A stretch of DNA of 64,000 nt, taken from sequence record PP430346. One strand, given 5' to 3'. The DNA comes from Escherichia phage vB_EcoM-LTH02. This document shows, piece after piece, positions 1-64,000 of this stretch; positions within the stretch are counted from its first letter, which is position 1, and every line of letters starts with the position of its first letter. Made by a program: the position numbers and the translations under genes. The notes beneath the pieces are model-generated. The model saw only the letters and a list, made by a program, of their open reading frames with translations, was not told the DNA's origin and did no database searches.

Positions 1-1262
1 GAAAAGTCAACTGGAGATTCGTACCTCCAAAGGGAAAAGAGCAAGACCCTAAAATGCTTGAAAGAGCAGACTTCTTTAATTCTTTAATGGATGACATGGA
101 GCATGATTGGGCAGATTTTATTAACTCTGTAATGTCATTCTGCACTTATGGGTTCTGTGTTAACGAAAAGGTTTATAAGAAACGTCAGGGTAAAAAAGGA
201 AAGTACCAGTCAAAATTTGATGATGGTCTAATTGGGTGGGCTAAATTACCAATCAGAAACCAATCAACACTTGATAAGTGGTATTTTGACGAAGACTTTA
301 GAAAAGTTACTGGTGTCAGACAAAATCTAAGAAATGTTTCACATATTGCTGGAGCAATTAATCTTGGAGAAAGACCACTAACAAGAAAACTCCCACGAGC
401 TAAATTCATGCTGTTTAAGTATGATGATGAGTATGGTAACCCAGAAGGTCGTTCACCATTACTTAACGCTTATGTACCGTGGAAGTATAAAGTACAGATT
501 GAAGAGTATGAAGCTGTTGGTGTTTCAAGAGACTTAGTAGGTATGCCAAAGATTGGTTTACCACCAGATTATCTGGATGAAAATGCAGAACCTGAAAAGA
601 AAGCTTTCGTACAATACTGCAAAACTGTTGTTAATGATATGATTGCTAACGATAGAGCAGGTTTAATCTGGCCTAGATATATCGACCCAGATACTAAAGA
701 GGATATTTTTGAGTTCTCATTAGTTTCTAGACAGGGTGCTAAAGCATATGACACAGGTTCTATTATTGACAGATATTCCAAGCAAATTATGATGGCATTT
801 ATGTCAGATGTTCTTGCTATGGGTCAGTCAAAATATGGTTCATTCTCTCTTGCAGATTCTAAGACAAGCCTATTAGCTATGTCAGTAGATATTCTGCTGA
901 AGCAAATTAAGAACGTAATTAACCGTGATTTAGTTGCACAGACTTATGCTCTTAATATGTGGGATGATGAAGAACATGTTCAAATCACATATGATGATAT
1001 CGAAACTCCAGACCTTGAAGCAATTGGTTCTTATATTCAGAAGACTGTTGCAGTAGGTGCTTTGGAAGTTGACAAAGAGCTATCTAACAAACTTAGAGAG
1101 CATATTGGTCTTCCTCCTGCTGATGAGTCTCAGCCAGTATCTGAAAAGCTTTCTCCAAATAGCCAAAGCCGTTCAGGAGATGGTTATAAGACCGCTGGAG
1201 AAGGTACTGCAAAGACACCTTCAGCGAAAGACCCAAGCACAGCAAATAAGGCAAATAAATAA
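1..1262 (+). CDS. Portal protein, 5' partial (frame open to window edge; first in-frame ATG at 54)
   Basis: No stop in this frame between nt 3 and 53, so the gene likely starts upstream of the window; large ORF immediately upstream of prohead protease and capsid genes. Assignment is positional. Confidence 0.5.
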   Translation, partial: KVNWRFVPPKGKEQDPKMLERADFFNSLMDDMEHDWADFINSVMSFCTYGFCVNEKVYKKRQGKKGKYQSKFDDGLIGWAKLPIRNQSTLDKWYFDEDFRKVTGVRQNLRNVSHIAGAINLGERPLTRKLPRAKFMLFKYDDEYGNPEGRSPLLNAYVPWKYKVQIEEYEAVGVSRDLVGMPKIGLPPDYLDENAEPEKKAFVQYCKTVVNDMIANDRAGLIWPRYIDPDTKEDIFEFSLVSRQGAKAYDTGSIIDRYSKQIMMAFMSDVLAMGQSKYGSFSLADSKTSLLAMSVDILLKQIKNVINRDLVAQTYALNMWDDEEHVQITYDDIETPDLEAIGSYIQKTVAVGALEVDKELSNKLREHIGLPPADESQPVSEKLSPNSQSRSGDGYKTAGEGTAKTPSAKDPSTANKANK

Positions 1263-1762
1263 TGGCTGAAGTTATCTCTATTTCAAATGCTACACGAGTG
1301 CATTCGTATAGAGGTGTCCTTATCATTACTGATAAACTATCTGTAGAGGCTGGCTCAAGGGTCAGCCTTTCAGGTTATGTTAGTGATGGTGGAGTCTCTG
1401 ACGTTTTCACTATTTGTAGGTTACTTGATGCACCAATGAGTGGAAAACCGTTTATTTCAGGAAATTGTAGTGAAATTGTTAAAATTCCATTTGACAGTTC
1501 ATGCCTTTTGGGTGTAAAGTTATATAACTGCGAGAATAAACGTATCAATGTTAATAGCATTGAAGCCGCTTTCATTACCCTCGACACTGCATTTCAATCT
1601 CCAATGGCAGTTAATAAAGAAACAAACAGACTTGAATACATTTTTTCACAAAATGATTACAAAGTACTTGTCAAAGGTAAAGTATATGATATGATTGTAA
1701 ATGTGGTAGATGAATCTGGTAACCATTCAACAGTCCTTAAACAAAAAGTAAGGTTTAATTAA
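1262..1762 (+). CDS. Hypothetical head-module protein
   Basis: ORF start overlaps portal stop (ATGG/TAATGG coupling); same strand and operon; no motif recognised. Confidence 0.35.
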   Translation: MAEVISISNATRVHSYRGVLIITDKLSVEAGSRVSLSGYVSDGGVSDVFTICRLLDAPMSGKPFISGNCSEIVKIPFDSSCLLGVKLYNCENKRINVNSIEAAFITLDTAFQSPMAVNKETNRLEYIFSQNDYKVLVKGKVYDMIVNVVDESGNHSTVLKQKVRFN

Positions 1763-2094
1763 TGGGAACATTAACTATTGATGGTAAGAATAAAATCCTC
1801 GCCACGCTAACCCCAACGACTATTATTTTACACAATGTAGACCCAACGGCAGACCCTACAGCAAATAAGGTTACTCAGCCAGTGGCTATTTATTTTTCTG
1901 AACCGGATAATGGCTTAATTGCCTCAGAAGACACAGTTAATATTACTGTTCCAGCTTCTGCAACGGTCTCACACTATAGCTTGTGGGATGCTAACGATAA
2001 ATGCGTGGCAACTGGTGCTCTTAGCAAACCTCAATTCTTTGCTGAAGAAGGTATCTATGTTATCTCTTCAGTCTCTGTAGATTTAAACAAATAG
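1762..2094 (+). CDS. Hypothetical protein
   Basis: Translationally coupled to the previous ORF (TAATG); no motif recognised. Confidence 0.35.
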   Translation: MGTLTIDGKNKILATLTPTTIILHNVDPTADPTANKVTQPVAIYFSEPDNGLIASEDTVNITVPASATVSHYSLWDANDKCVATGALSKPQFFAEEGIYVISSVSVDLNK

Positions 2095-2105
2095 GGTGAG
2101 TAAAA

Positions 2106-3452
2106 ATGAGTTCGAATATCTTCAGACTTGCTGATAGATTATTCAACCAACCTTTACTAGCCACTGAATCATTAGCTCACTCAGCAGCAACTTATGTGAA
2201 TAACAGATTGCTGGGTGATGTCCAAGCAGCAGTAAACTTTGATAAACCCAAAGGTGAAGCAAGAAGTCTTTTAAAAGTAAAAGATGACATTGCTATTATC
2301 CCTATTATGGGTGGTTTAACTCATCGTATGACATTCATTGATGCAATGTGTACAGGTGGTCTAAGCTCTTATGAAGGTTTACGTAGAGGCTTTGACGAAG
2401 CTTTAGCAGATGAGTCAATCAAGACTATTGTTCTGCATATTGATTCTGGTGGTGGTGAAGCTTCAGGTTGCTTTGAATTAGCACGTCACATTATGGCTTC
2501 AAGAGGCCAAAAGAAAATTATTGCTTATGTAGATGAGTTCGCTTGTTCCGCTGCATATGCTCTTGCATCTTCTGCTGAAGAAATTATTGCATCACCAGAT
2601 GCAGATGTTGGTTCTATTGGTGTAATCATGGTTCATCAGGAATTAACTAAGGCATTTGAAAAGAATGGCGTAACAATTAACGTCATCAAAGCTGGTGAGT
2701 TTAAAGGTATGGGTTCACCATTCCAAGCACTTTCAGAAGAAAGCAAAGAAAGACTTCAAAAGAGAATTAATGATACCTACGCAACCTTTACAGGTTTTGT
2801 AGCCGAATCTCGTAATCTCTCTGAAGAAGCTGTAAAGAATACTGAGGCGAATGTTTATTCTGCTCAGGAAGCTCTTGAACTTGGTTTAATTAACTCAATC
2901 ATGTCTCAAGATGATTTCTTAAATTACTTACAAGGTTCTGAAGAGGCTCCTGTAAGTTTAAACGTTAACAATTCAGGTGAAGAAATGACTGAACAAGAAA
3001 AGCAAGAACTAGAAGCTTTGCGTCTTCAGGTTGCTCAAATGAAAGCTAAAGAACAGGAAGCTGCTTTGTCAGATTTGACTAATAAGATTTCTGCTTCTGC
3101 TGAAGCTTTTGGATTTGATGCAAAAGAAGCTGCAACGACTATTTTAGGTGCTGGTCTTGATAACCCTCTGAGTGTTCTGTTTATGAATGCTATGGAAGGT
3201 GCTAACCAGAAACTTAATGAAACTATCGCATCCCATGCTTCTGCAATGGAAGAAAAAGAATCAGAGATTACCAAGCTGAAAGAAACTGCTGGTGCTGTTC
3301 TTGAACATTCCAACGCTATGGAAGAAATGGGTAATGACGGCGAAGCTGATTTGGTTGAAGAAGAAAAAGAACCAGCTAAGAATGCTTCCGAAGACACCGC
3401 TGAACAACGCAAACTGGCTCTCCAGAATGCTCTAAAATCTCTTATCAAATAA
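2106..3452 (+). CDS. Prohead protease (S49/ClpP-fold) with C-terminal scaffold-like domain
   Basis: Segments GGGEASGCFELARH and AYVDEFACSAAYALAS resemble the Ser-protease core of SppA/ClpP-type phage prohead proteases; C-terminal ~150 aa is E/A/K-rich and coiled-coil-like; sits between portal and capsid. Confidence 0.6.
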   Translation: MSSNIFRLADRLFNQPLLATESLAHSAATYVNNRLLGDVQAAVNFDKPKGEARSLLKVKDDIAIIPIMGGLTHRMTFIDAMCTGGLSSYEGLRRGFDEALADESIKTIVLHIDSGGGEASGCFELARHIMASRGQKKIIAYVDEFACSAAYALASSAEEIIASPDADVGSIGVIMVHQELTKAFEKNGVTINVIKAGEFKGMGSPFQALSEESKERLQKRINDTYATFTGFVAESRNLSEEAVKNTEANVYSAQEALELGLINSIMSQDDFLNYLQGSEEAPVSLNVNNSGEEMTEQEKQELEALRLQVAQMKAKEQEAALSDLTNKISASAEAFGFDAKEAATTILGAGLDNPLSVLFMNAMEGANQKLNETIASHASAMEEKESEITKLKETAGAVLEHSNAMEEMGNDGEADLVEEEKEPAKNASEDTAEQRKLALQNALKSLIK

Positions 3453-3463
3453 GGAACACAATA

Positions 3464-3841
3464 ATGGCATATCAAGGTTTTACTAAGTTAGGTAAAAGAG
3501 AACCTCTGAATGATATCATTCTTTGGGAACAGGTTACCCCAACAGGCCACTCTCGTAAAGAGTACACCCCAGTTGCTTCAACAGAATACCGTGTAGGTGA
3601 AGTTCTGAAAGCAGACGGTACTAAAGTTACAGCAGGACAAGAAGCTCAGGCTGATTCAGTATGTATCGTTAATTTCTACGCAGACCTGCAACTGTCTTAC
3701 CACGGTCAGTTGAAAGTTGTTGGTATCCACCGTGATGCAGAACTAAAAGACCTGCTAATTCTTGAATCAAGCGTTGATGCTGATGAAGTCAAGAAAGCTC
3801 TGGCTGCTAAAGGCATTGATTTCGTACCAACTGGCCTGTAA
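3464..3841 (+). CDS. Putative head decoration / minor head protein
   Basis: 125-aa ORF between protease/scaffold and major capsid gene, the position occupied by decoration proteins in lambda-like head modules. Confidence 0.35.
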   Translation: MAYQGFTKLGKREPLNDIILWEQVTPTGHSRKEYTPVASTEYRVGEVLKADGTKVTAGQEAQADSVCIVNFYADLQLSYHGQLKVVGIHRDAELKDLLILESSVDADEVKKALAAKGIDFVPTGL

Positions 3842-3874
3842 TAACAATAATAAGACATTCTGGAGAATTTTACA

Positions 3875-4981
3875 ATGTTGACTAATTCTGAAAAAAGCAG
3901 ATTTTTCCTTGCTGACCTGACTGGTGAAGTCCAGTCTATCCCAAATACTTATGGGTATATTTCCAACTTAGGTCTGTTCCGTTCAGCACCAATCACCCAA
4001 ACTACTTTCCTTATGGACTTGACTGATTGGGATGTTAGCTTGCTTGATGCGGTAGACCGTGATAGCCGTAAAGCAGAGACTAGCGCACCTGAGCGTGTTC
4101 GTCAAATCAGCTTCCCAATGATGTACTTCAAAGAAGTTGAAAGCATCACTCCTGATGAAATTCAGGGTGTACGTCAGCCAGGCACTGCAAACGAGCTTAC
4201 TACTGAAGCTGTAGTACGTGCTAAGAAGCTGATGAAGATTCGTACCAAGTTCGATATTACTCGTGAGTTCCTGTTTATGCAAGCTCTGAAGGGTAAAGTT
4301 GTCGATGCTCGTGGTACTCTGTACGCTGACCTGTACAAGCAGTTCGATGTTGAGAAGAAGACTGTTTACTTCGACCTTGACAACCCTAATGCGGATATCG
4401 ACGCTTCTATTGAAGAACTGCGTATGCACATGGAAGATGAAGCTAAGACTGGCACTGTAATCAACGGTGAAGAAATTCACGTAGTTGTTGACCGTGTGTT
4501 CTTCAGCAAGCTGACTAAACATCCTAAGATTCGTGATGCTTATCTTGCACAGCAGACTCCGCTGGCTTGGCAACAGATTACTGGTTCTCTGAGAACTGGT
4601 GGTACTGACGGCGTTCAGGCTCATATGAACACCTTCTACTACGGTGGTGTTAAGTTTGTCCAGTACAACGGTAAGTTCAAGGACAAGCGTGGTAAGGTTC
4701 ACACTCTGGTGAGCATTGATAGCGTAGCAGATACTGTTGGTGTTGGTCATGCTTTCCCTAACGTTTCTATGCTGGGTGAAGCAAACAACATCTTCGAAGT
4801 GGCATATGGTCCATGTCCTAAGATGGGTTATGCAAATACACTTGGTCAGGAACTGTACGTATTCGAATACGAAAAAGACCGTGACGAAGGTATTGACTTT
4901 GAAGCTCACTCTTACATGCTGCCATACTGTACTCGTCCTCAGTTGCTGGTAGATGTTCGCGCTGACGCCAAAGGTGGCTGA
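3875..4981 (+). CDS. Major capsid protein
   Basis: 368-aa ORF after protease/scaffold and decoration genes; good spacing to upstream AGGAGA-like RBS; size and position typical of HK97-fold capsid proteins. Confidence 0.65.
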   Translation: MLTNSEKSRFFLADLTGEVQSIPNTYGYISNLGLFRSAPITQTTFLMDLTDWDVSLLDAVDRDSRKAETSAPERVRQISFPMMYFKEVESITPDEIQGVRQPGTANELTTEAVVRAKKLMKIRTKFDITREFLFMQALKGKVVDARGTLYADLYKQFDVEKKTVYFDLDNPNADIDASIEELRMHMEDEAKTGTVINGEEIHVVVDRVFFSKLTKHPKIRDAYLAQQTPLAWQQITGSLRTGGTDGVQAHMNTFYYGGVKFVQYNGKFKDKRGKVHTLVSIDSVADTVGVGHAFPNVSMLGEANNIFEVAYGPCPKMGYANTLGQELYVFEYEKDRDEGIDFEAHSYMLPYCTRPQLLVDVRADAKGG

Positions 4982-5001
4982 TAAACTTAGGAGGGTTATG
5001 A

Positions 5002-5451
5002 ATGTGTTATACAGGCGACCCAGCCAATAACCCTCTTGATAGAGTAAGAATCCTCTGCACAGACACCAATAATGACGAAATTCTTATTGAGCAGTCTGTG
5101 CTAGAGTGGTTCTATCTAGAATCTGGAAAGGATGAAAAGAAAGCAGCCATCAAAGCTCTTAAATATTTACTCTTTCAAGTAGCCAAGATGGGAGATGAGA
5201 AGGTTGGTGGTGTTTATTTACGTAACTCTTCCAGATTCAAATCTCTGAAAGCTGTTTATGATGACCTTGTTAAAAGCTCTGTTTCAGGACTACCCTATGC
5301 AGGTGGTATTAATCAGTGTGATATTGACATGCGTCGTCAGAATCCTTGCTCTGTCAAGAAATACACAGAATATGGTGATGCTGCCAGATACGAAGGCAGA
5401 GATTACTGCAACCGTGTTAATGGCGTATTTATTATCGAGCGAGATGAATAA
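5002..5451 (+). CDS. Head completion / head-tail adaptor (putative)
   Basis: First ORF after the capsid gene, RBS AGGAGGG upstream; positional assignment only. Confidence 0.35.
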   Translation: MCYTGDPANNPLDRVRILCTDTNNDEILIEQSVLEWFYLESGKDEKKAAIKALKYLLFQVAKMGDEKVGGVYLRNSSRFKSLKAVYDDLVKSSVSGLPYAGGINQCDIDMRRQNPCSVKKYTEYGDAARYEGRDYCNRVNGVFIIERDE

Positions 5452-5933
5452 TGGTTAAAAGGGTTATTCACCCCGCTAGAGCAAAATTAGTCGGGGCTAT
5501 GAAGAACTTGCAAACGGCTAATGCTCAAGTTGGGTATTTTCAAGAACAAGGTCAACATAGCTCTGGTTTTTCTTATCCTGCTTTAATGTATTTACAAGAA
5601 GTTATTGGGGTTCCTTCAGCTTCTGGTAAAGTATATCGTAGGTTGTTTGAAATCACTATGATGCTAAACAAACAGGCCTTGTTAGAGCAGACTAAGAAGA
5701 ATCTATATAAGCAACTTAGCAGTCTCAACACAGACCCTTCAAATACCTTAGAAGCATTTGCAAAGAATGCTCAAAAGGCAATTAAAAGAGGTTTTGGTAA
5801 TTCTGCTATCCTCCCTCCTAACGCACCTTCCACAGTCAAGAAAAAAGGCTTTAATGCACCTCTTGTTGAGACAGGTGACTTAAGAGATAACCTTGCTTAT
5901 AAAATTTCTACTAAGAAGGGTATTAAAAAATGA
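5451..5933 (+). CDS. Head-tail joining protein (putative)
   Basis: Translationally coupled ORF in the neck region. Confidence 0.3.
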   Translation: MVKRVIHPARAKLVGAMKNLQTANAQVGYFQEQGQHSSGFSYPALMYLQEVIGVPSASGKVYRRLFEITMMLNKQALLEQTKKNLYKQLSSLNTDPSNTLEAFAKNAQKAIKRGFGNSAILPPNAPSTVKKKGFNAPLVETGDLRDNLAYKISTKKGIKK

Positions 5934-6331
5934 GACTCTTAAACAGACACAGCTTTGTAGTAAAGCGTAAAGTCTCTGAAGACGGTTATTATAATGATGA
6001 TGGTGATTGGGTAGCTTCACAAGATATTGTAGAGGTTAACTGTAAAGGTAATATCCAGCCATACATCAAAGGTTCTGTAAAGAATGGTACACAGATTGCT
6101 TTACCGGAAGGTGTTAGGCTTACCGATACAAGAATCCTGTATACCACATATAAACTTAGAACTTCAGATGATGTAGAGTGGAATGAGTCTGACATTGTTA
6201 TGATTGATGGTCATGAGTATGAAGTATTTATGACTATGGATTGGTCACAGCAATTAGCCCATACGTCCCATTATGAATATATCATTATTAGAAGGGATAA
6301 AATGAATGCAGTTAGAAACAGCAGAACTTGA
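5930..6331 (+). CDS. Neck / tail completion protein (putative)
   Basis: Overlapping start/stop (ATGA) with the previous ORF; positional. Confidence 0.3.
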   Translation: MRLLNRHSFVVKRKVSEDGYYNDDGDWVASQDIVEVNCKGNIQPYIKGSVKNGTQIALPEGVRLTDTRILYTTYKLRTSDDVEWNESDIVMIDGHEYEVFMTMDWSQQLAHTSHYEYIIIRRDKMNAVRNSRT

Positions 6332-6905
6332 AAAAGGTCTAGTTAGAACCTTAGTGGATGTTATTGGTCACAGACTAGCTCGTGATAAGAATAATAGACC
6401 AAATGTAATTAGAGCTTACCCTTCTGATAACTCAAATGACAAAGGTTTAAAACCTGACCAGCCATTTATTACCGTATATTGTCAAGATGCTGCAACACCT
6501 TATGGTTGGGTTCTTGATAAGTTTGTTGAGGATGATGTAGTTTGCTACAGAATTGCTTTTCAGATTCCAGTATTAATTACGGTAAATGGTAAAGGTGCTC
6601 ACAGCATTATGCTTGAGCTTAAACAACGATTAGAGATGAGTTCAGTCAGAGATTTAATTCTTGAAGAGACAGGAGCTACAGTTCTAGATACTGGAGCTAT
6701 CCCAAATGACTATACTTATCTTAATACAGATTTCGAAAATTCTGCACCTCTTGTTGTAACTCTTGTAAAAAATTCAGTCCTGAAAGATGAACGTGGAAGT
6801 ATTATTGAACGTGTCATCGTTGATGGTGAATTAGTTTACGAAGAAGGACAAGAGCCACCAGAATATACTATCCATCTAGATGTAGACTCCAAAGGGGTAA
6901 AATAA
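6306..6905 (+). CDS. Tail completion / sheath terminator (putative)
   Basis: ORF immediately upstream of the putative sheath gene; positional. Confidence 0.3.
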   Translation: MQLETAELEKGLVRTLVDVIGHRLARDKNNRPNVIRAYPSDNSNDKGLKPDQPFITVYCQDAATPYGWVLDKFVEDDVVCYRIAFQIPVLITVNGKGAHSIMLELKQRLEMSSVRDLILEETGATVLDTGAIPNDYTYLNTDFENSAPLVVTLVKNSVLKDERGSIIERVIVDGELVYEEGQEPPEYTIHLDVDSKGVK

Positions 6906-8258
6906 ATGTGGAATCCAATTGTTAATGTAGATATTACATTGAACACCGCAGGAACTACAAGAGAAGGTTTTGGGCTACCACTATTTTTAGCTTCAACAGA
7001 TAACTTTGAAGAAAGAGTCCGTGGTTACACTTCCTTAACTGAAGTTGCTGAAGATTTCGATGAGAATACTGCTGCATATAAGGCTGCTAAACAACTTTGG
7101 AGTCAAACTCCTAAAGTAACTCAGCTTTATATTGGTAGACGTGCTATGCAGTACACTGTATCAATTCCTGATGCCGTTACCGAAAGTACAGACTACTCAA
7201 TTACTGTAGCTGCTGGCGGTGGAATTTCTCAACCATATCAGTATACAGCAATAGAGTCAGATACTGCTGAAAAAGTATTGCAACAGTTTAAGACACAGAT
7301 TGAAGCTGACCCAACAATCAAAGATAAGGTTTCTGTGAACGTAACTGGTAGTGGTGCTTCTGCCACAATGATTATTACCAAAGCTGGTGATAATGACTTT
7401 GTGAAAGTAACAACCACAGCACAGACTGTATATATTGCAAGCACAACTGCTGATACAGCATCAACTGCTCTGGCAGCTATTGAAGCTTATTCAACTGACT
7501 GGTATTTCATTGCAGCAGAAGATAGAACTCAACAGTTTGTCTTAGCAATGGCTTCTGAGATTCAGGCTCGTAAGAAAATCTTCTTCACTGCTAACTCTGA
7601 TGTAGCAGCACTGCAAGGCACAGAATTAAACAGTGCAAATGATGTTCCAGCACAGCTTGCTAAGAACATGTACACCCGTACAGTTTGCTTGTGGCATCAC
7701 ACAGCAGCAGAAGACTATCCAGAGATGGCATACATTGCTTATGGTGCTCCATATGATGCAGGGTCAATTGCTTGGGGTAATGCTCAGTTGACTGGTGTAG
7801 CTGCTTCTCTACAGCCAGCTAATAAGAGACCTCTGACAAGTATTCAGAAGTCTGCTTTAGATGCACGTCACTGTAACTTTATTGACCTTGATGGTGGTGT
7901 TCCAGTGGTTCGTAGAGGGATTACTTCTGGTGGGGAATGGATTGACATCATCCGTGGTGTTGACTGGTTAGAATCAGACCTGAAAACTTCTCTGAGAGAC
8001 TTGCTAATTAACCAGAAGGGTGGTAAGATTACTTATGATGATACTGGTATTACTCGTATTCGTCAAGTCATTGAAACCTCTCTACAAAGAGCAGTCAACA
8101 GAAACTTCCTGTCATCTTACACAGTTAATGTTCCTAAAGCCTCTCAAGTTGCTTTGGCAGACAAGAAAGCTCGTATCCTGAAAGATGTTACCTTCGCAGG
8201 TATCTTAGCAGGTGCTATCTTGGATGTTGACTTGAAAGGTACAGTGGCTTACGAATAA
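6906..8258 (+). CDS. Tail sheath protein
   Basis: 450-aa ORF followed by a ~150-aa ORF, a chaperone pair and the tape measure gene: the canonical contractile-tail order sheath-tube-chaperones-TMP. Confidence 0.5.
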   Translation: MWNPIVNVDITLNTAGTTREGFGLPLFLASTDNFEERVRGYTSLTEVAEDFDENTAAYKAAKQLWSQTPKVTQLYIGRRAMQYTVSIPDAVTESTDYSITVAAGGGISQPYQYTAIESDTAEKVLQQFKTQIEADPTIKDKVSVNVTGSGASATMIITKAGDNDFVKVTTTAQTVYIASTTADTASTALAAIEAYSTDWYFIAAEDRTQQFVLAMASEIQARKKIFFTANSDVAALQGTELNSANDVPAQLAKNMYTRTVCLWHHTAAEDYPEMAYIAYGAPYDAGSIAWGNAQLTGVAASLQPANKRPLTSIQKSALDARHCNFIDLDGGVPVVRRGITSGGEWIDIIRGVDWLESDLKTSLRDLLINQKGGKITYDDTGITRIRQVIETSLQRAVNRNFLSSYTVNVPKASQVALADKKARILKDVTFAGILAGAILDVDLKGTVAYE

Positions 8259-8273
8259 TAGAGGTAAATTGGA

Positions 8274-8720
8274 ATGGCTATGTATCAGCAATATTCCCCT
8301 AAAGACGTTGTATGTAGCTGGAATGGTATTGCCATTGAAGGCTTTGCCCCAGACTCATTCTTACGTCTACAGAGAACATCACCGCTTATCACACCAGTTG
8401 TAGGTGCGGGTGGTCAGGTTGCTCTGACAAGAAATGCAGACAAGACAGGTACTATTGAGATTGAGCTAATGCAGACTTCTCTCTCTAATCAGATGCTTTC
8501 TGCAATTCAAGCTAAACAAGACAATATGGAACTTGAAGAAGATATCTCTTCTAACTTCGTAATCTACGACCCATCAGGCTCTGTTCTGGCAACTGGTATC
8601 AATGCTTGGTTGCAGGAACTACCACAGATTGAACTTGGTCGTGACCAGAACTCTAAAACTTGGATTTTTGGTTGTGAGAAGCTAGACTACACTTCTACAA
8701 TTCCAGCGTCAAGTGTTTAA
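8274..8720 (+). CDS. Tail tube protein
   Basis: 148-aa ORF directly after the sheath candidate, followed by a strong terminator; positional. Confidence 0.5.
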   Translation: MAMYQQYSPKDVVCSWNGIAIEGFAPDSFLRLQRTSPLITPVVGAGGQVALTRNADKTGTIEIELMQTSLSNQMLSAIQAKQDNMELEEDISSNFVIYDPSGSVLATGINAWLQELPQIELGRDQNSKTWIFGCEKLDYTSTIPASSV

Positions 8721-8732
8721 TAAATCCTATAA

Positions 8733-8766
8733 GGGGGAGACTTTAAAAGGTCTTCCCCTTTTTTGT
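8733..8766 (+). terminator. Rho-independent terminator after tail tube gene
   Basis: GC stem GGGGAGAC/GTCTTCCCC with loop TTTAAAAG followed by TTTTTTGTTTCTTTT. Confidence 0.55.
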
Positions 8767-8793
8767 TTCTTTTAAAAGTATTAAGGAATCACA

Positions 8794-9192
8794 ATGAAAA
8801 CAGAATCTAGAGTAATTAATGGTAAGAAAGTAAATATCGTTCTGCTTGGGGCAAGAGATGGTATTAAGATGTCTATGAAGTTGGGTAAAATTGTTGTTCC
8901 AACTTTTGCACAGATGCTATCAAGTCTGACTGATAAAGATAAGAAAGAAGCTCCAATGGTTCCATTTAAAGAACTTGTTGAAGCTTGTTTTGACAGAATT
9001 GAAGAAATTAACCTTGAAGAAATGGCTACCCTGTTATTTCAAGGGGCAACTGTTGATGACTTCCCACTTAATATTGATACATACTTCCAAGCAAACTATG
9101 GTGAATTTATTGATTACTTAGCATTTGCGCTGGAGGCAAATTTCGGAAGTTTTTTCGAAGCAAGCATTTTCAAAAGCCTAACTTCTCAGTAA
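8794..9192 (+). CDS. Tail assembly chaperone (frame-0 product, G-like)
   Basis: 132-aa ORF between tube and tape measure genes; contains slippery heptamer near its 3' end. Confidence 0.55.
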   Translation: MKTESRVINGKKVNIVLLGARDGIKMSMKLGKIVVPTFAQMLSSLTDKDKKEAPMVPFKELVEACFDRIEEINLEEMATLLFQGATVDDFPLNIDTYFQANYGEFIDYLAFALEANFGSFFEASIFKSLTSQ

Positions 9193-9433
9193 ACATGGGT
9201 AACACTCTACAGACACCACTGACTGATGCTGCTGTAGAGGCAACCTATGAAGAAGCAGACGAGATGAAATTTGTGCTTGCTATTTATGGTATGGAAGGGT
9301 GTAAAGAAACACTTGACCAACTCTTTGCTATGACATTCTCTGATTTATTATCATTGAGACAATTTCTTGAAATTCAGAGGTCGTATAAAGAGGAAATTGC
9401 TTACAACGAACTTAGAAGAGCAGGAAAAATGTA

Positions 9434-9434
<1 letters not shown>
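8794..9434 (+). CDS. Tail assembly chaperone -1 frameshift fusion product (GT-like), join 8794..9156 + 9156..9434
   Basis: After a -1 slip at T_TTT_TTC (9150-9156) the reading frame runs without stop into the downstream 79-aa ORF (9195-9434), which ends 1 nt before the tape measure start. Confidence 0.5.
9150..9156 (+). other. Programmed -1 ribosomal frameshift slippery site T_TTT_TTC
   Basis: Heptamer is in the X_XXY_YYZ register of the upstream ORF (codons TTT 9151-9153, TTC 9154-9156); -1 frame is open to 9434. Confidence 0.5.
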
Positions 9435-17450
<8,016 letters not shown>

Positions 17451-17452
17451 TA

Positions 17453-18640
17453 ATGGCAGTAGGTGAAATTCAAATTAGTGCCTTGCCTCAAGCAGCCTTA
17501 CCAATTGACCTTAGTGATATCTTCCATCTTAAGCAGGGTATTGAGGATAAGAGATGTACTCTTGAGCAATTACTTGCTCCACACTCAAGCCTAAAAAATA
17601 ACCCTCATGGTGTTACTAAAACACAAATTGGTTTAGATAATGTTATTAATGCTCTTCAGTTAGTCGCTGCAAATAACTTATCAGATATTGTTAATGTAGC
17701 TGAGGCAAGAGCAAATCTACAGATTATGTCTTCAGAAGAGGTTAATAACCTTGTCCAGCAACATATCAAGGACAAGAGTAACCCACACAATACAACTAAG
17801 GCACAGGTTGGTTTAAGTAATGTCCAGAACTGGACAACATCTAATCTGTATAACGAAGATGCAGATAAGTATGCTACAGCAAGAGCAGTAAATAACTTGT
17901 ACAAGGCTGTTCAGGCTTCTTATCCAGTAGGTACTATCCATCTTTCTATGAACTCTGCAAACCCCTCTACATACTTAATTTGTGGAGGTACTTGGGAGTT
18001 GGTTTCAAAAGGTAGGGCATTGGTTGGTTATGACTCTGATACAAGGCCAGCAGGTTCTGTATTTGGTGCTTCAACTGTCACTTTGTCAGTTAATAACATG
18101 CCTCAACACTCACATTCTGTGTCTCTTAGTGGTGGCGGTCACACTCATAATGCAACTGTTTCAATTTCAGCTTTTGATTATGGAACTAAGACTACCAACT
18201 CTTTTGACTATGGAACAAAGACCACTAACACAACTGGTAACCATAATCACGTTGGCAGTGGGTCAACAAGTGCTGCTGGTGCTCACAACCACAGATTGAC
18301 CTATGAAGCAGGTGGTGGTCTATCGGAAAGACCTGCAATGGTCTGGTCTACAAGGAATGACCAATCATGGTACTCAGCAGATGCTGTCTGTGAAGTCGCT
18401 GGTTCGCACACCCACTCTTTTAGCGTTACCACTAATACAACTGGTAACCATAATCATACGGTGGGTATTGGTGCTCATAGCCATACAGTTGGTATTGGTT
18501 CACACACACACAATGGTACTGTGGCAGTTTCTTCTTCTGAGCATACACATAGTGGAAACACTAATAGTGTTGGTGGTGGACAAGCTTTCAACATTGAACA
18601 GCCATCATTCGTACTGTATGTATGGCAGAGAACAGCTTAA
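17453..18640 (+). CDS. Tail fiber protein with His-x-His-rich C-terminal tip
   Basis: 395 aa; C-terminal third contains about nine H-x-H motifs (HSHS, HTHN, HNHV...) and a duplicated FDYGTKTTN unit; ends in WQRTA, homologous to the C-terminus of the next ORF. Confidence 0.6.
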   Translation: MAVGEIQISALPQAALPIDLSDIFHLKQGIEDKRCTLEQLLAPHSSLKNNPHGVTKTQIGLDNVINALQLVAANNLSDIVNVAEARANLQIMSSEEVNNLVQQHIKDKSNPHNTTKAQVGLSNVQNWTTSNLYNEDADKYATARAVNNLYKAVQASYPVGTIHLSMNSANPSTYLICGGTWELVSKGRALVGYDSDTRPAGSVFGASTVTLSVNNMPQHSHSVSLSGGGHTHNATVSISAFDYGTKTTNSFDYGTKTTNTTGNHNHVGSGSTSAAGAHNHRLTYEAGGGLSERPAMVWSTRNDQSWYSADAVCEVAGSHTHSFSVTTNTTGNHNHTVGIGAHSHTVGIGSHTHNGTVAVSSSEHTHSGNTNSVGGGQAFNIEQPSFVLYVWQRTA

Positions 18641-18650
18641 TTTCTTTACA

Positions 18651-18670
18651 GGGGCTTTATAGCCCCTTTT
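18651..18670 (+). terminator. Rho-independent terminator after first tail fiber gene
   Basis: GGGGCT-TTAT-AGCCCC hairpin followed by TTTT. Confidence 0.55.
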
Positions 18671-18686
18671 AAGAGGAAAATTTATA

Positions 18687-21071
18687 ATGGCAGATTACAA
18701 ATTGAGTGAATTAAACTCAATCGACACAATCCGTTCAGATGACCTTCTTCATGTCAGAGTTAAAAAGAGACCTGAAATGCTGGGTGATGAAGACCGTCGA
18801 ATGACCTATCAAGATTTCTTAGCATCTTTTAAGCTTGAGAGATTTGTTCAGATTATTGGTAGTACCATGACGGGTGATTTAGGTATTGTTAAGTTACTTT
18901 ATGGTGGTAAGACAGTATTTGACCCTACAGGCTCTTCTGAGATTAATATTGGGGATGTTTTAAAGACTTTTAAAATTAACGCAAATGGTCTTAAGCTAAC
19001 TATTGCAGATGCTTCAAGGTCGGCAACTGTTTATCATACCCTGAATAAACCAAGTCCTAATGAGCTTGGGATGAGAACTAATGAAGAGAATGATGCAAGA
19101 TACTCAAGATTAGCTGCAAATAACATCTTTACCTTCCAACAGGTTATTCAAGCAAACGGTGAAGCCATTAGGTTAAAAAACTCTTCTGAGAACTCACCGC
19201 TGTATATTAGAGGTCAGGATAGCACTGGTGCTAATAGGTGGTATGTAGGTAATGGTTCAGGGAATGATGATGTTATTATCCACAACTACAAGACAGGTTG
19301 TGAAGTTAATCTGTCTAGTGTTGCTGCTATTAGCAAAACACTAAGAATCACTGGTCAAGTTCAACCATCTGACTTCTCTAACTTAGATGCTAGATATTTT
19401 ACTCAGACAGTAGCTAATCAGAGATTTGCACAGTTAGCTGCTAATAATAATTTTACTGGAACAAACACGTTTAGTAGAAACCTACTTATCATCAGTGACA
19501 GTGCTGCTTTAAGGTTGAAAAATACTGTAGCAAATGCTGCGCTATACGTTAAAGCCGAAGCTAATGATGGTTCTGGTAAGTGGTATGTAGGAAATGGTGA
19601 TAATACATCTGCTGTATTCCTCAGCAACTATGTATATGGTTCTTATCTTAGACTTGACAATGGACATGTCGCAGTCAACCAGAACTTCAGAATCACTGGT
19701 CAAGTTCAACCTTCAGATTGGGCTAACATTGACTCTAGATACATCCCAGCCGCAACTTTGAGTAACCTACCTAAACTTAATGTTGCTAACACATTTGTGA
19801 ATGTGCAAACTATTGTATCAAATAATGAAGGCGTAGTATTGAGGAACTTAACACAGGGACAGCCACAATATATCCGTGGTGTTGATACTGCGAATGTATC
19901 TAGGTGGTGGGTAGGTGTTGGTGGCACAAATTCTACTGATGTAGCATTAAACAACAGCTACTCTGGGACTCAAATTACTCTTATGTCCTCAGCGATTAAA
20001 GCTAATAAGAATCTAACCATTACTGGTCAAGTACAACCATCTGATTGGTCTAACTTAGATGCTAGATACTTTGTTAAGACTCAGTTATTAAATCAATCCT
20101 TGATGACTGTATCTGTAGATAATCTTGAAAACCCTTCAGCATTTAATCTTGGGTATTCAGGTTTTGTCAGAAACAACAGTGTGACTAGTGGTCTGAAAGA
20201 GTTGGCAATTCATGTTGCTCACTCTAATAAGTCTGCTGCACACGCAAGGGGTATCTCTTTTGTATACGGTTCAAACGGTTTGGCAACATTCACCTATGCC
20301 TATGACAAAAATGGTGACTATGCCGGAGAGGCACAGCTTTACACAACTGATTTTAAACCAACCCCTTCAGATATCGGTGCATACACTAAAGCTGAGACTG
20401 ACCAGAAGATTGCACAGGCAGTAAGTGACTCTACAGACCTTAATAAAATCTACCCAGTTGGTATTGTAACGTGGTTTAACAGTAATGTTAACCCTAACAC
20501 AGCGTTGCCTGGGTTAACTTGGACGTACCTGAACAATGGTGTTGGTAGAACTATCAGAATCGCAGCAGCAAACGGTTCAGATGTTGCTACAACTGGTGGT
20601 TCAGACTCTGTAACTTTAGCTGTTGGTAACTTACCATCACACACTCACAGTTTCTCTGCTACCACTTCATCTTTTGATTATGGTACGAAGGGCACTAATA
20701 GTACTGGTGGTCATACTCACTCTGTAAGTGGTACAACAAGTGCTGCTGGTAACCACGCTCACCACTTAGGTCTGCTATTGGTTAATGGTGGTGATGCTTT
20801 GTACGGATATACAACAGTTGGTAACAGCCTCCCTAGAACGCTTGACTGGCTTGATAGAAGAGATAACAAGTTCCCTAACACTAACACAACTGGTAACCAT
20901 ACACACACATGGTCTGGTACTACAAGCGGTGCTGGCGACCATTCCCACTCTGTAGGTATTGGTGCTCACAGCCACACAGTTAGTGGTAACACTGGTAGTA
21001 CAGGTTCTGGTTCGGCATTTAGTGTTACTAACCAGTTCTACAAGTTAATGGCTTGGGTAAGAACTGCTTAA
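18687..21071 (+). CDS. Long tail fiber protein
   Basis: 794 aa; three tandem ~115-aa repeats each containing RWYVGNG...ITGQVQPSD(F/W)SNLDARYF; C-terminal 190 aa paralogous to the preceding fiber ([28 protein letters not shown], ends WVRTA). Confidence 0.65.
19150..20100 (+). repeat. Three tandem ~345-bp coding repeats inside the long tail fiber gene
   Basis: Near-identical cores ATCACTGGTCAAGTTCAACC(A/T)TC(T/A)GA at 19347, 19692 and 20040. Confidence 0.6.
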
Positions 21072-21078
21072 TCCCTTG

Positions 21079-21133
21079 TTGACTGATTGTCAAGATGGTG
21101 TTAATATTTTTTATGGGTATTCTCACCATCTTG
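21079..21133 (+). promoter_or_regulatory. Palindrome TTGAC-N5-GTCAA plus 10-bp perfect inverted repeat in the 5' leader of gene 21151
   Basis: TTGACTGATTGTCAA at 21079-21093; CAAGATGGTG (21091-21100) and CACCATCTTG (21124-21133) are exact reverse complements with a 23-nt AT-rich loop; RBS GAGGTG follows. Confidence 0.35.
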
Positions 21134-21150
21134 GCTGATGAGGTGATTAA

Positions 21151-21348
21151 ATGCCTACAATCCTAGCAATTCTTCTAAAAAATCTAGGTAGCTTCTTCTG
21201 GAAACTCATTTTATCCCTTCTAAGTGAATACATGATTGAGAAAGTGTTCTTTAGGCTTGCAAGATACCTTGCGAGTAAAACAGACACACCTATTGATGAT
21301 GAGTTCGTAGATAACTTAGAAAAAGCTTTTAAGGGGGAGAATAAATGA
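21151..21348 (+). CDS. Small membrane protein (holin-like?)
   Basis: 65 aa with hydrophobic N-terminal segment ILAILLKNLGSFFWKLILSLL. Confidence 0.35.
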   Translation: MPTILAILLKNLGSFFWKLILSLLSEYMIEKVFFRLARYLASKTDTPIDDEFVDNLEKAFKGENK

Positions 21349-21716
21349 AGTGGCTAGAGGAAGCTTTTAAAAATAATATTGGTGCAATTGTAGTTGGTAT
21401 TTTTAGTGTTATTGGGATGTATACCACCATGCAAGTCTCGGATGGTAAGCAAGAAGTGTCTATCACAACAAAGTTACAGCAGTTAGATAATTATTCCAAA
21501 AGTAATTATTCAGCTATTCGTGATTTACAGTCTGATATGAGGCTGCTTCAGCTAGGGATGGAGAACCAGAAAGTCCAGTTAGAGAATGTTAAGGGTGAGA
21601 ACGCAAAACTTACTAAGACTCTTGATAAATTCTCTGATAGTGTGAACAATCTGGCTCAATCAGTATCAGCCCTCCAAGCTATTACTGAAAAGAACACAAA
21701 GAATACTGAAAAGTAA
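21345..21716 (+). CDS. Membrane-anchored coiled-coil protein
   Basis: N-terminal TM helix (IGAIVVGIFSVIGMY) followed by a Q/L-rich helical domain; start overlaps the previous stop (ATGA). Confidence 0.35.
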   Translation: MKWLEEAFKNNIGAIVVGIFSVIGMYTTMQVSDGKQEVSITTKLQQLDNYSKSNYSAIRDLQSDMRLLQLGMENQKVQLENVKGENAKLTKTLDKFSDSVNNLAQSVSALQAITEKNTKNTEK

Positions 21717-21723
21717 AGTTTAA

Positions 21724-21749
21724 GGCTCCTTTTTACGGGAGCCTTTTTT
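21724..21749 (+). terminator. Rho-independent terminator closing the late/structural operon
   Basis: GGCTCC-TTTTTAC-GGGAGCC followed by TTTTTTGTTTT. Confidence 0.55.
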
Positions 21750-21752
21750 GTT

Positions 21753-22652
21753 TTATTTACCTACTGACAAAGGTGCTTCAATCTTTCCTGCATGTTGGTA
21801 ATTGTTAATACCACCGATAAAGTCACTTGCAGTGAGATGTTTTAAGTCACTTAAAGTGTTAAGCTGTAAACCAATCTCAAAAGTCGGTGCATGAAACTCT
21901 TCATTGTTCATCAGTTCATAAACCTGCTTCATATGATTCTGATAAATCTGAGTATCTCCAAAAACACCTATCAAGTACCGTGGAGTGTATCCAGTCATCT
22001 TACAAAGAACTTCCAGAATAAATCCATAAGATGCAATATTAAACGGAAGTCCTAAAAAGGTGTCTACAGAACGCTGATACCATTGTAAGTCAACTTCACC
22101 CTCGTTAGTGATATAAATCTGAAACAGAACATGACAAGGTGCTAGAGCCATTGAGTTTGCTGCAATATCTGCTGCATTCCAAGCATTAACAAGCATGTAA
22201 CGGTCTGTGATATCACCCTTCATCTTCGTTACTAAGGTCTCTAACTGGTCTACAACACAGCCGTTATGACCTTCAAAGTTTCTCCACTGAACCCCATAAA
22301 TCCTTCCACCTGCATCTTCTAACCAATCTTGCTCAGAAGAGTAATTAGAGCTTAACCAGCGTTTAAAATCATCTGACCAGATTGTCCAACGTTCACCATC
22401 ATTTTCACCCCAAGTACGGTAACGGAGTTCACCAAGCTTATTCTCACCGTTCAGGAACCATAAAGCTTCCCCAATAACTTGCCGTGTAAACACCTGTTTA
22501 GATGTTAAGAGAGGGAAACCAGTTCGCATATCAAAACGAAACTGAGGTGGAGCAAATGCAGAGATAACATCTCCAGTTCGTGTAGTACGCAGTTCACCAA
22601 CTGATAAAACATGGTTCAGGATATTTTTGTAACTTGAATCTGCTTGTGACAT
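21753..22652 (-). CDS. thyA: Thymidylate synthase
   Basis: Contains the catalytic PCH motif (LAPCHVLFQ) and DMRTGFPLLTSK folate/dUMP-binding region typical of ThyA. Confidence 0.85.
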   Translation of the reverse strand: MSQADSSYKNILNHVLSVGELRTTRTGDVISAFAPPQFRFDMRTGFPLLTSKQVFTRQVIGEALWFLNGENKLGELRYRTWGENDGERWTIWSDDFKRWLSSNYSSEQDWLEDAGGRIYGVQWRNFEGHNGCVVDQLETLVTKMKGDITDRYMLVNAWNAADIAANSMALAPCHVLFQIYITNEGEVDLQWYQRSVDTFLGLPFNIASYGFILEVLCKMTGYTPRYLIGVFGDTQIYQNHMKQVYELMNNEEFHAPTFEIGLQLNTLSDLKHLTASDFIGGINNYQHAGKIEAPLSVGK

Positions 22653-22653
22653 A

Positions 22654-23199
22654 TCAAAAGTGTCCTTTTACTTGTGGAACATAAATTTCAAAAGTTGCTT
22701 TACCATCCTCTGATGGTTTTGATTGTACCTTTGTAAATACACGGTTATCATACAGCTTCTCAAAGAAGTTTTCAAAAGGTAAATGCACAGTGGCCTCTTC
22801 AGTAACTTTATGGAAAACTGTATGGAACACCACACCAGCATACGGTAAAGCATTGACAAGGACACCTGCACCACCAATTACAAAGACATCTTCATCAATA
22901 GAGCTATCAAGATACTTCAAAAATGCTCCAAATGAATCTTTACTGGCTTTAGCATACATTACATCATCTTTGCCAAAGTCTATACCTAAGTATGGTACAG
23001 AATTTGTTAAGATGAGGTTTGCACGTTCTGGTAAAGGTTTACTACCCAGAGTCTTAAAAGTCTCATTACCCATCACTACTAAGTTATTTTTAGTGAGTCT
23101 CTTAAACTCTTGCATATCCTGTTTATGTCGAGGCCACGGCATACCAGTTGGAGTACCAAACTCACCATTTTCACCACTTGCAAAGATTAATTTAATCAT
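22654..23199 (-). CDS. frd: Dihydrofolate reductase
   Basis: N-terminus MIKLIFASGENGEFG...GMPW and internal VIGGAGVLVNALPYA match the DHFR fold signature; sits directly upstream of thyA as in T4-type td-frd pairs. Confidence 0.75.
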   Translation of the reverse strand: MIKLIFASGENGEFGTPTGMPWPRHKQDMQEFKRLTKNNLVVMGNETFKTLGSKPLPERANLILTNSVPYLGIDFGKDDVMYAKASKDSFGAFLKYLDSSIDEDVFVIGGAGVLVNALPYAGVVFHTVFHKVTEEATVHLPFENFFEKLYDNRVFTKVQSKPSEDGKATFEIYVPQVKGHF

Positions 23200-23456
23200 T
23201 TTGTAAACCCTCTCTTAATGAACCAGTTGATAACAGTCTTCACAGCTTTATTGCTATGATAGATTAAGTGTGGTGTAGGTTGGTATGAACCATAAGCCCA
23301 GAATGATAGGTGCTCACCACAACCAACACATGTAGTACTCTCTTCAGCTATATGACCATTAACAATCATATGAACTTCACCTTGTAAGTCTGTACATCCA
23401 CAATGTGGACAACGAATGGGTGTTCCATCAGACTCATAGCAGTGTTCAATTTTCAT
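23196..23456 (-). CDS. Zinc-ribbon protein
   Basis: CPHCGC...CVGCGEH pairs of CxxC; start overlaps DHFR stop. Confidence 0.4.
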   Translation of the reverse strand: MKIEHCYESDGTPIRCPHCGCTDLQGEVHMIVNGHIAEESTTCVGCGEHLSFWAYGSYQPTPHLIYHSNKAVKTVINWFIKRGFTK

Positions 23457-23972
23457 TTATTTAACCTCAAAAACTGGTTCAAGAACCAATATAAAGTCTA
23501 CACAGTCATCTTCTTCATCCAGAATACCATCAAAGTTCTTAGGAACGAAGTCGAAGAGGCTCATAACAAAGCAGTCAGAAGTAACTCTAATAGTGCCTCC
23601 CATATTCTCTACAGTCAACACTGTACGACTTTCTTTTACCTCTCTCAGAAGATTACTCACAAAGTCATCTAAGAAGTACTTCATCAGTGACTTAAAACCT
23701 TTAGGGTAATCTGTACCAGAGTATGTTTCAATCTGAGGTACAAGCTTAACATTTATACTAGTCTTTGCTAAGAACGTGCTAGAGAACATACTATCAGGTA
23801 ACTTGCAAACAGTCTTTCCAGTGCCTTCATGCTCAATCTCAACAAAACCAGCTTCATCACCACACGTAACTATTTTAAAAGATGCTTCATTCTCATACTG
23901 TGAAGCCATGAACTTTTTAAGCATCACTTTAAGGAAATCTGCATGAGCATCTTGTAAGTAGATATCAATCAT
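23457..23972 (-). CDS. Hypothetical protein
   Basis: 171-aa ORF in a tightly packed minus-strand early-type block. Confidence 0.4.
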   Translation of the reverse strand: MIDIYLQDAHADFLKVMLKKFMASQYENEASFKIVTCGDEAGFVEIEHEGTGKTVCKLPDSMFSSTFLAKTSINVKLVPQIETYSGTDYPKGFKSLMKYFLDDFVSNLLREVKESRTVLTVENMGGTIRVTSDCFVMSLFDFVPKNFDGILDEEDDCVDFILVLEPVFEVK

Positions 23973-23985
23973 AATTCATCACCTA

Positions 23986-24345
23986 TTATGGGAACAGACA
24001 CTTGATGTCATCATTTTTGAAAACAAAGCTTGTGTAGTTGTGACCGTCAACATCCAACCAAACAGCCTGAACATCTACACCATCAAGATTCTGGTAAAGC
24101 TCTTTGATGAAGTGGTCTTTCACAATCTGACTGCTAGTTGTTTCCAGCTTAATGTTTGAGATTGCTGAACCTACAGCCATATAACCCATGACGCGTTTCT
24201 TCTCAGTATGCTTAATCTTACCATCTTTGTAGGCCATAATGAGATTGGAAAGAATCTTCACACCATAATACTTTTCAAGGTGAGTTGGTACACCATAAAA
24301 GCCTAATGCGAAGTTTTCAGAGTGGATAATGTTTTCACGTTTCAT
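23986..24345 (-). CDS. Hypothetical protein
   Basis: 119-aa ORF, same block. Confidence 0.4.
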   Translation of the reverse strand: MKRENIIHSENFALGFYGVPTHLEKYYGVKILSNLIMAYKDGKIKHTEKKRVMGYMAVGSAISNIKLETTSSQIVKDHFIKELYQNLDGVDVQAVWLDVDGHNYTSFVFKNDDIKCLFP

Positions 24346-24346
24346 A

Positions 24347-24676
24347 TTAATCTGCCAACCTTAAATTAAAATTAACACCAAATTTTTCACATACTTCCAA
24401 CATAAACTCAAGAGAGACATTACCAGTGAGGTTGATTATGTTGGATACACGAGCCTGAGAGATACCACAAATTTTAGCAACTTGCTCTTGAGAAAGACCT
24501 CTGGATTTAATCTCTCTCTTAAAACGATGTGCAACGAAGTCTCTCATTTCGTCTACATCCATTGGACAAATATAACTCTCCATTTCAGCCTCTCTGTCAG
24601 CCTCCCAATCATCTTGTGGAGCATAAGGGTCAAAAACCTCATTCATCTTTCTTCTTCCGTTTTCGTGAAGTGTCAA
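24347..24676 (-). CDS. HTH (XRE/Cro-C1 type) DNA-binding protein; possible alternative start at 24646
   Basis: LSQEQVAKICGISQARVSNIINLTGNVSLEFMLEVCEKFGVNFNL is a classic helix-turn-helix XRE signature. Confidence 0.55.
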   Translation of the reverse strand: MTLHENGRRKMNEVFDPYAPQDDWEADREAEMESYICPMDVDEMRDFVAHRFKREIKSRGLSQEQVAKICGISQARVSNIINLTGNVSLEFMLEVCEKFGVNFNLRLAD

Positions 24677-24851
24677 TCAATGAATCTATGTTTGTAGCCC
24701 TAACCTTTTCACGTTCATCGTTAAGATAATCATCAAGAGCCTTTTCAATCTGTGAATCATCTTGACAGATAACTGTAAAGACTGTAAAGCCGTCTGTATC
24801 GTCAATTATCTTACCATAACCGCTTCTGGGATGTAACTTTTTAAGAGCCAT
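24639..24851 (-). CDS. Small protein partner upstream of the HTH gene
   Basis: 70-aa ORF overlapping the start of the HTH gene on the same strand. Confidence 0.35.
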   Translation of the reverse strand: MALKKLHPRSGYGKIIDDTDGFTVFTVICQDDSQIEKALDDYLNDEREKVRATNIDSLIDTSRKRKKKDE

Positions 24852-24852
24852 A

Positions 24853-25236
24853 TCAAATACCTGTGCAGCTTCTGTTTTCTAAGAAATACTCAACACCATA
24901 CATAGCTTTTTGCATCAAATCTTCTTTAAACTGAATACGATGATTGAGCATAGCCTGTACATCAATATCATCAGGGTGCTTCTCTTTAATATTTGCAGAT
25001 TGCAGGAAATACTCTGCAAGAACACGATACTGATAGTCAGTTACCTTATCAGTCATCTCTGTTAAAGACTCTTCAGAGATTGGTTTAAGTAACTCACCAT
25101 TAGCTAGAGCAACACCTTTAACAATCTGGCAAGTATCTTCTGGAACACCTGATAAGTCCACATTTGGAAGTTCTGTTGCATTGACTGGTAAATTCATTGC
25201 CATAACCATTGCAGCAGCTAATAAAATCTTTTTCAT
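24853..25236 (-). CDS. Secreted/periplasmic protein with Sec signal peptide
   Basis: N-terminus MKKILLAAAMVMAMNLPVNA-TE has the n/h/c-region layout of a signal peptide with an AxA-type cleavage site. Confidence 0.45.
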   Translation of the reverse strand: MKKILLAAAMVMAMNLPVNATELPNVDLSGVPEDTCQIVKGVALANGELLKPISEESLTEMTDKVTDYQYRVLAEYFLQSANIKEKHPDDIDVQAMLNHRIQFKEDLMQKAMYGVEYFLENRSCTGI

Positions 25237-25280
25237 AATGACCTCAAAGTTATATTAAATTTTGTATTACGTTGAGTATA

Positions 25281-25309
25281 AAAATAAGCTATAACACCTG
25301 ACTTGTCAA
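25281..25309 (-). promoter_or_regulatory. Candidate sigma70-like promoter for gene 24853-25236
   Basis: On the minus strand TTGACA (25309-25304), 17-nt spacer, TATTTT (25286-25281). Confidence 0.3.
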
Positions 25310-25327
25310 CAGATTTTATAGCTTATT

Positions 25328-25374
25328 TTGGCAGATTTTTTTATAAGGCTACTGCCATCCTTCCATACATTACC
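25328..25374. repeat. Conserved 47-bp block X, copy 1
   Basis: TTGGCAGATTTTTTTATAAGGCTACTGCCATCCTTCCATACATTACC; identical to 26863-26909; contains inverted repeat TGGCAG/CTGCCA. Confidence 0.7.
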
Positions 25375-25576
25375 TTACCACACCCTACCATACCTAACCA
25401 AACTACACCATACAATACCTTGTTAAAAGACCTTGTTTAAATGCCTTTTAAAAAGGTAAGTCTCATTTTAATGTAGCTGAGACTAACTACCCATACATTA
25501 CCTTACCATACCAGACCTCACCCTACCTTAACTTACCTTACTCTATCCTACCAAACACCACTTAAAAACCCTCTTA
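25355..25576. repeat. G-free CA/T-rich tracts of degenerate TACC-like units (island 1)
   Basis: Plus strand has no G at 25355-25421 and only one G (25514) across 25482-25576; built of TACC(A/T)-like units. Confidence 0.65.
25423..25492 (-). terminator. Conserved module Y copy 1: minus-strand intrinsic terminator with conserved downstream leader
   Basis: On the minus strand, hairpin GGUA..AGUCUCA-loop-UGAGACUUACC followed by UUUUU; 70-bp block differs from copy at 26968-27037 at 2 positions. Confidence 0.5.
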
Positions 25577-25594
25577 GAAGACTCTTAAGTGATG
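25559..25594. repeat. Conserved block Z copy 1 (CACTTAA...TTAAGTG inverted repeat)
   Basis: CACTTAAAAACCCTCTTAGAAGACTCTTAAGTGATG; repeated with one indel at 27144-27180; followed by a second hairpin with loop TTTTTATGTAGC. Confidence 0.55.
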
Positions 25595-25697
25595 TAATCG
25601 GATTTTTATGTAGCTCCGATTAACTACCCATACCAAGCCTAACCTGACCGCACCAAACTTTACAACACCACACCATACCTGACCATACCAAACCTCA

Positions 25698-25749
25698 TTA
25701 AAAGACCCTCTTAAAGACCTTTTAAAAAGGAGCCTCCGAAGAGGCTACC
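25698..25749 (-). terminator. Y-like module copy 3: terminator directly downstream of gene 25758-26198
   Basis: Same leader TTAAAAGACC(C)TCTTAAAGACCTTTTAAAAAGG joined to a different hairpin (GGAGCCTC-CGAA-GAGGCT); on the minus strand the hairpin is followed by UUUUU. Confidence 0.5.
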
Positions 25750-25757
25750 TAGTCAAC

Positions 25758-26198
25758 TTAGAAAGGCTTTCTACGTTGCTTGTTAATGTTAGCTTTCATA
25801 GCAGCTAAGTGGTTTTGCTGTTCAATTAGTCGTGAACGTTCTTGGTGGCTAAGTGCCATAGTGTTCACATTCTCAATCGCTTGAGTGGCTTGCTTTAAAG
25901 CACGACCAATCTTACCAGACATTTTACGTTTTGCAATAGTTGCTTGATGTTTAGGTTCAACCACACGATAACCAACACCCATTGAAGCAACCAGATAAAT
26001 CTTCTCTTCTTTAAGAAGTTTTTCAATGAACTTCTCAAGCCGGTTTAGACGTGTAAGCGCATAAGCCTTCATCTCATCTTCGTACTTAACAATGTCGCCT
26101 TGATAAGTTGGCTTCACAATACCTAAGAAGGTATCCATCTCAGAGTGTGATACAGTGTCACCGTAACTAAACTTTGCTGCTAATGCTTTTGTATTCAT
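25758..26198 (-). CDS. Hypothetical protein (cassette gene 2)
   Basis: 146-aa ORF; ATG at 26198; flanked by structured non-coding islands. Confidence 0.45.
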   Translation of the reverse strand: MNTKALAAKFSYGDTVSHSEMDTFLGIVKPTYQGDIVKYEDEMKAYALTRLNRLEKFIEKLLKEEKIYLVASMGVGYRVVEPKHQATIAKRKMSGKIGRALKQATQAIENVNTMALSHQERSRLIEQQNHLAAMKANINKQRRKPF

Positions 26199-26200
26199 AA

Positions 26201-26806
<606 letters not shown>

Positions 26807-26862
26807 TTAGTTGATTGTTAAGTTGTTTGTAAAGAACCCTCAACAGAAGACTCTTTAGAAAC

Positions 26863-26909
26863 TTGGCAGATTTTTTTATAAGGCTACTGCCATCCTTCCA
26901 TACATTACC
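26863..26909. repeat. Conserved 47-bp block X, copy 2
   Basis: Identical by eye to 25328-25374. Confidence 0.7.
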
Positions 26910-26967
26910 AAACAGTACTGTGCCACAACACACCATACCCAACCCCACCTAACTCTACCACACCTCA

Positions 26968-27037
26968 TTAAAAGACCTTGTTTAAAGACCTTTTAAAAAG
27001 GTAAGTCTCATTTTAATGTAGCTGAGACTAACTACCC
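26968..27037 (-). terminator. Conserved module Y copy 2: minus-strand terminator downstream of DNA ligase
   Basis: Same hairpin (stem AGTCTCA/TGAGACT, loop TTTTAATGTAGC) and leader as 25423-25492. Confidence 0.5.
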
Positions 27038-27143
27038 TTACCAGACCTAGCCTTGCCTTACCATACCGTACTTTACCTTACCGTACCGTACTTTACCCTA
27101 CCGTACCGGACAATACTTAACCCGACCTCGCCCTACCGGACAT
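27027..27143. repeat. G-poor TACC/CCG-rich tract (island 2) including a 20-bp tandem direct repeat at 27066-27105
   Basis: CCGTACTTTACCTTACCGTA followed by CCGTACTTTACCCTACCGTA (1 mismatch). Confidence 0.6.
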
Positions 27144-27180
27144 CACTTAAAAACCCTCTTAGAAAGACTCTTAAGTGATG
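27144..27180. repeat. Conserved block Z copy 2
   Basis: CACTTAAAAACCCTCTTAGAAAGACTCTTAAGTGATG followed by hairpin GGTGAGTAC...GTATACTCACC. Confidence 0.55.
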
Positions 27181-27245
27181 CTGGTGAGTACCCGTTGGTT
27201 TATGCTGCTCAGTATACTCACCAAATTTTCTATGTCAACAACTTT

Positions 27246-28346
27246 TTATTCGTAGTCTCGAATAACTAACCCAACAGGGAACTGTAAAGAACCTTTACGA
27301 GTCATCTTCTGGAACTGAACCGTCAAAGGTTTCCCGATAAACTCTTCAGGATGTTCAGCAAGATACTGTTTCTTCTCATGAGTAGTCTTCCATGAGACAT
27401 CCACAAAGACGTTAGGAAGAGTCTCTACAACAAACTTGCCATGACCACGCTTATCAGTCTTTACACCAGTCACTTTAAACTCTTCAGTGTGCATCTTCTT
27501 GTGCTTAATCAAGAAGTATGAACGGTGACAACACTCATAGAAGGAGTCTTCAGAGATTGAACGGTACATTGCACCTTCAAACTTAGCTTCAACCCACTTA
27601 TCATGAGCTTCATCAAACTCTTCCCAAGAATTTACACGACGAGACTTAACAGGGACAACTTTGCAGCCATCTCTAAAGTCATTCAATGGTGAAGTCTCAA
27701 TAATATCTCTACGCTCAGGCCACGTTTTAGTACTGTCACAGATATCATACCAGTAGAACTGGAGTAGATGTCGGTCTGGATTGTCAGCATTCTTAATCAT
27801 AGACACAATATCTTCTAAGTCCCAACCATGAGCATAAATCTCACCATCAAAATCTTCGACCTGTGGATGCAATTTAAGCAACAAAAGTAAATCTGGGATT
27901 AGTTCTGCTGGGACGTTGTAAACAGTATTCTCACGAGAATAAGCCGTGAAGCTAACTGAATCAGCATCCCTTGAAATTCTACAACGGACACCATCAAGTT
28001 TTGGTTGAGCATCAGCAGGGAACTTCAAATACTTTGCATGACTAACCTTTGCAGCATCATGAGCAAGCTGTACACCTACCTTTTCAGTGTTCTGTGCAGA
28101 CTCTTTTGTGTAAGCATAACCTTTACGGTCAACTTGCTTTTTATACTTAGCAGCAACTTCAAAGAGAGCTTGCTGTTCAGCATTACGCCCATTCTTTTTA
28201 CCGATGTTCTTCGGTTCTGCTGTATACTCTTCAAACATCATCTTGCCATTTTCTTTACCGTAGGTTGTAATAACTTTGTCACCTACAGCAACGCATGACC
28301 AGACGTTAAAAGAGCCGTCTTTATTTTGTTTGTACAGTATTGTCAT
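27246..28346 (-). CDS. ATP-dependent DNA ligase (T7-like); ATG at 28346 preferred over 28382
   Basis: Adenylation motif KLDGVR (PKLDGVRCRI); GAGGA RBS 6 nt upstream of the ATG at 28346, which also removes overlap with the upstream ORF. Confidence 0.75.
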   Translation of the reverse strand: MTILYKQNKDGSFNVWSCVAVGDKVITTYGKENGKMMFEEYTAEPKNIGKKNGRNAEQQALFEVAAKYKKQVDRKGYAYTKESAQNTEKVGVQLAHDAAKVSHAKYLKFPADAQPKLDGVRCRISRDADSVSFTAYSRENTVYNVPAELIPDLLLLLKLHPQVEDFDGEIYAHGWDLEDIVSMIKNADNPDRHLLQFYWYDICDSTKTWPERRDIIETSPLNDFRDGCKVVPVKSRRVNSWEEFDEAHDKWVEAKFEGAMYRSISEDSFYECCHRSYFLIKHKKMHTEEFKVTGVKTDKRGHGKFVVETLPNVFVDVSWKTTHEKKQYLAEHPEEFIGKPLTVQFQKMTRKGSLQFPVGLVIRDYE

Positions 28347-28347
28347 T

Positions 28348-28539
28348 TTATTCCTCTGAGTGATACCAAGTATTGCAAGCATTACATGCGTAAAGCTCTA
28401 AGTCATTTTTATCTGGTTTATGAAAACAGTTTGCTCCGCAGTGGCAACGAAACGGCTTTCCACCAACTGTCAGGATGAAGGATTGAACCTTTCCATCAGG
28501 AGTCCGTACAGCATTTTTATGCTTGTCTTCTTTATTCAT
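28348..28539 (-). CDS. Small zinc-finger protein
   Basis: 63 aa with CHCGANC...CNAC cysteine/histidine cluster. Confidence 0.35.
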   Translation of the reverse strand: MNKEDKHKNAVRTPDGKVQSFILTVGGKPFRCHCGANCFHKPDKNDLELYACNACNTWYHSEE

Positions 28540-28695
28540 TTGTGATATTGCCTTTGTCAGATTTCATATAGGACATGTTACTATGCCTTTTAATAAAATG
28601 TACAACGCATTTTGGTGTATCTTTTGTGTCTTTGATGTGCAATCTATCGAAACTGTGTACTGTGAAGGTTGCATCTGTCATTGTTTGCTTAGGTT

Positions 28696-29001
28696 TCATT
28701 TTCTCTTACCACCAATCTCTACGTCAATAACTTGAACATCACCAGCAACATCAAACTTATGAATGATGCTTTCCACAGTGTAAGTCCAACCCTCGATTCG
28801 AACCAACTCACCTTCTCGTGGGACGATTGGGTTACGTTGGGCTACCGTTGTAGTGGAGTGAACAGTATCATAACAGTAGATATAGTTTACTAGAACTTCC
28901 ATCTTGAACACCTCACTCAATAACAGTAGTGTGTGATTGACCATTTTTACCATAGCTATAAGATGTTGTTGTTTGAGAGTTTGGACATCTGACAACAACA
29001 A
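28696..29001 (-). CDS. Hypothetical protein (start uncertain)
   Basis: ORF on minus strand; internal Met may be the true start. Confidence 0.3.
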   Translation of the reverse strand: MLLSDVQTLKQQHLIAMVKMVNHTLLLLSEVFKMEVLVNYIYCYDTVHSTTTVAQRNPIVPREGELVRIEGWTYTVESIIHKFDVAGDVQVIDVEIGGKRK

Positions 29002-29173
29002 TGTCTCTGCTTATGGCATCACCATGTAACTTATAGACTTTGCAATCTTGCATCTCTGGTGGGAGGCTATAAGAAGCGTTTTTGTCCTCGTAAGAGGGAT
29101 TACAGCCAGATAGAAAGATAACACTAAGCACAATTACTGCTTTCCACATAATACTTCTCCTGTTACTGTTCAC
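28913..29173 (-). CDS. Lipoprotein
   Basis: Signal peptide plus lipobox: MWKAVIVLSVIFLSGC (L-S-G-C). Confidence 0.45.
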   Translation of the reverse strand: MNSNRRSIMWKAVIVLSVIFLSGCNPSYEDKNASYSLPPEMQDCKVYKLHGDAISRDIVVVRCPNSQTTTSYSYGKNGQSHTTVIE

Positions 29174-29318
29174 GATGTTCTACTTCTCTGTACGTTCGTC
29201 GATAGTTTATAATAAGCTGTGCTAACTCGTTGCTTTTAACATCTGAACGTAGGAGTTGCCAATCAAAACCTTTACCGACTCTTCCATATAAACTAAAGAA
29301 TTTTAGTTTGCGTTTCAT
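29163..29318 (-). CDS. Small ORF (51 aa) not in the supplied track
   Basis: ATG at 29318 preceded by GGAGA; MKRKLKFFSLYGRVGKGFDWQLLRSDV...; below the track length cutoff. Confidence 0.3.
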   Translation of the reverse strand: MKRKLKFFSLYGRVGKGFDWQLLRSDVKSNELAQLIINYRRTYREVEHREQ

Positions 29319-29335
29319 TTTGGTATCTCCAATAC

Positions 29336-29563
29336 TCAGATGTCAATGCTAATACGTTCACCCTTAAGGACTCCTGTACGGTCCCTTGCAATCTTACCGT
29401 CAACAATAAGGATATGTGCAGACCTTAAAGATTCGCCATTAAAAGCTTTTACGAACTTACAAGGCATTACCACAATAGACATCTCCTGAATCAACTCTGG
29501 AGTATAGCAATTGTCGTGAAGTTGCTGAATAACGTCTGCAAGTGTCATTTTTGATGTCTCCAA
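29336..29563 (-). CDS. Hypothetical small protein
   Basis: 75-aa ORF upstream of 29163-29318 on the same strand. Confidence 0.35.
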   Translation of the reverse strand: METSKMTLADVIQQLHDNCYTPELIQEMSIVVMPCKFVKAFNGESLRSAHILIVDGKIARDRTGVLKGERISIDI

Positions 29564-29754
29564 TATTCAATGTCAATAAGTTCTTGTGCAATGCTTTTCA
29601 GATTGCCTTTCAAGAAAACCTTCTCAGAACCTGAAAGAGATGAATTGTCAATTAGCCTGTTCATTCTCTCAAACAACTTCTGCTTACGATTCTTGATAGT
29701 CTCCTTTGAAGCACCTTTCATCATCGCTGCATGGGTTCTTCCACGGTGGCTCAT
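29545..29754 (-). CDS. Hypothetical small basic protein
   Basis: 69-aa ORF overlapping the next gene start. Confidence 0.35.
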   Translation of the reverse strand: MSHRGRTHAAMMKGASKETIKNRKQKLFERMNRLIDNSSLSGSEKVFLKGNLKSIAQELIDIEYWRHQK

Positions 29755-29815
29755 AAGCCCTCCTATATAAGATATTGTATAAGGTACTCTTCCATGAGCA
29801 CCTTGTCAATACTAA

Positions 29816-32515
29816 TTAGTGTACCTCAAGCCAGCTTTTACCAACCTTACCAGTACCTGTAACAAGTGTTTCTTTCTTAAGACCTAAGTTCTTAGAAGCT
29901 TGTCCATAATACCAGTCAGTAACTGCTTTCACTTCTGCCGTCATACTCTCTGGACATTCCCAACTTGTTTCATCGTGATATGCACAGAGCAAACGAGCAC
30001 CAATAGCTGGTTGACGACCATTTAACTTCATTAAACCTTCGTCAATCATACGACGACAAGCGAGGTTAATTGCCTCATTTTGAATCTGAGCCTCTGAACC
30101 CATCAAAAGATAGTTCAACAGTTTGTGTGGAGATTTACACCACAACCAAGCTCCAGCAACCTTTACAAATCCCCCTTTAGAAATTGCAGCAGTCTTACCA
30201 AACACCTCTTCAAGTGCCTTTTTAGTCGCTTTGTAGTCAGCTTCCAAGTCATCTAACAGCTTCTTAATTTTAGGCAAACGAATAAAGTAAGTCTGTTTAG
30301 TCAGTGCACCTTCCTGAGTAGTTGCAGCTTTAATTGTCTTAGCAAACTTCTCATCCCCTGCACCGAACAGTAGCGCATAGATACCATTCTTAGCTTTCTT
30401 ACGACCCTTACTAATCTCATGAAGAAGATTCTCATCCTGAGTAGCTCGACAAGTCAAGATATCCTGCTCATCATTCAAGCTAAAGTAAATACTGTTCAGT
30501 GTGTGTGCATCAGTCCCTGAATAGACAACGTAAAGGTCATTCTCAGAGTCATAGCGAAGGTACTTATCAATCTCTGGATTGAGGTACTCATCAAAGTGTT
30601 TGCAATAATAGCGTCCATCTTCTTGACGAATAAACTCAATCTCTTCTTTACCTTGCGTAACCGCTTTGGTGAAGTCTTTGTCACCCATAAAGTTACAAAG
30701 AAGAACTAGCTGGGCTGAGTTCATGTCTACAGAGACAACGTTAGTACCTTCTTCACAAATCCACACTGCCCTCATTGGTTCCCCATAGACAGCAGCACCA
30801 GACGGTACGTTTACAATACCATATTGTGTCATACGTCCAGTTGAAGTACCAAATACCATTGCACCAGCACTAAGGCGACCATCAGGACGAATCTGGTTCA
30901 ACCAACCTTTTTCATCATCCTTTGAGTTCTCAATAGTTCTACGTCGGTGCATCAAAGTATAGTATCTCGCAATCTTCTGTCCAAGCTCACCTTCAATCGT
31001 ATCATAAGATGATTCAGTAAGTTTTGGTGAAGTACGGATTAAGCAAGGCTCAAGCAAATCTGTGTACTTCTTCACAGACCAGTTATGTTCAATGTACTGG
31101 ACACCTTCGTGTTCAACATAACTCAAACCACACCGCTCCACCATCTCATCCCACTTAGGATGTTTTGTAATCATCTTTTTGTTGTCTTTGAAACGACAAA
31201 CCTTAACAGGACGACCATCTGAGTCTTTCTTATAGTTCCAGTCATCTGGAATCCAACCAACTGATTTTAAGTAGTCTTTAACAACTGCTACCTGAGTCAT
31301 ACGAGAAACTTCGAACTCAATTGGTGTATAAGGTGCATCAATCAAACCTGTGTAGCGACTTGACTCAAGCTCAAAGTGATTAACAACATGGCTGTTATAG
31401 TACTTCACAGTTTTAACTGTTTTTACTGGCTTCCAGTCTTTGCATTTCTTACCAATCTTTGCATTCAACTCATTACAAATTGCACGAGCATCCTTCATTG
31501 CTACAAAACCTTCCTTGTACTCTTCACCAGTTACAGAGTTGGTTGGTGTATAGCAATTCCGCTTTTCAATGTTAAAAATCTTTGTAGTTGGCTTACCAAA
31601 TGGCTTGATTTCATATGTCTGCATCTCACCGTTACGTACCTGTTGACGATACTTTGTCTTAGGGTACTTGGTAATTCTCTTCAGCCCATCTGCATGACCG
31701 AATGCTTCAACATACTCATTCCAAGCTTTTGCAAACTCTTCTCCAGTAACTTTACCTTTGGTCTTAATAGTTGGTGGAAGGTGTGGTTCAACTTCCGAAG
31801 CAAGCTCATTAGTCAACTTGTCAAGTTCCTTTACATGGAACTCCATAAGCTCTTTATCAGCTTTCCAACCATTGATAGCCTGTTGACTCATCCAGAAAGA
31901 TGTTTCTTTAGCTCGCATGTAGGTTTCATAAGTATCTACGCCACACTTCTTTAGCTTGAGATATTCATTATCCAGTGCGCGTTTAGTTTTGGCGTTAATA
32001 CGGATATCTTCCACAACACGAGTGAAGATTTCTGCATTCCACACACCCCAATGTTCAATCTCTGGTTTACGTACACCAACACGAGCACCCCATGCAGCCA
32101 AGCCATGAGCACCTTTATAACCTTTTGGAGTTGGTCTATCCATCCACTGAACACGGGACTGGATAAGAGAATCCTGAAAGAAATTACTCCACGGCTTACA
32201 CTTTGGATTATCAAAGTTCCACAAATCAGGTGCAATGTGATTGAAAACCCACCAGTCATACCCTAGACCATTATGGATGCAAAGCCGTTTTGCCTTTAAC
32301 GCAAACTCAACACCTTCACGCAAACCACCCTTAATGTACTTGGTATACTTGTGACCGAGGATAGGCTCATCTGTAAAGACCCATACAGGTGGCTCTTCAT
32401 CGTCAGATTTATAGTCTGCGAAAGCCATTACGTGTACTTTAGTGAACTCAAGGAGTAAACCATCAGTTTCTGTATCACCAACTAAATGTAAGTTTTTAAA
32501 ATCTACGTTTTCCAT
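29816..32515 (-). CDS. DNA polymerase, family A, with 3'-5' exonuclease domain; ATG at 32515 preferred (track start 32545)
   Basis: Exo I motif DTETDGL; Pol A motif A (DMNSAQL), motif B (KGRKKAKNGIYALLFG) and motif C (YHDE); strong GAGGGAG RBS precedes the ATG at 32515. Confidence 0.85.
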   Translation of the reverse strand: MENVDFKNLHLVGDTETDGLLLEFTKVHVMAFADYKSDDEEPPVWVFTDEPILGHKYTKYIKGGLREGVEFALKAKRLCIHNGLGYDWWVFNHIAPDLWNFDNPKCKPWSNFFQDSLIQSRVQWMDRPTPKGYKGAHGLAAWGARVGVRKPEIEHWGVWNAEIFTRVVEDIRINAKTKRALDNEYLKLKKCGVDTYETYMRAKETSFWMSQQAINGWKADKELMEFHVKELDKLTNELASEVEPHLPPTIKTKGKVTGEEFAKAWNEYVEAFGHADGLKRITKYPKTKYRQQVRNGEMQTYEIKPFGKPTTKIFNIEKRNCYTPTNSVTGEEYKEGFVAMKDARAICNELNAKIGKKCKDWKPVKTVKTVKYYNSHVVNHFELESSRYTGLIDAPYTPIEFEVSRMTQVAVVKDYLKSVGWIPDDWNYKKDSDGRPVKVCRFKDNKKMITKHPKWDEMVERCGLSYVEHEGVQYIEHNWSVKKYTDLLEPCLIRTSPKLTESSYDTIEGELGQKIARYYTLMHRRRTIENSKDDEKGWLNQIRPDGRLSAGAMVFGTSTGRMTQYGIVNVPSGAAVYGEPMRAVWICEEGTNVVSVDMNSAQLVLLCNFMGDKDFTKAVTQGKEEIEFIRQEDGRYYCKHFDEYLNPEIDKYLRYDSENDLYVVYSGTDAHTLNSIYFSLNDEQDILTCRATQDENLLHEISKGRKKAKNGIYALLFGAGDEKFAKTIKAATTQEGALTKQTYFIRLPKIKKLLDDLEADYKATKKALEEVFGKTAAISKGGFVKVAGAWLWCKSPHKLLNYLLMGSEAQIQNEAINLACRRMIDEGLMKLNGRQPAIGARLLCAYHDETSWECPESMTAEVKAVTDWYYGQASKNLGLKKETLVTGTGKVGKSWLEVH

Positions 32516-32575
32516 TTTTACTCCCTCTAAAATCATTAACCTCATACATTACTGCAAAAAATTATAAAAAGCAAG

Positions 32576-32605
32576 TTGACAATGTACTTGACAAGGTGTT
32601 AATCT
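32576..32605 (+). promoter_or_regulatory. Candidate promoter in divergent intergenic region
   Basis: TTGACA (32576-32581), 18-nt spacer, TAATCT; second TTGACA at 32588. Weak -10. Confidence 0.3.
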
Positions 32606-32772
32606 TTGCGAAGTGGGTTTTTACTTAAAAGGTTACTTAACAGTTTAACTATACAGATACTTTAAAACTCTTAAAAGATTATTTAATAGCTTTTAAAAAG
32701 CTTTAAAGTATAACGTATAGAATACGTTAAGATAAGAGATTAAAACTTAATAGTTACTTAAAAGAGGCTTAC

Positions 32773-33195
32773 ATGCAGAAAATGTTTGTTCACCCAGACA
32801 TAGCTGACTTTGTTAGAGCTTTGCAGAAGTTGGAAGAACTTGACATTGCTGCTCAACGGGAATATGCTCACCATCACAGGAGAATGGTTGATATACAACA
32901 TGAAATAGAGTTGTCTGAAAACTATGAAGATGACTTAAAATGCTCTGTGTTTGAGCATATGAAAGATGTTGCTACAGCGAGACGTAAAGCTAAAGACACA
33001 GTTGCTTTACTAGATTCTCTTAAAAAGAGGTTGCAAAGTGGTACAGACCTGTGTAATCTAGCATCACTGATTAATGATGTTGAAACTTCTTGGGATAGAC
33101 ATTACTATCCACGTTCTGAAAAGACACTTGACTTTTCTTCATCCGAAAACTTAAAATGTTCTAGAAAGAAACTTAACCAACTGAGAGAGAAATAA
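32773..33195 (+). CDS. Hypothetical protein
   Basis: 140-aa ORF, first gene of the plus-strand block. Confidence 0.4.
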   Translation: MQKMFVHPDIADFVRALQKLEELDIAAQREYAHHHRRMVDIQHEIELSENYEDDLKCSVFEHMKDVATARRKAKDTVALLDSLKKRLQSGTDLCNLASLINDVETSWDRHYYPRSEKTLDFSSSENLKCSRKKLNQLREK

Positions 33196-33196
33196 T

Positions 33197-34009
33197 ATGA
33201 ACACTACTGTAGACCAGATGCTTGAAGAAAAAGGTATTGATGAAGCATTCTTAATCAATGCCGTAGAAAGCATGGCTATGATTCTTCGTGGAAACAACTA
33301 CACAGAACAGTTTATGCCTGCAAGCTATAACCTGCCTAAAGACAAGTCTGATAATGGTGCTTTTGCAGAACAGGTTAATATGATGCTGTGTGACAAAAAA
33401 CTTGCTTTAGCATCTATTGTTGTAGGTGTTGATGCTCTTGCAGAGTTCATTTTTTATGAGATGCAGAAAAATGACTATATTGCCATGACCTCTGAAGAAA
33501 AAGACTCGTTACTGCTCTTAGGTTATGATGAGCTAGTTGACCTGTTAATTTCGTCAACGAGTGCTGTTATGGCTGCTCTTGAGAAGCGCATGGAAGAGAA
33601 GTTGTCACGATATGAAAAACTTGATTGGGGTGTAGAAGAGTTAAGCCCACGAATCAAAGAGATTATCCAGCAAACCAAAGACTCTTTAGCAGAAGCTGTG
33701 AAAGATGATTCTGTAGCTGATGTAGAACCACTACAGGTGAAGGTTGCTTTGATGATTCCAGCTATCTCTACGATGATGAATATCGTTGCACTAATCCAGC
33801 TTTCACAGATGATGGGTGCAAGCATTGAGTTCATTGAGAGCATGACTGGTGGTGTGAGTATGCAAGCAATCAATGATGTTTTGGTAAGCATCGGTGCTTC
33901 AATCATTGAAGAGAAGCTGCGCATTAACTTTGGTGATGATTTTGTGAAGCAAATCTCAGCTATGGCTGAAAAAGAACACTCACAGATTACCAGTGACCAA
34001 CTGCACTAA
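33197..34009 (+). CDS. Hypothetical acidic helical protein
   Basis: 270-aa ORF, 2 nt after the previous stop. Confidence 0.4.
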   Translation: MNTTVDQMLEEKGIDEAFLINAVESMAMILRGNNYTEQFMPASYNLPKDKSDNGAFAEQVNMMLCDKKLALASIVVGVDALAEFIFYEMQKNDYIAMTSEEKDSLLLLGYDELVDLLISSTSAVMAALEKRMEEKLSRYEKLDWGVEELSPRIKEIIQQTKDSLAEAVKDDSVADVEPLQVKVALMIPAISTMMNIVALIQLSQMMGASIEFIESMTGGVSMQAINDVLVSIGASIIEEKLRINFGDDFVKQISAMAEKEHSQITSDQLH

Positions 34010-34027
34010 GTCTTTATAAATCTTACA

Positions 34028-34051
34028 AGCCTCCTTAGTTGGGGGCTTTTT
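34028..34051 (+). terminator. Rho-independent terminator
   Basis: AAGCCTCC-TTAGTT-GGGGGCTT followed by TTT. Confidence 0.5.
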
Positions 34052-34070
34052 AGTAATTAAGGGAGATAAA

Positions 34071-34814
34071 ATGAGTAGTATTATCGCATTTACTGGAAAG
34101 GCACGTTCTGGAAAAGATACCTCATGCTCTATTGTTAAGAATATTCTAGAAGATGAGTATGGCTACAATGTTGCAGTAATGGCCTATGCAGACAATCTTA
34201 AGCTATCTGCATCAAAGATATTTGACTTGACGTGGAATGACCTGTACGGTGAAACTAAAGAGACTCCACAGGTTTTTGATTTATCATACTCTGAACTTAT
34301 GCCTAAAGTTACAGAAGCTATGGAGTTTACCTTCAGAGATGAACGTTACCATATGGACTTCAAGCTTATATCAGAGTTAACCGGACGATTAATCATGGAA
34401 CTTAAGAAGGTAGCTAAACCGACTCTATTGACACGTCTAGGGTTTAGTAAAAAGTATAAATTCTCGTCAAGGCAAATTCAACAGATTTGGGGTACTGAAG
34501 TTATCCGTAAAGTTATGGGTGACAAATTCTGGGCTAAAGACCTTGAAAAACGAATGGCTCGCTTCTTTGAATCTTGTTCACTTATGAATCAAGAGGGTGT
34601 TGTTTTAATCAGTGACTTAAGGTTTGACTCTGAAGCTGAGTGGCTGAGTAGATTTGCACACCAGACTATTGAAGTAAAAAGAGACAATGTGGACAAGGTT
34701 TCATCACATGTTTCAGAAAATGGAATTTCTACCAAATATGCGCGTGACATTATCCATAATAATGGTACTCTTGCAGACCTTGAAAGTAAGCTAAGAGCTA
34801 TCCTGAAAATTTAA
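34071..34814 (+). CDS. Deoxynucleoside monophosphate kinase-like P-loop kinase
   Basis: N-terminal Walker A FTGKARSGKDT closely resembles the T4 gp1 dNMP kinase start (SGVKRSGKDT); GGGAGA RBS. Confidence 0.6.
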   Translation: MSSIIAFTGKARSGKDTSCSIVKNILEDEYGYNVAVMAYADNLKLSASKIFDLTWNDLYGETKETPQVFDLSYSELMPKVTEAMEFTFRDERYHMDFKLISELTGRLIMELKKVAKPTLLTRLGFSKKYKFSSRQIQQIWGTEVIRKVMGDKFWAKDLEKRMARFFESCSLMNQEGVVLISDLRFDSEAEWLSRFAHQTIEVKRDNVDKVSSHVSENGISTKYARDIIHNNGTLADLESKLRAILKI

Positions 34815-34822
34815 AAGAGAGA

Positions 34823-35023
34823 ATGAAGATGAGAGTAAAAGATAATTTTAAGGTTATTGACCATCGTTTAGTGGAACTCTCATCTCTTTCCAATGAGGTA
34901 ATGATTGAACGTCTTAAGAGAGTTGAATCACGAAGGAAAGAGATTGCAGATGAGATTCATGAACTGGACAAGATTGAAAATGGATTGAAGGCAGAACTAC
35001 AACGAAGAGGTGCTAATGTCTAA
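34823..35023 (+). CDS. Small coiled-coil protein
   Basis: 66-aa ORF overlapping the primase-helicase start. Confidence 0.3.
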   Translation: MKMRVKDNFKVIDHRLVELSSLSNEVMIERLKRVESRRKEIADEIHELDKIENGLKAELQRRGANV

Positions 35024-37001
35024 AGGTCGTAAATTGAAAGAGGCTGGTCAGTTTATTGGTCATTGTGCATGTCCACGTTGTGGTTCATCAGATGCTGGTT
35101 CAATCTACCATCATGACGATGGTTCTTATTCGATGACTTGCTTTAGCTGTAACAAAGGTTTCCCAGAGTGGGATTTTGATAAAGGACAAATCGTGAGCAC
35201 TTATTCTACTGGTTCAGATAATAAAAACCGTACTTTCCGTGGAATGGATTTAGATGATGTAAAAGAAAACCTAGAAGCAATGGATTTGAAAGACAGGAAG
35301 ATTCCTGCAAAAGTCCTTGAGCGTTTAGGTATTAAGGTTGACATTGATAGTGACGGTGAAATTGATGCGCATTTCTATCCAACTTACAAACGTAATGAAG
35401 ATGGCAAGCTAGAACATGTTGGCTACCGTGTTCGTCACCGTTACCCAGAAGACCATCCAAAAGAACACCTACGTGGCAAGTTAAAAGACTTTTCAGGTGG
35501 TGTTGGGGATATTAAAGGTGAACTGGCAATGTTCGGTTCATGGATTGCTCCAGAAGGTGGTAACCGTTTATTCATCTGGGAAGGTGAGATGGAATGTGCT
35601 ACAGCAATCTACATGACTTCTCTGGCAATTAAAGATAAGTCTCGTCGTAAGAATTACTGTCACGTATCTGTACCATCAGGTGCAAACATTAAGTCTATCA
35701 AAGACAACTATCAGTACATTACATCATTTGACGAGATTTACTTGTGCTTTGATAATGATGAAGCAGGTGCTAAAGCAACAAAAGAGGCTGCTGGCATCTT
35801 ACCTATTGAGAAGGTTCGTTTGTTCCAGTATCCAGAAGGTGTAAAAGACCTTAATGAATGGTGGACAAAGTTCTATAAAGAGAAAGACACAGTTCTGGAA
35901 GGATTTAAGCAGCGTATCTACAATGCACCTCGTTACTGCCCTGCTGGTATCAAGAATTTCGCAGACGGTTTTGAGGCAATGAAGAATCGTGGTCAGATTC
36001 CATTGATTCCTTTCCCAGAGTCTTTCGGGGATTTGAACAGGCTGACTTATGGTGGTTATGGTTTAGGTGAGATTACAACTATTGCAGCACCATCTTCAGT
36101 AGGTAAGTCAGCTTACACTCGTGAGATGATTTATTCAGCTTGGAAAGAAACTGATTACAATATCGGTGTAATTCCTGTAGAAGACACCTATGAAGAGTTG
36201 ATGGAGATGCTCTGTGCAATTCACCTAAGCAAGCAGATTTCTGAGATTCCTTATGACGAACGTAATTGGGATGAATTAAAGGAAGCACACGCAGAACTAT
36301 CTAAAGGTCGTCGTATCCACATCGTAGACCATCAAGGGGCAATTGACCAAGATAACCTGCTTGAATTTGTTGACTATCTTGTTAACAGTTTAGACTGTAA
36401 GATTATTATTCTTGACCCTATTACGTTGGCTCTGTCACGTTCAGATACGGATGAAGAGGAAGTTTTGTCTGAACTATTGCGTCGTTGCAAACGCTATCAG
36501 TATGCACAGGTTAACGTCTGTCACGTTCGTAAGAGTGCAGGTGGTCAGAAAGCTAACTCTGAAGGTGGAGATATCTCTGAAGAGGATATTAAGGGTTCTG
36601 GTGCATACTTCCAGATTTCCATGAACAACATTCTGTTAATGCGTAACAAGGTTGACCCAGACCCTGTTAAGAAAAACTTGACAAAAATCAAGTTAACTAA
36701 GTGTCGTCGTCATGGTAAGTCAACAGGTATCGCTGGTCATACTTGGTACAATCCAGACACAGGACGTCTTATCAAAGCTTCTGGGTGTGGTGTTGACATT
36801 GATGGTGCAGCAGAGAATATTCGTCAACAGTTTGGTATTGGTGAAGCTGAAGACCATTATGATGACTCTTTACCTCATTACGAGGATGAAGTGTTTGACC
36901 GTGAGACTGGTGAAGTTTATACTGAAGAACAGCGTCAAAGCTCAACGATTCCACCTGTATTAAGTGAGGATGCAGATGACTGCCCATTCGAAACTGAGTG
37001 A
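35010..37001 (+). CDS. Bifunctional primase-helicase (T7 gp4-like)
   Basis: N-terminal Cys4 zinc ribbon (CPRCGSS...CFSCNKG), central TOPRIM-like acidic region, C-terminal DnaB-type Walker A (APSSVGKSAY). Confidence 0.8.
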   Translation: MLMSKGRKLKEAGQFIGHCACPRCGSSDAGSIYHHDDGSYSMTCFSCNKGFPEWDFDKGQIVSTYSTGSDNKNRTFRGMDLDDVKENLEAMDLKDRKIPAKVLERLGIKVDIDSDGEIDAHFYPTYKRNEDGKLEHVGYRVRHRYPEDHPKEHLRGKLKDFSGGVGDIKGELAMFGSWIAPEGGNRLFIWEGEMECATAIYMTSLAIKDKSRRKNYCHVSVPSGANIKSIKDNYQYITSFDEIYLCFDNDEAGAKATKEAAGILPIEKVRLFQYPEGVKDLNEWWTKFYKEKDTVLEGFKQRIYNAPRYCPAGIKNFADGFEAMKNRGQIPLIPFPESFGDLNRLTYGGYGLGEITTIAAPSSVGKSAYTREMIYSAWKETDYNIGVIPVEDTYEELMEMLCAIHLSKQISEIPYDERNWDELKEAHAELSKGRRIHIVDHQGAIDQDNLLEFVDYLVNSLDCKIIILDPITLALSRSDTDEEEVLSELLRRCKRYQYAQVNVCHVRKSAGGQKANSEGGDISEEDIKGSGAYFQISMNNILLMRNKVDPDPVKKNLTKIKLTKCRRHGKSTGIAGHTWYNPDTGRLIKASGCGVDIDGAAENIRQQFGIGEAEDHYDDSLPHYEDEVFDRETGEVYTEEQRQSSTIPPVLSEDADDCPFETE

Positions 37002-37253
37002 TAGTTATAAAAGAGAGGGGTTCATACCCTTCTTTGAAGAAAAAAGTTTAAATGAATTTCAGGAAGAGTGTTTGACAAAGGTTGATAGGTTCTATAGAAT
37101 GCTCTACATGAAATGTGATGGAGGCGTTGAGGTAGAAGAAAAGTTCCATCACAGCATAATCACAGTCACTATTACTATACCTAAACATAATATTGGTTGG
37201 CTGTTTATAATTAAAGAAAATGTGTTTGAATATCAAGTATATCGGAGAATATC

Positions 37254-37403
37254 ATGAAACACTCTAAAGCATTTGAACAAGTTTTTGGGGATTCCTTAAA
37301 AGCCACTGCTGGTAAACCAGCAAAATACTATGAAGAGAAGCGTGTAAGAACTGGAAAAACTGCACGTAAAGCAGCTTCTAAAGATAAGCACAACTTCCAG
37401 TAA
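37254..37403 (+). CDS. Small basic ORF (49 aa) not in the supplied track
   Basis: ATG at 37254 with GGAGA 8 nt upstream and ATGA overlap with the previous ORF stop. Confidence 0.3.
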   Translation: MKHSKAFEQVFGDSLKATAGKPAKYYEEKRVRTGKTARKAASKDKHNFQ

Positions 37404-37410
37404 TTAATAT

Positions 37411-37439
37411 TTGACAATAGAGTATCAACAAATTAGAAT
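37411..37439 (+). promoter_or_regulatory. Sigma70-like promoter upstream of SSB
   Basis: TTGACA (37411-37416), 17-nt spacer, TAGAAT (37434-37439). Confidence 0.5.
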
Positions 37440-37475
37440 TGGTACTCTTCATAAATTGAGATAGAGGTTTAAATA

Positions 37476-38333
37476 ATGTCTAAAGTTGTTAAAATGAAAG
37501 CTCCGGTAGAGAAGTACAATGGTACTGAACGTCAAACTCTGCGTTACCTTCTGAAAGATGTCTGGTTTTATTACCTGAACACTTCACCACGTCCGGGAAA
37601 AGGTAAATCCATTGATAAGAAATTCCCAGGCAAAGACTGTAACTACAGTGTTTCAATTCTGGCAGAAGATGGTAACAAGCTGTTTAAAGAGTTTACTAAG
37701 TCTAAGAAAAACCCAGAAGGTTGGGATAAAGTTACTACTGAAGCAGTTGATGCAGATGACTTCGAAGAGAAGTTTGGTTGCAAACCACCATTTGAAGCAG
37801 ACACTTACTACATCTTGAAAGTAAGTCGTGCAGCAGCTTATAAAGATGGTGCTGTGTGGACAGCTAAACAGTCATTCCCTGTAATGCTGATTGAAGAAGT
37901 AAATGGTAAGCGTGTAGCTGTTAAACAGCCGATGAAGAAAATCAAAGCTCAAGCATCTGACAAACATGAAGATGACAAGAACTATGATGTAATTCATCCA
38001 GATATTGCAGTCGGTAATGGTTCTTTTGGTAGTGTGATTCTTTCTACTCACTTCTACACTTTTGAGAACAATGTTCTGACAAAACCTATTCAGGAACAGT
38101 TTATCATTGATACCCTTGTACCTTACACTGGTGGTAACGGTACTAACGGTGAACCTGAACTGGATGAAGACGAACTGGCTATGCTTGGTCTTGATGGTGT
38201 TGAAGATAACGGTGAAATCACTGAAGAAGACGCAAAAGACCACAAACCTGCTAATGATTCTGATGATGGTGACGATGAAGACTTGCCAGACCCAGATGAC
38301 GAAGAAGATGAAGACTTCGATACAGAAGACTAA
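37476..38333 (+). CDS. Single-stranded DNA-binding protein (T7 gp2.5-like)
   Basis: 285 aa with strongly acidic C-terminal tail ending DEEDEDFDTED, the hallmark of gp2.5-type SSBs; located between helicase and FEN genes. Confidence 0.6.
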   Translation: MSKVVKMKAPVEKYNGTERQTLRYLLKDVWFYYLNTSPRPGKGKSIDKKFPGKDCNYSVSILAEDGNKLFKEFTKSKKNPEGWDKVTTEAVDADDFEEKFGCKPPFEADTYYILKVSRAAAYKDGAVWTAKQSFPVMLIEEVNGKRVAVKQPMKKIKAQASDKHEDDKNYDVIHPDIAVGNGSFGSVILSTHFYTFENNVLTKPIQEQFIIDTLVPYTGGNGTNGEPELDEDELAMLGLDGVEDNGEITEEDAKDHKPANDSDDGDDEDLPDPDDEEDEDFDTED

Positions 38334-38351
38334 TCTCTAAAAGTTACTTTA

Positions 38352-38379
38352 AAGCCCTGTACTTAGTATGGGGCTTTTT
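38352..38379 (+). terminator. Rho-independent terminator after SSB
   Basis: AAGCCCT-loop-GGGGCTT followed by TTTT. Confidence 0.5.
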
Positions 38380-38395
38380 CATATGGAGAGCCACA

Positions 38396-39436
38396 ATGGA
38401 GAAGTATACACTAACAAAACTTCCCGATTCAGTTACACATGTCTTTATCGACTCTGACAGTATTGCCTATAAAGGTGCTTGTGTAGTTGAGAAAGCAAAA
38501 TATAAGTATGTCAATAAACTCACAGCAGAAGAATCTGAATCATTTGATAATGCAAAAGATGCTGCAAGATGGTTAGCAGACCAGAGAATCCTTGTAGAAG
38601 AACTTGGCCTAACATTTGATGAAGATGAATGGGAAAGACAGACTTGGAAAGAAGCTAAGAGTGAAAAAGAAGCTATCATGGCTACTCAGCAGGTTCTTCA
38701 GGAATGGCTTAAGGTTGTTGGTAAAGAAAGAACTTGGGTAGGTTACTTGACAGAGAAGGGTGTACATAAGCATAAAGACGTTAAAGGTCTTGAACACCAA
38801 TATCAAGGTAACCGTAAAGATGCTGTCACACCAACGCACTTAGTTGCTTGTCGTGAATATCTTTTATCCAGACCAGAGTTCAAACTCTTAAAGGGTGGAT
38901 TCGAAGCTGACTCAATCGTAATTGCTAAAGCTGAAAAGATGGGTAAGAAAGCTGCTCTTATGAGTATTGACAAAGACCTTCGACAAGCTGAAGGAACCTA
39001 TTGTATTGATATGACTTATGAAAAATCACCACTAATTTTTATCGCTGATAATAATGTTGGTGATATCTGGGATTGTCCTATCAAATCAAAACCAAAAGCT
39101 GCAAAAACAGTTGGTGTAGGTTTTAAATTCTTGTGTTATCAGGCTGTTGCTGGAGATAATGCAGACAACTACTTCGGCCTTAAAGGTGCTGGAAAAGTAG
39201 CTGTGATGAATGCTTTAGATGGTAAAGAGACCTATAAAGAGTGTCTTGATGCTATCTATGAACTCTATGCTAAAAAAGAGTCTTACACCTATGTGTCATG
39301 GGATGGACAGACTGTCACAAAGACACCATTAGAGCTAATGGAACAGCATTTCTGGATAGCATATCAAGAGAGAAATCCAAAAGATAATTTCTCTTTTAAG
39401 AAATATAATTGGGAGCCGTGTATGAATGAAGATTAA
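38396..39436 (+). CDS. 5'-3' exonuclease / flap endonuclease (RNase H-like)
   Basis: N-terminal VFIDSDSIAYKGA resembles the T4 RNase H/FEN metal-binding start; downstream GDNADNYFGLKGAGKVAV fits the acidic cluster plus H3TH motif. Confidence 0.6.
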   Translation: MEKYTLTKLPDSVTHVFIDSDSIAYKGACVVEKAKYKYVNKLTAEESESFDNAKDAARWLADQRILVEELGLTFDEDEWERQTWKEAKSEKEAIMATQQVLQEWLKVVGKERTWVGYLTEKGVHKHKDVKGLEHQYQGNRKDAVTPTHLVACREYLLSRPEFKLLKGGFEADSIVIAKAEKMGKKAALMSIDKDLRQAEGTYCIDMTYEKSPLIFIADNNVGDIWDCPIKSKPKAAKTVGVGFKFLCYQAVAGDNADNYFGLKGAGKVAVMNALDGKETYKECLDAIYELYAKKESYTYVSWDGQTVTKTPLELMEQHFWIAYQERNPKDNFSFKKYNWEPCMNED

Positions 39437-39923
39437 AGGATTTGGCAATTGTCCTACCTATGGTCATTGGGTATCTTTATGTGGGGAAGTTGACCCCACT
39501 AAACATTTTGGTTTTGTCTATTTAGTACACTGTAAGAAAACCGGGCAATATTATATTGGAAAGAAACAGCTTAATAGCGTGACCAAAAGAAAAGTTGCTG
39601 GCAAGACTCGGAAGAAGGTAGTCACTAAGGAGAGTGATTGGATGACTTATGAGACTTCTTCTGAGTATATTAAAAAGGATATTGAGAGCTTTGGAAAAGA
39701 ATTTTTTGACTTTTACATTATCCAAACCTACTACACAAAAGGCGGTCTAGTTTATGGCGAAGCAAACCTTCAACATAAATTCGATGTCATGACAAAAAGG
39801 ATTGACTCTAAGCTCAGACTCTTCTACAATGCCAATATTGCAGCAATTAAGTTTATTACTAAAGAAACTTATGAAGATGCTGAAAAAAGAATCCATAAGG
39901 TAATGAAAGCAAGCTGTGCTTGA
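39426..39923 (+). CDS. GIY-YIG nuclease-domain protein (homing endonuclease-like)
   Basis: FGFVYLVHCKKTGQYYIGKK matches the GIY...YIG signature with the following conserved Arg region; free-standing between replication genes. Confidence 0.5.
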   Translation: MKIKGFGNCPTYGHWVSLCGEVDPTKHFGFVYLVHCKKTGQYYIGKKQLNSVTKRKVAGKTRKKVVTKESDWMTYETSSEYIKKDIESFGKEFFDFYIIQTYYTKGGLVYGEANLQHKFDVMTKRIDSKLRLFYNANIAAIKFITKETYEDAEKRIHKVMKASCA

Positions 39924-39944
39924 TAACTATTGAGAGAGAATAAA

Positions 39945-40175
39945 ATGTTTAACAAAAGTAAAGCTGTGAGTCATGTAGCAAAGGTTGACAGCAAGATTGA
40001 AGAACTTGAGCGCATTCTTGCAAATGCCAGAGAGTCAATAATTAAAGAAGTTGAAGCTGTTGAATCTCAAATGCAGCACCTAATGCTTAAACGTCAAGAG
40101 TTACGTGAGCATCTGGAATATATTGAAACACGAGAGCTAAAAGTTAATAGATTTTTAAGGAGTCCGAATGTTTAA
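39945..40175 (+). CDS. Small coiled-coil protein (track start 39930 is TTG; ATG at 39945 preferred)
   Basis: RBS GAGAGAGA upstream of the ATG at 39945. Confidence 0.35.
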   Translation: MFNKSKAVSHVAKVDSKIEELERILANARESIIKEVEAVESQMQHLMLKRQELREHLEYIETRELKVNRFLRSPNV

Positions 40176-40923
40176 CTCAAGAGAATCAGTAAAAAACTGG
40201 AATCTTCGTTGCGGAAACACCCAAAAGCAACCTTACAGTGATGAGTATTGGGAATCTTTGAAATCCCAGTCTCTGTGTATGCTTGAAGAAGCAAAAGAGC
40301 TTGTAAAAGCAATTGAAGAGAAAGACCCCATTGAGACACTGGATGCTCAGGCAGATTTGCAATATGTTCTTGACGGTCTGATTTATCTGTCACAACATGA
40401 CCACAATGGTGCTATGGAAGCTGTTTGCCATAATAATGACCTGAAGTACACAGATGACTATGAAGAAGCTTTAAAGCGTCTTGCAGATGTTGAGAAGCGT
40501 ACTGGTCAAGAGTGTATCATCAGAATGTCAGTGGTTGATGGTAAAGAGTGGTATGCGATTGTCCGTGCAGCCGATGGGAAGATTATGAAGCAATCAAATC
40601 TCCCTAAAGTACAGCTTGGTGAATACATTGTAGAGCTTGAAAGCCAAGAACTTTTTGTGGTAGTATCTGAGACATGCGTTATCTGCAAAGGTATTGTAGG
40701 TAGCTTAAAGGATTTGGGTGTAGATGGTTTTGTAGAAGTTAATCCAATTACCTCTAAAGCAGATAAAGATTTCTGTAAAGAGAATGGACTATGGATTGCA
40801 GATATTGTCTACTATGATGGTGAGCAGTTCCATGTAACCTCATACCCGAAACTGAATTATGATGCTAATAACCTGAAGTGCTGGTTAAAAGGGGTTGGTT
40901 ATAATGGATTCACAGAACATTAA
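40168..40923 (+). CDS. Protein with N-terminal MazG-like NTP pyrophosphohydrolase motif
   Basis: LEEAKELVKAIEEKDPIETLDAQADLQYVLDGL resembles the EExxE...E/D-x-x-D all-alpha MazG metal-binding helices. Confidence 0.35.
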   Translation: MFNSRESVKNWNLRCGNTQKQPYSDEYWESLKSQSLCMLEEAKELVKAIEEKDPIETLDAQADLQYVLDGLIYLSQHDHNGAMEAVCHNNDLKYTDDYEEALKRLADVEKRTGQECIIRMSVVDGKEWYAIVRAADGKIMKQSNLPKVQLGEYIVELESQELFVVVSETCVICKGIVGSLKDLGVDGFVEVNPITSKADKDFCKENGLWIADIVYYDGEQFHVTSYPKLNYDANNLKCWLKGVGYNGFTEH

Positions 40924-41227
40924 TAAAGAAGGTGTGGCTCAGAAGAGCCACTTCTCAAACTACAATATCTCTATGACGGTATTTATGAATGACCCGTTAC
41001 TTGAGAAGTATGGTGAGACTCCAGATACACTTCTGGATAATGAACAAGTTTTAAAAGCAGTCCTGTACAAATATGGGATTGATATCGAGAAAGAGTATTC
41101 CTTTGAAATCTGCCTACACAGAAATACTTTTGGGAAAGTTGTGATGGCTCCACTCTTCATGGGTGTAGAAAGAACTGACTATGGTTGGTTATATCTAAAA
41201 AGAAACTTGGAGAAATACCGTGTCTAA
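40904..41227 (+). CDS. Hypothetical protein (track start 40895 is TTG)
   Basis: In-frame ATG at 40904. Confidence 0.3.
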   Translation: MDSQNINKEGVAQKSHFSNYNISMTVFMNDPLLEKYGETPDTLLDNEQVLKAVLYKYGIDIEKEYSFEICLHRNTFGKVVMAPLFMGVERTDYGWLYLKRNLEKYRV

Positions 41228-41558
41228 AGCAAAAAAGCTATCTTATGATGACATTATCTCAGGTGCTAAATTAGGTGTTGATAGTATCGGACAAGATGTT
41301 AAGCACGGAGACACAGTTATGTACTGTGATGACCGAAGAGGGAGAAGTGCAATCTTGTTTGGAAGAATTGTTTGCAAGATGCGAGGTAATTACGTTGTTG
41401 CAGACATGGATGTGAACGTTACACAAAAACTTGAAACACTTATGGATGATAATACATCATCATGGTTCTCCCTGAATTGTATGCACACTTCTTCAGTCAC
41501 AAAAGTAAGTGATAAGTTTTACGATATGTGGCAGAATGAGCAAATTTTCAAGATTTAA
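41220..41558 (+). CDS. Hypothetical protein (GTG start)
   Basis: GGAGA 8 nt upstream of the GTG at 41220. Confidence 0.3.
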   Translation: MSKAKKLSYDDIISGAKLGVDSIGQDVKHGDTVMYCDDRRGRSAILFGRIVCKMRGNYVVADMDVNVTQKLETLMDDNTSSWFSLNCMHTSSVTKVSDKFYDMWQNEQIFKI

Positions 41559-41564
41559 ACTAGG

Positions 41565-41586
41565 GAGCCTCTTCGGAGGCTCTTTT
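41565..41586 (+). terminator. Rho-independent terminator
   Basis: Perfect 7-bp stem GAGCCTC-TTCG-GAGGCTC followed by TTTT. Confidence 0.6.
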
Positions 41587-41604
41587 CATCTGTAGGATTC
41601 AAAA

Positions 41605-43839
41605 ATGATTAAGACAATTAAAAAATCAAATGGTACAGTAGTAAACTTTGACCCAGAAAGACTGAATAAGTGGGCATCATGGGCAGATAAGCGTGGAATT
41701 ATCTGGTCAGAAGTCACTATGGAAGCCATGAAACGTGTCTATGAAGGTTGCACTACAAAAGAGATGCACCAAGCCATGATTGATGTTTGTGTTGATAAAC
41801 AAACTCAAGAGTACTCAGATATGGCTGGACGGCTACTTCTAGGAATTATCTACAAAGAAGCCTTTGGAGGCTTTACTAAGGTTCCTACACTGGTTACCTT
41901 CGTTAAAAATATGGAGAGAGCAGGACTTTGGGAGAAGATGGACTACTCTCAGGAAGAGCTTGAATATCTGCAAGGGTACATTGTGCACTCAAAAGATATC
42001 TCTTACGGTTATGCAGTCTTGAAACAGTTTAGAGACAAGTATGGTATCCGTGATATTAAAACTGGAAGATTATTTGAGTCACCACAGTTTATGTTTATGG
42101 GTATGGCTATGAAAGCCTTTGAGAAGCAACCAAAGCACCGTAGGCTGCAAGATGTTATCAAACTGTACACTTACCTATCTGACCTGAAGATTAATGCTCC
42201 TACGCCTTATCTGAATGGTTTAAGAGCTACTAAATCAGGTTATGCGTCATGCTGTTTGATTAAGGCGAATGATACTGCTGAATCACTCGGTATTGCTGCA
42301 AAGGTTGCTTATGATATGACTACAAAGCAAGCTGGTATTGGAATGCTGATGGAGACTCGCACTATTGGTGATGGTATCCGTCAAAATACTATTGAGCATA
42401 TGGGTAAACTACCTTATTACAAGCTTGTACGTTCATCTGTAGAGGCAAACAAACAGAAGAGCCGTGGTGGTTCAGCTAACAACTTCTACACTGCTCTAGA
42501 CCCGCAGATTGAAGATTTACTGCGTTTGAAGCACCCTACAACGGTTCCTTCTAAACGTATTAATGAGATGGACTACTCATTCGGTACAAATGATTATTTT
42601 TGGCAGTGTGTTCAATATGATACAGACTGGTTGCTATTCTCTTACAAGGATGCACCAAAGCTCTATGACATGTTCTACACAGCATCTGCTGATGAGTTTG
42701 CTATGGCAGTTGGTCACGCAGTACATTCAGGTGTTAAGCACAGACGGGTGAAGGCTCGTGAAATTGCTAAACTGTTTATCCAGCAGCGTTATGCAACAGG
42801 TCGTGTGTATCCATTCTTCACAAATAATGCAAACACACATACACCATTTAAAGAACCTTTGAAGATGTCAAATCTTTGTATGGAAATTGTGTTGCCAGTG
42901 TATGGCTTTGAGAAGGAGACAGACCTTTACAGAGATGATGCTGTGAAAGAGGATGGTGAGGTAGCTCTTTGCTTCCTAGCTAGTTTGGTTGCAGGGAGAA
43001 TTTCAGAAGATGAATACGCTGACGTTGCTTATTATGCTCTTGCAATGGTTGACTCCGTTATTGACCTTATGGATTATCCGTATCCGTCGATGCGCAACCA
43101 TGTTCAGAAGCGTCGTTCTGTTGGGATTGGCCTTACAAATGTGGCTCATTACCTTGCAAAAAACTACGTGAACTACTCTTCAAGAGCAGGTAAGACGAAG
43201 CTTCATGAGCTTGCTGAAATGCACTCTTACTACTTACACGAAGCTTCTTTAAGACTTGCTAAAGAGCGTGGTGTACCTGAGTATATGCAGTTCACGAAGT
43301 ATCCTGAAGGTTGGGTTCCTCCAAAGACAGCTAACAGGAAGATTGATGAGAAGCATGATGCAAAACTTCGTTATGATTGGGATGACTTAGCACAACGTAT
43401 TAAAGAAAATGGTGGAATCCGTAACTCTGTATTAGAAGCTTACATGCCTAATGAGAGTTCTTCACTGGCAACTAATACGACAAACGGCTTGTATCCAATT
43501 CGTGACTTTATTTTAACTAAAAAGTCTGCAACTGGTAACGTACTATTTATTGTTCCAGATTACGAAGAGTTGAAGTATGTCTATGAAATTGCTTGGGATA
43601 TTGACACCTTTGACCTGATTGATTGTTATGCAATTGTTCAAAAGTTCACTGGTCAAGCTATCTCTTCAGATTTCTATGTTGACTACGCAAAAGCTAAGAA
43701 GGTATCATTGGCTCAAGCTTTGAAGTATATGATTTATGCCAACTCAGTCGGTATGAAAACCATGTACTACCTCAACAGCCGCATTGGTGTAGGTAAGTCT
43801 GCACTGCAAGATGCTTATTGCGAGGGTTGTGGTGTTTAG
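41605..43839 (+). CDS. nrdA: Ribonucleoside-diphosphate reductase large subunit (class I)
   Basis: Active-site motif NLCMEI and C-terminal redox cysteine pair (YCEGCGV). Confidence 0.85.
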   Translation: MIKTIKKSNGTVVNFDPERLNKWASWADKRGIIWSEVTMEAMKRVYEGCTTKEMHQAMIDVCVDKQTQEYSDMAGRLLLGIIYKEAFGGFTKVPTLVTFVKNMERAGLWEKMDYSQEELEYLQGYIVHSKDISYGYAVLKQFRDKYGIRDIKTGRLFESPQFMFMGMAMKAFEKQPKHRRLQDVIKLYTYLSDLKINAPTPYLNGLRATKSGYASCCLIKANDTAESLGIAAKVAYDMTTKQAGIGMLMETRTIGDGIRQNTIEHMGKLPYYKLVRSSVEANKQKSRGGSANNFYTALDPQIEDLLRLKHPTTVPSKRINEMDYSFGTNDYFWQCVQYDTDWLLFSYKDAPKLYDMFYTASADEFAMAVGHAVHSGVKHRRVKAREIAKLFIQQRYATGRVYPFFTNNANTHTPFKEPLKMSNLCMEIVLPVYGFEKETDLYRDDAVKEDGEVALCFLASLVAGRISEDEYADVAYYALAMVDSVIDLMDYPYPSMRNHVQKRRSVGIGLTNVAHYLAKNYVNYSSRAGKTKLHELAEMHSYYLHEASLRLAKERGVPEYMQFTKYPEGWVPPKTANRKIDEKHDAKLRYDWDDLAQRIKENGGIRNSVLEAYMPNESSSLATNTTNGLYPIRDFILTKKSATGNVLFIVPDYEELKYVYEIAWDIDTFDLIDCYAIVQKFTGQAISSDFYVDYAKAKKVSLAQALKYMIYANSVGMKTMYYLNSRIGVGKSALQDAYCEGCGV

Positions 43840-43894
43840 TTTTAATAACTATGAGGGTCGTAAAAGACCCTCTAAAATTAACTTTGGAGAGACT

Positions 43895-44152
43895 ATGAAA
43901 GACTTAATAGCAAATCACGAATGGCCCATATACTTGCTCCACAAACCTCGGAAAACGATGTACTATGTGAGTAGCACAGACATGATGATAAAACAAAATG
44001 ATGACTCATGGGTCGATGGTGTCTCTTACATCTCTACAGCAGATGGTAAAATCTATGCAAGACCTTATGACATGTTTAACAAAGAAAATTGGGAAGTTTT
44101 AGACAGAAAACAAGCCTTAGAGATGATAAAGAAAGGAGAAATCACGCTATGA
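43895..44152 (+). CDS. Small protein between nrdA and nrdB (track start 43811 lies inside nrdA)
   Basis: ATG at 43895 preceded by GGAGAGA. Confidence 0.3.
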   Translation: MKDLIANHEWPIYLLHKPRKTMYYVSSTDMMIKQNDDSWVDGVSYISTADGKIYARPYDMFNKENWEVLDRKQALEMIKKGEITL

Positions 44153-45222
44153 TTAACCAACACCCAATCTTTTTAGGTGGTGAGAGGAAGACATTTGACT
44201 CACTTAACAAGCACTACCCAAAAATCTTTGAACTCTATAAACAACAAAAAGCACAAGACTGGTCAGAAGATGAGTTCCCTTTTGAACAATCACGTCTTGA
44301 TTTTGAGAGTGTACCAGCATCAATGTCAGGTGTAATGCTTGAGATTCTTAAGTGGCAGTGGGAAGCAGATACCCAAGTTGCTAAGAGTTTAGCGTTTGCT
44401 TTTGCACCATTCATCTCTGATGACATTTATGCAACTGCAATTATGAAGCAGTCTGAGATTGAAAACCTACATGCTCTTACTTACTCGGAGATTGTAAGAC
44501 AGTGTATTAAAAATCCTGAAACAATCTTAGATGAGATTAACCAGAACATTGCTGTACAAGACCGATTAAAAACTGTGAATCGTGTTCTTGAAGAATTACT
44601 GGATGAAGGTATAAACTATCGACTGAGTTATGTCCGTGACTCACTTCTGGATAAAGACCCTTTGCACTTCCATAAAGTGATTCTAAAAGGTCTATTTGCA
44701 GTGACTGCACTGGAAGGTATATCTTTTATGGCATCCTTTGCATGTACTTTTGCACTCGATGCTCAAGATAAATTTCAGGGTATTGCTCAAGCTGTCCAGA
44801 AAATTATGCTTGATGAAATCCTTCACACTAAAATTGATATTGAAGTTTTAAAAGAAACTTTAAGAGATGATGAGTGGCAAAAAGCTTTCCAACAAATTCT
44901 TCCAGAGATTAAAGTAATCTTAGATGAAGTAGTTGAAAGTGAAGAAAAATGGTCGTATTATATCTTCTCCGAAGGACGTGCTGTAGTTGGTTTAAATACA
45001 AAGCTTCTTCATGAGTGGGTTTACTATAATGCTGCCCCACTGTATGATATGTTTGGCATTCCCAGAGATTTTGTAGCTCCTAAAGAACCACCTTTGAAGT
45101 ATATGATTAAGAAGATGGAAATTGATAAAGAGCAGAATGCTAATCAGGAGCAACAGAACGGTGCGTATTTATTGAATACTGTTGTAGATGATTTGAATAG
45201 TGGATTTTTAGAGGTTCCTTAA
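44149..45222 (+). CDS. nrdB: Ribonucleoside-diphosphate reductase small subunit (class I)
   Basis: Ferritin-like helical protein directly after nrdA; ATG at 44149 preceded by AAAGGAG (track start 44089 is TTG). Confidence 0.8.
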   Translation: MINQHPIFLGGERKTFDSLNKHYPKIFELYKQQKAQDWSEDEFPFEQSRLDFESVPASMSGVMLEILKWQWEADTQVAKSLAFAFAPFISDDIYATAIMKQSEIENLHALTYSEIVRQCIKNPETILDEINQNIAVQDRLKTVNRVLEELLDEGINYRLSYVRDSLLDKDPLHFHKVILKGLFAVTALEGISFMASFACTFALDAQDKFQGIAQAVQKIMLDEILHTKIDIEVLKETLRDDEWQKAFQQILPEIKVILDEVVESEEKWSYYIFSEGRAVVGLNTKLLHEWVYYNAAPLYDMFGIPRDFVAPKEPPLKYMIKKMEIDKEQNANQEQQNGAYLLNTVVDDLNSGFLEVP

Positions 45223-45464
45223 TGACTTATGTAATTTACTCCAAAACTGGATGCCCTCAGTGTGAGACTGCAAAGAATTTTGCAAAGGCTCGTGGTATTG
45301 ACCATGTTGTGAGAATGTTAGGGCAGGATTATGAGTTATCAGACCTGATGGATATTGCACAGATGCCAGTTCGTCAGATGCCATTCATCATGAGAACTGA
45401 TGGTCAAAATCTAAAACCTGTTGGAACACTACAGAATTTTATGGCAGAGGTGAATAATGCTTAA
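45222..45464 (+). CDS. Glutaredoxin/NrdH-like redoxin
   Basis: 80 aa with CPQC active site in thioredoxin-fold context; translationally coupled to nrdB (TAATG). Confidence 0.6.
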   Translation: MTYVIYSKTGCPQCETAKNFAKARGIDHVVRMLGQDYELSDLMDIAQMPVRQMPFIMRTDGQNLKPVGTLQNFMAEVNNA

Positions 45465-45663
45465 ACGCCTTTGGGAAGGTTTGGTTGTTGATGCGCCAGC
45501 TATTGTGATTGGTATGCTTGTTGTTAACCTATTTACTGATTTTGAACAAGGTTCATTGTTTGGAGCCATGTTACTATGGGTTATCTTTGAAATATTAGAG
45601 ATACAGCTAGGCATTACTGAAAAACTAAGAAAACTCGTTTCAAAGTTTTCTAAAAAGATTTAA
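45457..45663 (+). CDS. Small membrane protein
   Basis: Hydrophobic 68-aa ORF; RBS AGAGGTG. Confidence 0.3.
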   Translation: MLKRLWEGLVVDAPAIVIGMLVVNLFTDFEQGSLFGAMLLWVIFEILEIQLGITEKLRKLVSKFSKKI

Positions 45664-45671
45664 AATGAAAG

Positions 45672-45692
45672 GGTCTCTTCGGAGACCTTTTT
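45672..45692 (+). terminator. Rho-independent terminator
   Basis: GGTCTC-TTCG-GAGACC followed by TTTTT. Confidence 0.6.
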
Positions 45693-45711
45693 AGCATGTA
45701 AAGGGGCAATA

Positions 45712-47856
45712 ATGAACAAAGTACAGATTATTAAAAAGAATGGCTCACTTGAAGAACCTGATATCAAAAAAGTTTTAGCAGCAGTAACTAAGTCAGCTAA
45801 CAGGGTTGGGTATAAAGAACTTCCACCAGATGTTACCCAAGCTCTTGAGTCAGCATTTATGAGGATTCTGGTAAAGTCCACTAAGCAGAATAATTTGCTC
45901 ATCTCGGTAAATGACATTCACAGTATTGTTGAAGGTGCTTTGGCAGAAGTCAACCACGAGATTTACGAGTCTTACTCAACATATAGAAATTACCGTAAAG
46001 AGGTTGCTCAAAATTGGGATGAGCTTTACCAAAAGACTAAAGACACACTCTTCTTAGGTGACCGTGAAAATGCTAACTTTGACAGCAGTTTAATTTCTAC
46101 AAAAGGTTCAATTATTCGTGGCTATCTGACTAAAGAAATCTTTAAACAATACCATTTAACACCAGAGGAACTCGAAGCCATTGAAAAAGGGTTTATCTAC
46201 ATCCATGACTTAAGAGACCTAATTTTTGGTGGTATCAACTGTTGCCTGTTTGACATCGGTAAAGTACTGAAAGGTGGCTTTGAAATGTCTGGCATTGAAT
46301 ACTGTGAACCGAAGTCTGTGCTGTCAGCCTTACAGGTTATTGGTGATGTAGTTCTTTCAGCAACTGCACAGCAATTTGGTGGATTTACTTTAGCAGAGAT
46401 TGATAAGGTGCTTGTACCGTATGCTAAGAAGTCTCTACGCTATCATGCTGAGAAAGCAGCATCTTACGGTATTCCTAAAGAACATTACCATAACTATGTC
46501 ATGGAGCAGCTACAGATTGAATTAACTCAAGGCTTCCAGTCACTAGAGATGAAGCTAAATACTGTACCTTGTAGCCGTGGTGATTTCGCATTCACAACTT
46601 TAACATTTGGTTTACTTGACTCAGATATGTCTAATGAAGACAACCGACTACAATACATGATTGCAAACACTATTCTTGATGTTCGCATGAATGGACAAGG
46701 TAAGAGCAAGAAGCCTGTTGTATTCCCTAAGCTGGTTTATATTCATGACCAGAAGAGACACGATGAGAATATCTGTCAAGGTCAACTGTACAGTAAAGCT
46801 ATTGATTGTTGCTCTAAAGCTATGTATCCAGATTTCTTAAGTGTATCTGGTCATGGTGCTGTAGCAGAGGCTTTTGAGCGTTCTGGCAAGGTAATTTCAC
46901 CGATGGGTTGCAGAGCTTTCTTATCCCCATATCTTAACGAGAATGGAGAAGAGTTCTACGTTGGTCGTGCTAACATTGGTGCTGTATCTTTGAACTTACC
47001 AATGATTTACCAGTATTCTAAAGAGAGTGGTTTAGATTTCTGGAAAGAGCTTGATAAGTACCTAGAGATGATTCGCAGCTTCCACAAGAAACGCTACGAG
47101 ATGATTGCTAATATGCCAGCAAGTTCTAACCCTCTTGCATTCACACAAGGTGGTCTGTACAAAGGGACTAAGAAGCCTACTGACAAGGTTGGTTGGGATA
47201 TCGTGAAGTCTTTCACAGCTTCTTTTGGGGTTACTGCTCTTGATGAACTATCTGTTCTTGCTGAGGGTAAACGACTTCATGAAGTTGGAAGCTGTAGTTT
47301 TGCATACGATGTTCTGGCATACATTAACATGAAAACTGAAGAGTTTAAGAATGAAGATGGCTTCTTATATGCGGTATATGGCACTCCAGCAGAGTCATTG
47401 TGTGGAACTCAGTTAAAACAGTTCAGAGATATGTTTGGCGTTATCAAAGGCGTTTCTGATAAGGAATATTTTACAAACAGTTTCCATATGAATGTTGCAG
47501 CAGATATCTCACCATTTGAGAAGCAGGACTTAGAAGAGCCATTCTTCCATATCTGTAGAGGCGGCAGAATCCAGTATGTGAGGGTAGCTAACCCAGAAAA
47601 CTTACCAGCACTTAAAAGTTGTATTACAAGAGGGATGTTGAAAGGCTTTTATCAGGGACTTAACTTTGACTTAGCAATCTGCGAACATTGTGGCAACAGA
47701 CCAAAGGCTGATGTTGAAGAATGTGAGGTTTGCCATTCACATGACATCTCTGTGATTAACAGAGTGTGTGGGTATCTTGGGTGGACTAAGATTAAAGGTG
47801 AATCCCGAATGAATGATGCAAAAATTGCTGAGATTCGTGACAGGGTTTCTATGTAA
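45712..47856 (+). CDS. nrdD: Anaerobic ribonucleoside-triphosphate reductase (class III)
   Basis: C-terminal glycyl-radical motif RVCGYLG preceded by zinc-ribbon cysteines (CEHCGN...CEVCHS). Confidence 0.8.
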   Translation: MNKVQIIKKNGSLEEPDIKKVLAAVTKSANRVGYKELPPDVTQALESAFMRILVKSTKQNNLLISVNDIHSIVEGALAEVNHEIYESYSTYRNYRKEVAQNWDELYQKTKDTLFLGDRENANFDSSLISTKGSIIRGYLTKEIFKQYHLTPEELEAIEKGFIYIHDLRDLIFGGINCCLFDIGKVLKGGFEMSGIEYCEPKSVLSALQVIGDVVLSATAQQFGGFTLAEIDKVLVPYAKKSLRYHAEKAASYGIPKEHYHNYVMEQLQIELTQGFQSLEMKLNTVPCSRGDFAFTTLTFGLLDSDMSNEDNRLQYMIANTILDVRMNGQGKSKKPVVFPKLVYIHDQKRHDENICQGQLYSKAIDCCSKAMYPDFLSVSGHGAVAEAFERSGKVISPMGCRAFLSPYLNENGEEFYVGRANIGAVSLNLPMIYQYSKESGLDFWKELDKYLEMIRSFHKKRYEMIANMPASSNPLAFTQGGLYKGTKKPTDKVGWDIVKSFTASFGVTALDELSVLAEGKRLHEVGSCSFAYDVLAYINMKTEEFKNEDGFLYAVYGTPAESLCGTQLKQFRDMFGVIKGVSDKEYFTNSFHMNVAADISPFEKQDLEEPFFHICRGGRIQYVRVANPENLPALKSCITRGMLKGFYQGLNFDLAICEHCGNRPKADVEECEVCHSHDISVINRVCGYLGWTKIKGESRMNDAKIAEIRDRVSM

Positions 47857-47864
47857 AACTTGAC

Positions 47865-47906
47865 AAGGTGGTGTGAGTCTTGATAGGCTTACATCACCTT
47901 TTTTAT
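47865..47906 (+). terminator. Rho-independent terminator after nrdD
   Basis: 15-bp stem (AAGGTGGTGTGAGTC/GGCTTACATCACCTT with G-U wobbles), loop TTGATA, then TTTTTTATT. Confidence 0.55.
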
Positions 47907-48010
47907 TGGATGTTAGATATGGCAGAGAGCATCATTGGCCTGTTCATAGGTTCTGTCTTACTGGGGTTCTTTTTAGGACTCTCTTATTGTGAGTTGAGAG
48001 ATAAGTTAAA

Positions 48011-48211
48011 ATGTTTAAAATATCAAAAACGTTGATATACATACTTCACATTCTAATCTTCTTCTTTGGAGTTAGTGTTATGGTATGGGGTTTTTCAGAC
48101 CCACAATGGAGTTTCACATATCATGGTCAGATGGATTTATGGTCATGCTTCAAACCATTTTTAGGGTTAGCTATAGCATTCAGTGCATTACCAACTAAGG
48201 TGAAATTATGA
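48011..48211 (+). CDS. Small membrane protein
   Basis: 66-aa hydrophobic ORF. Confidence 0.3.
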   Translation: MFKISKTLIYILHILIFFFGVSVMVWGFSDPQWSFTYHGQMDLWSCFKPFLGLAIAFSALPTKVKL

Positions 48212-48603
48212 TTAAGTTGAACAAAAAACAGTTAGAGTGGATTAAAGATTACGCCTCAGAGTGTGGCTCTTGCGAAAAGAATCACGTAAGATACTCAACA
48301 TTCCATACGGTCTTCACATTGCACATAGGTGACAACGTTCTAAGTGATTCCGTAGAAGACGGTGTAGCGTTACCTAATGAATTACTTGACAAATTAGCTG
48401 TAGTCACTGGAACTTGGTCTGAAGAAGATGGTCATGAACTATCTGGTGATGTTGTCTTCTACACCCTTGAAAACATCATGAATCCAGAGTACATTATGCT
48501 AATGACTTGTGCACAAGACTGTGTGCCACTACAGGACTTCATTAAAGAACACTGTGAAGAATTTATTACTAAACAAGTTCCTTGTCAGGTGGTATTTGAA
48601 TGA
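48208..48603 (+). CDS. Hypothetical protein
   Basis: 131-aa ORF coupled to the previous one (ATGA). Confidence 0.35.
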   Translation: MIKLNKKQLEWIKDYASECGSCEKNHVRYSTFHTVFTLHIGDNVLSDSVEDGVALPNELLDKLAVVTGTWSEEDGHELSGDVVFYTLENIMNPEYIMLMTCAQDCVPLQDFIKEHCEEFITKQVPCQVVFE

Positions 48604-48638
48604 GTAAAAGGCTTAAATAATATTGGTGAGGTAACTAG

Positions 48639-49124
48639 ATGAATTACATGGAGATTCGACCATTTGACACAGCTAATGGTGAAGGGGTTCGTGTAAGCCT
48701 CTTCGTAGCTGGCTGTAAACATCACTGTGAAGGCTGCTTTAACAGGGAGTCTTGGAAGTTTAATGCTGGTAAAGTGTTTACTTATGCAAACCTTTACGGC
48801 ATCATTAAGTTAATGGATGATAATGCTATCAGTGGGCTGTCAATACTTGGTGGGGAGCCTCTGGATGACAGAAACATTCAAGAGGTCACCAACATATGCA
48901 AGCGTATCAAAACTGTTTATCCAGAAAAGTCTATATGGCTTTGGACAGGTTTTCAGTTACATGAAAAAATCCACTTAGATGTGATGAAATATGTTGACGT
49001 GGTGGTTGATGGTAAGTATGATTCTTCTAAACCAACAGTTAAACCATATCGTGGTTCTGATAACCAAAACCTCTGGAGAAAAGAGTATGGGTGGCAAGGT
49101 GACTGTCAATGGCGAGCAGAGTGA
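48639..49124 (+). CDS. nrdG: Anaerobic RNR activating enzyme (radical SAM)
   Basis: CxxxCxxC cluster (GCKHHCEGCFN) near the N-terminus; adjacent to nrdD. Confidence 0.75.
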   Translation: MNYMEIRPFDTANGEGVRVSLFVAGCKHHCEGCFNRESWKFNAGKVFTYANLYGIIKLMDDNAISGLSILGGEPLDDRNIQEVTNICKRIKTVYPEKSIWLWTGFQLHEKIHLDVMKYVDVVVDGKYDSSKPTVKPYRGSDNQNLWRKEYGWQGDCQWRAE

Positions 49125-49161
49125 ATCTCGTCGTAAAATTGGCTACGGAAAAGGTGAGATA

Positions 49162-49464
49162 ATGATTATCTCTTTTAATAGTGCTTTATTAGGCACTTAT
49201 AAGGTTAAGACTGAACTCCTTAATGAGTGGAAAAAGTATACAAACTCACTTTTTGGTAATGTTGGAATGGAAGCCTTAGCAGAGATTGAGAAGGCTGGAA
49301 CATTCGAAGTTGTTGGTAAAGGCCACTTTACAATGTTCTACAAAACAAATTTAAACGTTGGTGACAGTGTTGTTGGTGTCACTGAAGAAGAACTCAAAAC
49401 ATTTTGTGAAAAGATTGAGAGAGATACTAAATGGGAATCTGGAATAGTTTTAAATCAAAAGTAA
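49162..49464 (+). CDS. Hypothetical protein (track start 48991 lies inside nrdG)
   Basis: ATG at 49162 preceded by AAGGTGAG. Confidence 0.3.
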   Translation: MIISFNSALLGTYKVKTELLNEWKKYTNSLFGNVGMEALAEIEKAGTFEVVGKGHFTMFYKTNLNVGDSVVGVTEEELKTFCEKIERDTKWESGIVLNQK

Positions 49465-49688
49465 AAGCAGCACTGGCATCACTAGGTATGCTTACTGGTG
49501 TGGATGTGACTCATCTAATGCAGAACTTCAAGATGGATGAGAAGCTGGCTAATGAGATTATGAAAAGCATCTATGTAGGTCGTGGAAAAGGTGGTAAAAA
49601 ACAAGCACATCGACCAACTGGTGCAGCAGCAATTAAACGTGCAGCTAAAAAAGCTCGTAACCGTAAACGTAACAAGAAGGCTAAATAA
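49431..49688 (+). CDS. Small protein with highly basic C-terminus
   Basis: C-terminus KRAAKKARNRKRNKKAK. Confidence 0.3.
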   Translation: MGIWNSFKSKVKAALASLGMLTGVDVTHLMQNFKMDEKLANEIMKSIYVGRGKGGKKQAHRPTGAAAIKRAAKKARNRKRNKKAK

Positions 49689-49690
49689 TC

Positions 49691-50011
49691 ATGAGCAAAG
49701 TTTATAACACTCGTAAATTACAGATTTTCGTACTGTGCCAGTTTATGGCTAAAGAGTATAACTTTTATTACTGTGGCACAGGATTCATTAGTGATGATGA
49801 CGGTTCATACCTCCCATTCAAAGAGGCTGTAAAACTCTTCAATGAAGAGAAAAGCTCTAAGAAAGATATTGAAAAGGTTAAGCTAACCTACAGCAAGAAA
49901 GATAAGAAGATTATCTGCCTAGATAACTTTGTAAAAGTTACTGGAGAAGCAAAAGAGTTTATGGATGAGAGTGAGATTTCATTCACAAGCATCTTGAAAG
50001 TAGCTCAGTAA
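49691..50011 (+). CDS. Hypothetical protein
   Basis: 106-aa ORF followed by hairpin and T-run. Confidence 0.35.
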   Translation: MSKVYNTRKLQIFVLCQFMAKEYNFYYCGTGFISDDDGSYLPFKEAVKLFNEEKSSKKDIEKVKLTYSKKDKKIICLDNFVKVTGEAKEFMDESEISFTSILKVAQ

Positions 50012-50024
50012 ACAGATACTATAA

Positions 50025-50053
50025 GGGGACTGTAAAGGTTCCCTTTTTATTTT
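50025..50053 (+). terminator. Candidate terminator
   Basis: Short stem GGGGA/TTCCC followed by TTTTTATTTT; weaker than the others. Confidence 0.35.
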
Positions 50054-50062
50054 GGAGATAAA

Positions 50063-50578
50063 ATGTATCTGTCAAACCTGAAACGTTCGGCTGCAATGTC
50101 AGTTCTAAGACTCAGCTTTGAGGAACGTCAAGAGTTCATTGACTCCCACCAATACGACCCTTCTAACTCAAATCATATGGTTCTCTGGAATCGTGAGAGT
50201 ACTCGTGAAAGAGCACTATTCCGCTATTACCCACACTACACTATAGATAACCTGTATGAATGTTTTGTTGTGAAGAACACCATTACAGTTCTCAATAAAC
50301 TTTGCAGATACACAGGTAGTCAATCCTTCACATTAGGTCACCACAAGCCTGTTACAAAAGGTGGTGAACATCACTGCGCAAACTGGTTTATCCAAACTAA
50401 AGCTGATAACCAGAAGCAAGGAGATAGCCTTCTAAGTACTCCTAAGATGACCTATGAAGAGCAAGAGAAATATATCAAAAATAATATGCCAGATGTGCTT
50501 GACAACAACTATACAGATTTGGCAATATCTCTCCTGTTGAAGTTTGAGACAGTTTATAGGGCAACTTACAATGGCTAA
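50063..50578 (+). CDS. HNH endonuclease-like protein
   Basis: GHHKPVTKGGEHHCANWFIQTKADNQKQGD fits the HNH His-His...Asn...Asn core. Confidence 0.55.
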   Translation: MYLSNLKRSAAMSVLRLSFEERQEFIDSHQYDPSNSNHMVLWNRESTRERALFRYYPHYTIDNLYECFVVKNTITVLNKLCRYTGSQSFTLGHHKPVTKGGEHHCANWFIQTKADNQKQGDSLLSTPKMTYEEQEKYIKNNMPDVLDNNYTDLAISLLLKFETVYRATYNG

Positions 50579-50849
50579 AGAGAAGTGGGAGATTCTACCA
50601 TTAGTGAGTGAAGGTGGTAACGGCTGTGAGATGTACATGATACGTGGTCATGTCCCAGAACCAATTGCACTTGAGATGGTAAACAATTTTACAGATGGCT
50701 CTTACAAAGATTTAGGAGAGCCAACTATAAAGCATCAATGGGTCAAACCTGTACCAGACAGCACAGGTAACTGTAGTGTACTTTATCACGTTGTAGACCC
50801 TGCAAAATGCAAATCTGCAATGGCAGTAACAAACATAACCTTTGATTGA
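50571..50849 (+). CDS. Hypothetical protein (track start 50544 is TTG)
   Basis: ATG at 50571 overlaps the HNH stop. Confidence 0.3.
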   Translation: MAKEKWEILPLVSEGGNGCEMYMIRGHVPEPIALEMVNNFTDGSYKDLGEPTIKHQWVKPVPDSTGNCSVLYHVVDPAKCKSAMAVTNITFD

Positions 50850-50860
50850 GAGAGAAAACT

Positions 50861-51742
50861 ATGAAAACTGTTATTGAAGTCGTTGTCACCGCACAAGAGA
50901 AATTCTTCCACACAGAAAAATTTAATATCATCCAATTCCCATCTGGAGAAATTGGTGGAAACTTCTCTGAAGATTTTGTTAAGTTTACTGAGCGTAATGC
51001 TGGTAATATTGACAATGTTATACTTACTGTGCAGGGATATGATAAAGATACACTGTTTGCATTAGCTTTGGCTAAGGATGCCGTTGACAGCCTTGTTCCA
51101 CATAAATCAGCGATGAAAACCGTTGTTTTCGGGTTCTTACCGAATGCTCGATATGACCGCCATATGTTCAAAGGCGATTCAGCAGCACTAAAAGCTTTTG
51201 CCAACCTCGTTAATGCAATGGGCTTTGATGCAGTATGTGCTCTTGACCCTCACAGTAATGTTGCAGAAAACTTATTTAAGTGCTTCCAAAGCATGAAGCA
51301 AAAAGATGTGGCAGCACACTTCGCAAGTGACCCACGCATTGATTTCTTGGTAGCCCCAGATGCAGGTGCAGCTAAGAAGACTGAAGAGACTGCTAAAGAG
51401 GTGGATAAACCATACATCACAATGTCTAAAGTGCGTAACCTTAAGACTGGTGAAATTACTGGTATGCGAATCCTTGATGATGTTGATTTGACCGATAAAA
51501 CTGTCATGATTCTCGATGATATCTGTGATGGTGGTCGAACCTTCATAGAGGCAGCTAAACATCTTCGTGAAGCAGGTGCAAAACGTGTGGAACTCTATAT
51601 AACTCATGGCATTTTCTCTAAAGGTGTTGAAAACTTACTTGACAATGGTATTGACCATATCTACACTACAAACTCTTTAGGAGAAGCTAAAGACCGTGGC
51701 TTAACACATTATGCCCAAGTTACTGTAATTACCATTGATTGA
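50861..51742 (+). CDS. prs: Ribose-phosphate pyrophosphokinase-like enzyme (Prs homolog; candidate ADPR-pyrophosphate synthetase)
   Basis: PRPP-binding loop motif ILDDICDGGRT and overall Prs-like length; ATG at 50861 with purine-rich RBS (track start 50846 is TTG). Confidence 0.75.
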   Translation: MKTVIEVVVTAQEKFFHTEKFNIIQFPSGEIGGNFSEDFVKFTERNAGNIDNVILTVQGYDKDTLFALALAKDAVDSLVPHKSAMKTVVFGFLPNARYDRHMFKGDSAALKAFANLVNAMGFDAVCALDPHSNVAENLFKCFQSMKQKDVAAHFASDPRIDFLVAPDAGAAKKTEETAKEVDKPYITMSKVRNLKTGEITGMRILDDVDLTDKTVMILDDICDGGRTFIEAAKHLREAGAKRVELYITHGIFSKGVENLLDNGIDHIYTTNSLGEAKDRGLTHYAQVTVITID

Positions 51743-51751
51743 AACTTTATA

Positions 51752-51772
51752 GGGGCTTCAAAGCCCCATTTT
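51752..51772 (+). terminator. Rho-independent terminator
   Basis: GGGGCT-TCAA-AGCCCC followed by ATTTT. Confidence 0.5.
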
Positions 51773-51787
51773 GAGAGAGATTAAAAG

Positions 51788-53569
51788 ATGACTAAATCAC
51801 TTTATGCAGTACCAGCAGGTTTAAATGCAGATGCTTACAAATCTGGTCACATTTACCAGTATCCTAGTGCAACAGAATACTTGATGTTCAACCTAACACC
51901 ACGTAGTGATAAATGGTTTAACAGCCCTTTATCAATTGACGGTGTAGTGGCTTTTGGTATTCAACGTTTTGTTAAAGATTACCTGATAGACCACTGGAAT
52001 GCCACCTTCTTTGAACGTGACAAAAAAGAAGCAATTGACGAAATCTTAGAAGTCATGAACGGTGTTCTGGGTAAAGATGCTATTGGTCGAGAACATTGGG
52101 AAGCACTCCATGACTTAGGTTATCTACCAGTTGAAGTATACGCTGTAGAAGAAGGCACAGTTGTTCCTATGCGTGTACCAATGATTGTCTTCCAGAATAC
52201 TGTTTCAGGTTTCCATTGGGTAGCTGGGTATCTGGAAGATGCTTTCTCTGCTGAGATTTGGAAGGCTTGTACCATTGCAACTATTGCATTGCACTACAAA
52301 CGTATCTGTAAGAAGTGGTCTGACCTTACTTGTGACAACGACTTGCATTTGCCTTATCAGTGCCATGACTTTGCTATGCGTGGTATGTCCGGCTTTACCG
52401 ATGACGCATTTAACGCTGTAGGCCACTTAACCAGCTTTAAAGGAACTGATAGCTTCCCTGCTGTGTATACAGCTAAACGCATCTATGGACAGTCCTACCC
52501 AATCTCTGATATTGGTAGCTCTGTACCAGCCACTGAACACTCTGTAATGTGTGCAAACATTGCTTGGGAAGGTGGTAGTGAGTTGATTGAAGAAGAAAGA
52601 CGCTTTAAAGGTGAGTTACAAACCTTCCGTCGTTTCTTAACAGAAACTTACCCAACTGGTATTGCAAGTGTTGTTTCAGACACTTATAACTTCTGGAGAA
52701 CTGTATCAGTCATATTACCAGAACTCCGTAAAGAGATTATGGAACGTAATGGCAAACTAGTAATTCGTCCTGACTCTGGAGACCCTGTACATATTGTCAC
52801 AGGCTATAAAGCAATCCATTTAGAGTGTGCTAAAAAGGCTTATTACGAACACTTAAGCAAGCTGGAAGCCAGCGACACAATGTTGAATGCTGTTCTGAAC
52901 ATGAAGCTTGAAAACATCAATTATGGTATTGCTGGATGGCTACTGTCAGAAGGCTACGAAATGGTTGTTGACAGAGAAGACTTTGAAGTTGCTGATACAG
53001 TGCTGTTGAAAAACGCTTATATGGTTGGTTCTGCAAACGTTGTAACACGTCCTGTAGCGGAGATTGATGGAGCTATTAAGACACTGTATAACATCTTTGG
53101 GGGGGCTATCAACTCTAAAGGCTTTAAAGTACTGGATGAGCATATTGGACTTATTTATGGCGACTCTATCACGTTGGAACGTGCAAATGAAATACTGAAG
53201 CGTTTGTATGAAATGGGTTTTGCAAGCTCTAACGTAGTGTTTGGTGTAGGTTCTTACACTTACCAGTACATGACTCGTGACACCTTTGCATTTGCTGTCA
53301 AAGCAACCCTTGCAAGCATTGGTGGTAAAGAGATTATGCTTGCAAAAGACCCTAAAACAGATAGTGGTGTTAAGAAGTCTGCTTTTGGTGGTGTAGCACC
53401 TATGTGGGATGGTGAAAATCTGAAAGCTGTAGATGGCTATGGGTTCCAGAGCTTTGCAGATGCACTTGAACATCCAGCTTGTGCTTTACGTCTAGTCTTT
53501 AGCGACTCTGAGCAGTTCGGCTACACAACTCTTGGTGATATTCGAAATAATATTGACAAGCAGCTTTAA
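51788..53569 (+). CDS. nadV: Nicotinamide phosphoribosyltransferase-like enzyme (NAMPT/NadV homolog)
   Basis: Type II phosphoribosyltransferase motif RPDSGDP plus NAMPT-like length; immediately downstream of the Prs-like gene. Confidence 0.75.
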   Translation: MTKSLYAVPAGLNADAYKSGHIYQYPSATEYLMFNLTPRSDKWFNSPLSIDGVVAFGIQRFVKDYLIDHWNATFFERDKKEAIDEILEVMNGVLGKDAIGREHWEALHDLGYLPVEVYAVEEGTVVPMRVPMIVFQNTVSGFHWVAGYLEDAFSAEIWKACTIATIALHYKRICKKWSDLTCDNDLHLPYQCHDFAMRGMSGFTDDAFNAVGHLTSFKGTDSFPAVYTAKRIYGQSYPISDIGSSVPATEHSVMCANIAWEGGSELIEEERRFKGELQTFRRFLTETYPTGIASVVSDTYNFWRTVSVILPELRKEIMERNGKLVIRPDSGDPVHIVTGYKAIHLECAKKAYYEHLSKLEASDTMLNAVLNMKLENINYGIAGWLLSEGYEMVVDREDFEVADTVLLKNAYMVGSANVVTRPVAEIDGAIKTLYNIFGGAINSKGFKVLDEHIGLIYGDSITLERANEILKRLYEMGFASSNVVFGVGSYTYQYMTRDTFAFAVKATLASIGGKEIMLAKDPKTDSGVKKSAFGGVAPMWDGENLKAVDGYGFQSFADALEHPACALRLVFSDSEQFGYTTLGDIRNNIDKQL

Positions 53570-53584
53570 AAGTATATGATAAGA

Positions 53585-53605
53585 GGCTCCTACGGGAGCC
53601 TTTTT
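53585..53605 (+). terminator. Rho-independent terminator
   Basis: GGCTCC-TACG-GGAGCC followed by TTTTT. Confidence 0.6.
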
Positions 53606-53622
53606 AATTTCTGGAGAAGATT

Positions 53623-53958
53623 ATGAAAATCAAAGAAATGAACATCAACATTGTCTTAGAAGAACGCTGGGAGAACATCAAGAAGCCTGAAAATGGTCAT
53701 AAGTTCCTCAACAAAATCTTAGTAGCAGCTAAAGAAGAACTGACTGGCAAGGTTGCAGCAGCAATCACAATAAAGGTGTGTGTAAAGGGTCTTCCAGACA
53801 ATCACCAATTTGCACTTGACGAGTTTAAAGAAAGCTTCTACAATCCAAACAAACAGATGCTTGAAAGTAACTTTGCAGTGTCTACAAGTATCGTCCATGA
53901 CAGAAGCTTTATCCTTTACAAGAATATGAGAGGTGAGTCATGCAAGCATATTGGATAG
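53623..53958 (+). CDS. Hypothetical protein
   Basis: 111-aa ORF with GGAGAAG RBS. Confidence 0.35.
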   Translation: MKIKEMNINIVLEERWENIKKPENGHKFLNKILVAAKEELTGKVAAAITIKVCVKGLPDNHQFALDEFKESFYNPNKQMLESNFAVSTSIVHDRSFILYKNMRGESCKHIG

Positions 53959-54116
53959 AAATTTTACTGTCACTTGGTAGTGTAGCAGTGCTTGTTTACC
54001 TTCTTTGTAAGTACTTTGCAGAGCACAAAAAATGTGAATACTGCAACGGAGAGGGGTACATAAGGGCAGGTTGTTGCCCTATGTGTGGTGGTTCTGGTAA
54101 AATGTTTAATAAGTGA
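53940..54116 (+). CDS. Small membrane zinc-ribbon protein (58 aa) not in the supplied track
   Basis: ATG at 53940 after GAGGTGAG; N-terminal hydrophobic helix then CEYCNG...CPMCGG. Confidence 0.35.
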   Translation: MQAYWIEILLSLGSVAVLVYLLCKYFAEHKKCEYCNGEGYIRAGCCPMCGGSGKMFNK

Positions 54117-54144
54117 TTTAAAAGAAAACTAAGAGGAAAGTATT

Positions 54145-56511
54145 ATGCGCATGGTAAACGACCACGCAGAAGTGATTAAGAGTTCAACTTCTTTAGAGAC
54201 GTCTCAAGCACAGATTACAATGACGCCTGAAATGTTCAGTCTTTTGAGTTCTGGTGTATACACCTTTAAAGAAAGGGCAGTGATTCGTGAACTGTCATGT
54301 AACGCAGTAGATGCTCAGAAAGAAGCTGGAAAAGAGAATATCCCGTTCCATGTGCATTTGCCTACTCGTTTTGAGCCTTACTTTGAAGTTCGTGATTTTG
54401 GAACTGGATTGACTCATGATAAAGTTATGAGTTTGTACCTAAATTACGGGGCTTCTACGAAGAATGACTCTAATGACTACATTGGTGCAATGGGTATCGG
54501 TTCAAAATCTCCATTTGCAATTGCTCAGTCATTCACAGTATCTAGTTATGTTGATGGTGTTGTTAATAAGTACTCTGTTTACCTTGAGAATGGTATCCCT
54601 CAAGTAACTAAGCTGACCACCAACCCAACAAAAGAACCTAATGGTTTAGCTGTACGTGTAGCAGTTGCTGACCATCGTATCTCAAAGTTCTTTGAAGAAG
54701 CTGGTCACGTATACTCATACTTTGCTGTAAAACCGGAAAGTAATATCGAGTATGACGATGTATTAGCAGATATGAATGTCATTGCCCGTGAAGAAGGTGT
54801 TTATGATGCCATGATTCATAAGCATAGCTGGCGTTCAAGCAGCAATAGAACAGAGTTTAACGTGGTTATGGGTAATATTGCCTACCCAGTTAATATGGAG
54901 GCATTACTTGGTGATGATTTCTTCAAAGTCTTGCCAGAATTTTTCCGTAGGAGCGTAGACCTTGTAAACATCTACATGCCTATTGGCTCAGTTGCTATTG
55001 CAGCTTCTCGTGAAGCATTGCAGATGAATGATACGACAAAAAATGTTATCATTGAGGCTACTAAAAAGATAACTGAAGCGATTACAAAGGATGTTATCAA
55101 GAAAGTTAATAGTCAACCTACACTCATGGATGCTGCACAGGCTTATGCTGAGTTACGCTTGAACTCACGAGAGATGTTTAATGCTGTGTGTCCAAAGCTA
55201 GAGTGGGGAGGTGTTAAACTTGATTCTCTGGAAGAAGAATTACTAAACATTCGTCGTGGAATTATCTACGCAGAAGACGGCTCAGTCATTTACGAACGTG
55301 ACGGTAAAGGCAATATTAAGGTTGATAGGAACGGGAACAATATACCTAAAGTAGACTATCTTTATGACCCAGTTGCTTATGTCAAGTTCAACTCTTTAGA
55401 GAGTAAGATTCGTGCAACATCGCTTTCCTACACTCAAGAGGCAAGTATGTTCAATATCTTTGGCGCAATGCGTAAAAGCCAAATTGAACAGTTTTTGTTT
55501 GTTATAAACGACCGTCGCAATAAAAATGGTACTGAGAAGACTGTAGGACGCAATCAGATTCTGCGTGGTGCATGTCGAGACTATGCCAGTGAGTCTAGTC
55601 TGTTTCACAGATACAATGGTATCGTCTTTGTATTCTCGACTGAAAAAGAGTTAGACAACCTAATCAATCTGCACAAACTTGATAAAAGCTTGTTAAAGAT
55701 TGTGAAGATGTCTGATAAGGAACATCATTATCAGCGCAAAGAAGCTGTAAGAGGTGTTGTAAAACTCTGGAAAGCTGTTCCAGCAGAAGGTGTAGCTTCA
55801 TACAAAGAGGTGTCAGAAGACTTAGATACGATTGAAGAGCCTCAGCTTTATATTAAGGCAGTAGGCGACACAGTTGATGGCGAATGTTTTTGCTCATCTC
55901 CAGAAGATGTAGCTAAGTCAGTTGCCAATGTCATTGGAAAGACAGTTTATGTTTTCCGAAAAGCAAATTGGAAAAAGATACCAGAAGACTGGATTGAAGT
56001 AGATGAGAAGCTCTTGAACGATAGCTTAACTGATGTTCACTGGATTAATCATAACAGGTATATGACACGTATCTATATGAATGGTGTCCTAGACCTGACA
56101 AGCAGTTGGATTATTGCCAGAAACTTTACGTTCAATAACAGGAAGATTTCTCGTGGTTATTGTTATTCACGAGATACAAACAAAACTATCTTCTTAGAAG
56201 GTAATGAAGATGCTGTTGAGGCAATGTTTGGTAAAATCCAATACGTTGCTGCACCGTTTGCATACACCTACACTATTAGTAGGTTGCAAACTTTGAAAGA
56301 TTGCCTTGACAATGATACAAAGCTGTACAAGAAAATTAAGAAAGCTGGTGACCGTATGGTCATCAAGGTGACAAACTATCTTTCAAAAAGAAAACAAGAA
56401 AACTTCTTGCTTTCTCATTTAGATTGGAATAAAGTGTCACCTATTGAAGTGAGTAAGTTCTTAGGCTTTGATGTGAAGTGTGTTCCAGAAGGGACTACAA
56501 TTTACGATTAA
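54145..56511 (+). CDS. rIIA: rIIA-like protein (GHKL ATPase fold)
   Basis: Bergerat-fold motifs: N-box ELSCNAVDA, G1 box VRDFGTGL, G2 box GAMGIGSKS; followed directly by an rIIB homolog. Confidence 0.7.
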   Translation: MRMVNDHAEVIKSSTSLETSQAQITMTPEMFSLLSSGVYTFKERAVIRELSCNAVDAQKEAGKENIPFHVHLPTRFEPYFEVRDFGTGLTHDKVMSLYLNYGASTKNDSNDYIGAMGIGSKSPFAIAQSFTVSSYVDGVVNKYSVYLENGIPQVTKLTTNPTKEPNGLAVRVAVADHRISKFFEEAGHVYSYFAVKPESNIEYDDVLADMNVIAREEGVYDAMIHKHSWRSSSNRTEFNVVMGNIAYPVNMEALLGDDFFKVLPEFFRRSVDLVNIYMPIGSVAIAASREALQMNDTTKNVIIEATKKITEAITKDVIKKVNSQPTLMDAAQAYAELRLNSREMFNAVCPKLEWGGVKLDSLEEELLNIRRGIIYAEDGSVIYERDGKGNIKVDRNGNNIPKVDYLYDPVAYVKFNSLESKIRATSLSYTQEASMFNIFGAMRKSQIEQFLFVINDRRNKNGTEKTVGRNQILRGACRDYASESSLFHRYNGIVFVFSTEKELDNLINLHKLDKSLLKIVKMSDKEHHYQRKEAVRGVVKLWKAVPAEGVASYKEVSEDLDTIEEPQLYIKAVGDTVDGECFCSSPEDVAKSVANVIGKTVYVFRKANWKKIPEDWIEVDEKLLNDSLTDVHWINHNRYMTRIYMNGVLDLTSSWIIARNFTFNNRKISRGYCYSRDTNKTIFLEGNEDAVEAMFGKIQYVAAPFAYTYTISRLQTLKDCLDNDTKLYKKIKKAGDRMVIKVTNYLSKRKQENFLLSHLDWNKVSPIEVSKFLGFDVKCVPEGTTIYD

Positions 56512-56516
56512 AGTGT

Positions 56517-56546
56517 TTGACAAGGGGCTTCAAAGCCCCTTAGAAT
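56517..56546 (+). promoter_or_regulatory. Candidate promoter with GC hairpin in the spacer, upstream of rIIB
   Basis: TTGACA (56517-56522), 18-nt spacer AGGGGCTTCAAAGCCCCT, TAGAAT (56541-56546). Confidence 0.4.
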
Positions 56547-56590
56547 AGCTTTACAAAATGATTTATTAACTAACAAGAGAGAGTAATAAG

Positions 56591-57700
56591 ATGACTACTA
56601 AAACTAAAGCACAGATTGACGCAGAAATTTACAAACTGGTTAAAGAAGGCAAGCTGACTAAAACAGCTATTGCACAGAAGTTCAATACTTCAACCCGTTC
56701 AGTTGGTCGTGCTGTAGAGCGTCATGAAGCAACCTTAAAAGGTAAGAAAAAGGCAACTTCTAAGCCAGCTACAAAGACTTTGAAGCAAGTTGCTAAGTCA
56801 GTTAAAAAGAAAGCTGGCAAACCAGTTGAAAAGGTTGTTAAAGACACTGTACAGAAAGTTCCAGTAAATAAACTACACGAAGCTATGCAGAATGGTGACC
56901 GAATTGAGTATATGATTACTGGCGACTCTGTTATCATGACTTTCGGTGCAGATTCTGAAATCGTTGAGTCTACCCATCCGAACTACAAAGAAATTGTAAT
57001 GGCTGTTGTAGGTGGTGAGTACAAGAAAGCTTTCGAACTGATGAACATTCGTAAGTCTATCGAAAACTTCACTCAGGGTGCTATCACAATCAAAGGTGAT
57101 AAGTTGTTCTACGGTGCTGTTGAGATGCGTTCTACTCTGGTTGACCGCATTCTTCACATGATGAAGACTGGTGATAAAGGTTTTGAACGACTTGTAATGT
57201 TCTTCGAAAAACTGATGGAAAACCCATCTAAAGACTCTGTAGAACAACTTTGGGGATTTGTATCTCACCTTGATGTTGAAATTGATGAAGAAGGTTACAT
57301 CATTGGTTGGAAGAAAGTCTCTACTCGTGAAGGTAAGCTTGTTGACTCCCACACCTACAAAGTACCTAATGATTTGGGTAACATTGTAGAAATGCCACGT
57401 TGGATGGTTGATAACAACCGTAACGTGACTTGCTCTCAGGGTCTTCATGTTGGTGCTTGGGATTATGTTCGTTACTTCTCAGGCGATACAATCCTGAAGG
57501 TTCGTGTCCATCCACGAGATGTTGTATCTGTTCCGACTGATTACAACGATATGAAGATGCGTTCATCCCGTTATGAAGTTGCAGCAATCGTTGATAATCA
57601 GCGTAAAGTACTGAAAGCGTGGGATGGTAAGACTGAGGCTTTGCATGTCATCGTTGGCACTGCTGGTGAACTCATCTCCCAACGTAAACGTGAAATCTAA
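56591..57700 (+). CDS. rIIB: rIIB-like protein
   Basis: C-terminal half (LFYGAVEMRSTLVDRIL...HPRDVVSVPTDYNDMKMRSSRYEV) closely parallels T4 rIIB (LFYQNIELRSGLVDRIL...HPRDVVSIPIDYNDAKMRTCQYEV). Confidence 0.75.
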   Translation: MTTKTKAQIDAEIYKLVKEGKLTKTAIAQKFNTSTRSVGRAVERHEATLKGKKKATSKPATKTLKQVAKSVKKKAGKPVEKVVKDTVQKVPVNKLHEAMQNGDRIEYMITGDSVIMTFGADSEIVESTHPNYKEIVMAVVGGEYKKAFELMNIRKSIENFTQGAITIKGDKLFYGAVEMRSTLVDRILHMMKTGDKGFERLVMFFEKLMENPSKDSVEQLWGFVSHLDVEIDEEGYIIGWKKVSTREGKLVDSHTYKVPNDLGNIVEMPRWMVDNNRNVTCSQGLHVGAWDYVRYFSGDTILKVRVHPRDVVSVPTDYNDMKMRSSRYEVAAIVDNQRKVLKAWDGKTEALHVIVGTAGELISQRKREI

Positions 57701-57717
57701 TAAGTAATTTCTTAAAA

Positions 57718-57739
57718 GGCTGCTTCGGCGGCCTTTTTT
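57718..57739 (+). terminator. Rho-independent terminator after rIIB
   Basis: GGCTGC-TTCG-GCGGCC followed by TTTTTT. Confidence 0.6.
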
Positions 57740-57740
57740 A

Positions 57741-57769
57741 TTTGTATTTTGTGCAGAGTGCTGTATAAT
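57741..57769 (+). promoter_or_regulatory. Candidate promoter upstream of gene 57801
   Basis: TTTGTA, 17-nt spacer, perfect TATAAT (57764-57769). Confidence 0.4.
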
Positions 57770-57800
57770 TGTGGTCACGATAAACTAAACAGGAGAACCA

Positions 57801-58349
57801 ATGAAGAAGTTGATTCTAGGTTTGTGCTTAATGTTTACAGCACACTTATCTTATGCAGTTGACTGCCCAGAGCTATCAATTAGCCAAAAAGTAAACATGT
57901 TAAAAGCTTACCAGTATGGTGAGAATAATATGGGTAAAGGTTGGGGTATCACTCTAGCTGCTATAGCCTTACAAGAGTCAGAGTTAGGTCTGAAGGTAGA
58001 GAATAAAAAGACCCATGACTATGGTATTTTCCAGAATCACTTGAAGACTGTTGTAAAGCGTAACAAAATTAGTCCTAATGTGGCTAAAAAGAAACTCTTA
58101 AAAGACTTTGACTATGCTGCAAAGGAAACACACAAAGAGCTTGAGTTTTGGACGAAGGTACATGGTCAACCAAAGTCAAAGAAGACTTTACAAAAAGTTT
58201 TAGCGTCATATAATGCTGGGTATTCTTACAAAATCCCTAAAGCTAAGAAATATTCTCAGGATGTCTATAACAATATGAAAGTCATCGCTCAATGTGAATT
58301 TGCAACAAACATTTCTAAGGTAAATCATGAAAAAATTAAGAAAGTCTGA
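57801..58349 (+). CDS. Secreted lytic transglycosylase-like protein (candidate signal-peptide endolysin)
   Basis: Signal peptide MKKLILGLCLMFTAHLSYA; AIALQESELG...DYGIFQ resembles the catalytic E-S and GLMQ-type motifs of Slt-domain transglycosylases. Confidence 0.45.
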   Translation: MKKLILGLCLMFTAHLSYAVDCPELSISQKVNMLKAYQYGENNMGKGWGITLAAIALQESELGLKVENKKTHDYGIFQNHLKTVVKRNKISPNVAKKKLLKDFDYAAKETHKELEFWTKVHGQPKSKKTLQKVLASYNAGYSYKIPKAKKYSQDVYNNMKVIAQCEFATNISKVNHEKIKKV

Positions 58350-59022
58350 TGAAGTACTGTGTCATGCTTACGACTTGCATCCTCATGAGTTAGGTCTTGA
58401 TTCCTGTGTATGGACTCCAGAACAGTGCAGAGACTTTGAAGATACTGCAAGAGAAGTTGTATGTTCACTTGAAGAGTTCCACACATCAGAACCAATTGTG
58501 AACGTTGTGGACAAAGAGACTGGACAATTTATAGGTGTAAGACGTGACAGTTTAGTCATAGTCAATAAAGACCTTGTAGAAAAAGGTAACCTCATCTTAG
58601 CAGATATTGATGGTGTTCTTACAAATTTTAATCACGAAGATTGCTCAACGGAATTGACTGATGGGTCATTCTCACAGTACACTAATCTTCTTGACTCTGT
58701 AACAGCAAAACCAACGTATGTTTTTAGTATTATTGATGCAATCGCTAATCATGCTGCCATTGGACTCTTGACAGCAAGAGGTGAATCTCAGAGAATACCT
58801 ACTGAGATGTTTTTAAGGCATAACATAGAGCATGACTACATGCTTTTTATGCGTGGTTTTGGAACAAACTCTATAAGTGCAGAAAGTTTGAAAGTGAGGA
58901 TGATTCAGTCTTGCATTCTGCCTTACTTTAATATAGTATGCTTTATAGAAGATACAGAGATGAATGTTCAGAAGGTAAACAGAATCCTTCCACACATTAA
59001 AACCATGTTAGTTAAACATTGA
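58327..59022 (+). CDS. HAD-like hydrolase (putative phosphatase/nucleotidase); start uncertain
   Basis: LILADIDGVLTNF (motif I DxDG), GLLTARGES (motif II-like), FIEDTE (acidic motif IV-like). Confidence 0.3.
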   Translation: MKKLRKSDEVLCHAYDLHPHELGLDSCVWTPEQCRDFEDTAREVVCSLEEFHTSEPIVNVVDKETGQFIGVRRDSLVIVNKDLVEKGNLILADIDGVLTNFNHEDCSTELTDGSFSQYTNLLDSVTAKPTYVFSIIDAIANHAAIGLLTARGESQRIPTEMFLRHNIEHDYMLFMRGFGTNSISAESLKVRMIQSCILPYFNIVCFIEDTEMNVQKVNRILPHIKTMLVKH

Positions 59023-59032
59023 GAGAAAACTT

Positions 59033-59497
59033 ATGAACAATATCATTACGGTAGCACTGGACGATACGACAAACAAATCTGTAGTAGTTCGTAAATTGAT
59101 TCAAGGTAACTTTGAAGGTAAAATTTTTCGTGCTGTTAATGTAAAAGCTGATGGCAGCATTCGTGAATATCGTGCATTGTTGAATGTTAAAAAGCACGTA
59201 AAAGGTGCTGGTTCAACGACTGCACACAAAGAAAACCTGATGACTATTTATGATATGGGTAAGGCTTCAGAGTTAGGTGCTGAAGGTATCGTTAAAGAAG
59301 GTGCTCCGTATCGCTCTTTCAATCTGGAAACTACTCTTATGCTTTCCTTTACAAGTGGTTCTAAAACAATCACTTATCTCTTTACTGATGCTGCAACGGT
59401 ATCTGCTATTAAGGATGGCACTGTCAAAGCTGGCGTAGTTGCTGCTGCAAAAGCTTCTTCGATGGCTGCGAATATCCTTGCTAAAGTCCTCAGTTAA
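59033..59497 (+). CDS. Hypothetical protein
   Basis: 154-aa ORF followed by strong terminator. Confidence 0.35.
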   Translation: MNNIITVALDDTTNKSVVVRKLIQGNFEGKIFRAVNVKADGSIREYRALLNVKKHVKGAGSTTAHKENLMTIYDMGKASELGAEGIVKEGAPYRSFNLETTLMLSFTSGSKTITYLFTDAATVSAIKDGTVKAGVVAAAKASSMAANILAKVLS

Positions 59498-59509
59498 GGT
59501 TAAGATACA

Positions 59510-59530
59510 GGCTCCTTCGGGAGCCTTTTT
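59510..59530 (+). terminator. Rho-independent terminator
   Basis: GGCTCC-TTCG-GGAGCC followed by TTTTT. Confidence 0.6.
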
Positions 59531-59549
59531 CATTTCAGGAGATTGTTAA

Positions 59550-59897
59550 ATGACATTTAAAGAGTTCTGCCAAGCTACTTTCATAATTGTTTTCTTAGTT
59601 GGGGCAGGTGTCTGGGGAGGATACTCTTACAGAGACTACCAAGTTGCTGAAGCTGAGTTAAGCAATGAGAAACTAATAAGTGTTGCTAAAGATGCTTATC
59701 AGGAAGGTTTAGCCACACTCAGCACCAATTACAAAAATGATTTGAAAGATGTGCTTGCTAAGAATAAGCACACAAAAGAGGTACTAACATATGAAAAAAC
59801 TAAGCCAGAGTTTTATAATGTTTGTGTTACTGATAATTATGTCAGGGTGTTCAACGAACAAAGTGAACAGTACATTCAAAAACTCCCAAGTAAGTGA
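59550..59897 (+). CDS. Inner-membrane spanin-like protein (i-spanin candidate)
   Basis: N-terminal TM helix (ATFIIVFLVGAGVWGGY) then charged helical periplasmic domain; 3' end overlapped by an out-of-frame lipoprotein ORF. Confidence 0.45.
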   Translation: MTFKEFCQATFIIVFLVGAGVWGGYSYRDYQVAEAELSNEKLISVAKDAYQEGLATLSTNYKNDLKDVLAKNKHTKEVLTYEKTKPEFYNVCVTDNYVRVFNEQSEQYIQKLPSK

Positions 59898-60060
59898 GAG
59901 TGATAAGTACACTCAAGAAGAGTCAAGATTCACTATCAAAGGTAATACCGGCAGTGATGTGGCAGCAGCCCTTGAGTTTTATCGTGATGGTTTTTACCAG
60001 TGCACAATAAAAGCTAATAACCTTATTGATATGATTTTATTAGGGAACAAACAGCAATGA
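59791..60060 (+). CDS. Outer-membrane lipoprotein spanin-like protein (o-spanin candidate)
   Basis: Lipoprotein signal with lipobox (MFVLLIIMSGC); starts inside the previous ORF in another frame and extends past it. Confidence 0.45.
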   Translation: MKKLSQSFIMFVLLIIMSGCSTNKVNSTFKNSQVSESDKYTQEESRFTIKGNTGSDVAAALEFYRDGFYQCTIKANNLIDMILLGNKQQ

Positions 60061-60326
60061 CAGAGAATGAAGACACTTTCTATGTAGAAGGGTACTTACT
60101 GCTACCACGACCAAAAGAAACTTATATGCGGATTGATTTCTCACCAACCATTATGGATAATGTGATGTGTCATATTTTTATGCAAGGTATCACAGCACAA
60201 CTAAAGCATGTTGGTAAAGAGTGCAAAATAAAGGTTGACACTCATCCAGAAATCAAAGAGAATCACTACACATGGTTCTTACCAGACTCTAAAGAAATCT
60301 TAGCAGTTCTTAAAACGAGGAAATGA
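60057..60326 (+). CDS. Hypothetical protein
   Basis: 89-aa coupled ORF (ATGA overlap). Confidence 0.3.
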   Translation: MTENEDTFYVEGYLLLPRPKETYMRIDFSPTIMDNVMCHIFMQGITAQLKHVGKECKIKVDTHPEIKENHYTWFLPDSKEILAVLKTRK

Positions 60327-60637
60327 TTATGCAATTCCAGCCAACAAATCGTGGATTTTCTTATGCAGAATTTAAAGATGCTAAAGGGGAAATTTGTACT
60401 TTACAAGAGAGTTCATCATATGAACCATGTATCTGGTTAGGTGCTAAAGAGGTCTCTGTTCAGTACCTAGATGGTGGCTGGAAAACACTTGATATCCCAG
60501 CATTAGTAGGTAAAGATTTTGTAGGTAACCAAAGAATGAAACTCAATCAAGAACAGGTAAAAGAACTGTTGCCGTACCTTCAATACTTTGCTGAAAATGG
60601 TGAATTACCAACAGAGGAACTTACAAATGCAGATTAA
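60323..60637 (+). CDS. Hypothetical protein
   Basis: 104-aa coupled ORF. Confidence 0.3.
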   Translation: MIMQFQPTNRGFSYAEFKDAKGEICTLQESSSYEPCIWLGAKEVSVQYLDGGWKTLDIPALVGKDFVGNQRMKLNQEQVKELLPYLQYFAENGELPTEELTNAD

Positions 60638-60953
60638 TGGAAGAGACTTTGTAGCCGTTTACTATGAGAAAGGTAAAGAAGTTGGCGTAGCACAATTGTC
60701 TTATGGCAATGGTAAGTGGTTATATGGAACAATCGCAGTAGTCGGGACAAGAAGTGATACAAAAACTTTTAAAGATTGTGTTGACCTTCTTGAAGAATCC
60801 ATCCACAATCATTGGTGTCTGATATGGATGACCGCCGACGAAGTGAAGGAGCGTTTCAAAAAGATTGGTATCAACATTGACAGTGTTGAGCATGTTGATT
60901 TATATGAGCTAACTGAGAAGGTAAATTATGAAAGTAATACTAGCCAGAGATAA
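60627..60953 (+). CDS. Hypothetical protein (ATG at 60627 preferred over 60588)
   Basis: In-frame ATG overlapping the previous stop. Confidence 0.3.
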   Translation: MQINGRDFVAVYYEKGKEVGVAQLSYGNGKWLYGTIAVVGTRSDTKTFKDCVDLLEESIHNHWCLIWMTADEVKERFKKIGINIDSVEHVDLYELTEKVNYESNTSQR

Positions 60954-61161
60954 AAAGACTCGTAAGATTGTAAGTTCAGCAGTATTCAAAGGGAGACATA
61001 AAGTCGTCCCGTTTGCAGGAGAAGACGTGTTAACTTACAAGAAGGTGATGAAACGTGAGTGCAGTAACAATTTCCGTGACTTCTTCTCTGAACCATTAGA
61101 AGATTTTAAAAGTCGTTGTGGTAAAGGCATCATCATTCAAGAGGCAATTATTCATGGCTGA
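60928..61161 (+). CDS. Hypothetical protein
   Basis: 77-aa ORF. Confidence 0.3.
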   Translation: MKVILARDKKTRKIVSSAVFKGRHKVVPFAGEDVLTYKKVMKRECSNNFRDFFSEPLEDFKSRCGKGIIIQEAIIHG

Positions 61162-61354
61162 CTTCTGCAAAGATTGTGCTATCGAAATGTTCGGACGTGA
61201 TACAGGTGACTTAAAAGGTCTTATCACTGAAGATGACTTTAAAGCTGGCTATGCAATGCCAGTAATCTGTGAAGGTTGTGGATGTATCTGGGTAGACCAT
61301 GAAGGGCAACGTGTAAAACCTTCAGAAGACAAAGAATCTTGGGAGAGATGTTAA
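61154..61354 (+). CDS. Small zinc-ribbon protein (ATG at 61154 preferred over 61118)
   Basis: CKDC...CEGCGC cysteine pairs; ATG overlaps the previous stop. Confidence 0.3.
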   Translation: MADFCKDCAIEMFGRDTGDLKGLITEDDFKAGYAMPVICEGCGCIWVDHEGQRVKPSEDKESWERC

Positions 61355-62140
61355 ATGGGTATTGTAAAAATTATCAATGGTGATATCTTTGACGCATTTG
61401 ATAAAGGTAAGTTTGACATTATTGGTCATGGTTGCAACTGTATGAATTTCATGGGTGCAGGTATTGCAGCAACTATTTCTAAGCGTTATCCAAAAGTGTA
61501 TGATACTGATACAGAAGTTTACCTGTTTGCAGGTGGCATTCGTCACAAACCCTGTGAAAATTTACTAGGTAATTTCTCTGTAGCACGTTTAAAACAAGGT
61601 CGTATAGCTAACCTTTACACCCAACTTCATACTGGTAAAGATGCCCGATACAGTGCTTTAGAGTCATCTTTGAAGCAGCTTAACAGATACTGTGAAGTTA
61701 ATCAGTTGAAGAAAGTTGGCTTACCTATGATTGGTGCAGGTATTGGTGGGTTGGACCCTCAAGCCGTCACAGTTATCATCAATCAGGTTATGAAGAGTGT
61801 AGATGTCTATCTATATGTCTATGAAGGAGAAATGTACCACAAGTTACGCTCAGGTTGGAAGAACTACTGTGAACCAGAATACTTTGCAGGTGTAGTTGTG
61901 TTCACAGATGATACAGTTACCCTCTTCAGACGAAGAAAAGGTAAGATACATCAAAGTAACCCTCCGGTTGAGAAGATGTCTCTGAGTAACGCTCTAGTTA
62001 CCCACCTGTCGAAGAGCAATCACAGGATAGCCGTAACATTTGGCAGTGATGCAGATACATATATCTATGCAAGAACTGATGAGGATATCGAGACGGTCTT
62101 CTCTTCACCGGAAGTTACCTTCTTAGACGCAAAGAACTAA
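61355..62140 (+). CDS. Macro-domain protein (ADP-ribose binding/hydrolase fold)
   Basis: GDIFDAFDKGKFDIIGHGCNCMNFMGAGIAATI parallels the macro GDIT...IVNAAN...GGGVxGAI segment; LPMIGAGIGGLDP parallels the AFPAISTGIYGYP ribose-binding loop. Confidence 0.5.
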   Translation: MGIVKIINGDIFDAFDKGKFDIIGHGCNCMNFMGAGIAATISKRYPKVYDTDTEVYLFAGGIRHKPCENLLGNFSVARLKQGRIANLYTQLHTGKDARYSALESSLKQLNRYCEVNQLKKVGLPMIGAGIGGLDPQAVTVIINQVMKSVDVYLYVYEGEMYHKLRSGWKNYCEPEYFAGVVVFTDDTVTLFRRRKGKIHQSNPPVEKMSLSNALVTHLSKSNHRIAVTFGSDADTYIYARTDEDIETVFSSPEVTFLDAKN

Positions 62141-62210
62141 GAAACTCTGTATAATATTCACAATAGACCAAGCCTTTCTTATCTGGTAAATTTTTCAGGT
62201 AAGGAGGGCT

Positions 62211-62410
62211 TTTTCATTTCAGGATTGTGCAGGTAGAGTTCTGGACAGAAATCTGTAGAGAAAATTTTGAACTCCAAAGAGAAAATTCATTTTCAAACTG
62301 TGCAGGTAATCTCCAAAGAGCTTTTTCATTTTCAAAACGTGCAGACCCCGCTCAGGTCGGGCAAGAAAAATCATTTTAGAATTGTGCAGGTAGGTGGGTG
62401 CAGGTGGGGA
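62211..62410. repeat. Iteron-like direct repeats (4 clear + 1 degenerate copy, 40-45 bp spacing)
   Basis: TTTTCATTTCAGGATTGTGCAGGTA (62211), ATTCATTTTCAAACTGTGCAGGTA (62285), TTTTCATTTTCAAAACGTGCAGAC (62323), AAATCATTTTAGAATTGTGCAGGTA (62368), degenerate copy near 62250; followed by GTGGGTGCAGGTGGGG. Confidence 0.6.
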
Positions 62411-62569
62411 TGTCGCCATTTCTCACAAGGCTACCACATCTGAAAAGAAAAGTCAACAGAAAAATTTGTAGCGGGTTGAAAAATAATTCTTGATTGTAGT
62501 TCTGTTTTGTGGTAGTCGCGTGCGCCCGTTTCATTACAGTTTTTTGCAAAAATATTTTTAAAATTCCTA

Positions 62570-62598
62570 TTGACTCTCTGACTATGGTTATTTAGTAT
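62570..62598 (+). promoter_or_regulatory. Candidate sigma70-like promoter for the 3' small-gene array
   Basis: TTGACT (62570-62575), 17-nt spacer, TAGTAT (62593-62598); 5'-UTR hairpin GGGGAGGGAATGAACTTCCCC at 62609-62629. Confidence 0.45.
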
Positions 62599-62664
62599 TT
62601 GCATCAACGGGGAGGGAATGAACTTCCCCACTAAACAAAATCCTTAAACTAGGAGATTCAAAAA

Positions 62665-62871
62665 ATGATTTACAGCCGTGAATTGATGGTCACAACTAAC
62701 GTTAACACAAAGGTAAAACGTTTTTATATGCAAGTATGCGGCGCATGGCGTAGAATATCAGAATCTGACTATTGCAACTATGTAGAAACGGCTATTAATT
62801 CTAATTGCTATCTTACAAGAAACACTAAGAAATTTACAAGGCAGACAGCGATTTACTACTACGACAAATAA
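62665..62871 (+). CDS. Small protein 1 of 3' array
   Basis: 68-aa ORF with GGAGA RBS; stop codon forms the start of the downstream palindrome. Confidence 0.4.
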   Translation: MIYSRELMVTTNVNTKVKRFYMQVCGAWRRISESDYCNYVETAINSNCYLTRNTKKFTRQTAIYYYDK

Positions 62872-62957
62872 AGTACTTTACAGGGGGCTTAAAAGCTGAT
62901 ATCTTAAGCCCCAGATAAAGAGCTTTACCACTAAATCCTAAACTGGAGAACTTAAAA
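62869..62957 (+). promoter_or_regulatory. Repeated leader cassette A: palindrome TAAAGTACTTTA - GC hairpin - TAAAGAGCTTTA - RBS
   Basis: Palindrome 62869-62880; stem GGGGCTTAA/TTAAGCCCC (62884-62912); second half-palindrome 62916-62927; GGAGA then ATG at 62958. Confidence 0.6.
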
Positions 62958-63341
62958 ATGGCATACCGTGCACCTAAATTCATCAACAAAGACAACTTTC
63001 GCAACGCACTGGAGAAGTCACTTGATGAAAATTTTAAAGGTAACATTATCGTTGTTCACGCATTCAATTTTAAGTATGATGTAAACGGGAATAGAATCAA
63101 CCATTACACAGCAACCATGTTAGATGGTACGCTATCAAGTGAAAAAGCTGTACTGAATGCACTTGCAGGACGTGGTAAAAACCTGATAAGATGCGATAAG
63201 AGACGTTATCAGGGTGGCGCATATGGTTATGATGATGCTGTTTATCATCTTGAAAATATGGGCTATTCAGTGGAAAAAGCTGGAGCATCACAAATCATCG
63301 GCAGCGATGGTTATGTAACTATCTTCAAAATTAACAAATAA
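62958..63341 (+). CDS. Small protein 2 of 3' array
   Basis: 127-aa ORF between cassettes A and B. Confidence 0.45.
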   Translation: MAYRAPKFINKDNFRNALEKSLDENFKGNIIVVHAFNFKYDVNGNRINHYTATMLDGTLSSEKAVLNALAGRGKNLIRCDKRRYQGGAYGYDDAVYHLENMGYSVEKAGASQIIGSDGYVTIFKINK

Positions 63342-63426
63342 AGTACTTTACAAGGGGCTTATAGTTCGATAAAGTAAGCCCCAGATAAAGAGCTTTACCA
63401 CTAAATCCTAAATTGGAGATTCAAAA
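63339..63426 (+). promoter_or_regulatory. Repeated leader cassette B (same architecture, different hairpin loop)
   Basis: TAAAGTACTTTA 63339-63350; stem GGGGCTTA/TAAGCCCC with loop TAGTTCGATAAAG; TAAAGAGCTTTA 63386-63397; ATG 63427. Confidence 0.6.
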
Positions 63427-63684
63427 ATGGCTATTATCAAAAACGTTGTAATTACCGCAAAGACTCGTGATGACGCTCGTATCATGGCTAAAAAGTTATG
63501 CGGGAAAGTGGTTGACAACGGAAAACAATCTGCTGTAAGGTGGGGCGTGAAGGTTGATAAACAGTTAACTTTAAAACGCAGTTCAAACAACCTTTTTAAA
63601 GGTGTAAAAACACTCGGTAAAGTGAACGTGTTCACTAAACAAGGTTACAAAATGCACTTATCTTTAACTGGCAATTTAATCTGA
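63427..63684 (+). CDS. Small protein 3 of 3' array
   Basis: 85-aa ORF between cassettes B and C. Confidence 0.45.
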   Translation: MAIIKNVVITAKTRDDARIMAKKLCGKVVDNGKQSAVRWGVKVDKQLTLKRSSNNLFKGVKTLGKVNVFTKQGYKMHLSLTGNLI

Positions 63685-63772
63685 TAAAGTACTTTACAAG
63701 GGGCTTAAAAGCTGATATCTTAAGCCCCAGATAAAGAGCTTTACCACTAAATCCTAAACTGGAGATTCAAAA
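63685..63772 (+). promoter_or_regulatory. Repeated leader cassette C
   Basis: Same palindromes and a hairpin (63700-63728) identical to cassette A; ATG 63773. Confidence 0.6.
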
Positions 63773-63943
63773 ATGAAAACTGTAGACGCTACCTTTGAAG
63801 TTGTAAAAGAAAAATTTTCCATCATTTACGAAGCTGTTAATTGCTACGAAGCAAGCCATAACCTTGATAATTGGGAATTTACAGACAACCATCAAGGCGG
63901 TGTTACTGTTAAAAATCCTATTTATCAGCGTAATGAGTTTTAA
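63773..63943 (+). CDS. Small protein 4 of 3' array (56 aa, not in track)
   Basis: ATG preceded by cassette C RBS; open to TAA at 63941-63943. Confidence 0.4.
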   Translation: MKTVDATFEVVKEKFSIIYEAVNCYEASHNLDNWEFTDNHQGGVTVKNPIYQRNEF

Positions 63944-64000
63944 TATGCAATCCCTTTACATTACAGCCTGAAACAGCTTTCGAGTGACTATGCAAAACAA

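What the first reader, a model, noticed from the sequence alone, without database searches (positions are those of the whole stretch)
9150..9156. Canonical -1 programmed frameshift site in the tail assembly chaperone pair
The heptamer T_TTT_TTC lies in the exact X_XXY_YYZ register of ORF 8794-9192, 12 codons before its stop. The -1 frame from this point is open and in phase with the downstream ORF 9195-9434, which ends 1 nt before the tape measure gene. This reproduces the conserved G/GT-type chaperone frameshift of tailed phages and independently supports the tail-module annotation; the fused product would be about 213 aa.
Basis: partly seen in the sequence, partly recalled or inferred. Interest (0 to 1): 0.5.

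Follow-up and report, generated by a model that had tools for sequence, protein, structure and literature searches.

The report
Phage tail chaperone -1 frameshift site
This is the expected "slippery" site at which some ribosomes shift back one base to make a longer version of a tail-assembly helper protein in a Felix O1-like phage. It is real and strongly conserved, but already annotated in sister phages, so it is ordinary.

Summary
T_TTT_TTC lies at 9150-9156 in exact X_XXY_YYZ register of ORF 8794-9192. The -1 frame is open from there to 9434, giving a 213-aa fusion.

The window is a Felixounavirus (Felix O1-like myophage). The gene order is sheath, tube, chaperone G (Pfam Phage_TAC_15), T segment, tape measure.

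Comparative evidence for a programmed -1 frameshift is strong:
- The heptamer T_TTT_TTY sits on the same Ser/Thr-Phe-Phe codons in eight lineages, down to about 22-25% protein identity.
- Each lineage has a 91-98-aa -1 extension.
- In most distant lineages that extension has no start codon for its first 39-62 codons.
- The site is the nucleotide-conservation peak of the locus.
- A Buttiauxella prophage that lacks the heptamer encodes a G-paralogue plus T as one ordinary ORF, and this ORF aligns across the predicted junction.

No conserved stimulatory RNA structure was found.

The same slip is already annotated and published for Citrobacter phages Moogle, Michonne and Mijalis. My predicted Moogle fusion equals YP_009145710.1 exactly. 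The sampled Felixounavirus records still list two separate genes.

No direct protein evidence for the fusion exists. Sf14 virion mass spectrometry detected the T-frame ORF but not G, so an additional stand-alone T product stays possible.

Verdict: supported, already known, low interest.

The parts
8274..8720 (+). Tail tube gene; marks the upstream boundary of the chaperone slot
   Evidence: PF11681 and phrog_280. The homologue is the tube protein in the Sf14 and Bas63 virion structures.
8794..9192 (+). Chaperone gene 'G' (132 aa), the 0-frame product
   Evidence: PF21822 Phage_TAC_15, E 1.2e-19. phrog_1613, E 7.9e-49.
9132..9136 (+). GGAGG, a candidate Shine-Dalgarno-like stimulator 13 nt 5' of the heptamer (inferred, inconclusive)
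   Evidence: GGAG lies 11-14 nt upstream in the Felixounavirus/Suspvirus/Mooglevirus clade, L050, L038 and L039/L040/L042. It is absent in phiEa21-4, Yersinia P778, L048 and L041. The GAG codon is the minor Glu codon here (26%). It also encodes the conserved Leu-Glu.
9138..9144 (+). Second in-register heptamer A_AAT_TTC; not conserved and probably incidental
   Evidence: It reads AAACTTC in Felix O1, ekra and Moogle.
9150..9156 (+). Slippery heptamer T_TTT_TTC, the proposed -1 shift site
   Evidence: In register. Conserved as T_TTT_TTY in 8 lineages. U_UU.U_UU.C is a frameshift-prone motif in E. coli (PMC4066793).
9148..9178 (+). Nucleotide-conservation peak around and 3' of the heptamer (AGTTTTTTCGAnGCAAGCwTTTTCAAAAnCC)
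   Evidence: 97% identity to phiEa21-4 in the 30-nt window starting at 9148, against 52% overall. It holds the longest invariant runs of the locus.
9156..9192 (+). Dual-coding overlap: the 0 frame encodes the G C-terminus and the -1 frame encodes the GT linker (RSKHFQKPNFSV)
   Evidence: K124 and P129 of the fusion are at least 90% conserved across 10 lineages.
9156..9434 (+). T segment, -1 frame: 92 codons plus the stop. It contains the annotated ORF 9195-9434.
   Evidence: phrog_4963, E 4.8e-55, over residues 14-92. Homologous -1 segments of 91-98 aa occur in all lineages.
8794..9434 (+). Composite GT coding region (8794-9156 joined to 9156-9434), predicted 213-aa fusion
   Evidence: The same construction on Moogle reproduces the deposited YP_009145710.1 exactly.
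9434..11662 (+). Tape measure protein gene; its ATG overlaps the T stop codon (TAATG)
   Evidence: PF20155 TMP_3 and phrog_4036. Sequence.

Best explanation
This is a programmed -1 ribosomal frameshift in the tail assembly chaperone gene of a Felixounavirus.

Most ribosomes translate 8794-9192 into the 132-aa chaperone G. A minority pause with tRNA-Phe on UUU (P site) and UUC (A site) of U_UUU_UUC at 9150-9156. Both tRNAs slip back one base onto UUU_UUU. Decoding then resumes at CGA (9156) in the -1 frame and runs to 9434, giving a 213-aa GT protein (...NFGSFF|RSKHFQKPNF...).

By analogy with lambda gpG/gpGT and P2 E/E+E', the shared G domain is expected to coat the tape measure protein encoded immediately downstream. 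The T domain, present at a low fixed ratio, would recruit the tube protein so that the tail polymerises to the right length.

What is shown here: the site, its register, the open frame, the conservation, and the homology of the T segment. What is inferred: the slip itself, its efficiency, and the functions of the two domains.

No 3' RNA structure appears to be needed. An upstream GGAGG may contribute.
For: 1. Identity and position. The window is a Felix O1-like phage. G is a PF21822 chaperone between the tube and tape measure genes.

2. Exact register and a 92-codon open -1 frame. By chance, P is about 6e-6.

3. Heptamer conservation. T_TTT_TTY lies on the homologous Ser/Thr-Phe-Phe codons in eight lineages: Felixounavirus/Suspvirus/Mooglevirus, Yersinia P778, Kolesnikvirus, L048/L049, L050, L038, L039/L040/L042 and L041. 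Fusion-protein identity to the window falls to 22-25%. From codon usage, the chance of slippery encoding is about 0.30 per lineage, or about 6e-5 for eight independent lineages.

4. Start codons. The -1 segment is 91-98 aa everywhere. It has no ATG, GTG or TTG for its first 39-62 codons in phiEa21-4, L039-L042, L048 and L050. Gene callers leave the stretch empty in L048-L050, and the depositors annotated no gene there in phiEa21-4. In those phages it can only be reached by frameshifting.

5. In the window, ATG 9195 has no Shine-Dalgarno sequence.

6. The 30 nt from 9148 are the nucleotide-identity peak of the locus. This is also the only stretch that blastn still finds in the Erwinia phages.

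7. The -1-frame residues upstream of ATG 9195 are conserved: K124 and P129 at 90% or more.

8. A Buttiauxella prophage encodes Ser-Phe-Phe as TCA TTC TTC, which is not slippery. It carries instead a single 201-aa ORF made of a G paralogue (E 7e-10) plus a T homologue (E 9e-7). This ORF aligns colinearly across the window's junction (E 5e-13).

9. The Moogle record has a joined CDS. My predicted fusion at this heptamer equals YP_009145710.1 residue for residue, and Michonne has one too. The frameshift is stated in the Moogle and Mijalis genome announcements.

10. U_UU.U_UU.C is among the efficient, under-represented -1 motifs in E. coli (PMC4066793).

11. P2, another coliphage with a contractile tail, uses TTTTTTG without a hairpin (PMC3091744).
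Against: - I found no direct protein evidence for the fusion in any Ounavirinae phage.
- No stimulatory structure was detected. Local folds are not better than shuffles (z -1.76 and +0.94). The six-sequence consensus fold is only -3.6 kcal/mol with nothing paired within 32 nt of the site. There is no Rfam match.
- In this clade an ATG lies 2 nt after the G stop codon, so termination-reinitiation could also make a free 79-aa T.
- Sf14 virion mass spectrometry lists the T-frame ORF (gp42) as detected and G (gp41) as not detected (PMC11821841). A GT fusion does not predict that pattern in a simple way.
- The exact 213-aa fusion is absent from a 15-billion-protein collection, and no fusion-length hit appeared among 92 homologues. 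This reflects annotation practice, not biology.
Confidence: 0.88

Rival explanations
1. No frameshift occurs. ORF 9195-9434 is an ordinary separate gene translated from its own ATG, for example by termination-reinitiation after the G stop 2 nt upstream. This is how most GenBank records annotate it.
For: - ATG 9195 exists. An ATG lies close to the G stop codon throughout the Felixounavirus/Suspvirus/Mooglevirus clade.
- Five sampled Felixounavirus records, one Suspvirus record and one Mooglevirus record (Sf16) annotate two separate CDSs.
- Sf14 particle mass spectrometry detected the T ORF but not G.
Against: - There is no Shine-Dalgarno sequence before ATG 9195.
- The position of the ATG is not conserved. 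The Moogle ATG aligns with CTA in the window.
- phiEa21-4, L039-L042, L048 and L050 have no start codon for 39-62 codons of the homologous segment.
- Residues encoded upstream of the ATG in the -1 frame are conserved, including in a single-ORF homologue.
- This reading does not explain the conservation of the heptamer.

A free T made in addition to GT is not excluded. I put that at about 0.3.
Confidence: 0.05
2. The frame change is made at the RNA level. RNA polymerase slips on the T6 run (T7 in distant relatives) and adds one extra U. A subset of mRNAs then encode GT in a single frame.
For: The conserved element is a homopolymeric T run. The sequence data cannot separate slippage by the polymerase from slippage by the ribosome.
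Against: - From general knowledge, productive transcriptional slippage in E. coli needs runs of about 8-9 or more A or T. Here the run never exceeds 7 in any lineage.
- The run is always kept in the tandem-slippage register. The third base of the preceding codon is T although Ser or Thr could end otherwise.
- U_UU.U_UU.C is an experimentally frameshift-prone motif for ribosomes in E. coli.
Confidence: 0.04
3. The shift takes place mainly at the upstream heptamer A_AAT_TTC (9138-9144) rather than at T_TTT_TTC.
For: It is in register and opens the same -1 frame for 96 codons.
Against: - It is specific to this genome. Felix O1, ekra and Moogle have AAACTTC, and L005, L028 and L030 have TAATTTC.
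- All distant lineages conserve only the T run.
- The deposited Moogle product is joined at the T run.
Confidence: 0.02
4. The heptamer is a chance by-product of a conserved Phe-Phe motif in an AT-rich genome, and no functional fusion is made.
For: - In-register heptamers are common: 45 in the window's long ORFs.
- Ser-Phe-Phe is a conserved protein motif.
Against: - Slippery codon choice is retained in 8 lineages (P about 6e-5).
- A 92-codon open -1 frame has P of about 6e-6.
- The -1 segment is homologous across lineages.
- The one relative with non-slippery codons carries a separate G'T gene.
Confidence: 0.01

Closest known systems
Tape measure chaperone frameshift annotated in Citrobacter phages Moogle, Michonne and Mijalis (Mooglevirus, Ounavirinae)
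   Same: - It is the homologous gene pair, about 80% nucleotide identity.
- The heptamer T_TTT_TTC and the 3' context are identical.
- The position between the tube and tape measure genes is the same.
- The deposited 212-aa product equals the fusion predicted by slipping at this heptamer.
- It is reported in genome announcements.
   Different: - These phages belong to a different genus.
- G has 14 rather than 11 codons after the site.
- The downstream ATG sits at a different codon.
- The annotation there is also a prediction, not an experiment.
- The sampled Felixounavirus records lack the joined CDS.
Phage lambda gpG/gpGT (Levin, Hendrix & Casjens 1993; Xu, Hendrix & Duda 2004, 2013, 2014)
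   Same: - There are two overlapping ORFs between the major tail gene and the tape measure gene.
[quoted passage not shown]
- The product is a low-abundance fusion with a T extension.
- No stimulatory structure is required.
- The functional model (G binds the tape measure, T binds the tube protein) is summarised in PMC5009743.
   Different: - Lambda uses G_GGA_AAG (from my own knowledge) and is a siphophage.
- I found no detectable sequence similarity to this G, which falls in Pfam PF21822.
- Lambda's frameshift, its ratio of about 30:1 and its requirement for assembly are proven experimentally. Here none of these is.
Phage P2 E / E+E' (Christie et al. 2002)
   Same: - It is a contractile-tailed coliphage.
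- The -1 slip is on a T6 heptamer (TTTTTTG).
- It has no downstream hairpin.
- The short product is 91 aa and the extended product 142 aa (PMC3091744).
   Different: - The last base of the heptamer differs (G instead of C).
- The proteins are smaller and belong to a different family.
- P2's frameshift is demonstrated experimentally.
E. coli dnaX -1 frameshift
   Same: A Shine-Dalgarno-like element about 10 nt upstream of a heptamer stimulates -1 shifting. Here GGAGG lies 13 nt upstream, within the 6-17 nt range used by Sharma et al..
   Different: - dnaX uses A_AAA_AAG plus a strong 3' hairpin and gives a shorter product.
- Here the Shine-Dalgarno-like element is only partly conserved, and no hairpin was found.

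Membership tests
G/GT-type tail assembly chaperone programmed frameshift (Xu, Hendrix & Duda 2004) | Two overlapping or abutting ORFs lie between the major tail (tube) gene and the tape measure gene | tested here: met
   Tube 8274-8720, G 8794-9192, T 9156/9195-9434, tape measure 9434-11662.
G/GT-type tail assembly chaperone programmed frameshift (Xu, Hendrix & Duda 2004) | [quoted passage not shown] | tested here: met
   T_TTT_TTC at 9150-9156, with 11 sense codons before the stop. The -1 frame is open to 9434.
G/GT-type tail assembly chaperone programmed frameshift (Xu, Hendrix & Duda 2004) | The slippery sequence and the two-frame arrangement are conserved among diverged relatives | tested here: met
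   Eight lineages, with fusion-protein identity down to 22-25%. This is the nucleotide-conservation peak of the locus.
G/GT-type tail assembly chaperone programmed frameshift (Xu, Hendrix & Duda 2004) | The second ORF lacks its own translation initiation signals | tested here: inconclusive
   In the window an ATG is present at 9195 with no Shine-Dalgarno sequence, 2 nt after the G stop. In phiEa21-4, L039-L042, L048 and L050 there is no start codon for 39-62 codons.
G/GT-type tail assembly chaperone programmed frameshift (Xu, Hendrix & Duda 2004) | The fusion protein is detected, is made at a low fixed ratio, and is required for tail assembly | not testable with these tools
   I found no publication that shows it for Ounavirinae. 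Sf14 particle mass spectrometry lists only the T ORF as detected.
Pfam PF21822 Phage_TAC_15 (tail assembly chaperone) | The score exceeds the curated gathering threshold | tested here: met
   71.5 bits against a cut-off of 22, E 1.2e-19, residues 9-124 on profile positions 1-124 of 127.
-1 frameshift sites with a 3' stimulatory RNA structure (IS3, dnaX or coronavirus type) | A stable, conserved hairpin or pseudoknot lies 5-9 nt after the heptamer | tested here: not met
   (consensus -3.6 kcal/mol, nothing paired within 32 nt). There is no Rfam match.
-1 frameshift sites with a 5' Shine-Dalgarno-like stimulator (dnaX type) | A conserved Shine-Dalgarno-like sequence lies 6-17 nt upstream of the motif | tested here: inconclusive
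   GGAGG at 9132-9136, with a 13-nt spacer. GGAG is present in roughly half of the independent lineages. It is confounded by the conserved Leu-Glu/Arg-Glu codons.

The most novel reading that the evidence does not exclude
In Felix O1-like phages the T-frame polypeptide may not be only a transient assembly factor. It could be made, at least in part, as a free 75-79-aa protein from the ATG next to the G stop codon, in addition to GT. It or GT could also remain in the virion.

This would fit the detection of Sf14 gp42 (T ORF) but not gp41 (G) in purified particles (PMC11821841). Both Sf14 and Bas63 show an unassigned, helix-rich trimeric density at the tail tip (PMC12609058). I did not test any link between that density and T. 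It is speculation.
Probability: 0.12. Interest if true: 0.4.

Novelty: already known. Interest (0 to 1): 0.15.

Why it matters
The practical value is mainly for annotation. All five Felixounavirus records I inspected, plus Suspvirus mistaenkt and Mooglevirus Sf16, list two separate small genes. phiEa21-4 lists nothing for the T segment. The 213-aa fusion of this phage is absent from a 15-billion-protein collection. Adding the joined CDS would correct these records.

Biologically it confirms that the G/GT strategy extends across the Ounavirinae and their distant relatives with one very stable site, T_TTT_TTY on Ser/Thr-Phe-Phe.

The Buttiauxella prophage is a neat natural control. It replaces the frameshift with a duplicated G domain fused to T in an ordinary gene. 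This shows that the fusion architecture is what selection maintains.

Tried and rejected
- **3' stimulatory RNA.** Single-sequence folds of 9157-9206 and 9157-9260 were no better than shuffles. A six-sequence consensus fold gave -3.6 kcal/mol. The Rfam scan found nothing relevant. Rejected.
- **Upstream heptamer A_AAT_TTC at 9138 as the real site.** Rejected because it is not conserved.
- **The other long -1 opening in the window (TTTAAAT at 49449).** It is an ordinary overlap with a gene that has its own ATG at 49431.
- **Search for fusion-length homologues of the 213-aa product.** All 92 hits were G-only proteins of 124-136 aa. An exact look-up then showed that the Moogle fusion is deposited but the window's is not.
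- **Structure prediction of the fusion.** I did not pursue G or T alone.
- **Solved structures.** No significant match.
- **Phage-encoded tRNAs that could affect decoding.** None in this window.
- **Literature search for protein-level evidence.** The wV8 proteome paper, the Bas63 cryo-EM paper and the Bas63 essentiality preprint say nothing about the chaperone pair. Only Table 1 of the Sf14 paper is informative. Its supplements held nothing further.
- **Shine-Dalgarno-like GGAGG upstream.** Left as inconclusive.

Full report
**Observation**

Direct reading of 8700-9560 and a script confirm every element of the finding.
- TTTTTTC occupies 9150-9156.
- In the frame of ORF 8794-9192, base 9150 is the third base of AGT, followed by TTT and TTC. 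This is the X_XXY_YYZ register.
- Eleven sense codons (EASIFKSLTSQ) and TAA follow.
- From 9156 the -1 frame is open for 92 codons, is in phase with ATG 9195, and stops at 9432-9434.
- The fusion is 213 aa.

There are two small corrections.
- The T stop codon overlaps the tape-measure ATG by one base (TAATG). It does not end one base before it.
- A second in-register heptamer, A_AAT_TTC at 9138, opens the same frame.

**Is it more than chance?**

A heptamer alone is not significant. The window's ORFs of at least 100 aa hold 45 in-register XXXYYYZ motifs in 20,717 codons.

The combination is far from chance.
- Only three of the 45 lead into a -1 frame of 50 aa or more. Two are in this gene. The third (49449) is a plain overlap with a gene that has its own start.
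- Stops occur at 0.122 per codon in the -1 frame of the neighbouring tail genes, so 92 open codons has P of about 6e-6.
- Of four Phe-Phe dipeptides in the tail module, only this one is encoded in slippery form.

**What the locus is**

The window is a Felix O1-like myophage. 258 phage records match 8200-9700, most at 95-99% identity, and nearly all are Felixounavirus.

The gene order is as follows.

| Coordinates | Gene | Family evidence |
|---|---|---|
| 6906-8258 | Sheath | phrog_205 |
| 8274-8720 | Tube | PF11681 |
| 8794-9192 | Chaperone G | PF21822 Phage_TAC_15, 71.5 bits against a cut-off of 22; phrog_1613 |
| 9195-9434 | Annotated T ORF | phrog_4963 'tail assembly chaperone' |
| 9434-11662 | Tape measure | PF20155 |
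| downstream | Baseplate genes | |

A terminator-like hairpin at 8731-8760, followed by a T tract to about 8770, separates the tube gene from G.

**Comparative evidence**

I collected the locus from:
- annotated records: ekra, Felix O1, mistaenkt, Moogle, Sf16, Yersinia P778 and phiEa21-4;
- 36 IMG/VR contigs;
- three contigs carrying intermediate homologues.

*Heptamer.* T_TTT_TTC, or T_TTT_TTT in the most distant set, sits on the homologous Ser/Thr-Phe-Phe codons in eight lineages. Their predicted fusion proteins are 76% to 22% identical to the window's. Using the codon usage of the window's tail genes (TTT is 56% of Phe codons; 54% of Ser codons end in T), slippery encoding has a probability of about 0.30 per lineage. 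For eight independent lineages that is about 6e-5.

*The -1 segment.* Every lineage has a -1 extension of 91-98 aa ending at or next to the tape measure start. In phiEa21-4, L039-L042, L048 and L050 this segment has no ATG, GTG or TTG for its first 39-62 codons. No gene is annotated or called there. In those phages it is reachable only by frameshifting.

*Nucleotide conservation.* The 30-nt window starting at 9148 is the identity peak of the whole G-T region in all four comparisons. It is 97% identical to phiEa21-4, against 52% overall. It is also the only piece that blastn still detects in the Erwinia phages.

*Junction peptide.* The -1-frame residues encoded upstream of ATG 9195 are conserved. 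K124 and P129 of the fusion are at least 90% conserved across ten aligned fusions.

**A natural control**

A prophage in Buttiauxella noackiae (L047) has a G homologue whose Ser-Phe-Phe is TCA TTC TTC, which is not slippery. Directly after it lies one ordinary 201-aa ORF.
- Its N-terminal part is a paralogue of the adjacent G (E 7e-10).
- Its C-terminal part is homologous to the window's -1-frame segment, starting at the third residue after the slip (E 9e-7).
- The whole ORF aligns colinearly with the predicted GT fusion across the junction (E 5e-13).

So where the frameshift is absent, a G-like domain fused to T is encoded conventionally. This is what one expects if the fusion protein is the selected product.

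**Mechanism**

The best-supported mechanism is tandem -1 slippage of tRNA-Phe on U_UUU_UUC.
- Sharma et al. 2014 (PMC4066793) place U_UU.U_UU.C within the efficient H_HH.U_UU.Y class in E. coli. It is also among the motifs that are under-represented in genes and that shift above 0.1% without a stimulator.
- I found no 3' stimulator. Local folds do not beat shuffles. The consensus fold of six diverged sequences is -3.6 kcal/mol with nothing paired in the first 32 nt. Rfam gives nothing. This matches P2 E/E+E', which slips on TTTTTTG without a hairpin (PMC3091744).
- The extended conservation of 9157-9178 is most simply explained by double coding: EASIFK in frame 0 and RSKHFQKP in frame -1.
- GGAGG lies 13 nt upstream. 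This is inside the 6-17 nt range used for Shine-Dalgarno-like stimulators. It recurs as GGAG in about half of the lineages, but it also encodes conserved residues. I leave it as inconclusive.

The functions are inferred from the lambda work summarised in PMC5009743: G coats the tape measure and T recruits the tube protein. They were not tested here.

**Rivals**

*Independent translation of T from ATG 9195.* This is how most records annotate the locus. It is mechanically possible by reinitiation, because the ATG lies 2 nt after the G stop. It gains some support from Sf14, where particle mass spectrometry lists the T ORF (gp42) as detected and G (gp41) as not detected (PMC11821841).

It cannot be the conserved mechanism, for three reasons.
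- Most lineages have no start codon there.
- The ATG is not conserved in position within the clade.
- Residues upstream of the ATG are conserved.

A free T made in addition to GT remains possible, at about 0.3.

*Other rivals.* Transcriptional slippage on T6/T7 cannot be excluded from sequence, but it is unlikely for so short a run. The 9138 heptamer is not conserved.

**Comparison with what is known, and novelty**

The phenomenon is the classic G/GT chaperone frameshift (Xu, Hendrix & Duda 2004). The same site has already been annotated in the sister genus Mooglevirus.
- The Moogle record carries a joined CDS.
- The fusion I predict by slipping at this heptamer is identical to the deposited YP_009145710.1. 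Michonne has a 212-aa product too.
- The Moogle and Mijalis genome announcements mention the frameshift.

In the Felixounavirus records I sampled the join is missing. The window's own 213-aa product is not in the protein collection.

I therefore rate the finding as correct and already known, with value mainly for annotation. No experimental demonstration exists for this phage group.

**Verdict**

| Item | Rating |
|---|---|
| Observation | Confirmed |
| Interpretation | Supported |
| Confidence in a programmed -1 ribosomal frameshift at 9150-9156 | About 0.88 |
| Novelty | Already known |
| Interest | 0.15 |

Noticed in passing
L047:2501-3486 (Buttiauxella noackiae JPRU01000001.1, prophage region): The G homologue encodes Ser-Phe-Phe with non-slippery codons (TCA TTC TTC). 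It is followed by a single 201-aa ORF made of a G paralogue plus a T homologue, then the tape measure gene. This is a frameshift-free way of making a GT-like protein. The genes upstream have no PHROG or Pfam hits.
   Followed up: partly
Literature: Shigella phage Sf14 gp41/gp42 (PMC11821841, Table 1): Virion mass spectrometry lists the T-frame ORF (gp42) as detected and the G ORF (gp41) as not detected. A chaperone pair that leaves the virion does not predict this pattern. The raw data (MassIVE MSV000096931) could be re-searched with the fusion sequence.
   Followed up: partly
window 8731-8770: A strong terminator-like hairpin (13 pairs, 8731-8760) followed by a T tract lies between the tube gene and the chaperone gene. 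It may reduce expression of the chaperone and tape measure genes relative to sheath and tube. The AYO145A record annotates a terminator in the matched stretch.
   Followed up: partly
window 9138-9144: A second in-register heptamer, A_AAT_TTC, lies 12 nt upstream of the conserved one and opens the same -1 frame. It is specific to this genome (AAACTTC in Felix O1, ekra and Moogle).
   Followed up: yes
window 49449-49455: T_TTA_AAT lies in register 2 codons before the stop of ORF 48991-49464, with a 77-aa open -1 frame. This is simply the overlap with the next gene, 49431-49688, which has its own ATG.
   Followed up: yes
L002:1270-1505 (Erwinia phage phiEa21-4, EU710883.1 37654-37889): The record has an unannotated 236-nt gap between gene 59 (G) and gene 60 (tape measure). 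The gap is the T segment, which has no start codon and was therefore never called.
   Followed up: yes
Public records of close relatives (e.g. LR597658 VpaE1_ev108, LR597663, phage C600M2): The features listed under the match in some records include 'Hc1 head closure protein' and 'Tc1 tail completion protein'. Named G-homologue proteins carry 'head closure protein' (C600M2) and 'Hc1 head...' (UniRef). This conflicts with the Pfam and PHROG chaperone assignment and with the gene's position.
   Followed up: no
L007:788-943, minus strand (Felix O1 AF320576.1 ORF157): The original Felix O1 record annotates a 51-aa ORF on the opposite strand that overlaps the start of the chaperone gene. It is probably spurious.
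   Followed up: no
L043:1469-1475 (IMG/VR 3300035050_000006, G+C-rich distant relative): This relative (25% identity) lacks the T run at the homologous position. It has an in-register C_CCT_TTC 54 codons before the stop, with a 111-aa open -1 frame. This may be a relocated slip site.
   Followed up: no
window 1-64000: ARAGORN finds no tRNA genes in this 64-kb window, although Felix O1-like genomes carry about 22-25. The tRNA cluster must lie outside the window.
   Followed up: no

Follow-up and report, generated by a model that had tools for sequence, protein, structure and literature searches.

Several described systems combine a small gene with a gene for a small helix-turn-helix (HTH) protein of the XRE/Cro-C1 family (HTH_3, HTH_37, 2a6c), whose members have a five-helix HTH domain. 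In the toxin-antitoxin (TA) pairs HigB/HigA and HigB2/HigA2, the small gene comes first and the XRE-HTH gene second, their stop and start codons overlap, and order is poor at the N-terminus of the HTH protein. In Acr/Aca operons, small orphan genes are followed directly by an HTH gene and are preceded by a strong promoter with inverted repeats, and the HTH Aca proteins repress acr promoters through inverted repeats (PMC6765145, PMC9410906). The controller (C) proteins of restriction-modification (R-M) systems are small XRE HTH autoregulators with an overlapping partner gene upstream or downstream. In Felix O1-type phages, the temporal control of transcription is not understood, and no RNA-polymerase-modifying factors have been recognised (PMC3185647). 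The regulator named for the region studied here by the Felix O1-type annotations examined is ORF85, and because temporal regulation in these phages is not understood, the target of ORF85 and any modulation of it by its neighbor ORF86 are worth knowing. Felix O1-type phages, which are widely used in diagnostics and biocontrol, would benefit from such knowledge.

The window analysed here, a 64,000-nucleotide stretch of Escherichia phage vB_EcoM-LTH02 (PP430346), is by its sequence that of a Felix O1-like virulent phage of the genus Felixounavirus, and positions 23900-25400 share 97-98% identity with over 200 genomes of Felix O1-like phages (Felixounavirus, Ounavirinae). Its minus strand harbors homologues of Felix O1 ORF86 (70 aa, hypothetical) and ORF85 ("transcriptional regulator", pfam01381). 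This annotation dates to the 2010 Felix O1 genome paper, and the Felix O1 record gives the same lengths of 70 and 109 aa as the open reading frames in a preliminary description of this DNA (PMC3185647). The gene pair is already known, its observation here repeats an existing annotation, and the literature on ORF85 and ORF86 consists of annotation-level mentions only. Felix O1-like sequences that are 97-100% identical to the region also occur in MG065664 and MG065668 (Campylobacter phages A132/A126) and in GU169904 (Staphylococcus phage SA1), which is likely explained by contamination or mixed assembly.

Both reading frames of the preliminary description exist on the minus strand, at 24639..24851 (70 aa, ATG) and, as delimited mechanically, at 24347..24676 (109 aa, TTG). 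They represent real genes, because relatives with as little as 54-60% identity keep the frames and the order while differing at many synonymous positions. However, the TTG start of ORF85 was rejected, since the codon at 24676 is TCG (lineage L003) or an in-frame TAG (L004, L035-L037) in relatives, whereas the ATG at 24646 and the N-terminus MNEVFDPYAPQ that follows from it are conserved. ORF85 therefore starts at this ATG and encodes 99 aa rather than 109 aa, the length annotated in its GenBank relatives with the exception of Felix O1 itself. As a consequence, the two genes do overlap as had been described, but by 8 nt (ATGAATGA) and not by the 38 nt that the TTG start would give. An overlap of this kind is consistent with translational coupling, and the Shine-Dalgarno-like site of ORF85, which lies inside ORF86, reads GGAAG here and GGAGG or GGAGA in relatives. 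In the L006/L007 lineage, the ORF86 stop codon is followed by 1 nt and then the ATG, with no overlap. A programmed +1 frameshift from ORF86 into ORF85 at AAG-AAA-G was rejected, as the site has neither a hungry codon nor a stimulator, and a frameshift fusion is also contradicted by the L006 lineage, in which the stop codon and the ATG are separate.

ORF86 and ORF85 are the second and third cistrons of an eight-gene operon comprising ORF87, ORF86, ORF85, ORF84, ORF83, ORF82, and the genes for dihydrofolate reductase (DHFR) and thymidylate synthase (TS) (Table 1). The pair has neither a promoter immediately ahead of it nor a terminator immediately behind it, and the stretch from ORF87 to the TS gene contains no convincing terminator-like site, with one weak match inside the DHFR gene. 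The sigma-70-like promoter ahead of ORF87 coincides with the place at which a promoter is annotated in AYO145A. All seven junctions of the operon fall between -8 and +13 nt, so that the overlap of ORF86 and ORF85 is the local norm, and 7 of the 13 neighboring junctions overlap in the AYO145A annotation. In RT-PCR of Felix O1, ORF83, ORF84, ORF87, and ORF88 peak at 25 min, and ORF85 and ORF86 are marked 'NT' (PMC3185647). Among relatives, ORF87 evolves fastest, with 32-35% identity compared with 54-64% for ORF86 and 60-79% for ORF85. The signal-peptide-like N-terminus of ORF87 reads MKKILLAAAMVMAMNLPVNA, both of its Cys residues are invariant, and its fast evolution is the pattern expected of a secreted arms-race protein, such as one for superinfection exclusion.

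Table 1. Features of the ORF86-ORF85 locus and related elements, with positions in the window
Feature	Position	Strand	Basis or remark
Second AT-rich block, TATACAATATCTTATATAGGA	29761..29781	-	After TTGACA just downstream of DNA polymerase gene
49-bp inverted repeat, 20-nt arms	25281..25329	-	-35 hexamer in loop; terminator-like hairpin, then U run
Operon promoter, sigma-70-like, TTGACA-17-TATTTT	25281..25309	-	Consensus scan; TATACT just downstream
AT-rich near-palindromic block, consensus TATACAAAATTTTATATAGGA, candidate operator	25249..25268	-	Between -10 hexamer and ORF87 Shine-Dalgarno site
ORF87 homologue, 127 aa, first operon gene	24853..25236	-	Signal-peptide-like N-terminus, two conserved Cys
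ORF86 homologue, small gene, 70 aa	24639..24851	-	ORF; phrog_4473 (function unknown); AF2
Shine-Dalgarno-like site of ORF85, GGAAGAAG	24651..24658	-	Inside Arg/Lys codons of ORF86 tail
8-nt stop/start overlap, ATGAATGA	24639..24646	-	Sequence; kept in all lineages except L006/L007
ORF85 homologue, HTH regulator gene, 99 aa from ATG	24347..24646	-	Pfam, PHROG, AF2, Foldseek
HTH motif, LSQEQVAKICGISQARVSNI, residues 51-70 of ATG-started protein	24437..24496	-	Alignments
Operon downstream of the pair	21753..24345	-	ORF84 to TS gene
ORF84, 119 aa	23986-24345	-	Operon downstream of pair
ORF83, 171 aa	23457-23972	-	Operon downstream of pair
ORF82, 86 aa	23196-23456	-	Operon downstream of pair
Dihydrofolate reductase gene	22654-23199	-	Operon downstream of pair
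Thymidylate synthase gene	21753-22652	-	Last operon gene
Bidirectional terminator hairpin ending the operon	21722..21745	.	Felix O1 t79/t80 (PMC3185647 Table 2)

For ORF85, the strong XRE-family HTH recognised in the preliminary description is borne out by Pfam HTH_3 (PF01381; 43.1 bits against a cut-off of 23, E 4e-11), and the AF2 model and Foldseek agree. The protein belongs to phrog_1373, labelled 'transcriptional regulator'. Its AF2 model contains a five-helix XRE domain at residues 31-89 (pLDDT 86-91), with helices at 31-48, 53-60, 64-72, and 79-89 and a low-confidence helix at 13-23, the N-terminal ~30 residues as a whole being of low confidence. Foldseek matches 2a6c, HipB, C.BclI, and SinR with a probability of 1.00, in keeping with a lambda-repressor-like fold, and the best match by both sequence and structure is 2a6c (NE_1354; TM 0.74 on target, profile E 8e-5). 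The structural and profile neighbors, which include 2a6c, HipB, R-M controller proteins, SinR, DdrO, CapH, and Mycobacterium tuberculosis HigA2, all cover the HTH domain only. Within this domain, all ORF85 relatives keep the recognition helix ISQ.RVSNI unchanged or almost unchanged. Unlike the XRE/Cro-C1 family, ORF85 adds a 35-residue acidic N-terminal extension (net charge -10 over 35 residues, motif FDPYAPQDxWEA), for which PDB and Pfam gave no match. No other part of the protein is as well conserved, the differences in these 35 codons being 1-2 non-synonymous and 5-10 synonymous. Since ORF85 is an XRE-family HTH protein encoded in a virulent phage, a reasonable reading of its domain and operon context is that it is an uncharacterised XRE-family regulator, which would act by binding DNA.

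The relationship of ORF85 to named regulator classes is less specific than its fold. Matches to the PADLOC 'Control_protein' models (E 2.6e-5) recall the R-M controller proteins, which ORF85 also resembles as a small XRE HTH protein with an overlapping partner gene, but its surroundings contain neither restriction nor methylase genes, and no palindrome pair resembling a C-box was identified here. An antitoxin role is suggested by HTH_37, a family rich in antitoxins whose cut-off ORF85 marginally passes (27.8 against 27 bits), by weak sub-threshold NCBIfam matches to PezA, HipB, and HigA models, and by the presence of M. tuberculosis HigA2 and HipB among the structural neighbors. However, the matches to these antitoxin models fall well short of the cut-offs and extend over the generic HTH alone, and the structural neighbors are equally R-M controller proteins, SinR, and DdrO.

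The AF2 model of ORF86, of moderate confidence (mean pLDDT 63.6), places residues 3-43 in a beta-beta-beta-alpha core and leaves the basic C-terminal tail, VRATNIDSLIDTSRKRKKKDE, disordered. The preliminary description had proposed structure prediction as a way to find a RelE/HigB-like fold in the 70-aa protein, and the model yields no RelE match; more broadly, ORF86 has no RelE-, HigB-, ParE-, or HicA-like fold, structure, or profile match, and, its basic tail aside, no conserved catalytic-type His or Arg pattern. In contrast to the HicA toxin, which has a dsRBD-like fold, it has neither a HicA profile match nor the conserved catalytic His. ORF86 has no match in Pfam, PADLOC, NCBIfam, or PDB sequences, Pfam DUF406 appearing below threshold only. 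A profile HMMER search against 1.84 billion representative proteins recovered its own cluster and, besides this, a 2646-aa repeat adhesin (P0027), which was rejected as spurious because its 11 short matches fall in a beta-hairpin repeat, GSLIDNGDGSWTYTP. Codons 21-27 (24770-24795, minus strand), a slippage-prone short repeat within the second and third beta strands, contain a tandem duplication that varies among close relatives, where the variants DGFTVFTV, DGFTVFTVFTV, or DGFTDGFTVFTV give proteins of 70, 73, or 74 aa.

The tail of ORF86 is invariant in homologues of 54-64% overall identity, apart from one D-to-N change in L004, and is shorter and changed in L006/L007, the most distant lineage. 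Compared with L002 and L003, it differs by 1 non-synonymous and 5-7 synonymous changes in 21 codons. The ORF86 tail and the ORF85 N-terminus are the most constrained parts of their proteins, opposite in charge and located one on each side of the junction. A constraint at the DNA or RNA level behind this conservation was rejected, as the rate of synonymous change is normal and Rfam gave no match. The embedded Shine-Dalgarno site of ORF85 explains part of the conservation of the basic tail, accounting for the RKRKK codons only. Together with the joint gain or loss of ORF87, ORF86, and ORF85 described below, the opposite charge of the constrained segments at the junction is the mildly interesting feature of the pair.

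In tblastn searches, ORF86 was detected in 258 phage records and ORF85 in the same 258, in addition to two spurious Zymomonas matches. All carriers are enterobacterial Ounavirinae of the genera Felixounavirus, Suspvirus, and Mooglevirus, which share the gene order and the 8-nt overlap with most metagenomic relatives, and the order ORF87-ORF86-ORF85-ORF84 through DHFR and TS is kept in the metagenomic relatives. ORF87, ORF86, and ORF85 are absent from 18 kb of Erwinia phage Rouille (Kolesnikvirus), in which the ligase gene is followed by one unrelated gene and then by DHFR and TS, and in which the ORF84 homologue is present at another position. The pair also has no match in 5,426 E. coli genomes and 72,556 plasmids. 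With this distribution, ORF87, ORF86, and ORF85 behave as a clade-specific insert and not as a mobile TA cassette. Since the Erwinia relatives complete the lytic cycle without ORF86 and ORF85, the pair lies outside the core temporal program. Co-inheritance is no proof of a specific partnership between ORF86 and ORF85, because it is shared by the whole syntenic block.

Among the candidate DNA targets of ORF85, the AT-rich near-palindromic block is the best candidate operator, a proposal that draws on two sites in the window and on a phylogenetic profile with a single negative lineage. A regular expression for the block finds it upstream of ORF87 in 11 of the 11 other HTH-bearing loci scanned, and, alongside the invariant recognition helix, the block is present in every HTH-bearing lineage whatever its promoter type; L006/L007 have a divergent version that the expression misses, and the block is absent from 18 kb of the Erwinia phage without the HTH gene. 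Within the window, the expression gives 3 matches against 0.4 expected, one of the three inside a coding region, and the second AT-rich block downstream of the DNA polymerase gene is conserved in L002. The block might just as well be an element of the 5' UTR or of translation. The 49-bp inverted repeat, which is unique in the window and folds at -18.7 kcal/mol (z -4.7), was downgraded as an operator: it is a U-tailed hairpin, and it varies although the recognition helix is invariant. Because the L006 lineage keeps this repeat via compensatory and G-U changes, it fits an RNA or terminator hairpin that overlaps the promoter better than an operator. The repeated TAAAG-NN-CTTTA palindromes, to which the preliminary description alluded, are part of early-promoter elements of the form TAAAGTACTTTACA-hairpin-AGATAAAGAGCTTTAC; the window contains three of these elements at 62869-63743, and relatives contain four to nine or more. 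They were likewise downgraded as ORF85 targets and are independent of ORF85, because the same elements are present in 29 Erwinia phage records that lack the gene.

Collectively, the account that we favor, and consider probable on balance, is that ORF85 is an uncharacterised XRE-type regulator co-translated with a clade-restricted partner, ORF86, inside a replication and nucleotide-metabolism operon of a Felix O1-type phage. ORF86 and ORF85 are consecutive cistrons of a long sigma-70-driven operon and would be translationally coupled. Acting as a dimer, ORF85 most likely recognises a palindrome and modulates phage transcription. Its likeliest role is to repress the promoter of its own operon and one further promoter, and this repression may take place at the AT-rich near-palindrome that lies past the -10 hexamer and ahead of the ribosome-binding site. 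ORF86, an orphan restricted to the clade and produced together with ORF85, is probably its functional partner, and the conserved basic tail of ORF86 may contact the conserved acidic N-terminus of ORF85.

An alternative scenario is that ORF86 and ORF85 are functionally unrelated neighbors, with ORF85 regulating something else, such as host genes or other phage promoters, and ORF86 acting independently, so that their overlap and co-inheritance would simply follow from a compact syntenic operon. The equally tight junctions throughout the operon and the synteny of the block from ORF87 to TS in every relative fit this scenario, as does the part of the tail conservation that the embedded Shine-Dalgarno site explains. 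However, ORF86 and ORF85 have the same presence and absence in the 258 records and the Erwinia lineage, whereas ORF84 is relocated in the Erwinia phage, and the two most constrained segments flank the junction with opposite charges; we therefore regard independence of the two genes as unlikely.

Another scenario likens the locus to an Acr/Aca cassette, in which ORF86, and perhaps a secreted ORF87, would be an anti-defence or host-takeover effector and ORF85 an autorepressor damping a strong promoter after an initial burst. The layout is suggestive, as a strong promoter is followed by small fast-evolving or orphan genes and then by a conserved HTH gene, an inverted repeat and an AT-rich near-palindrome are located at the promoter, and the insert of ORF87, ORF86, and ORF85 is clade-specific and missing from Erwinia relatives. 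In contrast to Acr/Aca operons, the operon here continues past the HTH gene into five more genes of housekeeping type, including DHFR and TS, and the small protein keeps 54-64% identity and an invariant tail, a degree of conservation at odds with the rapid change typical of Acr genes. In addition, ORF85 shows no similarity to Aca structures among the PDB profile matches at E<=0.01 or the 50 Foldseek matches listed, and the 49-bp inverted repeat looks more like an RNA or terminator hairpin than a conserved operator, which leaves this scenario rather doubtful.

A further scenario, in which ORF87, ORF86, and ORF85 form a clade-specific accessory cassette and the 70-aa protein and the HTH protein make up a new two-component regulator whose DNA binding is switched by docking of the basic ORF86 tail on the acidic ORF85 N-terminus, would have the pair time part of the temporal program of Felix O1-type phages or control anti-defence or exclusion functions with ORF87 as the secreted effector; we consider this combination speculative and quite improbable.

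The preliminary description had offered either a regulator or a HigB/HigA-type TA module, and the first of these stands at the level of domain and context, whereas the second, with ORF86 as toxin and ORF85 as an antitoxin acting through its acidic disordered N-terminus in the manner of HigA2, is highly improbable, because the order of a small gene and a directly downstream HTH gene, their stop/start overlap, and the conserved low-confidence ORF85 N-terminus adjoining the conserved ORF86 tail are outweighed by HigA, HipB, and PezA model scores far below their cut-offs, the lack of a RelE-, ParE-, or HicA-like fold or profile match in ORF86, the position of the pair inside an eight-gene operon without its own promoter or terminator, and the lack, in searches of 1.84 billion representative proteins, 72,556 plasmids, and 5,426 E. 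coli genomes, of relatives in bacteria, plasmids, other mobile elements, or anywhere beyond one phage clade.

Several other elements were observed in the window. The intergenic element that precedes each small gene of the early region (62869-63760, plus strand; L008 9224-12100; L051) has the form TAAAGTACTTTACA-GGGGCTTA-N11-TAAGCCCC-AGATAAAGAGCTTTACCACTAAATCCTAAACTGGAGA and can be read as a promoter, TTTACA-17-TATCTT/TAAAGT, with a GC hairpin inside it and a 12-bp TAAAG-NN-CTTTA palindrome on either side. Its conservation extends to Mooglevirus, with at least nine copies, and to Erwinia Ounavirinae. Felix O1 ORFs 16 and 20, directly downstream of the two repeats of this kind that the Felix O1 paper describes, peak at 5 min (PMC3185647). 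A non-coding element composed of runs of GGTNN pentamers (GGTAT GGTCA GGTAT GGTGT ...) is present in two copies on the minus strand (25330-25757 and 26840-27200), one on each side of an insert of two genes (146 aa and 200 aa; 25758-26803) missing from Felix O1. Each unit ends in a hairpin whose arms differ yet remain complementary (AATCGGA/TCCGATT, AGTCTCA/TGAGACT, and TGGCAG/CTGCCA), and toward its distal end, as far as TATACT, the element hardly differs between phages with 20-35% protein-level coding divergence. These features suggest a unit that recombines or moves, or else a site related to replication. Immediately past the DNA ligase gene, a TTGACA-16/17-TATACT promoter (27170-27245, minus strand) is enclosed by an inverted repeat, with the left arm in the promoter spacer and the right arm downstream, and has counterparts in L002 (4540-4605), L003 (1110-1180), and L035. 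The arms differ completely between phages and remain complementary (GGTGAGTA/TACTCACC, CCGGTAGTT/AACTACCGG, AAACATAGCAAG/CTTGCTATGTTT, and CCTGACGGG/CCCGTCAGG), a pattern of covariation that favors a hairpin formed in read-through RNA over a site bound by protein.

What the first reader, a model, noticed from the sequence alone, without database searches (positions are those of the whole stretch)
25355..25576. Long G-free TACC-repeat tracts: extreme strand asymmetry in non-coding DNA
Within the islands the plus strand runs for 67 nt (25355-25421) and about 95 nt (25482-25576, single G at 25514) without guanine, built from degenerate TACC(A/T) units; island 2 has a related tract with a 20-bp tandem duplication (27066-27105). 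Transcripts of the local minus-strand genes would be C-free and GGUA-rich (possible G-quadruplex or protein-binding platform), whereas any plus-strand read-through RNA would be C-rich and G-free, the classic feature of Rho utilisation sites. Such composition is unlikely by chance in a roughly 40% GC genome.
Basis: seen in the sequence. Interest (0 to 1): 0.6.

Follow-up and report, generated by a model that had tools for sequence, protein, structure and literature searches.

The report
Phage VIPR guide-RNA arrays
The G-free "TACC" tracts are the antisense view of five guide-RNA genes of a VIPR system, a recently described CRISPR-like, RNA-guided gene-silencing system that phages use against rival mobile elements; here it is real and apparently complete, but already known.

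Summary
25355-25421 and 25515-25576 are the two longest G-free runs in the window. The real signal is a strict 5-nt period: NNACC on the + strand, GGYNN on the transcribed - strand.

The window is a Felixounavirus. The two islands flank a two-gene cassette:
- vipr (26201-26788, -) is 98% identical to the phage SUSP1 Vipr protein, whose structure is solved (PDB 36pp).
- vap1 (25758-26198, -) is 99% identical to its SUSP1 counterpart.

The tracts are five vrRNA genes. Each has 11-20 GGYNN units followed by a conserved 3' pseudoknot tail. This is a type II VIPR (Viral Interference Programmable Repeat) locus, as described in two 2026 bioRxiv preprints. Vipr polymerises on the GGY motifs. The NN dinucleotides read double-stranded DNA with one base skipped per unit, and binding silences transcription.

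Under that rule, four guides match an E. coli satellite phage (82-90% of NN positions; the 82% match is weak). The fifth matches the conserved vrRNA tail just upstream of vipr in rival Felixounaviruses. No guide matches the window itself.

The Rho-site and G-quadruplex readings are not supported, and G-freeness is not conserved in relatives. Verdict: already known; the anti-VIPR guide is a possible new detail.

The parts
27211..27238 (-). Sigma-70-type promoter TTGACA-16-TATACT (11 of 12) directly after the DNA ligase stop codon. It probably drives vr1-vr2-vipr-vap1.
   Evidence: Consensus scan. A promoter is annotated at the same place in phage ASO1B. That it functions is inferred.
27141..27180 (-). 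Leader hairpin CATCACTTAAGAG...CTTAAGTGATG upstream of vr1. Its role is unknown (processing or 5' end definition?).
   Evidence: Sequence. Conserved in relatives.
   Evidence: Under the 1-nt skip rule it matches 36 of 40 NN positions in satellite L150 5691-5749, with the skipped base at the codon wobble position.
27004..27037 (-). vr1 3' tail, type T1 pseudoknot (S1 GTAGT/GCTAC, S2 AGTCTCA/TGAGACT).
26965..26994 (-). vr2 leader with two direct half-sites AAGGTCTTTAA / AAGGTCTTTTAA.
26900..26964 (-). vr2 repeat tract: 13 units, several with a degenerate first G and one with T at position 2.
   Evidence: It matches the T3-type vrRNA tail DNA of rival VIPR loci at 22-25 of 26 NN positions, and a satellite's own vrRNA tail at 24 of 26.
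26865..26899 (-). vr2 3' tail, type T2 pseudoknot (S1 AAGG/CCTT, S2 GGCAG/CTGCC). It sits where 117 phage records carry a T3 tail.
26201..26788 (-). vipr gene (195 aa; the mechanical ORF list extends it to a GTG at 26803). RAMP-family protein that polymerises on the vrRNA.
   Evidence: PDB 36pp_D 'SUSP1 Vipr protein', E = 7e-128. 191 of 195 identical to SUSP1. Homologues lie beside GGTNN arrays in about 40 unrelated viral contigs.
25758..26198 (-). vap1, the VIPR accessory gene (146 aa).
   Evidence: 145 of 146 identical to the SUSP1 gene downstream of vipr. The preprint calls this gene vap1.
25731..25746 (-). Intrinsic-terminator-like hairpin (UUCG loop) plus U-run after vap1.
25630..25694 (-). 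vr3 repeat tract: 13 units.
   Evidence: 24 of 26 NN match in satellites L153 5713-5750 and L155 4108-4145.
25596..25629 (-). vr3 tail, T1 pseudoknot with the alternative S2 stem AATCGGA/TCCGATT.
   Evidence: compensatory changes.
25556..25594 (-). Leader hairpin of vr4.
25493..25552 (-). vr4 repeat tract: 12 units.
   Evidence: 21 of 24 NN match in satellite L157 192-226.
25459..25492 (-). vr4 tail, T1 pseudoknot.
25420..25449 (-). vr5 leader with half-sites.
   Evidence: 18 of 22 NN match just upstream of the first satellite gene (L149 7615-7646, L151 5327-5358). This is weak: 9 of 300 shuffles reach it.
25330..25364 (-). vr5 tail, T2 pseudoknot.
25281..25309 (-). Promoter-like site for the downstream 127-aa gene. 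It marks the boundary of the locus and is not part of VIPR.
   Evidence: annotated in ASO1B.

Best explanation
The tracts are the DNA of five vrRNA guide genes of a type II VIPR (Viral Interference Programmable Repeat) system of the SUSP1 clade, carried by a Felixounavirus.

How it works:
- The minus strand is transcribed into roughly 100-nt RNAs. Each is made of 11-20 GGYNN pentamers capped by an invariant 3' pseudoknot.
- One Vipr protomer (gene 26201-26788) binds each repeat and sequesters G1, G2 and Y3.
- The resulting helical filament presents the NN dinucleotides.
- These pair with double-stranded DNA that reads NNxNNx..., with one base skipped per unit. The complex forms an R-loop triplex that blocks transcription.
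- Vap1 (25758-26198) enhances the effect.

In this phage, four guides are aimed at an E. coli satellite phage that shares structural genes with this phage group, mostly at its first operon gene and promoter. One guide is aimed at the vrRNA tail upstream of vipr in competing Felixounaviruses.

Shown here: the protein identities, the repeat anatomy, the tail covariation, the target matches and the absence of self-targets.

Taken from the preprints: RNP formation, the skip rule, silencing, and the proposal that the satellite parasitises SUSP1.

Inferred: that this phage expresses and uses the system in the same way.
For: Protein evidence:
- The 200-aa ORF hits PDB 36pp_D 'SUSP1 Vipr protein' at E = 7e-128 and is 98% identical to SUSP1 Vipr.
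- Twelve of the thirteen residues named in the cryo-EM preprint are present: H17, K33, R39, E71, M72, K82, G87, K88, R138, C173, D177, W178, R179. The thirteenth is discussed under evidence against.
- Vap1 is 99% identical to its SUSP1 counterpart.

Independent linkage:
- A scan of IMG/VR with (GGTNN)7GGT alone returned, besides plain microsatellites, 69 loci with heterogeneous tracts.
- About 40 of these unrelated contigs encode a homologue of this protein beside the array.

Repeat statistics over 78 unique tracts:
- Position 2 is G in 98%.
- Position 3 is always a pyrimidine.
- Positions 4-5 have 1.9 bits of entropy.
- The mode is 11-13 units.

Tail pseudoknot: 98% of cells are paired, with compensatory changes in both helices of the T2/T3 tails and in S2 of the T1 tails. 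Slid controls give 26-50% paired.

Targets under the 1-nt skip rule:

| Guide | Best NN match | Unit-order shuffles reaching it |
|---|---|---|
| vr1 | 36/40 | 0/300 |
| vr2 | 24/26 | 0/300 |
| vr3 | 24/26 | 0/300 |
| vr4 | 21/24 | not shuffle-tested; found only after four more satellite loci were added |
| vr5 | 18/22 | 9/300 |

For vr1-vr3, skip rules 0, 2 and 3 give only background matches. The best self-match in the window is 77% or less.

Literature: bioRxiv 10.64898/2026.04.26.720920 and 10.64898/2026.04.26.720927.
Against: - There are no expression or binding data for this phage.
- vr1 has 20 units, outside the 9-16 range reported.
- vr2 and vr4 contain several units with a degenerate first G, and vr2 has one unit with T at position 2, so their efficiency is uncertain.
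- The vr5 target match is weak: 82%, reached by 9 of 300 shuffles.
- vr4 found no target in the first five satellite loci (17/24, reached by 282 of 300 shuffles). Its 21/24 match in L157 was not shuffle-tested.
- Only nine satellite variants were scanned, not the E. coli pangenome.
- The preprint names T175, whereas both SUSP1 and the window have V175 in my alignment.
- The two source papers are preprints.
Confidence: 0.95

Rival explanations
1. Rho-utilisation sites: the C-rich, G-free plus-strand RNA made by read-through or antisense transcription would load Rho and terminate antisense transcripts across the early-gene block.
For: The plus strand of the tracts is C-rich and almost G-free over 60-70 nt, a size that fits a Rho loading site.
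Against: - G-freeness is not conserved. Relatives keep the 5-nt GGY period but carry C at 15-17% of the variable minus-strand positions, which are G on the plus strand.
- A Rho site needs no exact 5-nt register, no invariant pyrimidine, no pseudoknot tail and no linked vipr gene.
- The nearest strong plus-strand transcription ends at a terminator at 21722, more than 3.5 kb away. No strong plus-strand promoter-like site lies nearby.
Confidence: 0.02
2. Structural nucleic-acid element: GG runs on the minus strand form two-tetrad G-quadruplexes or promote R-loops, acting as a replication origin, a pause element or a transcription block.
For: There are regular GG runs every 5 nt on the non-template strand. 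The islands lie next to replication genes (ligase, DNA polymerase) and contain promoters and AT-rich palindromes.
Against: - A quadruplex does not explain the invariant Y at position 3, the hypervariable NN, the 3' pseudoknot with covariation, or the NN-to-target code.
- In the cryo-EM structures each guanine is held singly in a protein pocket.
- FelixO1 replicates with only one degenerate tract.
Confidence: 0.02
3. Repeated regulatory or recombination cassettes, like the promoter-stem-loop modules of T4-type phages: the islands are just promoter-terminator modules whose similarity mediates gain and loss of the two-gene cassette.
For: - The two islands share a 190-nt repeat at 77% identity and flank a cassette that FelixO1 lacks.
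- The number of modules varies between relatives.
- The vr2 tail looks copied from vr5 (D12).
Against: This explains how the cassette moves, not why GGY is conserved with a 5-nt period or why the NN decode to satellite sequences. It is compatible with the VIPR reading rather than an alternative to it.
Confidence: 0.03
4. Neutral pentanucleotide microsatellite produced by replication slippage.
For: Local duplications of units occur, such as GGTCA x3-4 in relatives and the 20-bp duplication in vr1. Plain GGTNN microsatellites do exist in other viral contigs.
Against: - A slippage array is homogeneous. Here positions 4-5 are near maximum entropy while positions 2-3 are nearly invariant.
- Tract length is held near 11-14 units.
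- The duplicated part of vr1 is matched by its target.
Confidence: 0.01

Closest known systems
Type II VIPR system of Escherichia phage SUSP1 (bioRxiv 10.64898/2026.04.26.720920 and .720927; PDB 36pp)
   Same: - Vipr is 98% and Vap1 99% identical.
- Same gene order, between DNA ligase and the 127-aa gene.
- vrRNAs lie on both sides of the genes.
- Same GGYNN repeats and the same pseudoknot tails.
- Guides decode by the 1-nt skip rule to the same E. coli satellite family.
   Different: - Different guide repertoire.
- Two vrRNAs upstream of vipr instead of one, so five in all rather than four.
- One guide has 20 units, against the reported 9-16.
- The vrRNA next to vipr carries a T2 tail instead of T3, and its guide matches the T3 tail of SUSP1-like loci (23 of 26 on SUSP1 itself).
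Class 1 CRISPR-Cas effector backbones (Cas7 filaments on crRNA)
   Same: An RRM/RAMP protein polymerises along a guide RNA, a thumb periodically flips bases, and a conserved RNA handle caps a variable guide. The guide is used against mobile elements. The relationship is taken from the preprints.
   Different: - No repeat-spacer array, no cas1/cas2 adaptation genes and no nuclease.
- The guide is discontinuous: 2 of every 5 RNA bases pair with 2 of every 3 DNA bases.
- No PAM requirement.
- Phage-encoded.
TRAP bound to the Bacillus trp leader (11 GAG/UAG triplets with 2-3 nt spacers)
   Same: An RNA with a conserved triplet every ~5 nt and free spacers, read by one protein subunit per repeat. 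From my own knowledge, this analogy first pointed me to a protein-binding periodic RNA.
   Different: TRAP is a closed ring that controls attenuation and has no guide function. The two are unrelated in sequence and fold. There is no membership; the resemblance is only in logic.

Membership tests
VIPR, type II, SUSP1 clade | Vipr protein (~20 kDa RAMP homologue); the clade is defined as >90% identity to SUSP1 Vipr. | tested here: met
   191 of 195 identical. PDB 36pp_D E = 7e-128.
VIPR, type II, SUSP1 clade | Residues that bind G1, G2, Y3, the skipped base and the non-target strand. | tested here: met
   H17, K33, R39, E71, M72, K82, G87, K88, R138, C173, D177, W178 and R179 are all present. 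Position 175 is V in both SUSP1 and the window, whereas the preprint text says T.
VIPR, type II, SUSP1 clade | Adjacent vap accessory gene (vap1). | tested here: met
   145 of 146 identical to the SUSP1 gene next to vipr. No Pfam domain.
VIPR, type II, SUSP1 clade | vrRNAs of 9-16 YNNGG repeats with conserved GGY and hypervariable NN, in the intergenic regions flanking the genes. | tested here: met
   Five tracts of 20, 13, 13, 12 and 11 units. Family statistics. vr1, at 20 units, exceeds the stated range.
VIPR, type II, SUSP1 clade | Invariant 3' tail that folds into a pseudoknot. | tested here: met
   Covariation counts on alignments A1 and A2: 98% paired, with compensatory pairs in both helices.
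VIPR, type II, SUSP1 clade | NN dinucleotides match natural DNA targets by the 1-nt skip rule at >=80%, and not by other skip lengths. | tested here: met
   vr1 90%, vr2 92%, vr3 92%, vr4 88%, vr5 82%. For vr1-vr3, skip 0, 2 and 3 give background and 0 of 300 shuffles reach the observed match. The vr4 match in L157 was not shuffle-tested, and vr5 is reached by 9 of 300 shuffles.
VIPR, type II, SUSP1 clade | No self-targeting at >=80% NN match. | tested here: met
   The best skip-1 matches in the 64-kb window are 60-77%. Only this window was available, not the whole genome.
VIPR, type II, SUSP1 clade | vrRNAs expressed as ~100-nt RNAs, bound by Vipr, and able to silence target transcription. 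| not testable with these tools
   Known for SUSP1 from the preprint. Only promoter- and terminator-like sites can be shown here.
Rho utilisation (rut) site | C-rich, G-poor, unstructured RNA on a strand that is actually transcribed and untranslated, with this composition conserved. | tested here: not met
   The C-rich strand is antisense to all local genes. No strong plus-strand promoter lies nearby. G-poverty is not conserved in relatives.
G-quadruplex-forming element | Four or more G-runs whose only constraint is the G-runs themselves. | tested here: inconclusive
   GG runs are present. However, there is extra conservation of Y3, of the tail and of the NN code, none of which a quadruplex needs. 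Folding was not assayed.
CRISPR array | Identical 25-40-nt direct repeats separated by unique spacers, usually with cas genes. | tested here: not met
   The repeat search finds no such array. Rfam finds nothing in the region. There are no cas genes in the neighbourhood.

The most novel reading that the evidence does not exclude
vr2 of this phage may be an 'anti-VIPR' guide. Under the 1-nt skip rule it matches 22-25 of 26 NN positions on the conserved T3-type vrRNA tail. That tail lies about 85 nt upstream of vipr in 117 Felixounavirus-like GenBank records, including SUSP1, Moogle and the closest relative KEP3, and also in a satellite's own vrRNA.

The phages that carry this guide are the window phage, Salmonella phage SPJ41 and Escherichia phages REP8-12. 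Parsing of the window, SPJ41 and REP8 shows a T2 tail at exactly that position, which drops the self-match in the window to 69%. REP9-12 match the same vr2-tail-flank stretch at 97% identity but were not parsed. The NN of vr2 are nearly identical in these three phages (one base differs in SPJ41), although their other guides differ.

If true, the guide would silence a rival phage's VIPR operon during co-infection, and the tail swap would be the self-immunity step. The preprint text reports VIPR-versus-VIPR targeting only for the Pseudomonas clade. It searched SUSP1-clade guides only against E. coli chromosomes and plasmids, so this case may be unreported.
Probability: 0.5. Interest if true: 0.55.

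Novelty: already known. Interest (0 to 1): 0.4.

Why it matters
VIPR is a newly described RNA-guided DNA-recognition system with a discontinuous code, proposed as the ancestor of the CRISPR RAMP proteins. This window adds no new kind of system, but it gives three things.

- **Independent replication.** Starting from sequence alone, the central claims were recovered without using the preprint's pipeline: GGY/NN anatomy, the pseudoknot tail, linkage to vipr across unrelated viruses, the 1-nt skip rule and satellite targeting.
- **An apparently complete five-guide locus.** Its predicted targets are listed and can be tested directly.
- **A candidate case of VIPR aimed at rival VIPR loci,** with an apparent self-avoidance swap of the tail.

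For annotation, long intergenic 'TACC/GGTA repeat' islands in Felixounaviruses are currently unannotated or labelled repeat_region, promoter or terminator. They should be annotated as vrRNA genes, and phrog_4652 and phrog_5926 as Vipr and Vap1.

Tried and rejected
Searches that gave nothing for the feature itself:
- Rfam at a permissive threshold over 21-34 kb gave only a weak, probably chance STnc100 match at the 21722 terminator.
- Pfam found nothing for the 200-aa, 146-aa and 127-aa proteins. PHROGs gave only 'unknown function' families.
- Pfam found nothing for the targeted satellite genes.
- A first literature search (Felixounavirus / intergenic / repeat) led only to the PhageMaP paper, which does not treat these islands.
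- No supplementary files of the VIPR preprint were held, so its target tables could not be compared.

Ideas considered before the protein link was found, and then dropped:
- a TRAP-like ring protein binding 13 repeats;
- a cluster of T7-type primase recognition pentamers, or a replication origin;
- an array of elemental RNA-polymerase pause sites (G-10, Y-1, G+1);
- boxA-like antitermination sites in the leaders;
- ops- or sigma-70 -10-like motifs in the non-template strand;
- Chi-like or RecA-preferred GT-rich DNA;
- BREX GGTAAG decoys;
- type III toxin-antitoxin RNA mimics;
- terminase pac sites or partition-site repeats.

None of these explains the hypervariable positions 4-5 together with the pseudoknot tail and the linked gene.

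The other long G-free runs of the window (24355-24411, 32508-32553) are unrelated. The satellite vrRNA found in L152 does not target the window (18 of 28).

Full report
**1. The observation.** The plus strand runs 67 nt without G at 25355-25421. It runs 95 nt with a single G (25514) at 25482-25576. These contain the two longest G-free runs of the window. The 20-bp tandem duplication in island 2 is also real.
- No shuffle of the window reaches a 67-nt run (0 of 500).
- In the locally G-poor minus-gene block, 11 of 1000 shuffles do, though none gives two such runs.
- The much stronger signal is an exact 5-nt period. On the minus strand every tract reads GGTNN GGTNN.... Ten of 13 consecutive slots carry ACC on the plus strand, against a maximum of 5 in shuffles.
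- Only five tracts in 64 kb show this, all in the two islands and all on one strand.
- The other long G-free runs are ordinary sequence.

**2. Context.** The window is a Felixounavirus, 94% identical to phage KEP3 over 24800-27300.
- Genes from 21753 to 32545 are on the minus strand.
- Island 2 (26804-27245) lies between the DNA ligase gene and a 200-aa ORF.
- Island 1 (25237-25757) lies between a 146-aa ORF and a 127-aa ORF.
- FelixO1 lacks both ORFs. It has a single 282-bp island with one degenerate tract. So the islands are direct repeats flanking an accessory two-gene cassette.
- Public records leave the islands unannotated or label them repeat_region, promoter or terminator.

**3. Anatomy across relatives.** I fetched 23 related loci through the 127-aa protein and parsed 78 unique tracts.
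- The flanks are nearly invariant.
- Inside the tracts, position 2 is G in 98%, position 3 is always a pyrimidine (T 90%), and position 1 is G in 75%.
- Positions 4 and 5 are close to random (1.9 bits each).
- Most tracts have 10-14 units.
- C is common at the variable positions in relatives such as Moogle.
- Each tract ends in a conserved 34-35-nt tail. Three tail types share a pseudoknot design. Compensatory changes occur in both helices of types T2/T3 and in stem 2 of type T1. Overall 98% of cells are paired, against 26-50% when partners are slid.

**4. The link to a protein.** A scan of IMG/VR for (GGTNN)7GGT returned plain microsatellites. It also returned 69 loci with heterogeneous tracts in unrelated contigs of 29-73% GC. 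Many of these were long arrays with a 64-85-nt super-period, always on one strand.
- ORF calling and all-against-all BLAST showed that about 40 of these contigs encode a homologue of the window's 200-aa ORF next to the array, typically immediately upstream.
- The association was found from DNA pattern alone, so it is independent of any annotation.

**5. Identification.** The 200-aa ORF matches PDB entry 36pp, 'SUSP1 Vipr protein', at E = 7e-128.
- Two 2026 bioRxiv preprints from one group (10.64898/2026.04.26.720920 and .720927) describe VIPR systems.
- The components are a RAMP-family Vipr protein, an accessory Vap, and ~100-nt vrRNAs made of 9-16 YNNGG repeats with a 3' tail. In the SUSP1 clade the tail is a pseudoknot.
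- One Vipr protomer binds each repeat and buries G1, G2 and Y3. The exposed NN dinucleotides pair with double-stranded DNA, skipping one base per unit.
- Binding forms an R-loop triplex and silences transcription, without a PAM and on either strand.
- In the SUSP1 clade, 18 of 20 assignable guides hit an E. coli satellite phage.

**6. Membership tests.**
- The window's Vipr is 191 of 195 identical to SUSP1's. It keeps every residue the structure paper names for RNA and DNA contacts, except that position 175 is V in both phages where the preprint says T.
- Vap1 is 145 of 146 identical.
- There are five vrRNAs: two upstream of vipr (vr1 with 20 units, vr2 with 13) and three downstream of vap1 (vr3 with 13, vr4 with 12, vr5 with 11).
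- I located the satellite through its baseplate gene, which is present in 474 of 5426 complete E. coli genomes. I fetched nine variants.

Matches under the 1-nt skip rule:

| Guide | Best NN match | Where |
|---|---|---|
| vr1 | 36/40 | first gene of the satellite operon, skipped base on the wobble position |
| vr3 | 24/26 | same gene family, opposite strand |
| vr4 | 21/24 | a related first gene in another satellite variant |
| vr5 | 18/22 | just upstream of that gene |

- Skip lengths of 0, 2 or 3 give background only for vr1-vr3. No unit-order shuffle reaches the observed match for vr1-vr3 (0 of 300).
- vr5 is weaker (9 of 300). The vr4 match in L157 was not shuffle-tested.
- No guide reaches 80% on the window itself.
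- Scanning 76 guides from relatives gave 109 hits at 84% or more. All fell inside the satellite, except hits on the VIPR-locus region of two relatives: the window's vr2, and one short 9-unit guide that is probably chance. None fell in the flanking E. coli genes or on this window. This reproduces the preprint's main biological claim.

**7. A detail that may be new.** vr2 matches the T3-type vrRNA tail, not a satellite gene.
- It scores 24 of 26 on a satellite's own vrRNA and 22-25 of 26 on the tail that lies just upstream of vipr in other Felixounaviruses. These include SUSP1 (23/26) and Moogle (24/26).
- That T3 arrangement occurs in 117 phage records.
- The window carries a T2 tail at that position, apparently copied from vr5 (D12). 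Its self-match is only 18 of 26.
- The same vr2 with the same tail swap occurs in Salmonella phage SPJ41 and in Escherichia phage REP8, whose other guides differ. Their substitutions in vr2 fall mainly on the tolerant G1 position; one NN base differs in SPJ41. REP9-12 match the same stretch at 97% identity but were not parsed.
- The closest relative, KEP3, has a T3 tail and a different vr2.
- This suggests a guide that silences rival VIPR operons, with self-avoidance by tail replacement. That is inference. vr2 also has several degenerate GGY units, so its activity needs testing.

**8.
- 'Protein-binding platform on the minus-strand RNA' is right in general terms.
- The rut-site idea concerns the untranscribed sense and relies on a non-conserved property.
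- The quadruplex idea leaves Y3, the NN code, the tail and the gene linkage unexplained.
- Before the protein link emerged I weighed many other readings: a TRAP-like ring, primase sites, pause arrays, boxA, Chi, BREX decoys and pac sites. None accounts for the data.

**9. Verdict.** This is a real, apparently complete type II VIPR locus of the SUSP1 clade. It is already known as a kind and as a clade, and the finding is explained.
- Confidence in the identification is about 0.95.
- Still open: expression in this phage, the role of the leader hairpins and half-sites, whether a 20-unit guide works as one filament, and the anti-VIPR reading of vr2.

Noticed in passing
L003 20001-20282 (Salmonella phage FelixO1): FelixO1 lacks vipr and vap1. 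Between the ligase gene and ORF204 it still has the promoter, the leader hairpin, one degenerate ~12-unit GG-period tract and a T2 tail. This is an orphan vrRNA with no Vipr of its own. It could be a deletion remnant, or a guide that uses the Vipr of a co-infecting phage.
   Followed up: partly
L159 2512-2611 (Salmonella phage SPJ41); L160 2512-2611 (Escherichia phage REP8): The window's vr2 guide and its T2 tail (with a run of 7 A) are conserved in these phages with near-identical NN dinucleotides (one base differs in SPJ41). Their other vrRNAs are different.
   Followed up: yes
L149-L157 (E. coli chromosomes): The targeted satellite is about 10-15 kb. It carries serine recombinases, a tape-measure gene and a baseplate gene. 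It is integrated in yecE or beside tonB/yciI, and other flanking genes occur (lpxL side in L157). Its baseplate gene is present in 474 of 5426 complete E. coli genomes. Its most-targeted gene (185 aa, for example L150 5532-6089) has no Pfam match.
   Followed up: partly
L152 3122-3191 (-): One satellite variant has its own promoter-driven vrRNA (14 units) with a T3-like tail and a terminator, but no vipr gene. It presumably borrows the helper phage's Vipr. It does not match the window (18 of 28).
   Followed up: partly
L138 2609-12927; L092; L087; L034 and L137; L041: Unrelated IMG/VR contigs carry much larger arrays than the 9-16 units described: single in-phase tracts of 79, 47, 42 and 30 units, 18 back-to-back tracts, and arrays with fixed punctuation (GGTAAGGCTAATGG every 68 nt; GGAATGGTTTAATGAATTTAAT every 85 nt). 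These may be the 'staggered' or other array types the preprint mentions.
   Followed up: partly
IMG/VR loci L046, L050, L087, L127, L129, L140 and others: A second protein family of about 165 aa recurs next to the arrays in 9 loci, in several of them between the Vipr homologue and the array. It is probably another vap type. It was not characterised.
   Followed up: no
window 25420-25449, 26965-26994, 25695-25723; 25556-25594, 27141-27180: Every vrRNA is preceded by one of two conserved leaders. One has two direct half-sites (AAGGTCTTTAA..AGGGTCTTTTAA, somewhat boxA-like). The other is a 10-bp hairpin (CACTTAAGAG...CTTAAGTG). Their role, for example 5' end formation or a promoter, is not covered in the parts of the preprints I read.
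   Followed up: no
window 62868-63775: Three copies of a ~92-nt repeat (83-100% identical) contain a GGGGCTTA...TAAGCCCC hairpin and end at a start codon. They look like repeated regulatory modules in front of small genes.
   Followed up: no
window 18140-20984: Several families of internal repeats rich in His codons (CAC/CAT) are shared between two adjacent tail-fibre genes.
   Followed up: no
window 21670-21754 (+): A weak Rfam match to sRNA STnc100 (22.7 bits against a gathering score of 47, E = 0.17) overlaps the strong terminator at 21722-21745. It is probably chance.
   Followed up: no
window Vipr residue 175 (within 26201-26788): The cryo-EM preprint names T175 as part of the Y3 pocket. 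In my alignment both SUSP1 and the window have V at 175 (..NLCGVGDWR..). This may be a numbering or text issue in the preprint.
   Followed up: no

What the first reader, a model, noticed from the sequence alone, without database searches (positions are those of the whole stretch)
25423..25492. Repeated terminator modules with a conserved loop sequence (TTT(T/A)ATG(T/C)(A/T)GC) and conserved downstream leader
The Y module is a minus-strand intrinsic terminator (hairpin plus UUUUU) present twice with identical hairpin and a conserved 32-nt downstream sequence, and a third time with a different hairpin (25698-25749). Three independent hairpins in the islands carry near-identical loops (TTTTAATGTAGC, TTTTTATGTAGC, TTTATGCTGC) despite different stems. 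Conservation of loop and leader rather than just stem stability suggests sequence-specific recognition by a protein or RNA (processing site, antiterminator or regulatory RNA).
Basis: seen in the sequence. Interest (0 to 1): 0.55.

Follow-up and report, generated by a model that had tools for sequence, protein, structure and literature searches.

The report
VIPR guide-RNA tails, not plain terminators
The repeated hairpins are the conserved pseudoknot tails of small guide RNAs in a phage VIPR system, a CRISPR-like RNA-guided silencing system first described in 2026 preprints, so the conserved loop is already explained.

Summary
Two 70-nt modules (25423-25492, 26968-27037) are 68/70 identical, and a third hairpin (25597-29) has a different stem but the same loop.

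The window is a Felix O1-like phage. The hairpins lie in two intergenic islands flanking two genes:
- 26201-26788 is 191/195 identical to the solved "SUSP1 Vipr protein" (PDB 36pp).
- 25758-26198 is its accessory gene vap1, assigned by position.

On the minus strand each hairpin follows a 53-103-nt tract of phased GGTNN repeats. This is the vrRNA architecture in two 2026 bioRxiv preprints: YNNGG repeats whose NN bases guide Vipr to DNA, then an invariable ~40-nt 3' tail with a pseudoknot.

Loop CUAC pairs with upstream GUAG. Across four tail classes in 17 genomes, 3 of 4 pseudoknot pairs and 6 of 8 stem pairs covary.

The window encodes five guides. The "32-nt leader" is a separate inter-guide hairpin whose role the preprint text does not address.

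A terminator role is plausible only for the Y-type copies and is untested.

Verdict: real feature, regulatory-RNA idea right, terminator framing too narrow, already known. Interest 0.3.

The parts
27211..27238 (-). Sigma70-type promoter P_B (TTGACA-16-TATACT) at the head of the upstream guide array
   Evidence: 11 of 12 consensus matches. Conserved in all 17 genomes. Function inferred.
27183..27222 (-). 40-nt hairpin GGTGAGTA...TACTCACC that contains the -10 box of P_B.
   Evidence: No repeat tract upstream, no pseudoknot partner and no U tract.
27141..27180 (-). Inter-guide hairpin HP2, X type
   Evidence: Fold. Consensus hairpin of 16 pairs with one compensatory pair (CG 8, UA 6, UG 2).
27038..27140 (-). 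vrRNA-B1 repeat tract, about 21 YNNGG units
27002..27037 (-). vrRNA-B1 3' tail, class 1: pseudoknot GTAG/CTAC plus hairpin GTCTCA/TGAGAC (second Y copy)
26963..27001 (-). Inter-guide hairpin HP2, Y type (the 'leader' of the second Y copy)
26900..26962 (-). vrRNA-B2 repeat tract, about 13 units
26864..26899 (-). vrRNA-B2 3' tail, END type: pseudoknot AAGG/CCTT plus hairpin TGGCAG/CTGCCA
26829..26858 (-). Degenerate HP2X-like element between the B2 tail and the vipr ribosome-binding site
   Evidence: Repeat family D5.
26201..26788 (-). vipr gene (195 aa, RAMP/Cas7-like)
   Evidence: 191/195 identical to PDB 36pp 'SUSP1 Vipr protein', E 7e-128. AF2 model with pLDDT 93.6 matches Csm3/Cas7 chains.
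25758..26198 (-). vap1, the Vipr accessory gene (146 aa)
   Evidence: Second gene of the two-gene locus, as in SUSP1. 100% amino-acid identity in 108 of 117 records. Assignment is by synteny, not tested.
25731..25746 (-). Canonical intrinsic terminator T1 (AGCCUC-UUCG-GAGGCU followed by CCUUUUU) after vap1
   Evidence: The only terminator-like site called in 24800-27400.
25693..25730 (-). Inter-guide hairpin HP2, Y type, here following T1 rather than a tail
25630..25692 (-). vrRNA-A1 repeat tract, about 13 units
25595..25629 (-). vrRNA-A1 3' tail, class 2: pseudoknot GTAG/CTAC plus hairpin ATCGGA/TCCGAT, with no U tract
25556..25594 (-). Inter-guide hairpin HP2, X type
   Evidence: Fold z-score -4.6 together with the tail.
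25493..25555 (-). vrRNA-A2 repeat tract, about 13 units
25457..25492 (-). vrRNA-A2 3' tail, class 1. This is the hairpin of the finding
   Evidence: Identical to the SUSP1 downstream-guide tails through the hairpin.
25418..25456 (-). Inter-guide hairpin HP2, Y type. This is the 'conserved downstream leader' of the finding
25365..25417 (-). vrRNA-A3 repeat tract, about 11 units
25329..25364 (-). vrRNA-A3 3' tail, END type (AAGG/CCTT; TGGCAG/CTGCCA)
25275..25329 (-). Promoter P_A (TTGACA-17-TATTTT by the scan; TATACT lies 3 nt downstream) inside a 20-nt inverted repeat. It drives the downstream genes and bounds the array
   Evidence: inverted repeat I3. Conserved in relatives.

Best explanation
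The hairpin with the conserved loop is the invariable 3' tail of a VIPR guide RNA (vrRNA). The window carries a type II, SUSP1-clade VIPR locus on the minus strand, in this order: promoter, two guides, vipr, vap1, terminator T1, three guides. Each guide has a tract of about 11-21 YNNGG repeats. According to the 2026 preprints, one Vipr protomer binds each repeat, sequesters the GGY bases and presents the NN bases. The NN bases read double-stranded DNA with one target base skipped per repeat, and binding silences transcription of competing phages or satellites. The tract is followed by the tail. In the tail a 4-bp helix between GUAG (just after the last repeat) and CUAC (in the hairpin loop) makes an H-type pseudoknot with the 6-bp hairpin. 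[quoted passage not shown] That is why the loop and the 5' flank are conserved while the stem can change. The '32-nt leader' is a separate 16-bp hairpin (HP2, in X and Y types) lying between guides. I infer that it marks where guides are separated, by host RNase cleavage or, in Y-type copies, by termination at the U5 run. Shown here: protein identity, repeat phasing, tail covariation and locus synteny. Taken from the preprints: RNA expression, Vipr binding, the DNA-reading code and the pseudoknot cap. Inferred: the role of HP2 and how the 3' ends are formed.
For: The protein encoded at 26201-26788 is 191/195 identical to PDB 36pp 'SUSP1 Vipr protein' (profile E 2.3e-81). Every residue the structural preprint names as contacting GGY lies in an identical stretch of that alignment. 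The AF2 model (pLDDT 93.6) matches Csm3/Cas7 RAMP chains. The tracts are phased: G 0.79, G 0.92, T 0.88, then any base at the last two positions. The frame runs unbroken into the tail, and guide lengths are 9-21 units. In 61 tails from 17 genomes the pseudoknot is fully Watson-Crick in 59. On 16 distinct tails, 3 of 4 pseudoknot pairs and 6 of 8 stem pairs have changes on both sides, 88.5% of cells pair against 25-43% when the partner is slid, and 0 of 500 shuffles reach the observed score. A blind DNA-pattern scan for (GGTNN)6GGT hit at least 120 viral contigs. Among the 39 contigs with heterogeneous tracts that were analysed, 31 encode a homologue of this protein; where I checked positions (e.g. 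L113, L122, L129, L132) it ends 4-46 nt upstream of the array on the same strand. SUSP1 itself (L106) has one guide upstream and three downstream of vipr-vap, matching the four ~100-nt vrRNAs seen by sRNA-seq. The preprints report an invariable ~40-nt tail with a pseudoknot that is resolved by cryo-EM.
Against: No expression or end-mapping data exist for this phage. The functional claims rest on two non-peer-reviewed preprints whose figures I could not see. The cryo-EM pseudoknot is that of SUSP1 vrRNA1, which on my reading of L106 has the END-B tail type, not the class-1 tail of the finding. I found no convincing natural target for the five guides using exact 1-nt-skip patterns. The covariation comes from only four paralogous tail classes, so independent events are few. 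One tail (dune) has a pseudoknot mismatch and one (SflM004) looks degenerate.
Confidence: 0.9

Rival explanations
1. The modules are ordinary Rho-independent terminators duplicated between two intergenic regions, and the loops look alike only because the copies are recent duplicates.
For: Y-type copies have a hairpin followed by CCUUUUU. In the non-pseudoknot fold GGUA pairs with UACC, which puts the U5 run directly after the extended stem. In one relative's record (ASO1B) the two predicted terminators in these islands fall, by my coordinate conversion, on HP2X and on a repeat tract, not on the tails.
Against: The loop is 12 nt and the fold is not better than shuffles (z -1.1 to -1.6). The scan does not call these hairpins. 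The class-2 and END tails share the architecture but have no U tract. Stems differ by compensatory changes while the loop and flank stay fixed and pair with each other. The same tails belong to RNAs that co-purify with Vipr in SUSP1.
Confidence: 0.25
2. The islands are mainly recombination substrates: repeated promoter and stem-loop cassettes that shuffle the two-gene cassette in and out, as PeSL cassettes do in T4-type phages.
For: All 230 records that match this region also match the island, but only 117 of them carry vipr and vap. In phages lacking the genes, a single hybrid island joins the P_B start to the A-type end (EC6, GEC_vB_BS, UAB_Phi87). Module number varies from 0 to 2 per island.
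Against: This explains copy-number variation but not the GGY phasing, the pseudoknot covariation, or the linkage to Vipr homologues in unrelated phages. Recombination is better seen as a by-product of the repeats.
Confidence: 0.1
3. The modules are nut-like processive antitermination sites, with a boxB-like hairpin, a boxA-like sequence and a GU-rich boxC-like tract. Alternatively, the C-rich complementary strand is a Rho-loading site or an R-loop replication origin.
For: GGUCUUUAAACAA in HP2Y resembles boxA GCUCUUUAACAA (my own comparison, from memory). The complementary strand is C-rich and G-poor: C makes up only about 0.13 of the N positions on the sense strand.
Against: No antiterminator protein is linked to the locus. 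The boxA-like bases sit inside a conserved hairpin stem. The tract is accounted for as the Vipr-binding repeat. No Rfam family matches.
Confidence: 0.03

Closest known systems
3' tail pseudoknot of SUSP1-clade (type II) VIPR vrRNAs (bioRxiv 10.64898/2026.04.26.720920 and 10.64898/2026.04.26.720927)
   Same: The Vipr protein is 98% identical. The locus order is the same: guide(s), vipr, vap1, guide array. The repeats are YNNGG. The ~40-nt invariable tail has a hairpin and pseudoknot. SUSP1's own downstream guides carry the identical class-1 hairpin.
   Different: The window has five guides (2 + 3) rather than four (1 + 3). Guide B1 has about 21 repeats, outside the stated 9-16 range. The last guide of the upstream island has the A-type END tail instead of the B-type seen in most relatives.
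CRISPR crRNA repeat handle bound by RAMP proteins (Cas7/Csm3 backbone)
   Same: A variable guide is capped by a conserved structured element. The protein has a RAMP fold and oligomerises along the RNA.
   Different: The guide is noncontiguous, with NN read every 5 nt. There is a single protein and no cas1/cas2. The conserved element is a 3' pseudoknot, not a repeat hairpin cut by Cas6. The 'spacers' are phased repeats, not captured foreign DNA.
Hammerhead-ribozyme-interspersed and staggered VIPR arrays (types I and V in the preprint)
   Same: A structured element sits between successive guides, in the position HP2 occupies here.
   Different: HP2 is a plain 16-bp hairpin with no match to any Rfam ribozyme. 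Any cleavage would need a host enzyme.
Rho-independent terminators
   Same: Y-type tails and T1 are each a hairpin followed by a U run.
   Different: The tail has a 12-nt loop, a weak stem, and its loop is engaged in a pseudoknot. The other tail classes lack U runs.
PeSL promoter-stem-loop cassettes of T4-type phages (recalled from memory, Arbiol et al. 2010; not read here)
   Same: Repeated intergenic regulatory modules flank optional gene cassettes.
   Different: The tails have no promoter of their own, and the modules encode guide RNAs.

Membership tests
VIPR system, type II (SUSP1 clade) | A Vipr protein (minimal RAMP with RRM core, G-loop and thumb) encoded next to the RNA array | tested here: met
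   191/195 identity to PDB 36pp. The AF2 model matches Csm3/Cas7 chains with Foldseek probability 1.00.
VIPR system, type II (SUSP1 clade) | The GGY-contacting residues named in the structural preprint (H17, R138, D177, W178, R179, C173, E71, M72) are conserved | tested here: met
   All lie in stretches identical to the SUSP1 chain. The only four differences are at SUSP1 positions 18, 119, 189 and 190.
VIPR system, type II (SUSP1 clade) | vrRNA tract of tandem YNNGG repeats (stated range 9-16) with fixed GGY and hypervariable NN | tested here: met
   Position frequencies are G 0.79, G 0.92 and T 0.88, with any base at the two N positions. Tracts cannot be aligned between phages whose flanking genes are 95% identical. 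Guide lengths are 9-21 units, so B1 at about 21 exceeds the stated range.
VIPR system, type II (SUSP1 clade) | Invariable ~40-nt 3' tail forming a hairpin plus pseudoknot | tested here: met
   59 of 61 tails have a perfect 4-bp pseudoknot. 3 of 4 pseudoknot pairs and 6 of 8 stem pairs covary, and the slid controls collapse.
VIPR system, type II (SUSP1 clade) | An accessory vap gene beside vipr | tested here: met
   The 146-aa gene lies directly downstream, as in SUSP1. It is present in the same 117 Ounavirinae records as vipr. Its fold and DNA binding were not tested.
VIPR system, type II (SUSP1 clade) | Guides expressed as ~100-nt RNAs that co-purify with Vipr | not testable with these tools
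   Shown for SUSP1 by sRNA-seq and pull-down in the preprint. No data exist for this phage.
VIPR system, type II (SUSP1 clade) | Natural DNA targets that match the NN code with a 1-nt skip | tested here: inconclusive
   Exact patterns of 11-12 NN for guides A1, A2, A3, B1 and B2 gave zero hits, or hits in unrelated low-GC contigs: four did not extend beyond the searched pattern and one extended by a single unit. The E. coli pangenome could not be scanned with gapped patterns.
Rho-independent (intrinsic) terminator | A stable GC-rich stem with a 3-8-nt loop, directly followed by a U tract | tested here: not met
   The tails have a 12-nt loop and a 6-8-bp mixed stem. U5 follows only in Y copies and only after the extended stem. 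The class-2 and END tails have no U tract. The scan calls only T1 at 25731-25746.
Rho-independent (intrinsic) terminator | RNA 3' ends map to the U tract in vivo | not testable with these tools
   Needs Term-seq or sRNA-seq end mapping.
CRISPR array | Identical direct repeats separating unique spacers of foreign origin, with cas1/cas2 and an effector module | tested here: not met
   The variable segments are phased GGY/NN repeats. The only RAMP gene is vipr. The neighbouring genes have no Cas-related Pfam match.
Known structured RNA families (Rfam 15, including ribozymes and riboswitches) | A covariance-model match at or near the family's gathering score | tested here: not met
   No match at gathering threshold in 64 kb. 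In the islands the best E-value match is 0.12, at bit scores well below threshold.
lambda/rrn nut antitermination site | A single-stranded boxA (GCUCUUUAACAA-like) beside a boxB hairpin | tested here: inconclusive
   A boxA-like string is present in HP2Y, but it lies within a conserved stem.

The most novel reading that the evidence does not exclude
The parts of the modules that the preprint text leaves unaddressed may form a maturation device specific to type II VIPR arrays. These parts are the X/Y inter-guide hairpins and the choice between the tail's pseudoknot fold and its extended-hairpin-plus-U5 fold. If so, tail folding would decide between termination and read-through into the next guide, and HP2 would be the host-RNase entry site. 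In addition, about half of Felix O1-like phages have lost vipr and vap but keep one or two 'orphan' guides with tails. These might borrow Vipr from co-infecting relatives, which would be guide-only parasitism.
Probability: 0.15. Interest if true: 0.6.

Novelty: already known. Interest (0 to 1): 0.3.

Why it matters
The finding shows that a VIPR locus can be recognised from raw sequence alone by its tail hairpins and GGT-phased tracts. It confirms, with independent covariation statistics on 61 tails, the pseudoknot proposed from five sequences and seen by cryo-EM. It also points at what the preprint text does not address for the best-studied VIPR clade: how individual guides are cut or terminated out of the array, and what the inter-guide hairpins do. 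A further open question is why many relatives keep guides without the protein. For annotators, these 400-520-bp 'empty' intergenic regions in more than 200 Felix O1-like genomes should be labelled as vrRNA arrays. Current records label parts of them only as 'repeat_region' (dune, Andreotti, wV8) or place predicted terminators inside them (ASO1B).

Tried and rejected
1. A 6-bp pseudoknot GUAGUU/AGCUAC. Variants in VSe102, nataliec and garuso change the outer two positions without compensation. Only the 4-bp core GUAG/CUAC is supported.

2. An IMG/VR scan for GTAGTTA-N7-GCTACAT. It returned 95 single-hit contigs, which look like chance matches at 14 specified bases and were of no use.

3. Hypotheses considered before the protein link emerged: a TRAP-like ring protein, a Rho rut site on the complementary strand, an R-loop origin, G-quadruplexes, sigma- or pause-site arrays, a boxB-boxA-boxC nut site, a BREX-motif decoy, and pairing with tRNA CCA ends. 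All were dropped once the tract was tied to Vipr.

4. Rfam at gathering and at permissive thresholds: nothing.

5. Target prediction with the 1-nt-skip code:
   - viral contigs: A1 gave 0 hits and A2 gave 1 hit, in a contig whose ORFs look AT-rich (GC not computed), with the skipped base at codon position 2 and no extension;
   - species-representative genomes: A1 gave 0 hits and A3 gave 2 hits, in Ruminococcus and Flavobacteriaceae MAGs;
   - metagenomes: B2 gave 0 hits and B1 gave 2 hits that did not extend.
   All hits were judged to be chance.

6. Self-target scan of the 64-kb window: no score above the shuffled-guide maximum.

7. Literature. The Felix O1 genome paper lists no terminator or repeat here. 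The UAB_Phi87 and PhageMaP papers say nothing relevant. One paper search was wasted on over-broad terms.

8. Own promoters for each guide. No site in HP2 passes the consensus scan, and hand inspection finds only weak -35/-10 candidates.

Full report
**Where we are.** The 2.5 kb around the finding matches 230 phage records at 88-94% identity, nearly all Felix O1-like myophages of the Ounavirinae. All genes here are on the minus strand: DNA ligase 27246-28382, two genes of unknown function at 26201-26803 and 25758-26198, then small genes including an HTH regulator. Two long intergenic islands flank the two unknown genes, island B at 26804-27245 and island A at 25237-25757. The motifs of the finding occur only in these islands within the 64-kb window, and the nearest relative has none in the rest of its genome.

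**Checking the observation.**
- On the minus strand, 25423-25492 and 26968-27037 are 68/70 identical.
- The hairpin GUCUCA/UGAGAC with loop GCUACAUUAAAA occurs twice. A hairpin with a different stem (AUCGGA/UCCGAU) and loop GCUACAUAAAAA lies at 25597-25629.
- The combined flank-plus-loop pattern matches three times, against none in 100 shuffles.
- The "leader" CCUUUUUAAAAGG... also follows the GC-rich UUCG hairpin at 25731-25746.

It has neither the upstream flank nor the context of the others.

**Anatomy on the transcribed strand.** Reading the minus strand in the window and 16 relatives gives a strict grammar.
- Each island opens with a start element. In island B this is the promoter hairpin plus an X-type hairpin. 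In island A it is terminator T1 plus a Y-type hairpin.
- Then comes a G/T-rich tract.
- Then come zero to two units of [hairpin HP1 + second hairpin HP2 + tract].
- Each island closes with an END hairpin.

The tracts have a strict 5-nt phase. Position frequencies are G 0.79, G 0.92 and T 0.88, with any base at the last two positions. The frame runs unbroken from the 3' arm of HP2 into the GG that precedes HP1. Tract sequences cannot be aligned between phages whose flanking genes are about 95% identical, yet the GGT phase is kept.

**From tract to protein.** An exact scan of IMG/VR for (GGTNN)6GGT stopped at its 120-contig limit, where far fewer than one hit is expected by chance. About half the hits are plain microsatellites. 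Fifty-three contigs carry heterogeneous tracts, often in arrays punctuated by short conserved motifs. An all-against-all BLASTP of the flanking ORFs found one protein family in 32 of 40 loci, counting the window. The window's member is the 200-aa ORF at 26201-26803. In the four loci whose coordinates I compared (L113, L122, L129, L132) the homologue ends 4-46 nt upstream of the array on the same strand. The family has more than 500 members and no Pfam domain, and it has a glycine-rich C-terminal motif.

**Identification.**
- A profile of the family hits one solved structure, PDB 36pp "SUSP1 Vipr protein" (E 2.3e-81).
- The window protein, starting from the ATG at 26788, is 191/195 identical to that chain.
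- Its AlphaFold model (pLDDT 93.6) matches Csm3/Cas7 subunits of type III and type VII CRISPR effectors.

Two 2026 bioRxiv preprints describe the system, called Viral Interference Programmable Repeat, or VIPR.
- Vipr is a minimal RAMP protein.
- vrRNAs consist of 9-16 YNNGG repeats followed by an invariable ~40-nt 3' tail. In the SUSP1 clade this tail contains a pseudoknot.
- One Vipr protomer binds each repeat, hides the GGY bases and presents the NN bases.
- The NN bases read double-stranded DNA while skipping every third target base, and binding silences transcription.
- Predicted natural targets are mostly a satellite phage.
- In SUSP1, sRNA-seq found one ~100-nt vrRNA upstream and three downstream of vipr-vap. 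The SUSP1 locus I fetched (L106) has exactly that layout.

**What the finding is.** HP1 is the vrRNA tail. Before reading the preprints I had noticed that GUAG, just 5' of the hairpin, is complementary to CUAC in the loop. In 61 tails from 17 genomes there are four classes:

| Class | Pseudoknot | Hairpin stem |
|---|---|---|
| 1 | GUAG/CUAC | GUCUCA/UGAGAC |
| 2 | GUAG/CUAC | AUCGGA/UYCGAU |
| END-A | AAGG/CCUU | UGGCAG/CUGCCA |
| END-B | GUGG/CCAC | UGGUAG/CUACCA |

The pseudoknot is fully Watson-Crick in 59 of the 61 tails. On 16 distinct sequences:
- 3 of 4 pseudoknot pairs and 6 of 8 stem pairs have changes on both sides;
- 88.5% of cells pair, against 25-43% when the 3' partner is slid by 1-3 columns;
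- none of 500 shuffles reaches the observed covariation score.

So the loop is conserved because it is one strand of a pseudoknot, and the stem varies because only its pairing matters. An outer extension to 6 bp is not supported. Only four paralogous classes contribute, so the number of independent events is small.

**The five guides of the window.** Tract plus tail:
- B1, 27002-27140, about 21 repeats;
- B2, 26864-26962;
- A1, 25595-25692;
- A2, 25457-25555 (its tail is the hairpin of the finding);
- A3, 25329-25417.

vipr is 26201-26788. vap1 is 25758-26198, assigned by synteny and by its presence in the same 117 records as vipr.

**The "leader".** HP2 is a separate hairpin of 16 predicted pairs, in two related types, X and Y. 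Most pairs are invariant and several are G-U, which would be A-C mismatches on the other strand. Each type has one pair with compensatory changes. In Moogle and SflM004 a 22-nt insertion sits at the apex of one copy. HP2 precedes every tract and follows most tails. It occupies the position that hammerhead ribozymes hold in other VIPR types, but it matches no Rfam family. The preprint text I could read says nothing about how type II guides are matured or terminated. That HP2 is a processing or termination element is my inference.

**The terminator question.**
- T1 at 25731-25746 is the only consensus terminator in the region.
- Y-type tails can adopt an alternative fold without the pseudoknot. 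In it GGUA pairs with UACC and U5 follows directly. A terminator role for these copies is therefore possible, and it would compete with the pseudoknot.
- The fold is not better than shuffles (z about -1.1 to -1.6). The 12-nt loop also exceeds the 3-8 nt accepted by the consensus scan.
- The class-2 and END tails have no U run.

**Limits.**
- I could not see the preprints' figures, and both are unreviewed.
- No natural target was found for the five guides. Exact 1-nt-skip patterns gave no hits, or gave chance-like hits in unrelated low-GC contigs. The E. coli genome collection cannot be scanned with gapped patterns.
- No guide matches the window itself above the shuffled control, consistent with avoidance of self-targeting, but this is weak evidence.

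**Verdict.** The terminator label is too narrow, and one of the three loops is a different element. The system is already described for a phage whose Vipr protein is 98% identical, so I rate it as already known, with modest residual interest in guide maturation and in orphan guides.

Noticed in passing
window 25275-25329 (-), with the HTH gene at 24347-24676 (-): Promoter P_A sits inside a 20-nt, 90% complementary inverted repeat (AAAATAAGCTATAAAATCTG / CAGGTGTTATAGCTTATTTT) that brackets the -35 box and fills the spacer. It looks like an operator. A Cro/CI-type HTH protein is encoded four genes downstream. It is conserved in all 17 genomes examined.
   Followed up: partly
L107 (EC6) 2436-2708, L108 (GEC_vB_BS) 2349-2630, L112 (UAB_Phi87) 2286-2845: All 230 records that match this region also match the island, but only 117 of them carry vipr and vap. 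The vipr-less phages examined have a single hybrid island (P_B start joined to an A-type end) that still holds one or two guides with tails. These orphan guides have fewer canonical YNNGG units (26/41 = 0.63) than guides in vipr-positive phages (535/674 = 0.79). They could be decaying relics of a deletion by recombination between the two arrays, or guides used in trans.
   Followed up: partly
window 25758-26198 (-): The putative vap1 protein is 100% identical at the amino-acid level in 108 of 117 records, across three genera, while its DNA differs by 3-6%. Neighbouring genes drop to 70-80% nucleotide identity in the distant genera, but vipr and vap stay at 91-96%. This indicates very strong purifying selection, recent horizontal spread of the cassette, or both.
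   Followed up: partly
window 27038-27140 (-): Guide B1 has about 21 repeat units, and first guides of 19-21 units also occur in two relatives (ASO1B 21, SflM004 20). This exceeds the 9-16 range given in the preprint.
   Followed up: no
L122 3396-3843 (-), L132 2217-3406 (+), L210 3233-4394 (+): Unrelated IMG/VR contigs carry arrays of 7 to 18 GGT-phased tracts separated by short motifs without hairpins, for example AAGGCTAATGGGT in L122 and AAGGAATGGTTTAATGAATTTAATTT in L132. L122, L132 and L210 each encode a Vipr homologue; in L122 and L132 it lies directly upstream of the array. A second protein family of about 160 aa recurs beside the arrays in 6 loci. These are probably other VIPR types and vap genes.
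   Followed up: partly
window 26963-27001 and 25418-25456 (-): HP2Y contains GGUCUUUAAACAA and GGUCUUUUAACAA, which resemble the boxA antitermination sequence GCUCUUUAACAA (recalled from memory). They lie within the hairpin stem, and most relatives read AAUAAGG or AAUGAGG at the second site. The resemblance is unexplained and may be coincidence.
   Followed up: no
L003 (wV8) 916-1072, and likewise L100, L102, L109, L111, L112: Several relatives have an extra ~150-nt insert between the ligase gene and P_B. It encodes a hydrophobic ~48-aa ORF (MFSTVILFILVVFVLSYVASKLL...). The window lacks it.
   Followed up: no
L233 5062-5093 (-): Guide A2's eleven tail-proximal NN pairs match an IMG/VR contig exactly under the 1-nt-skip rule. 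However, the contig's ORFs look AT-rich (GC not computed), the next units do not match, and the skipped base falls at codon position 2. The match is judged to be chance.
   Followed up: yes
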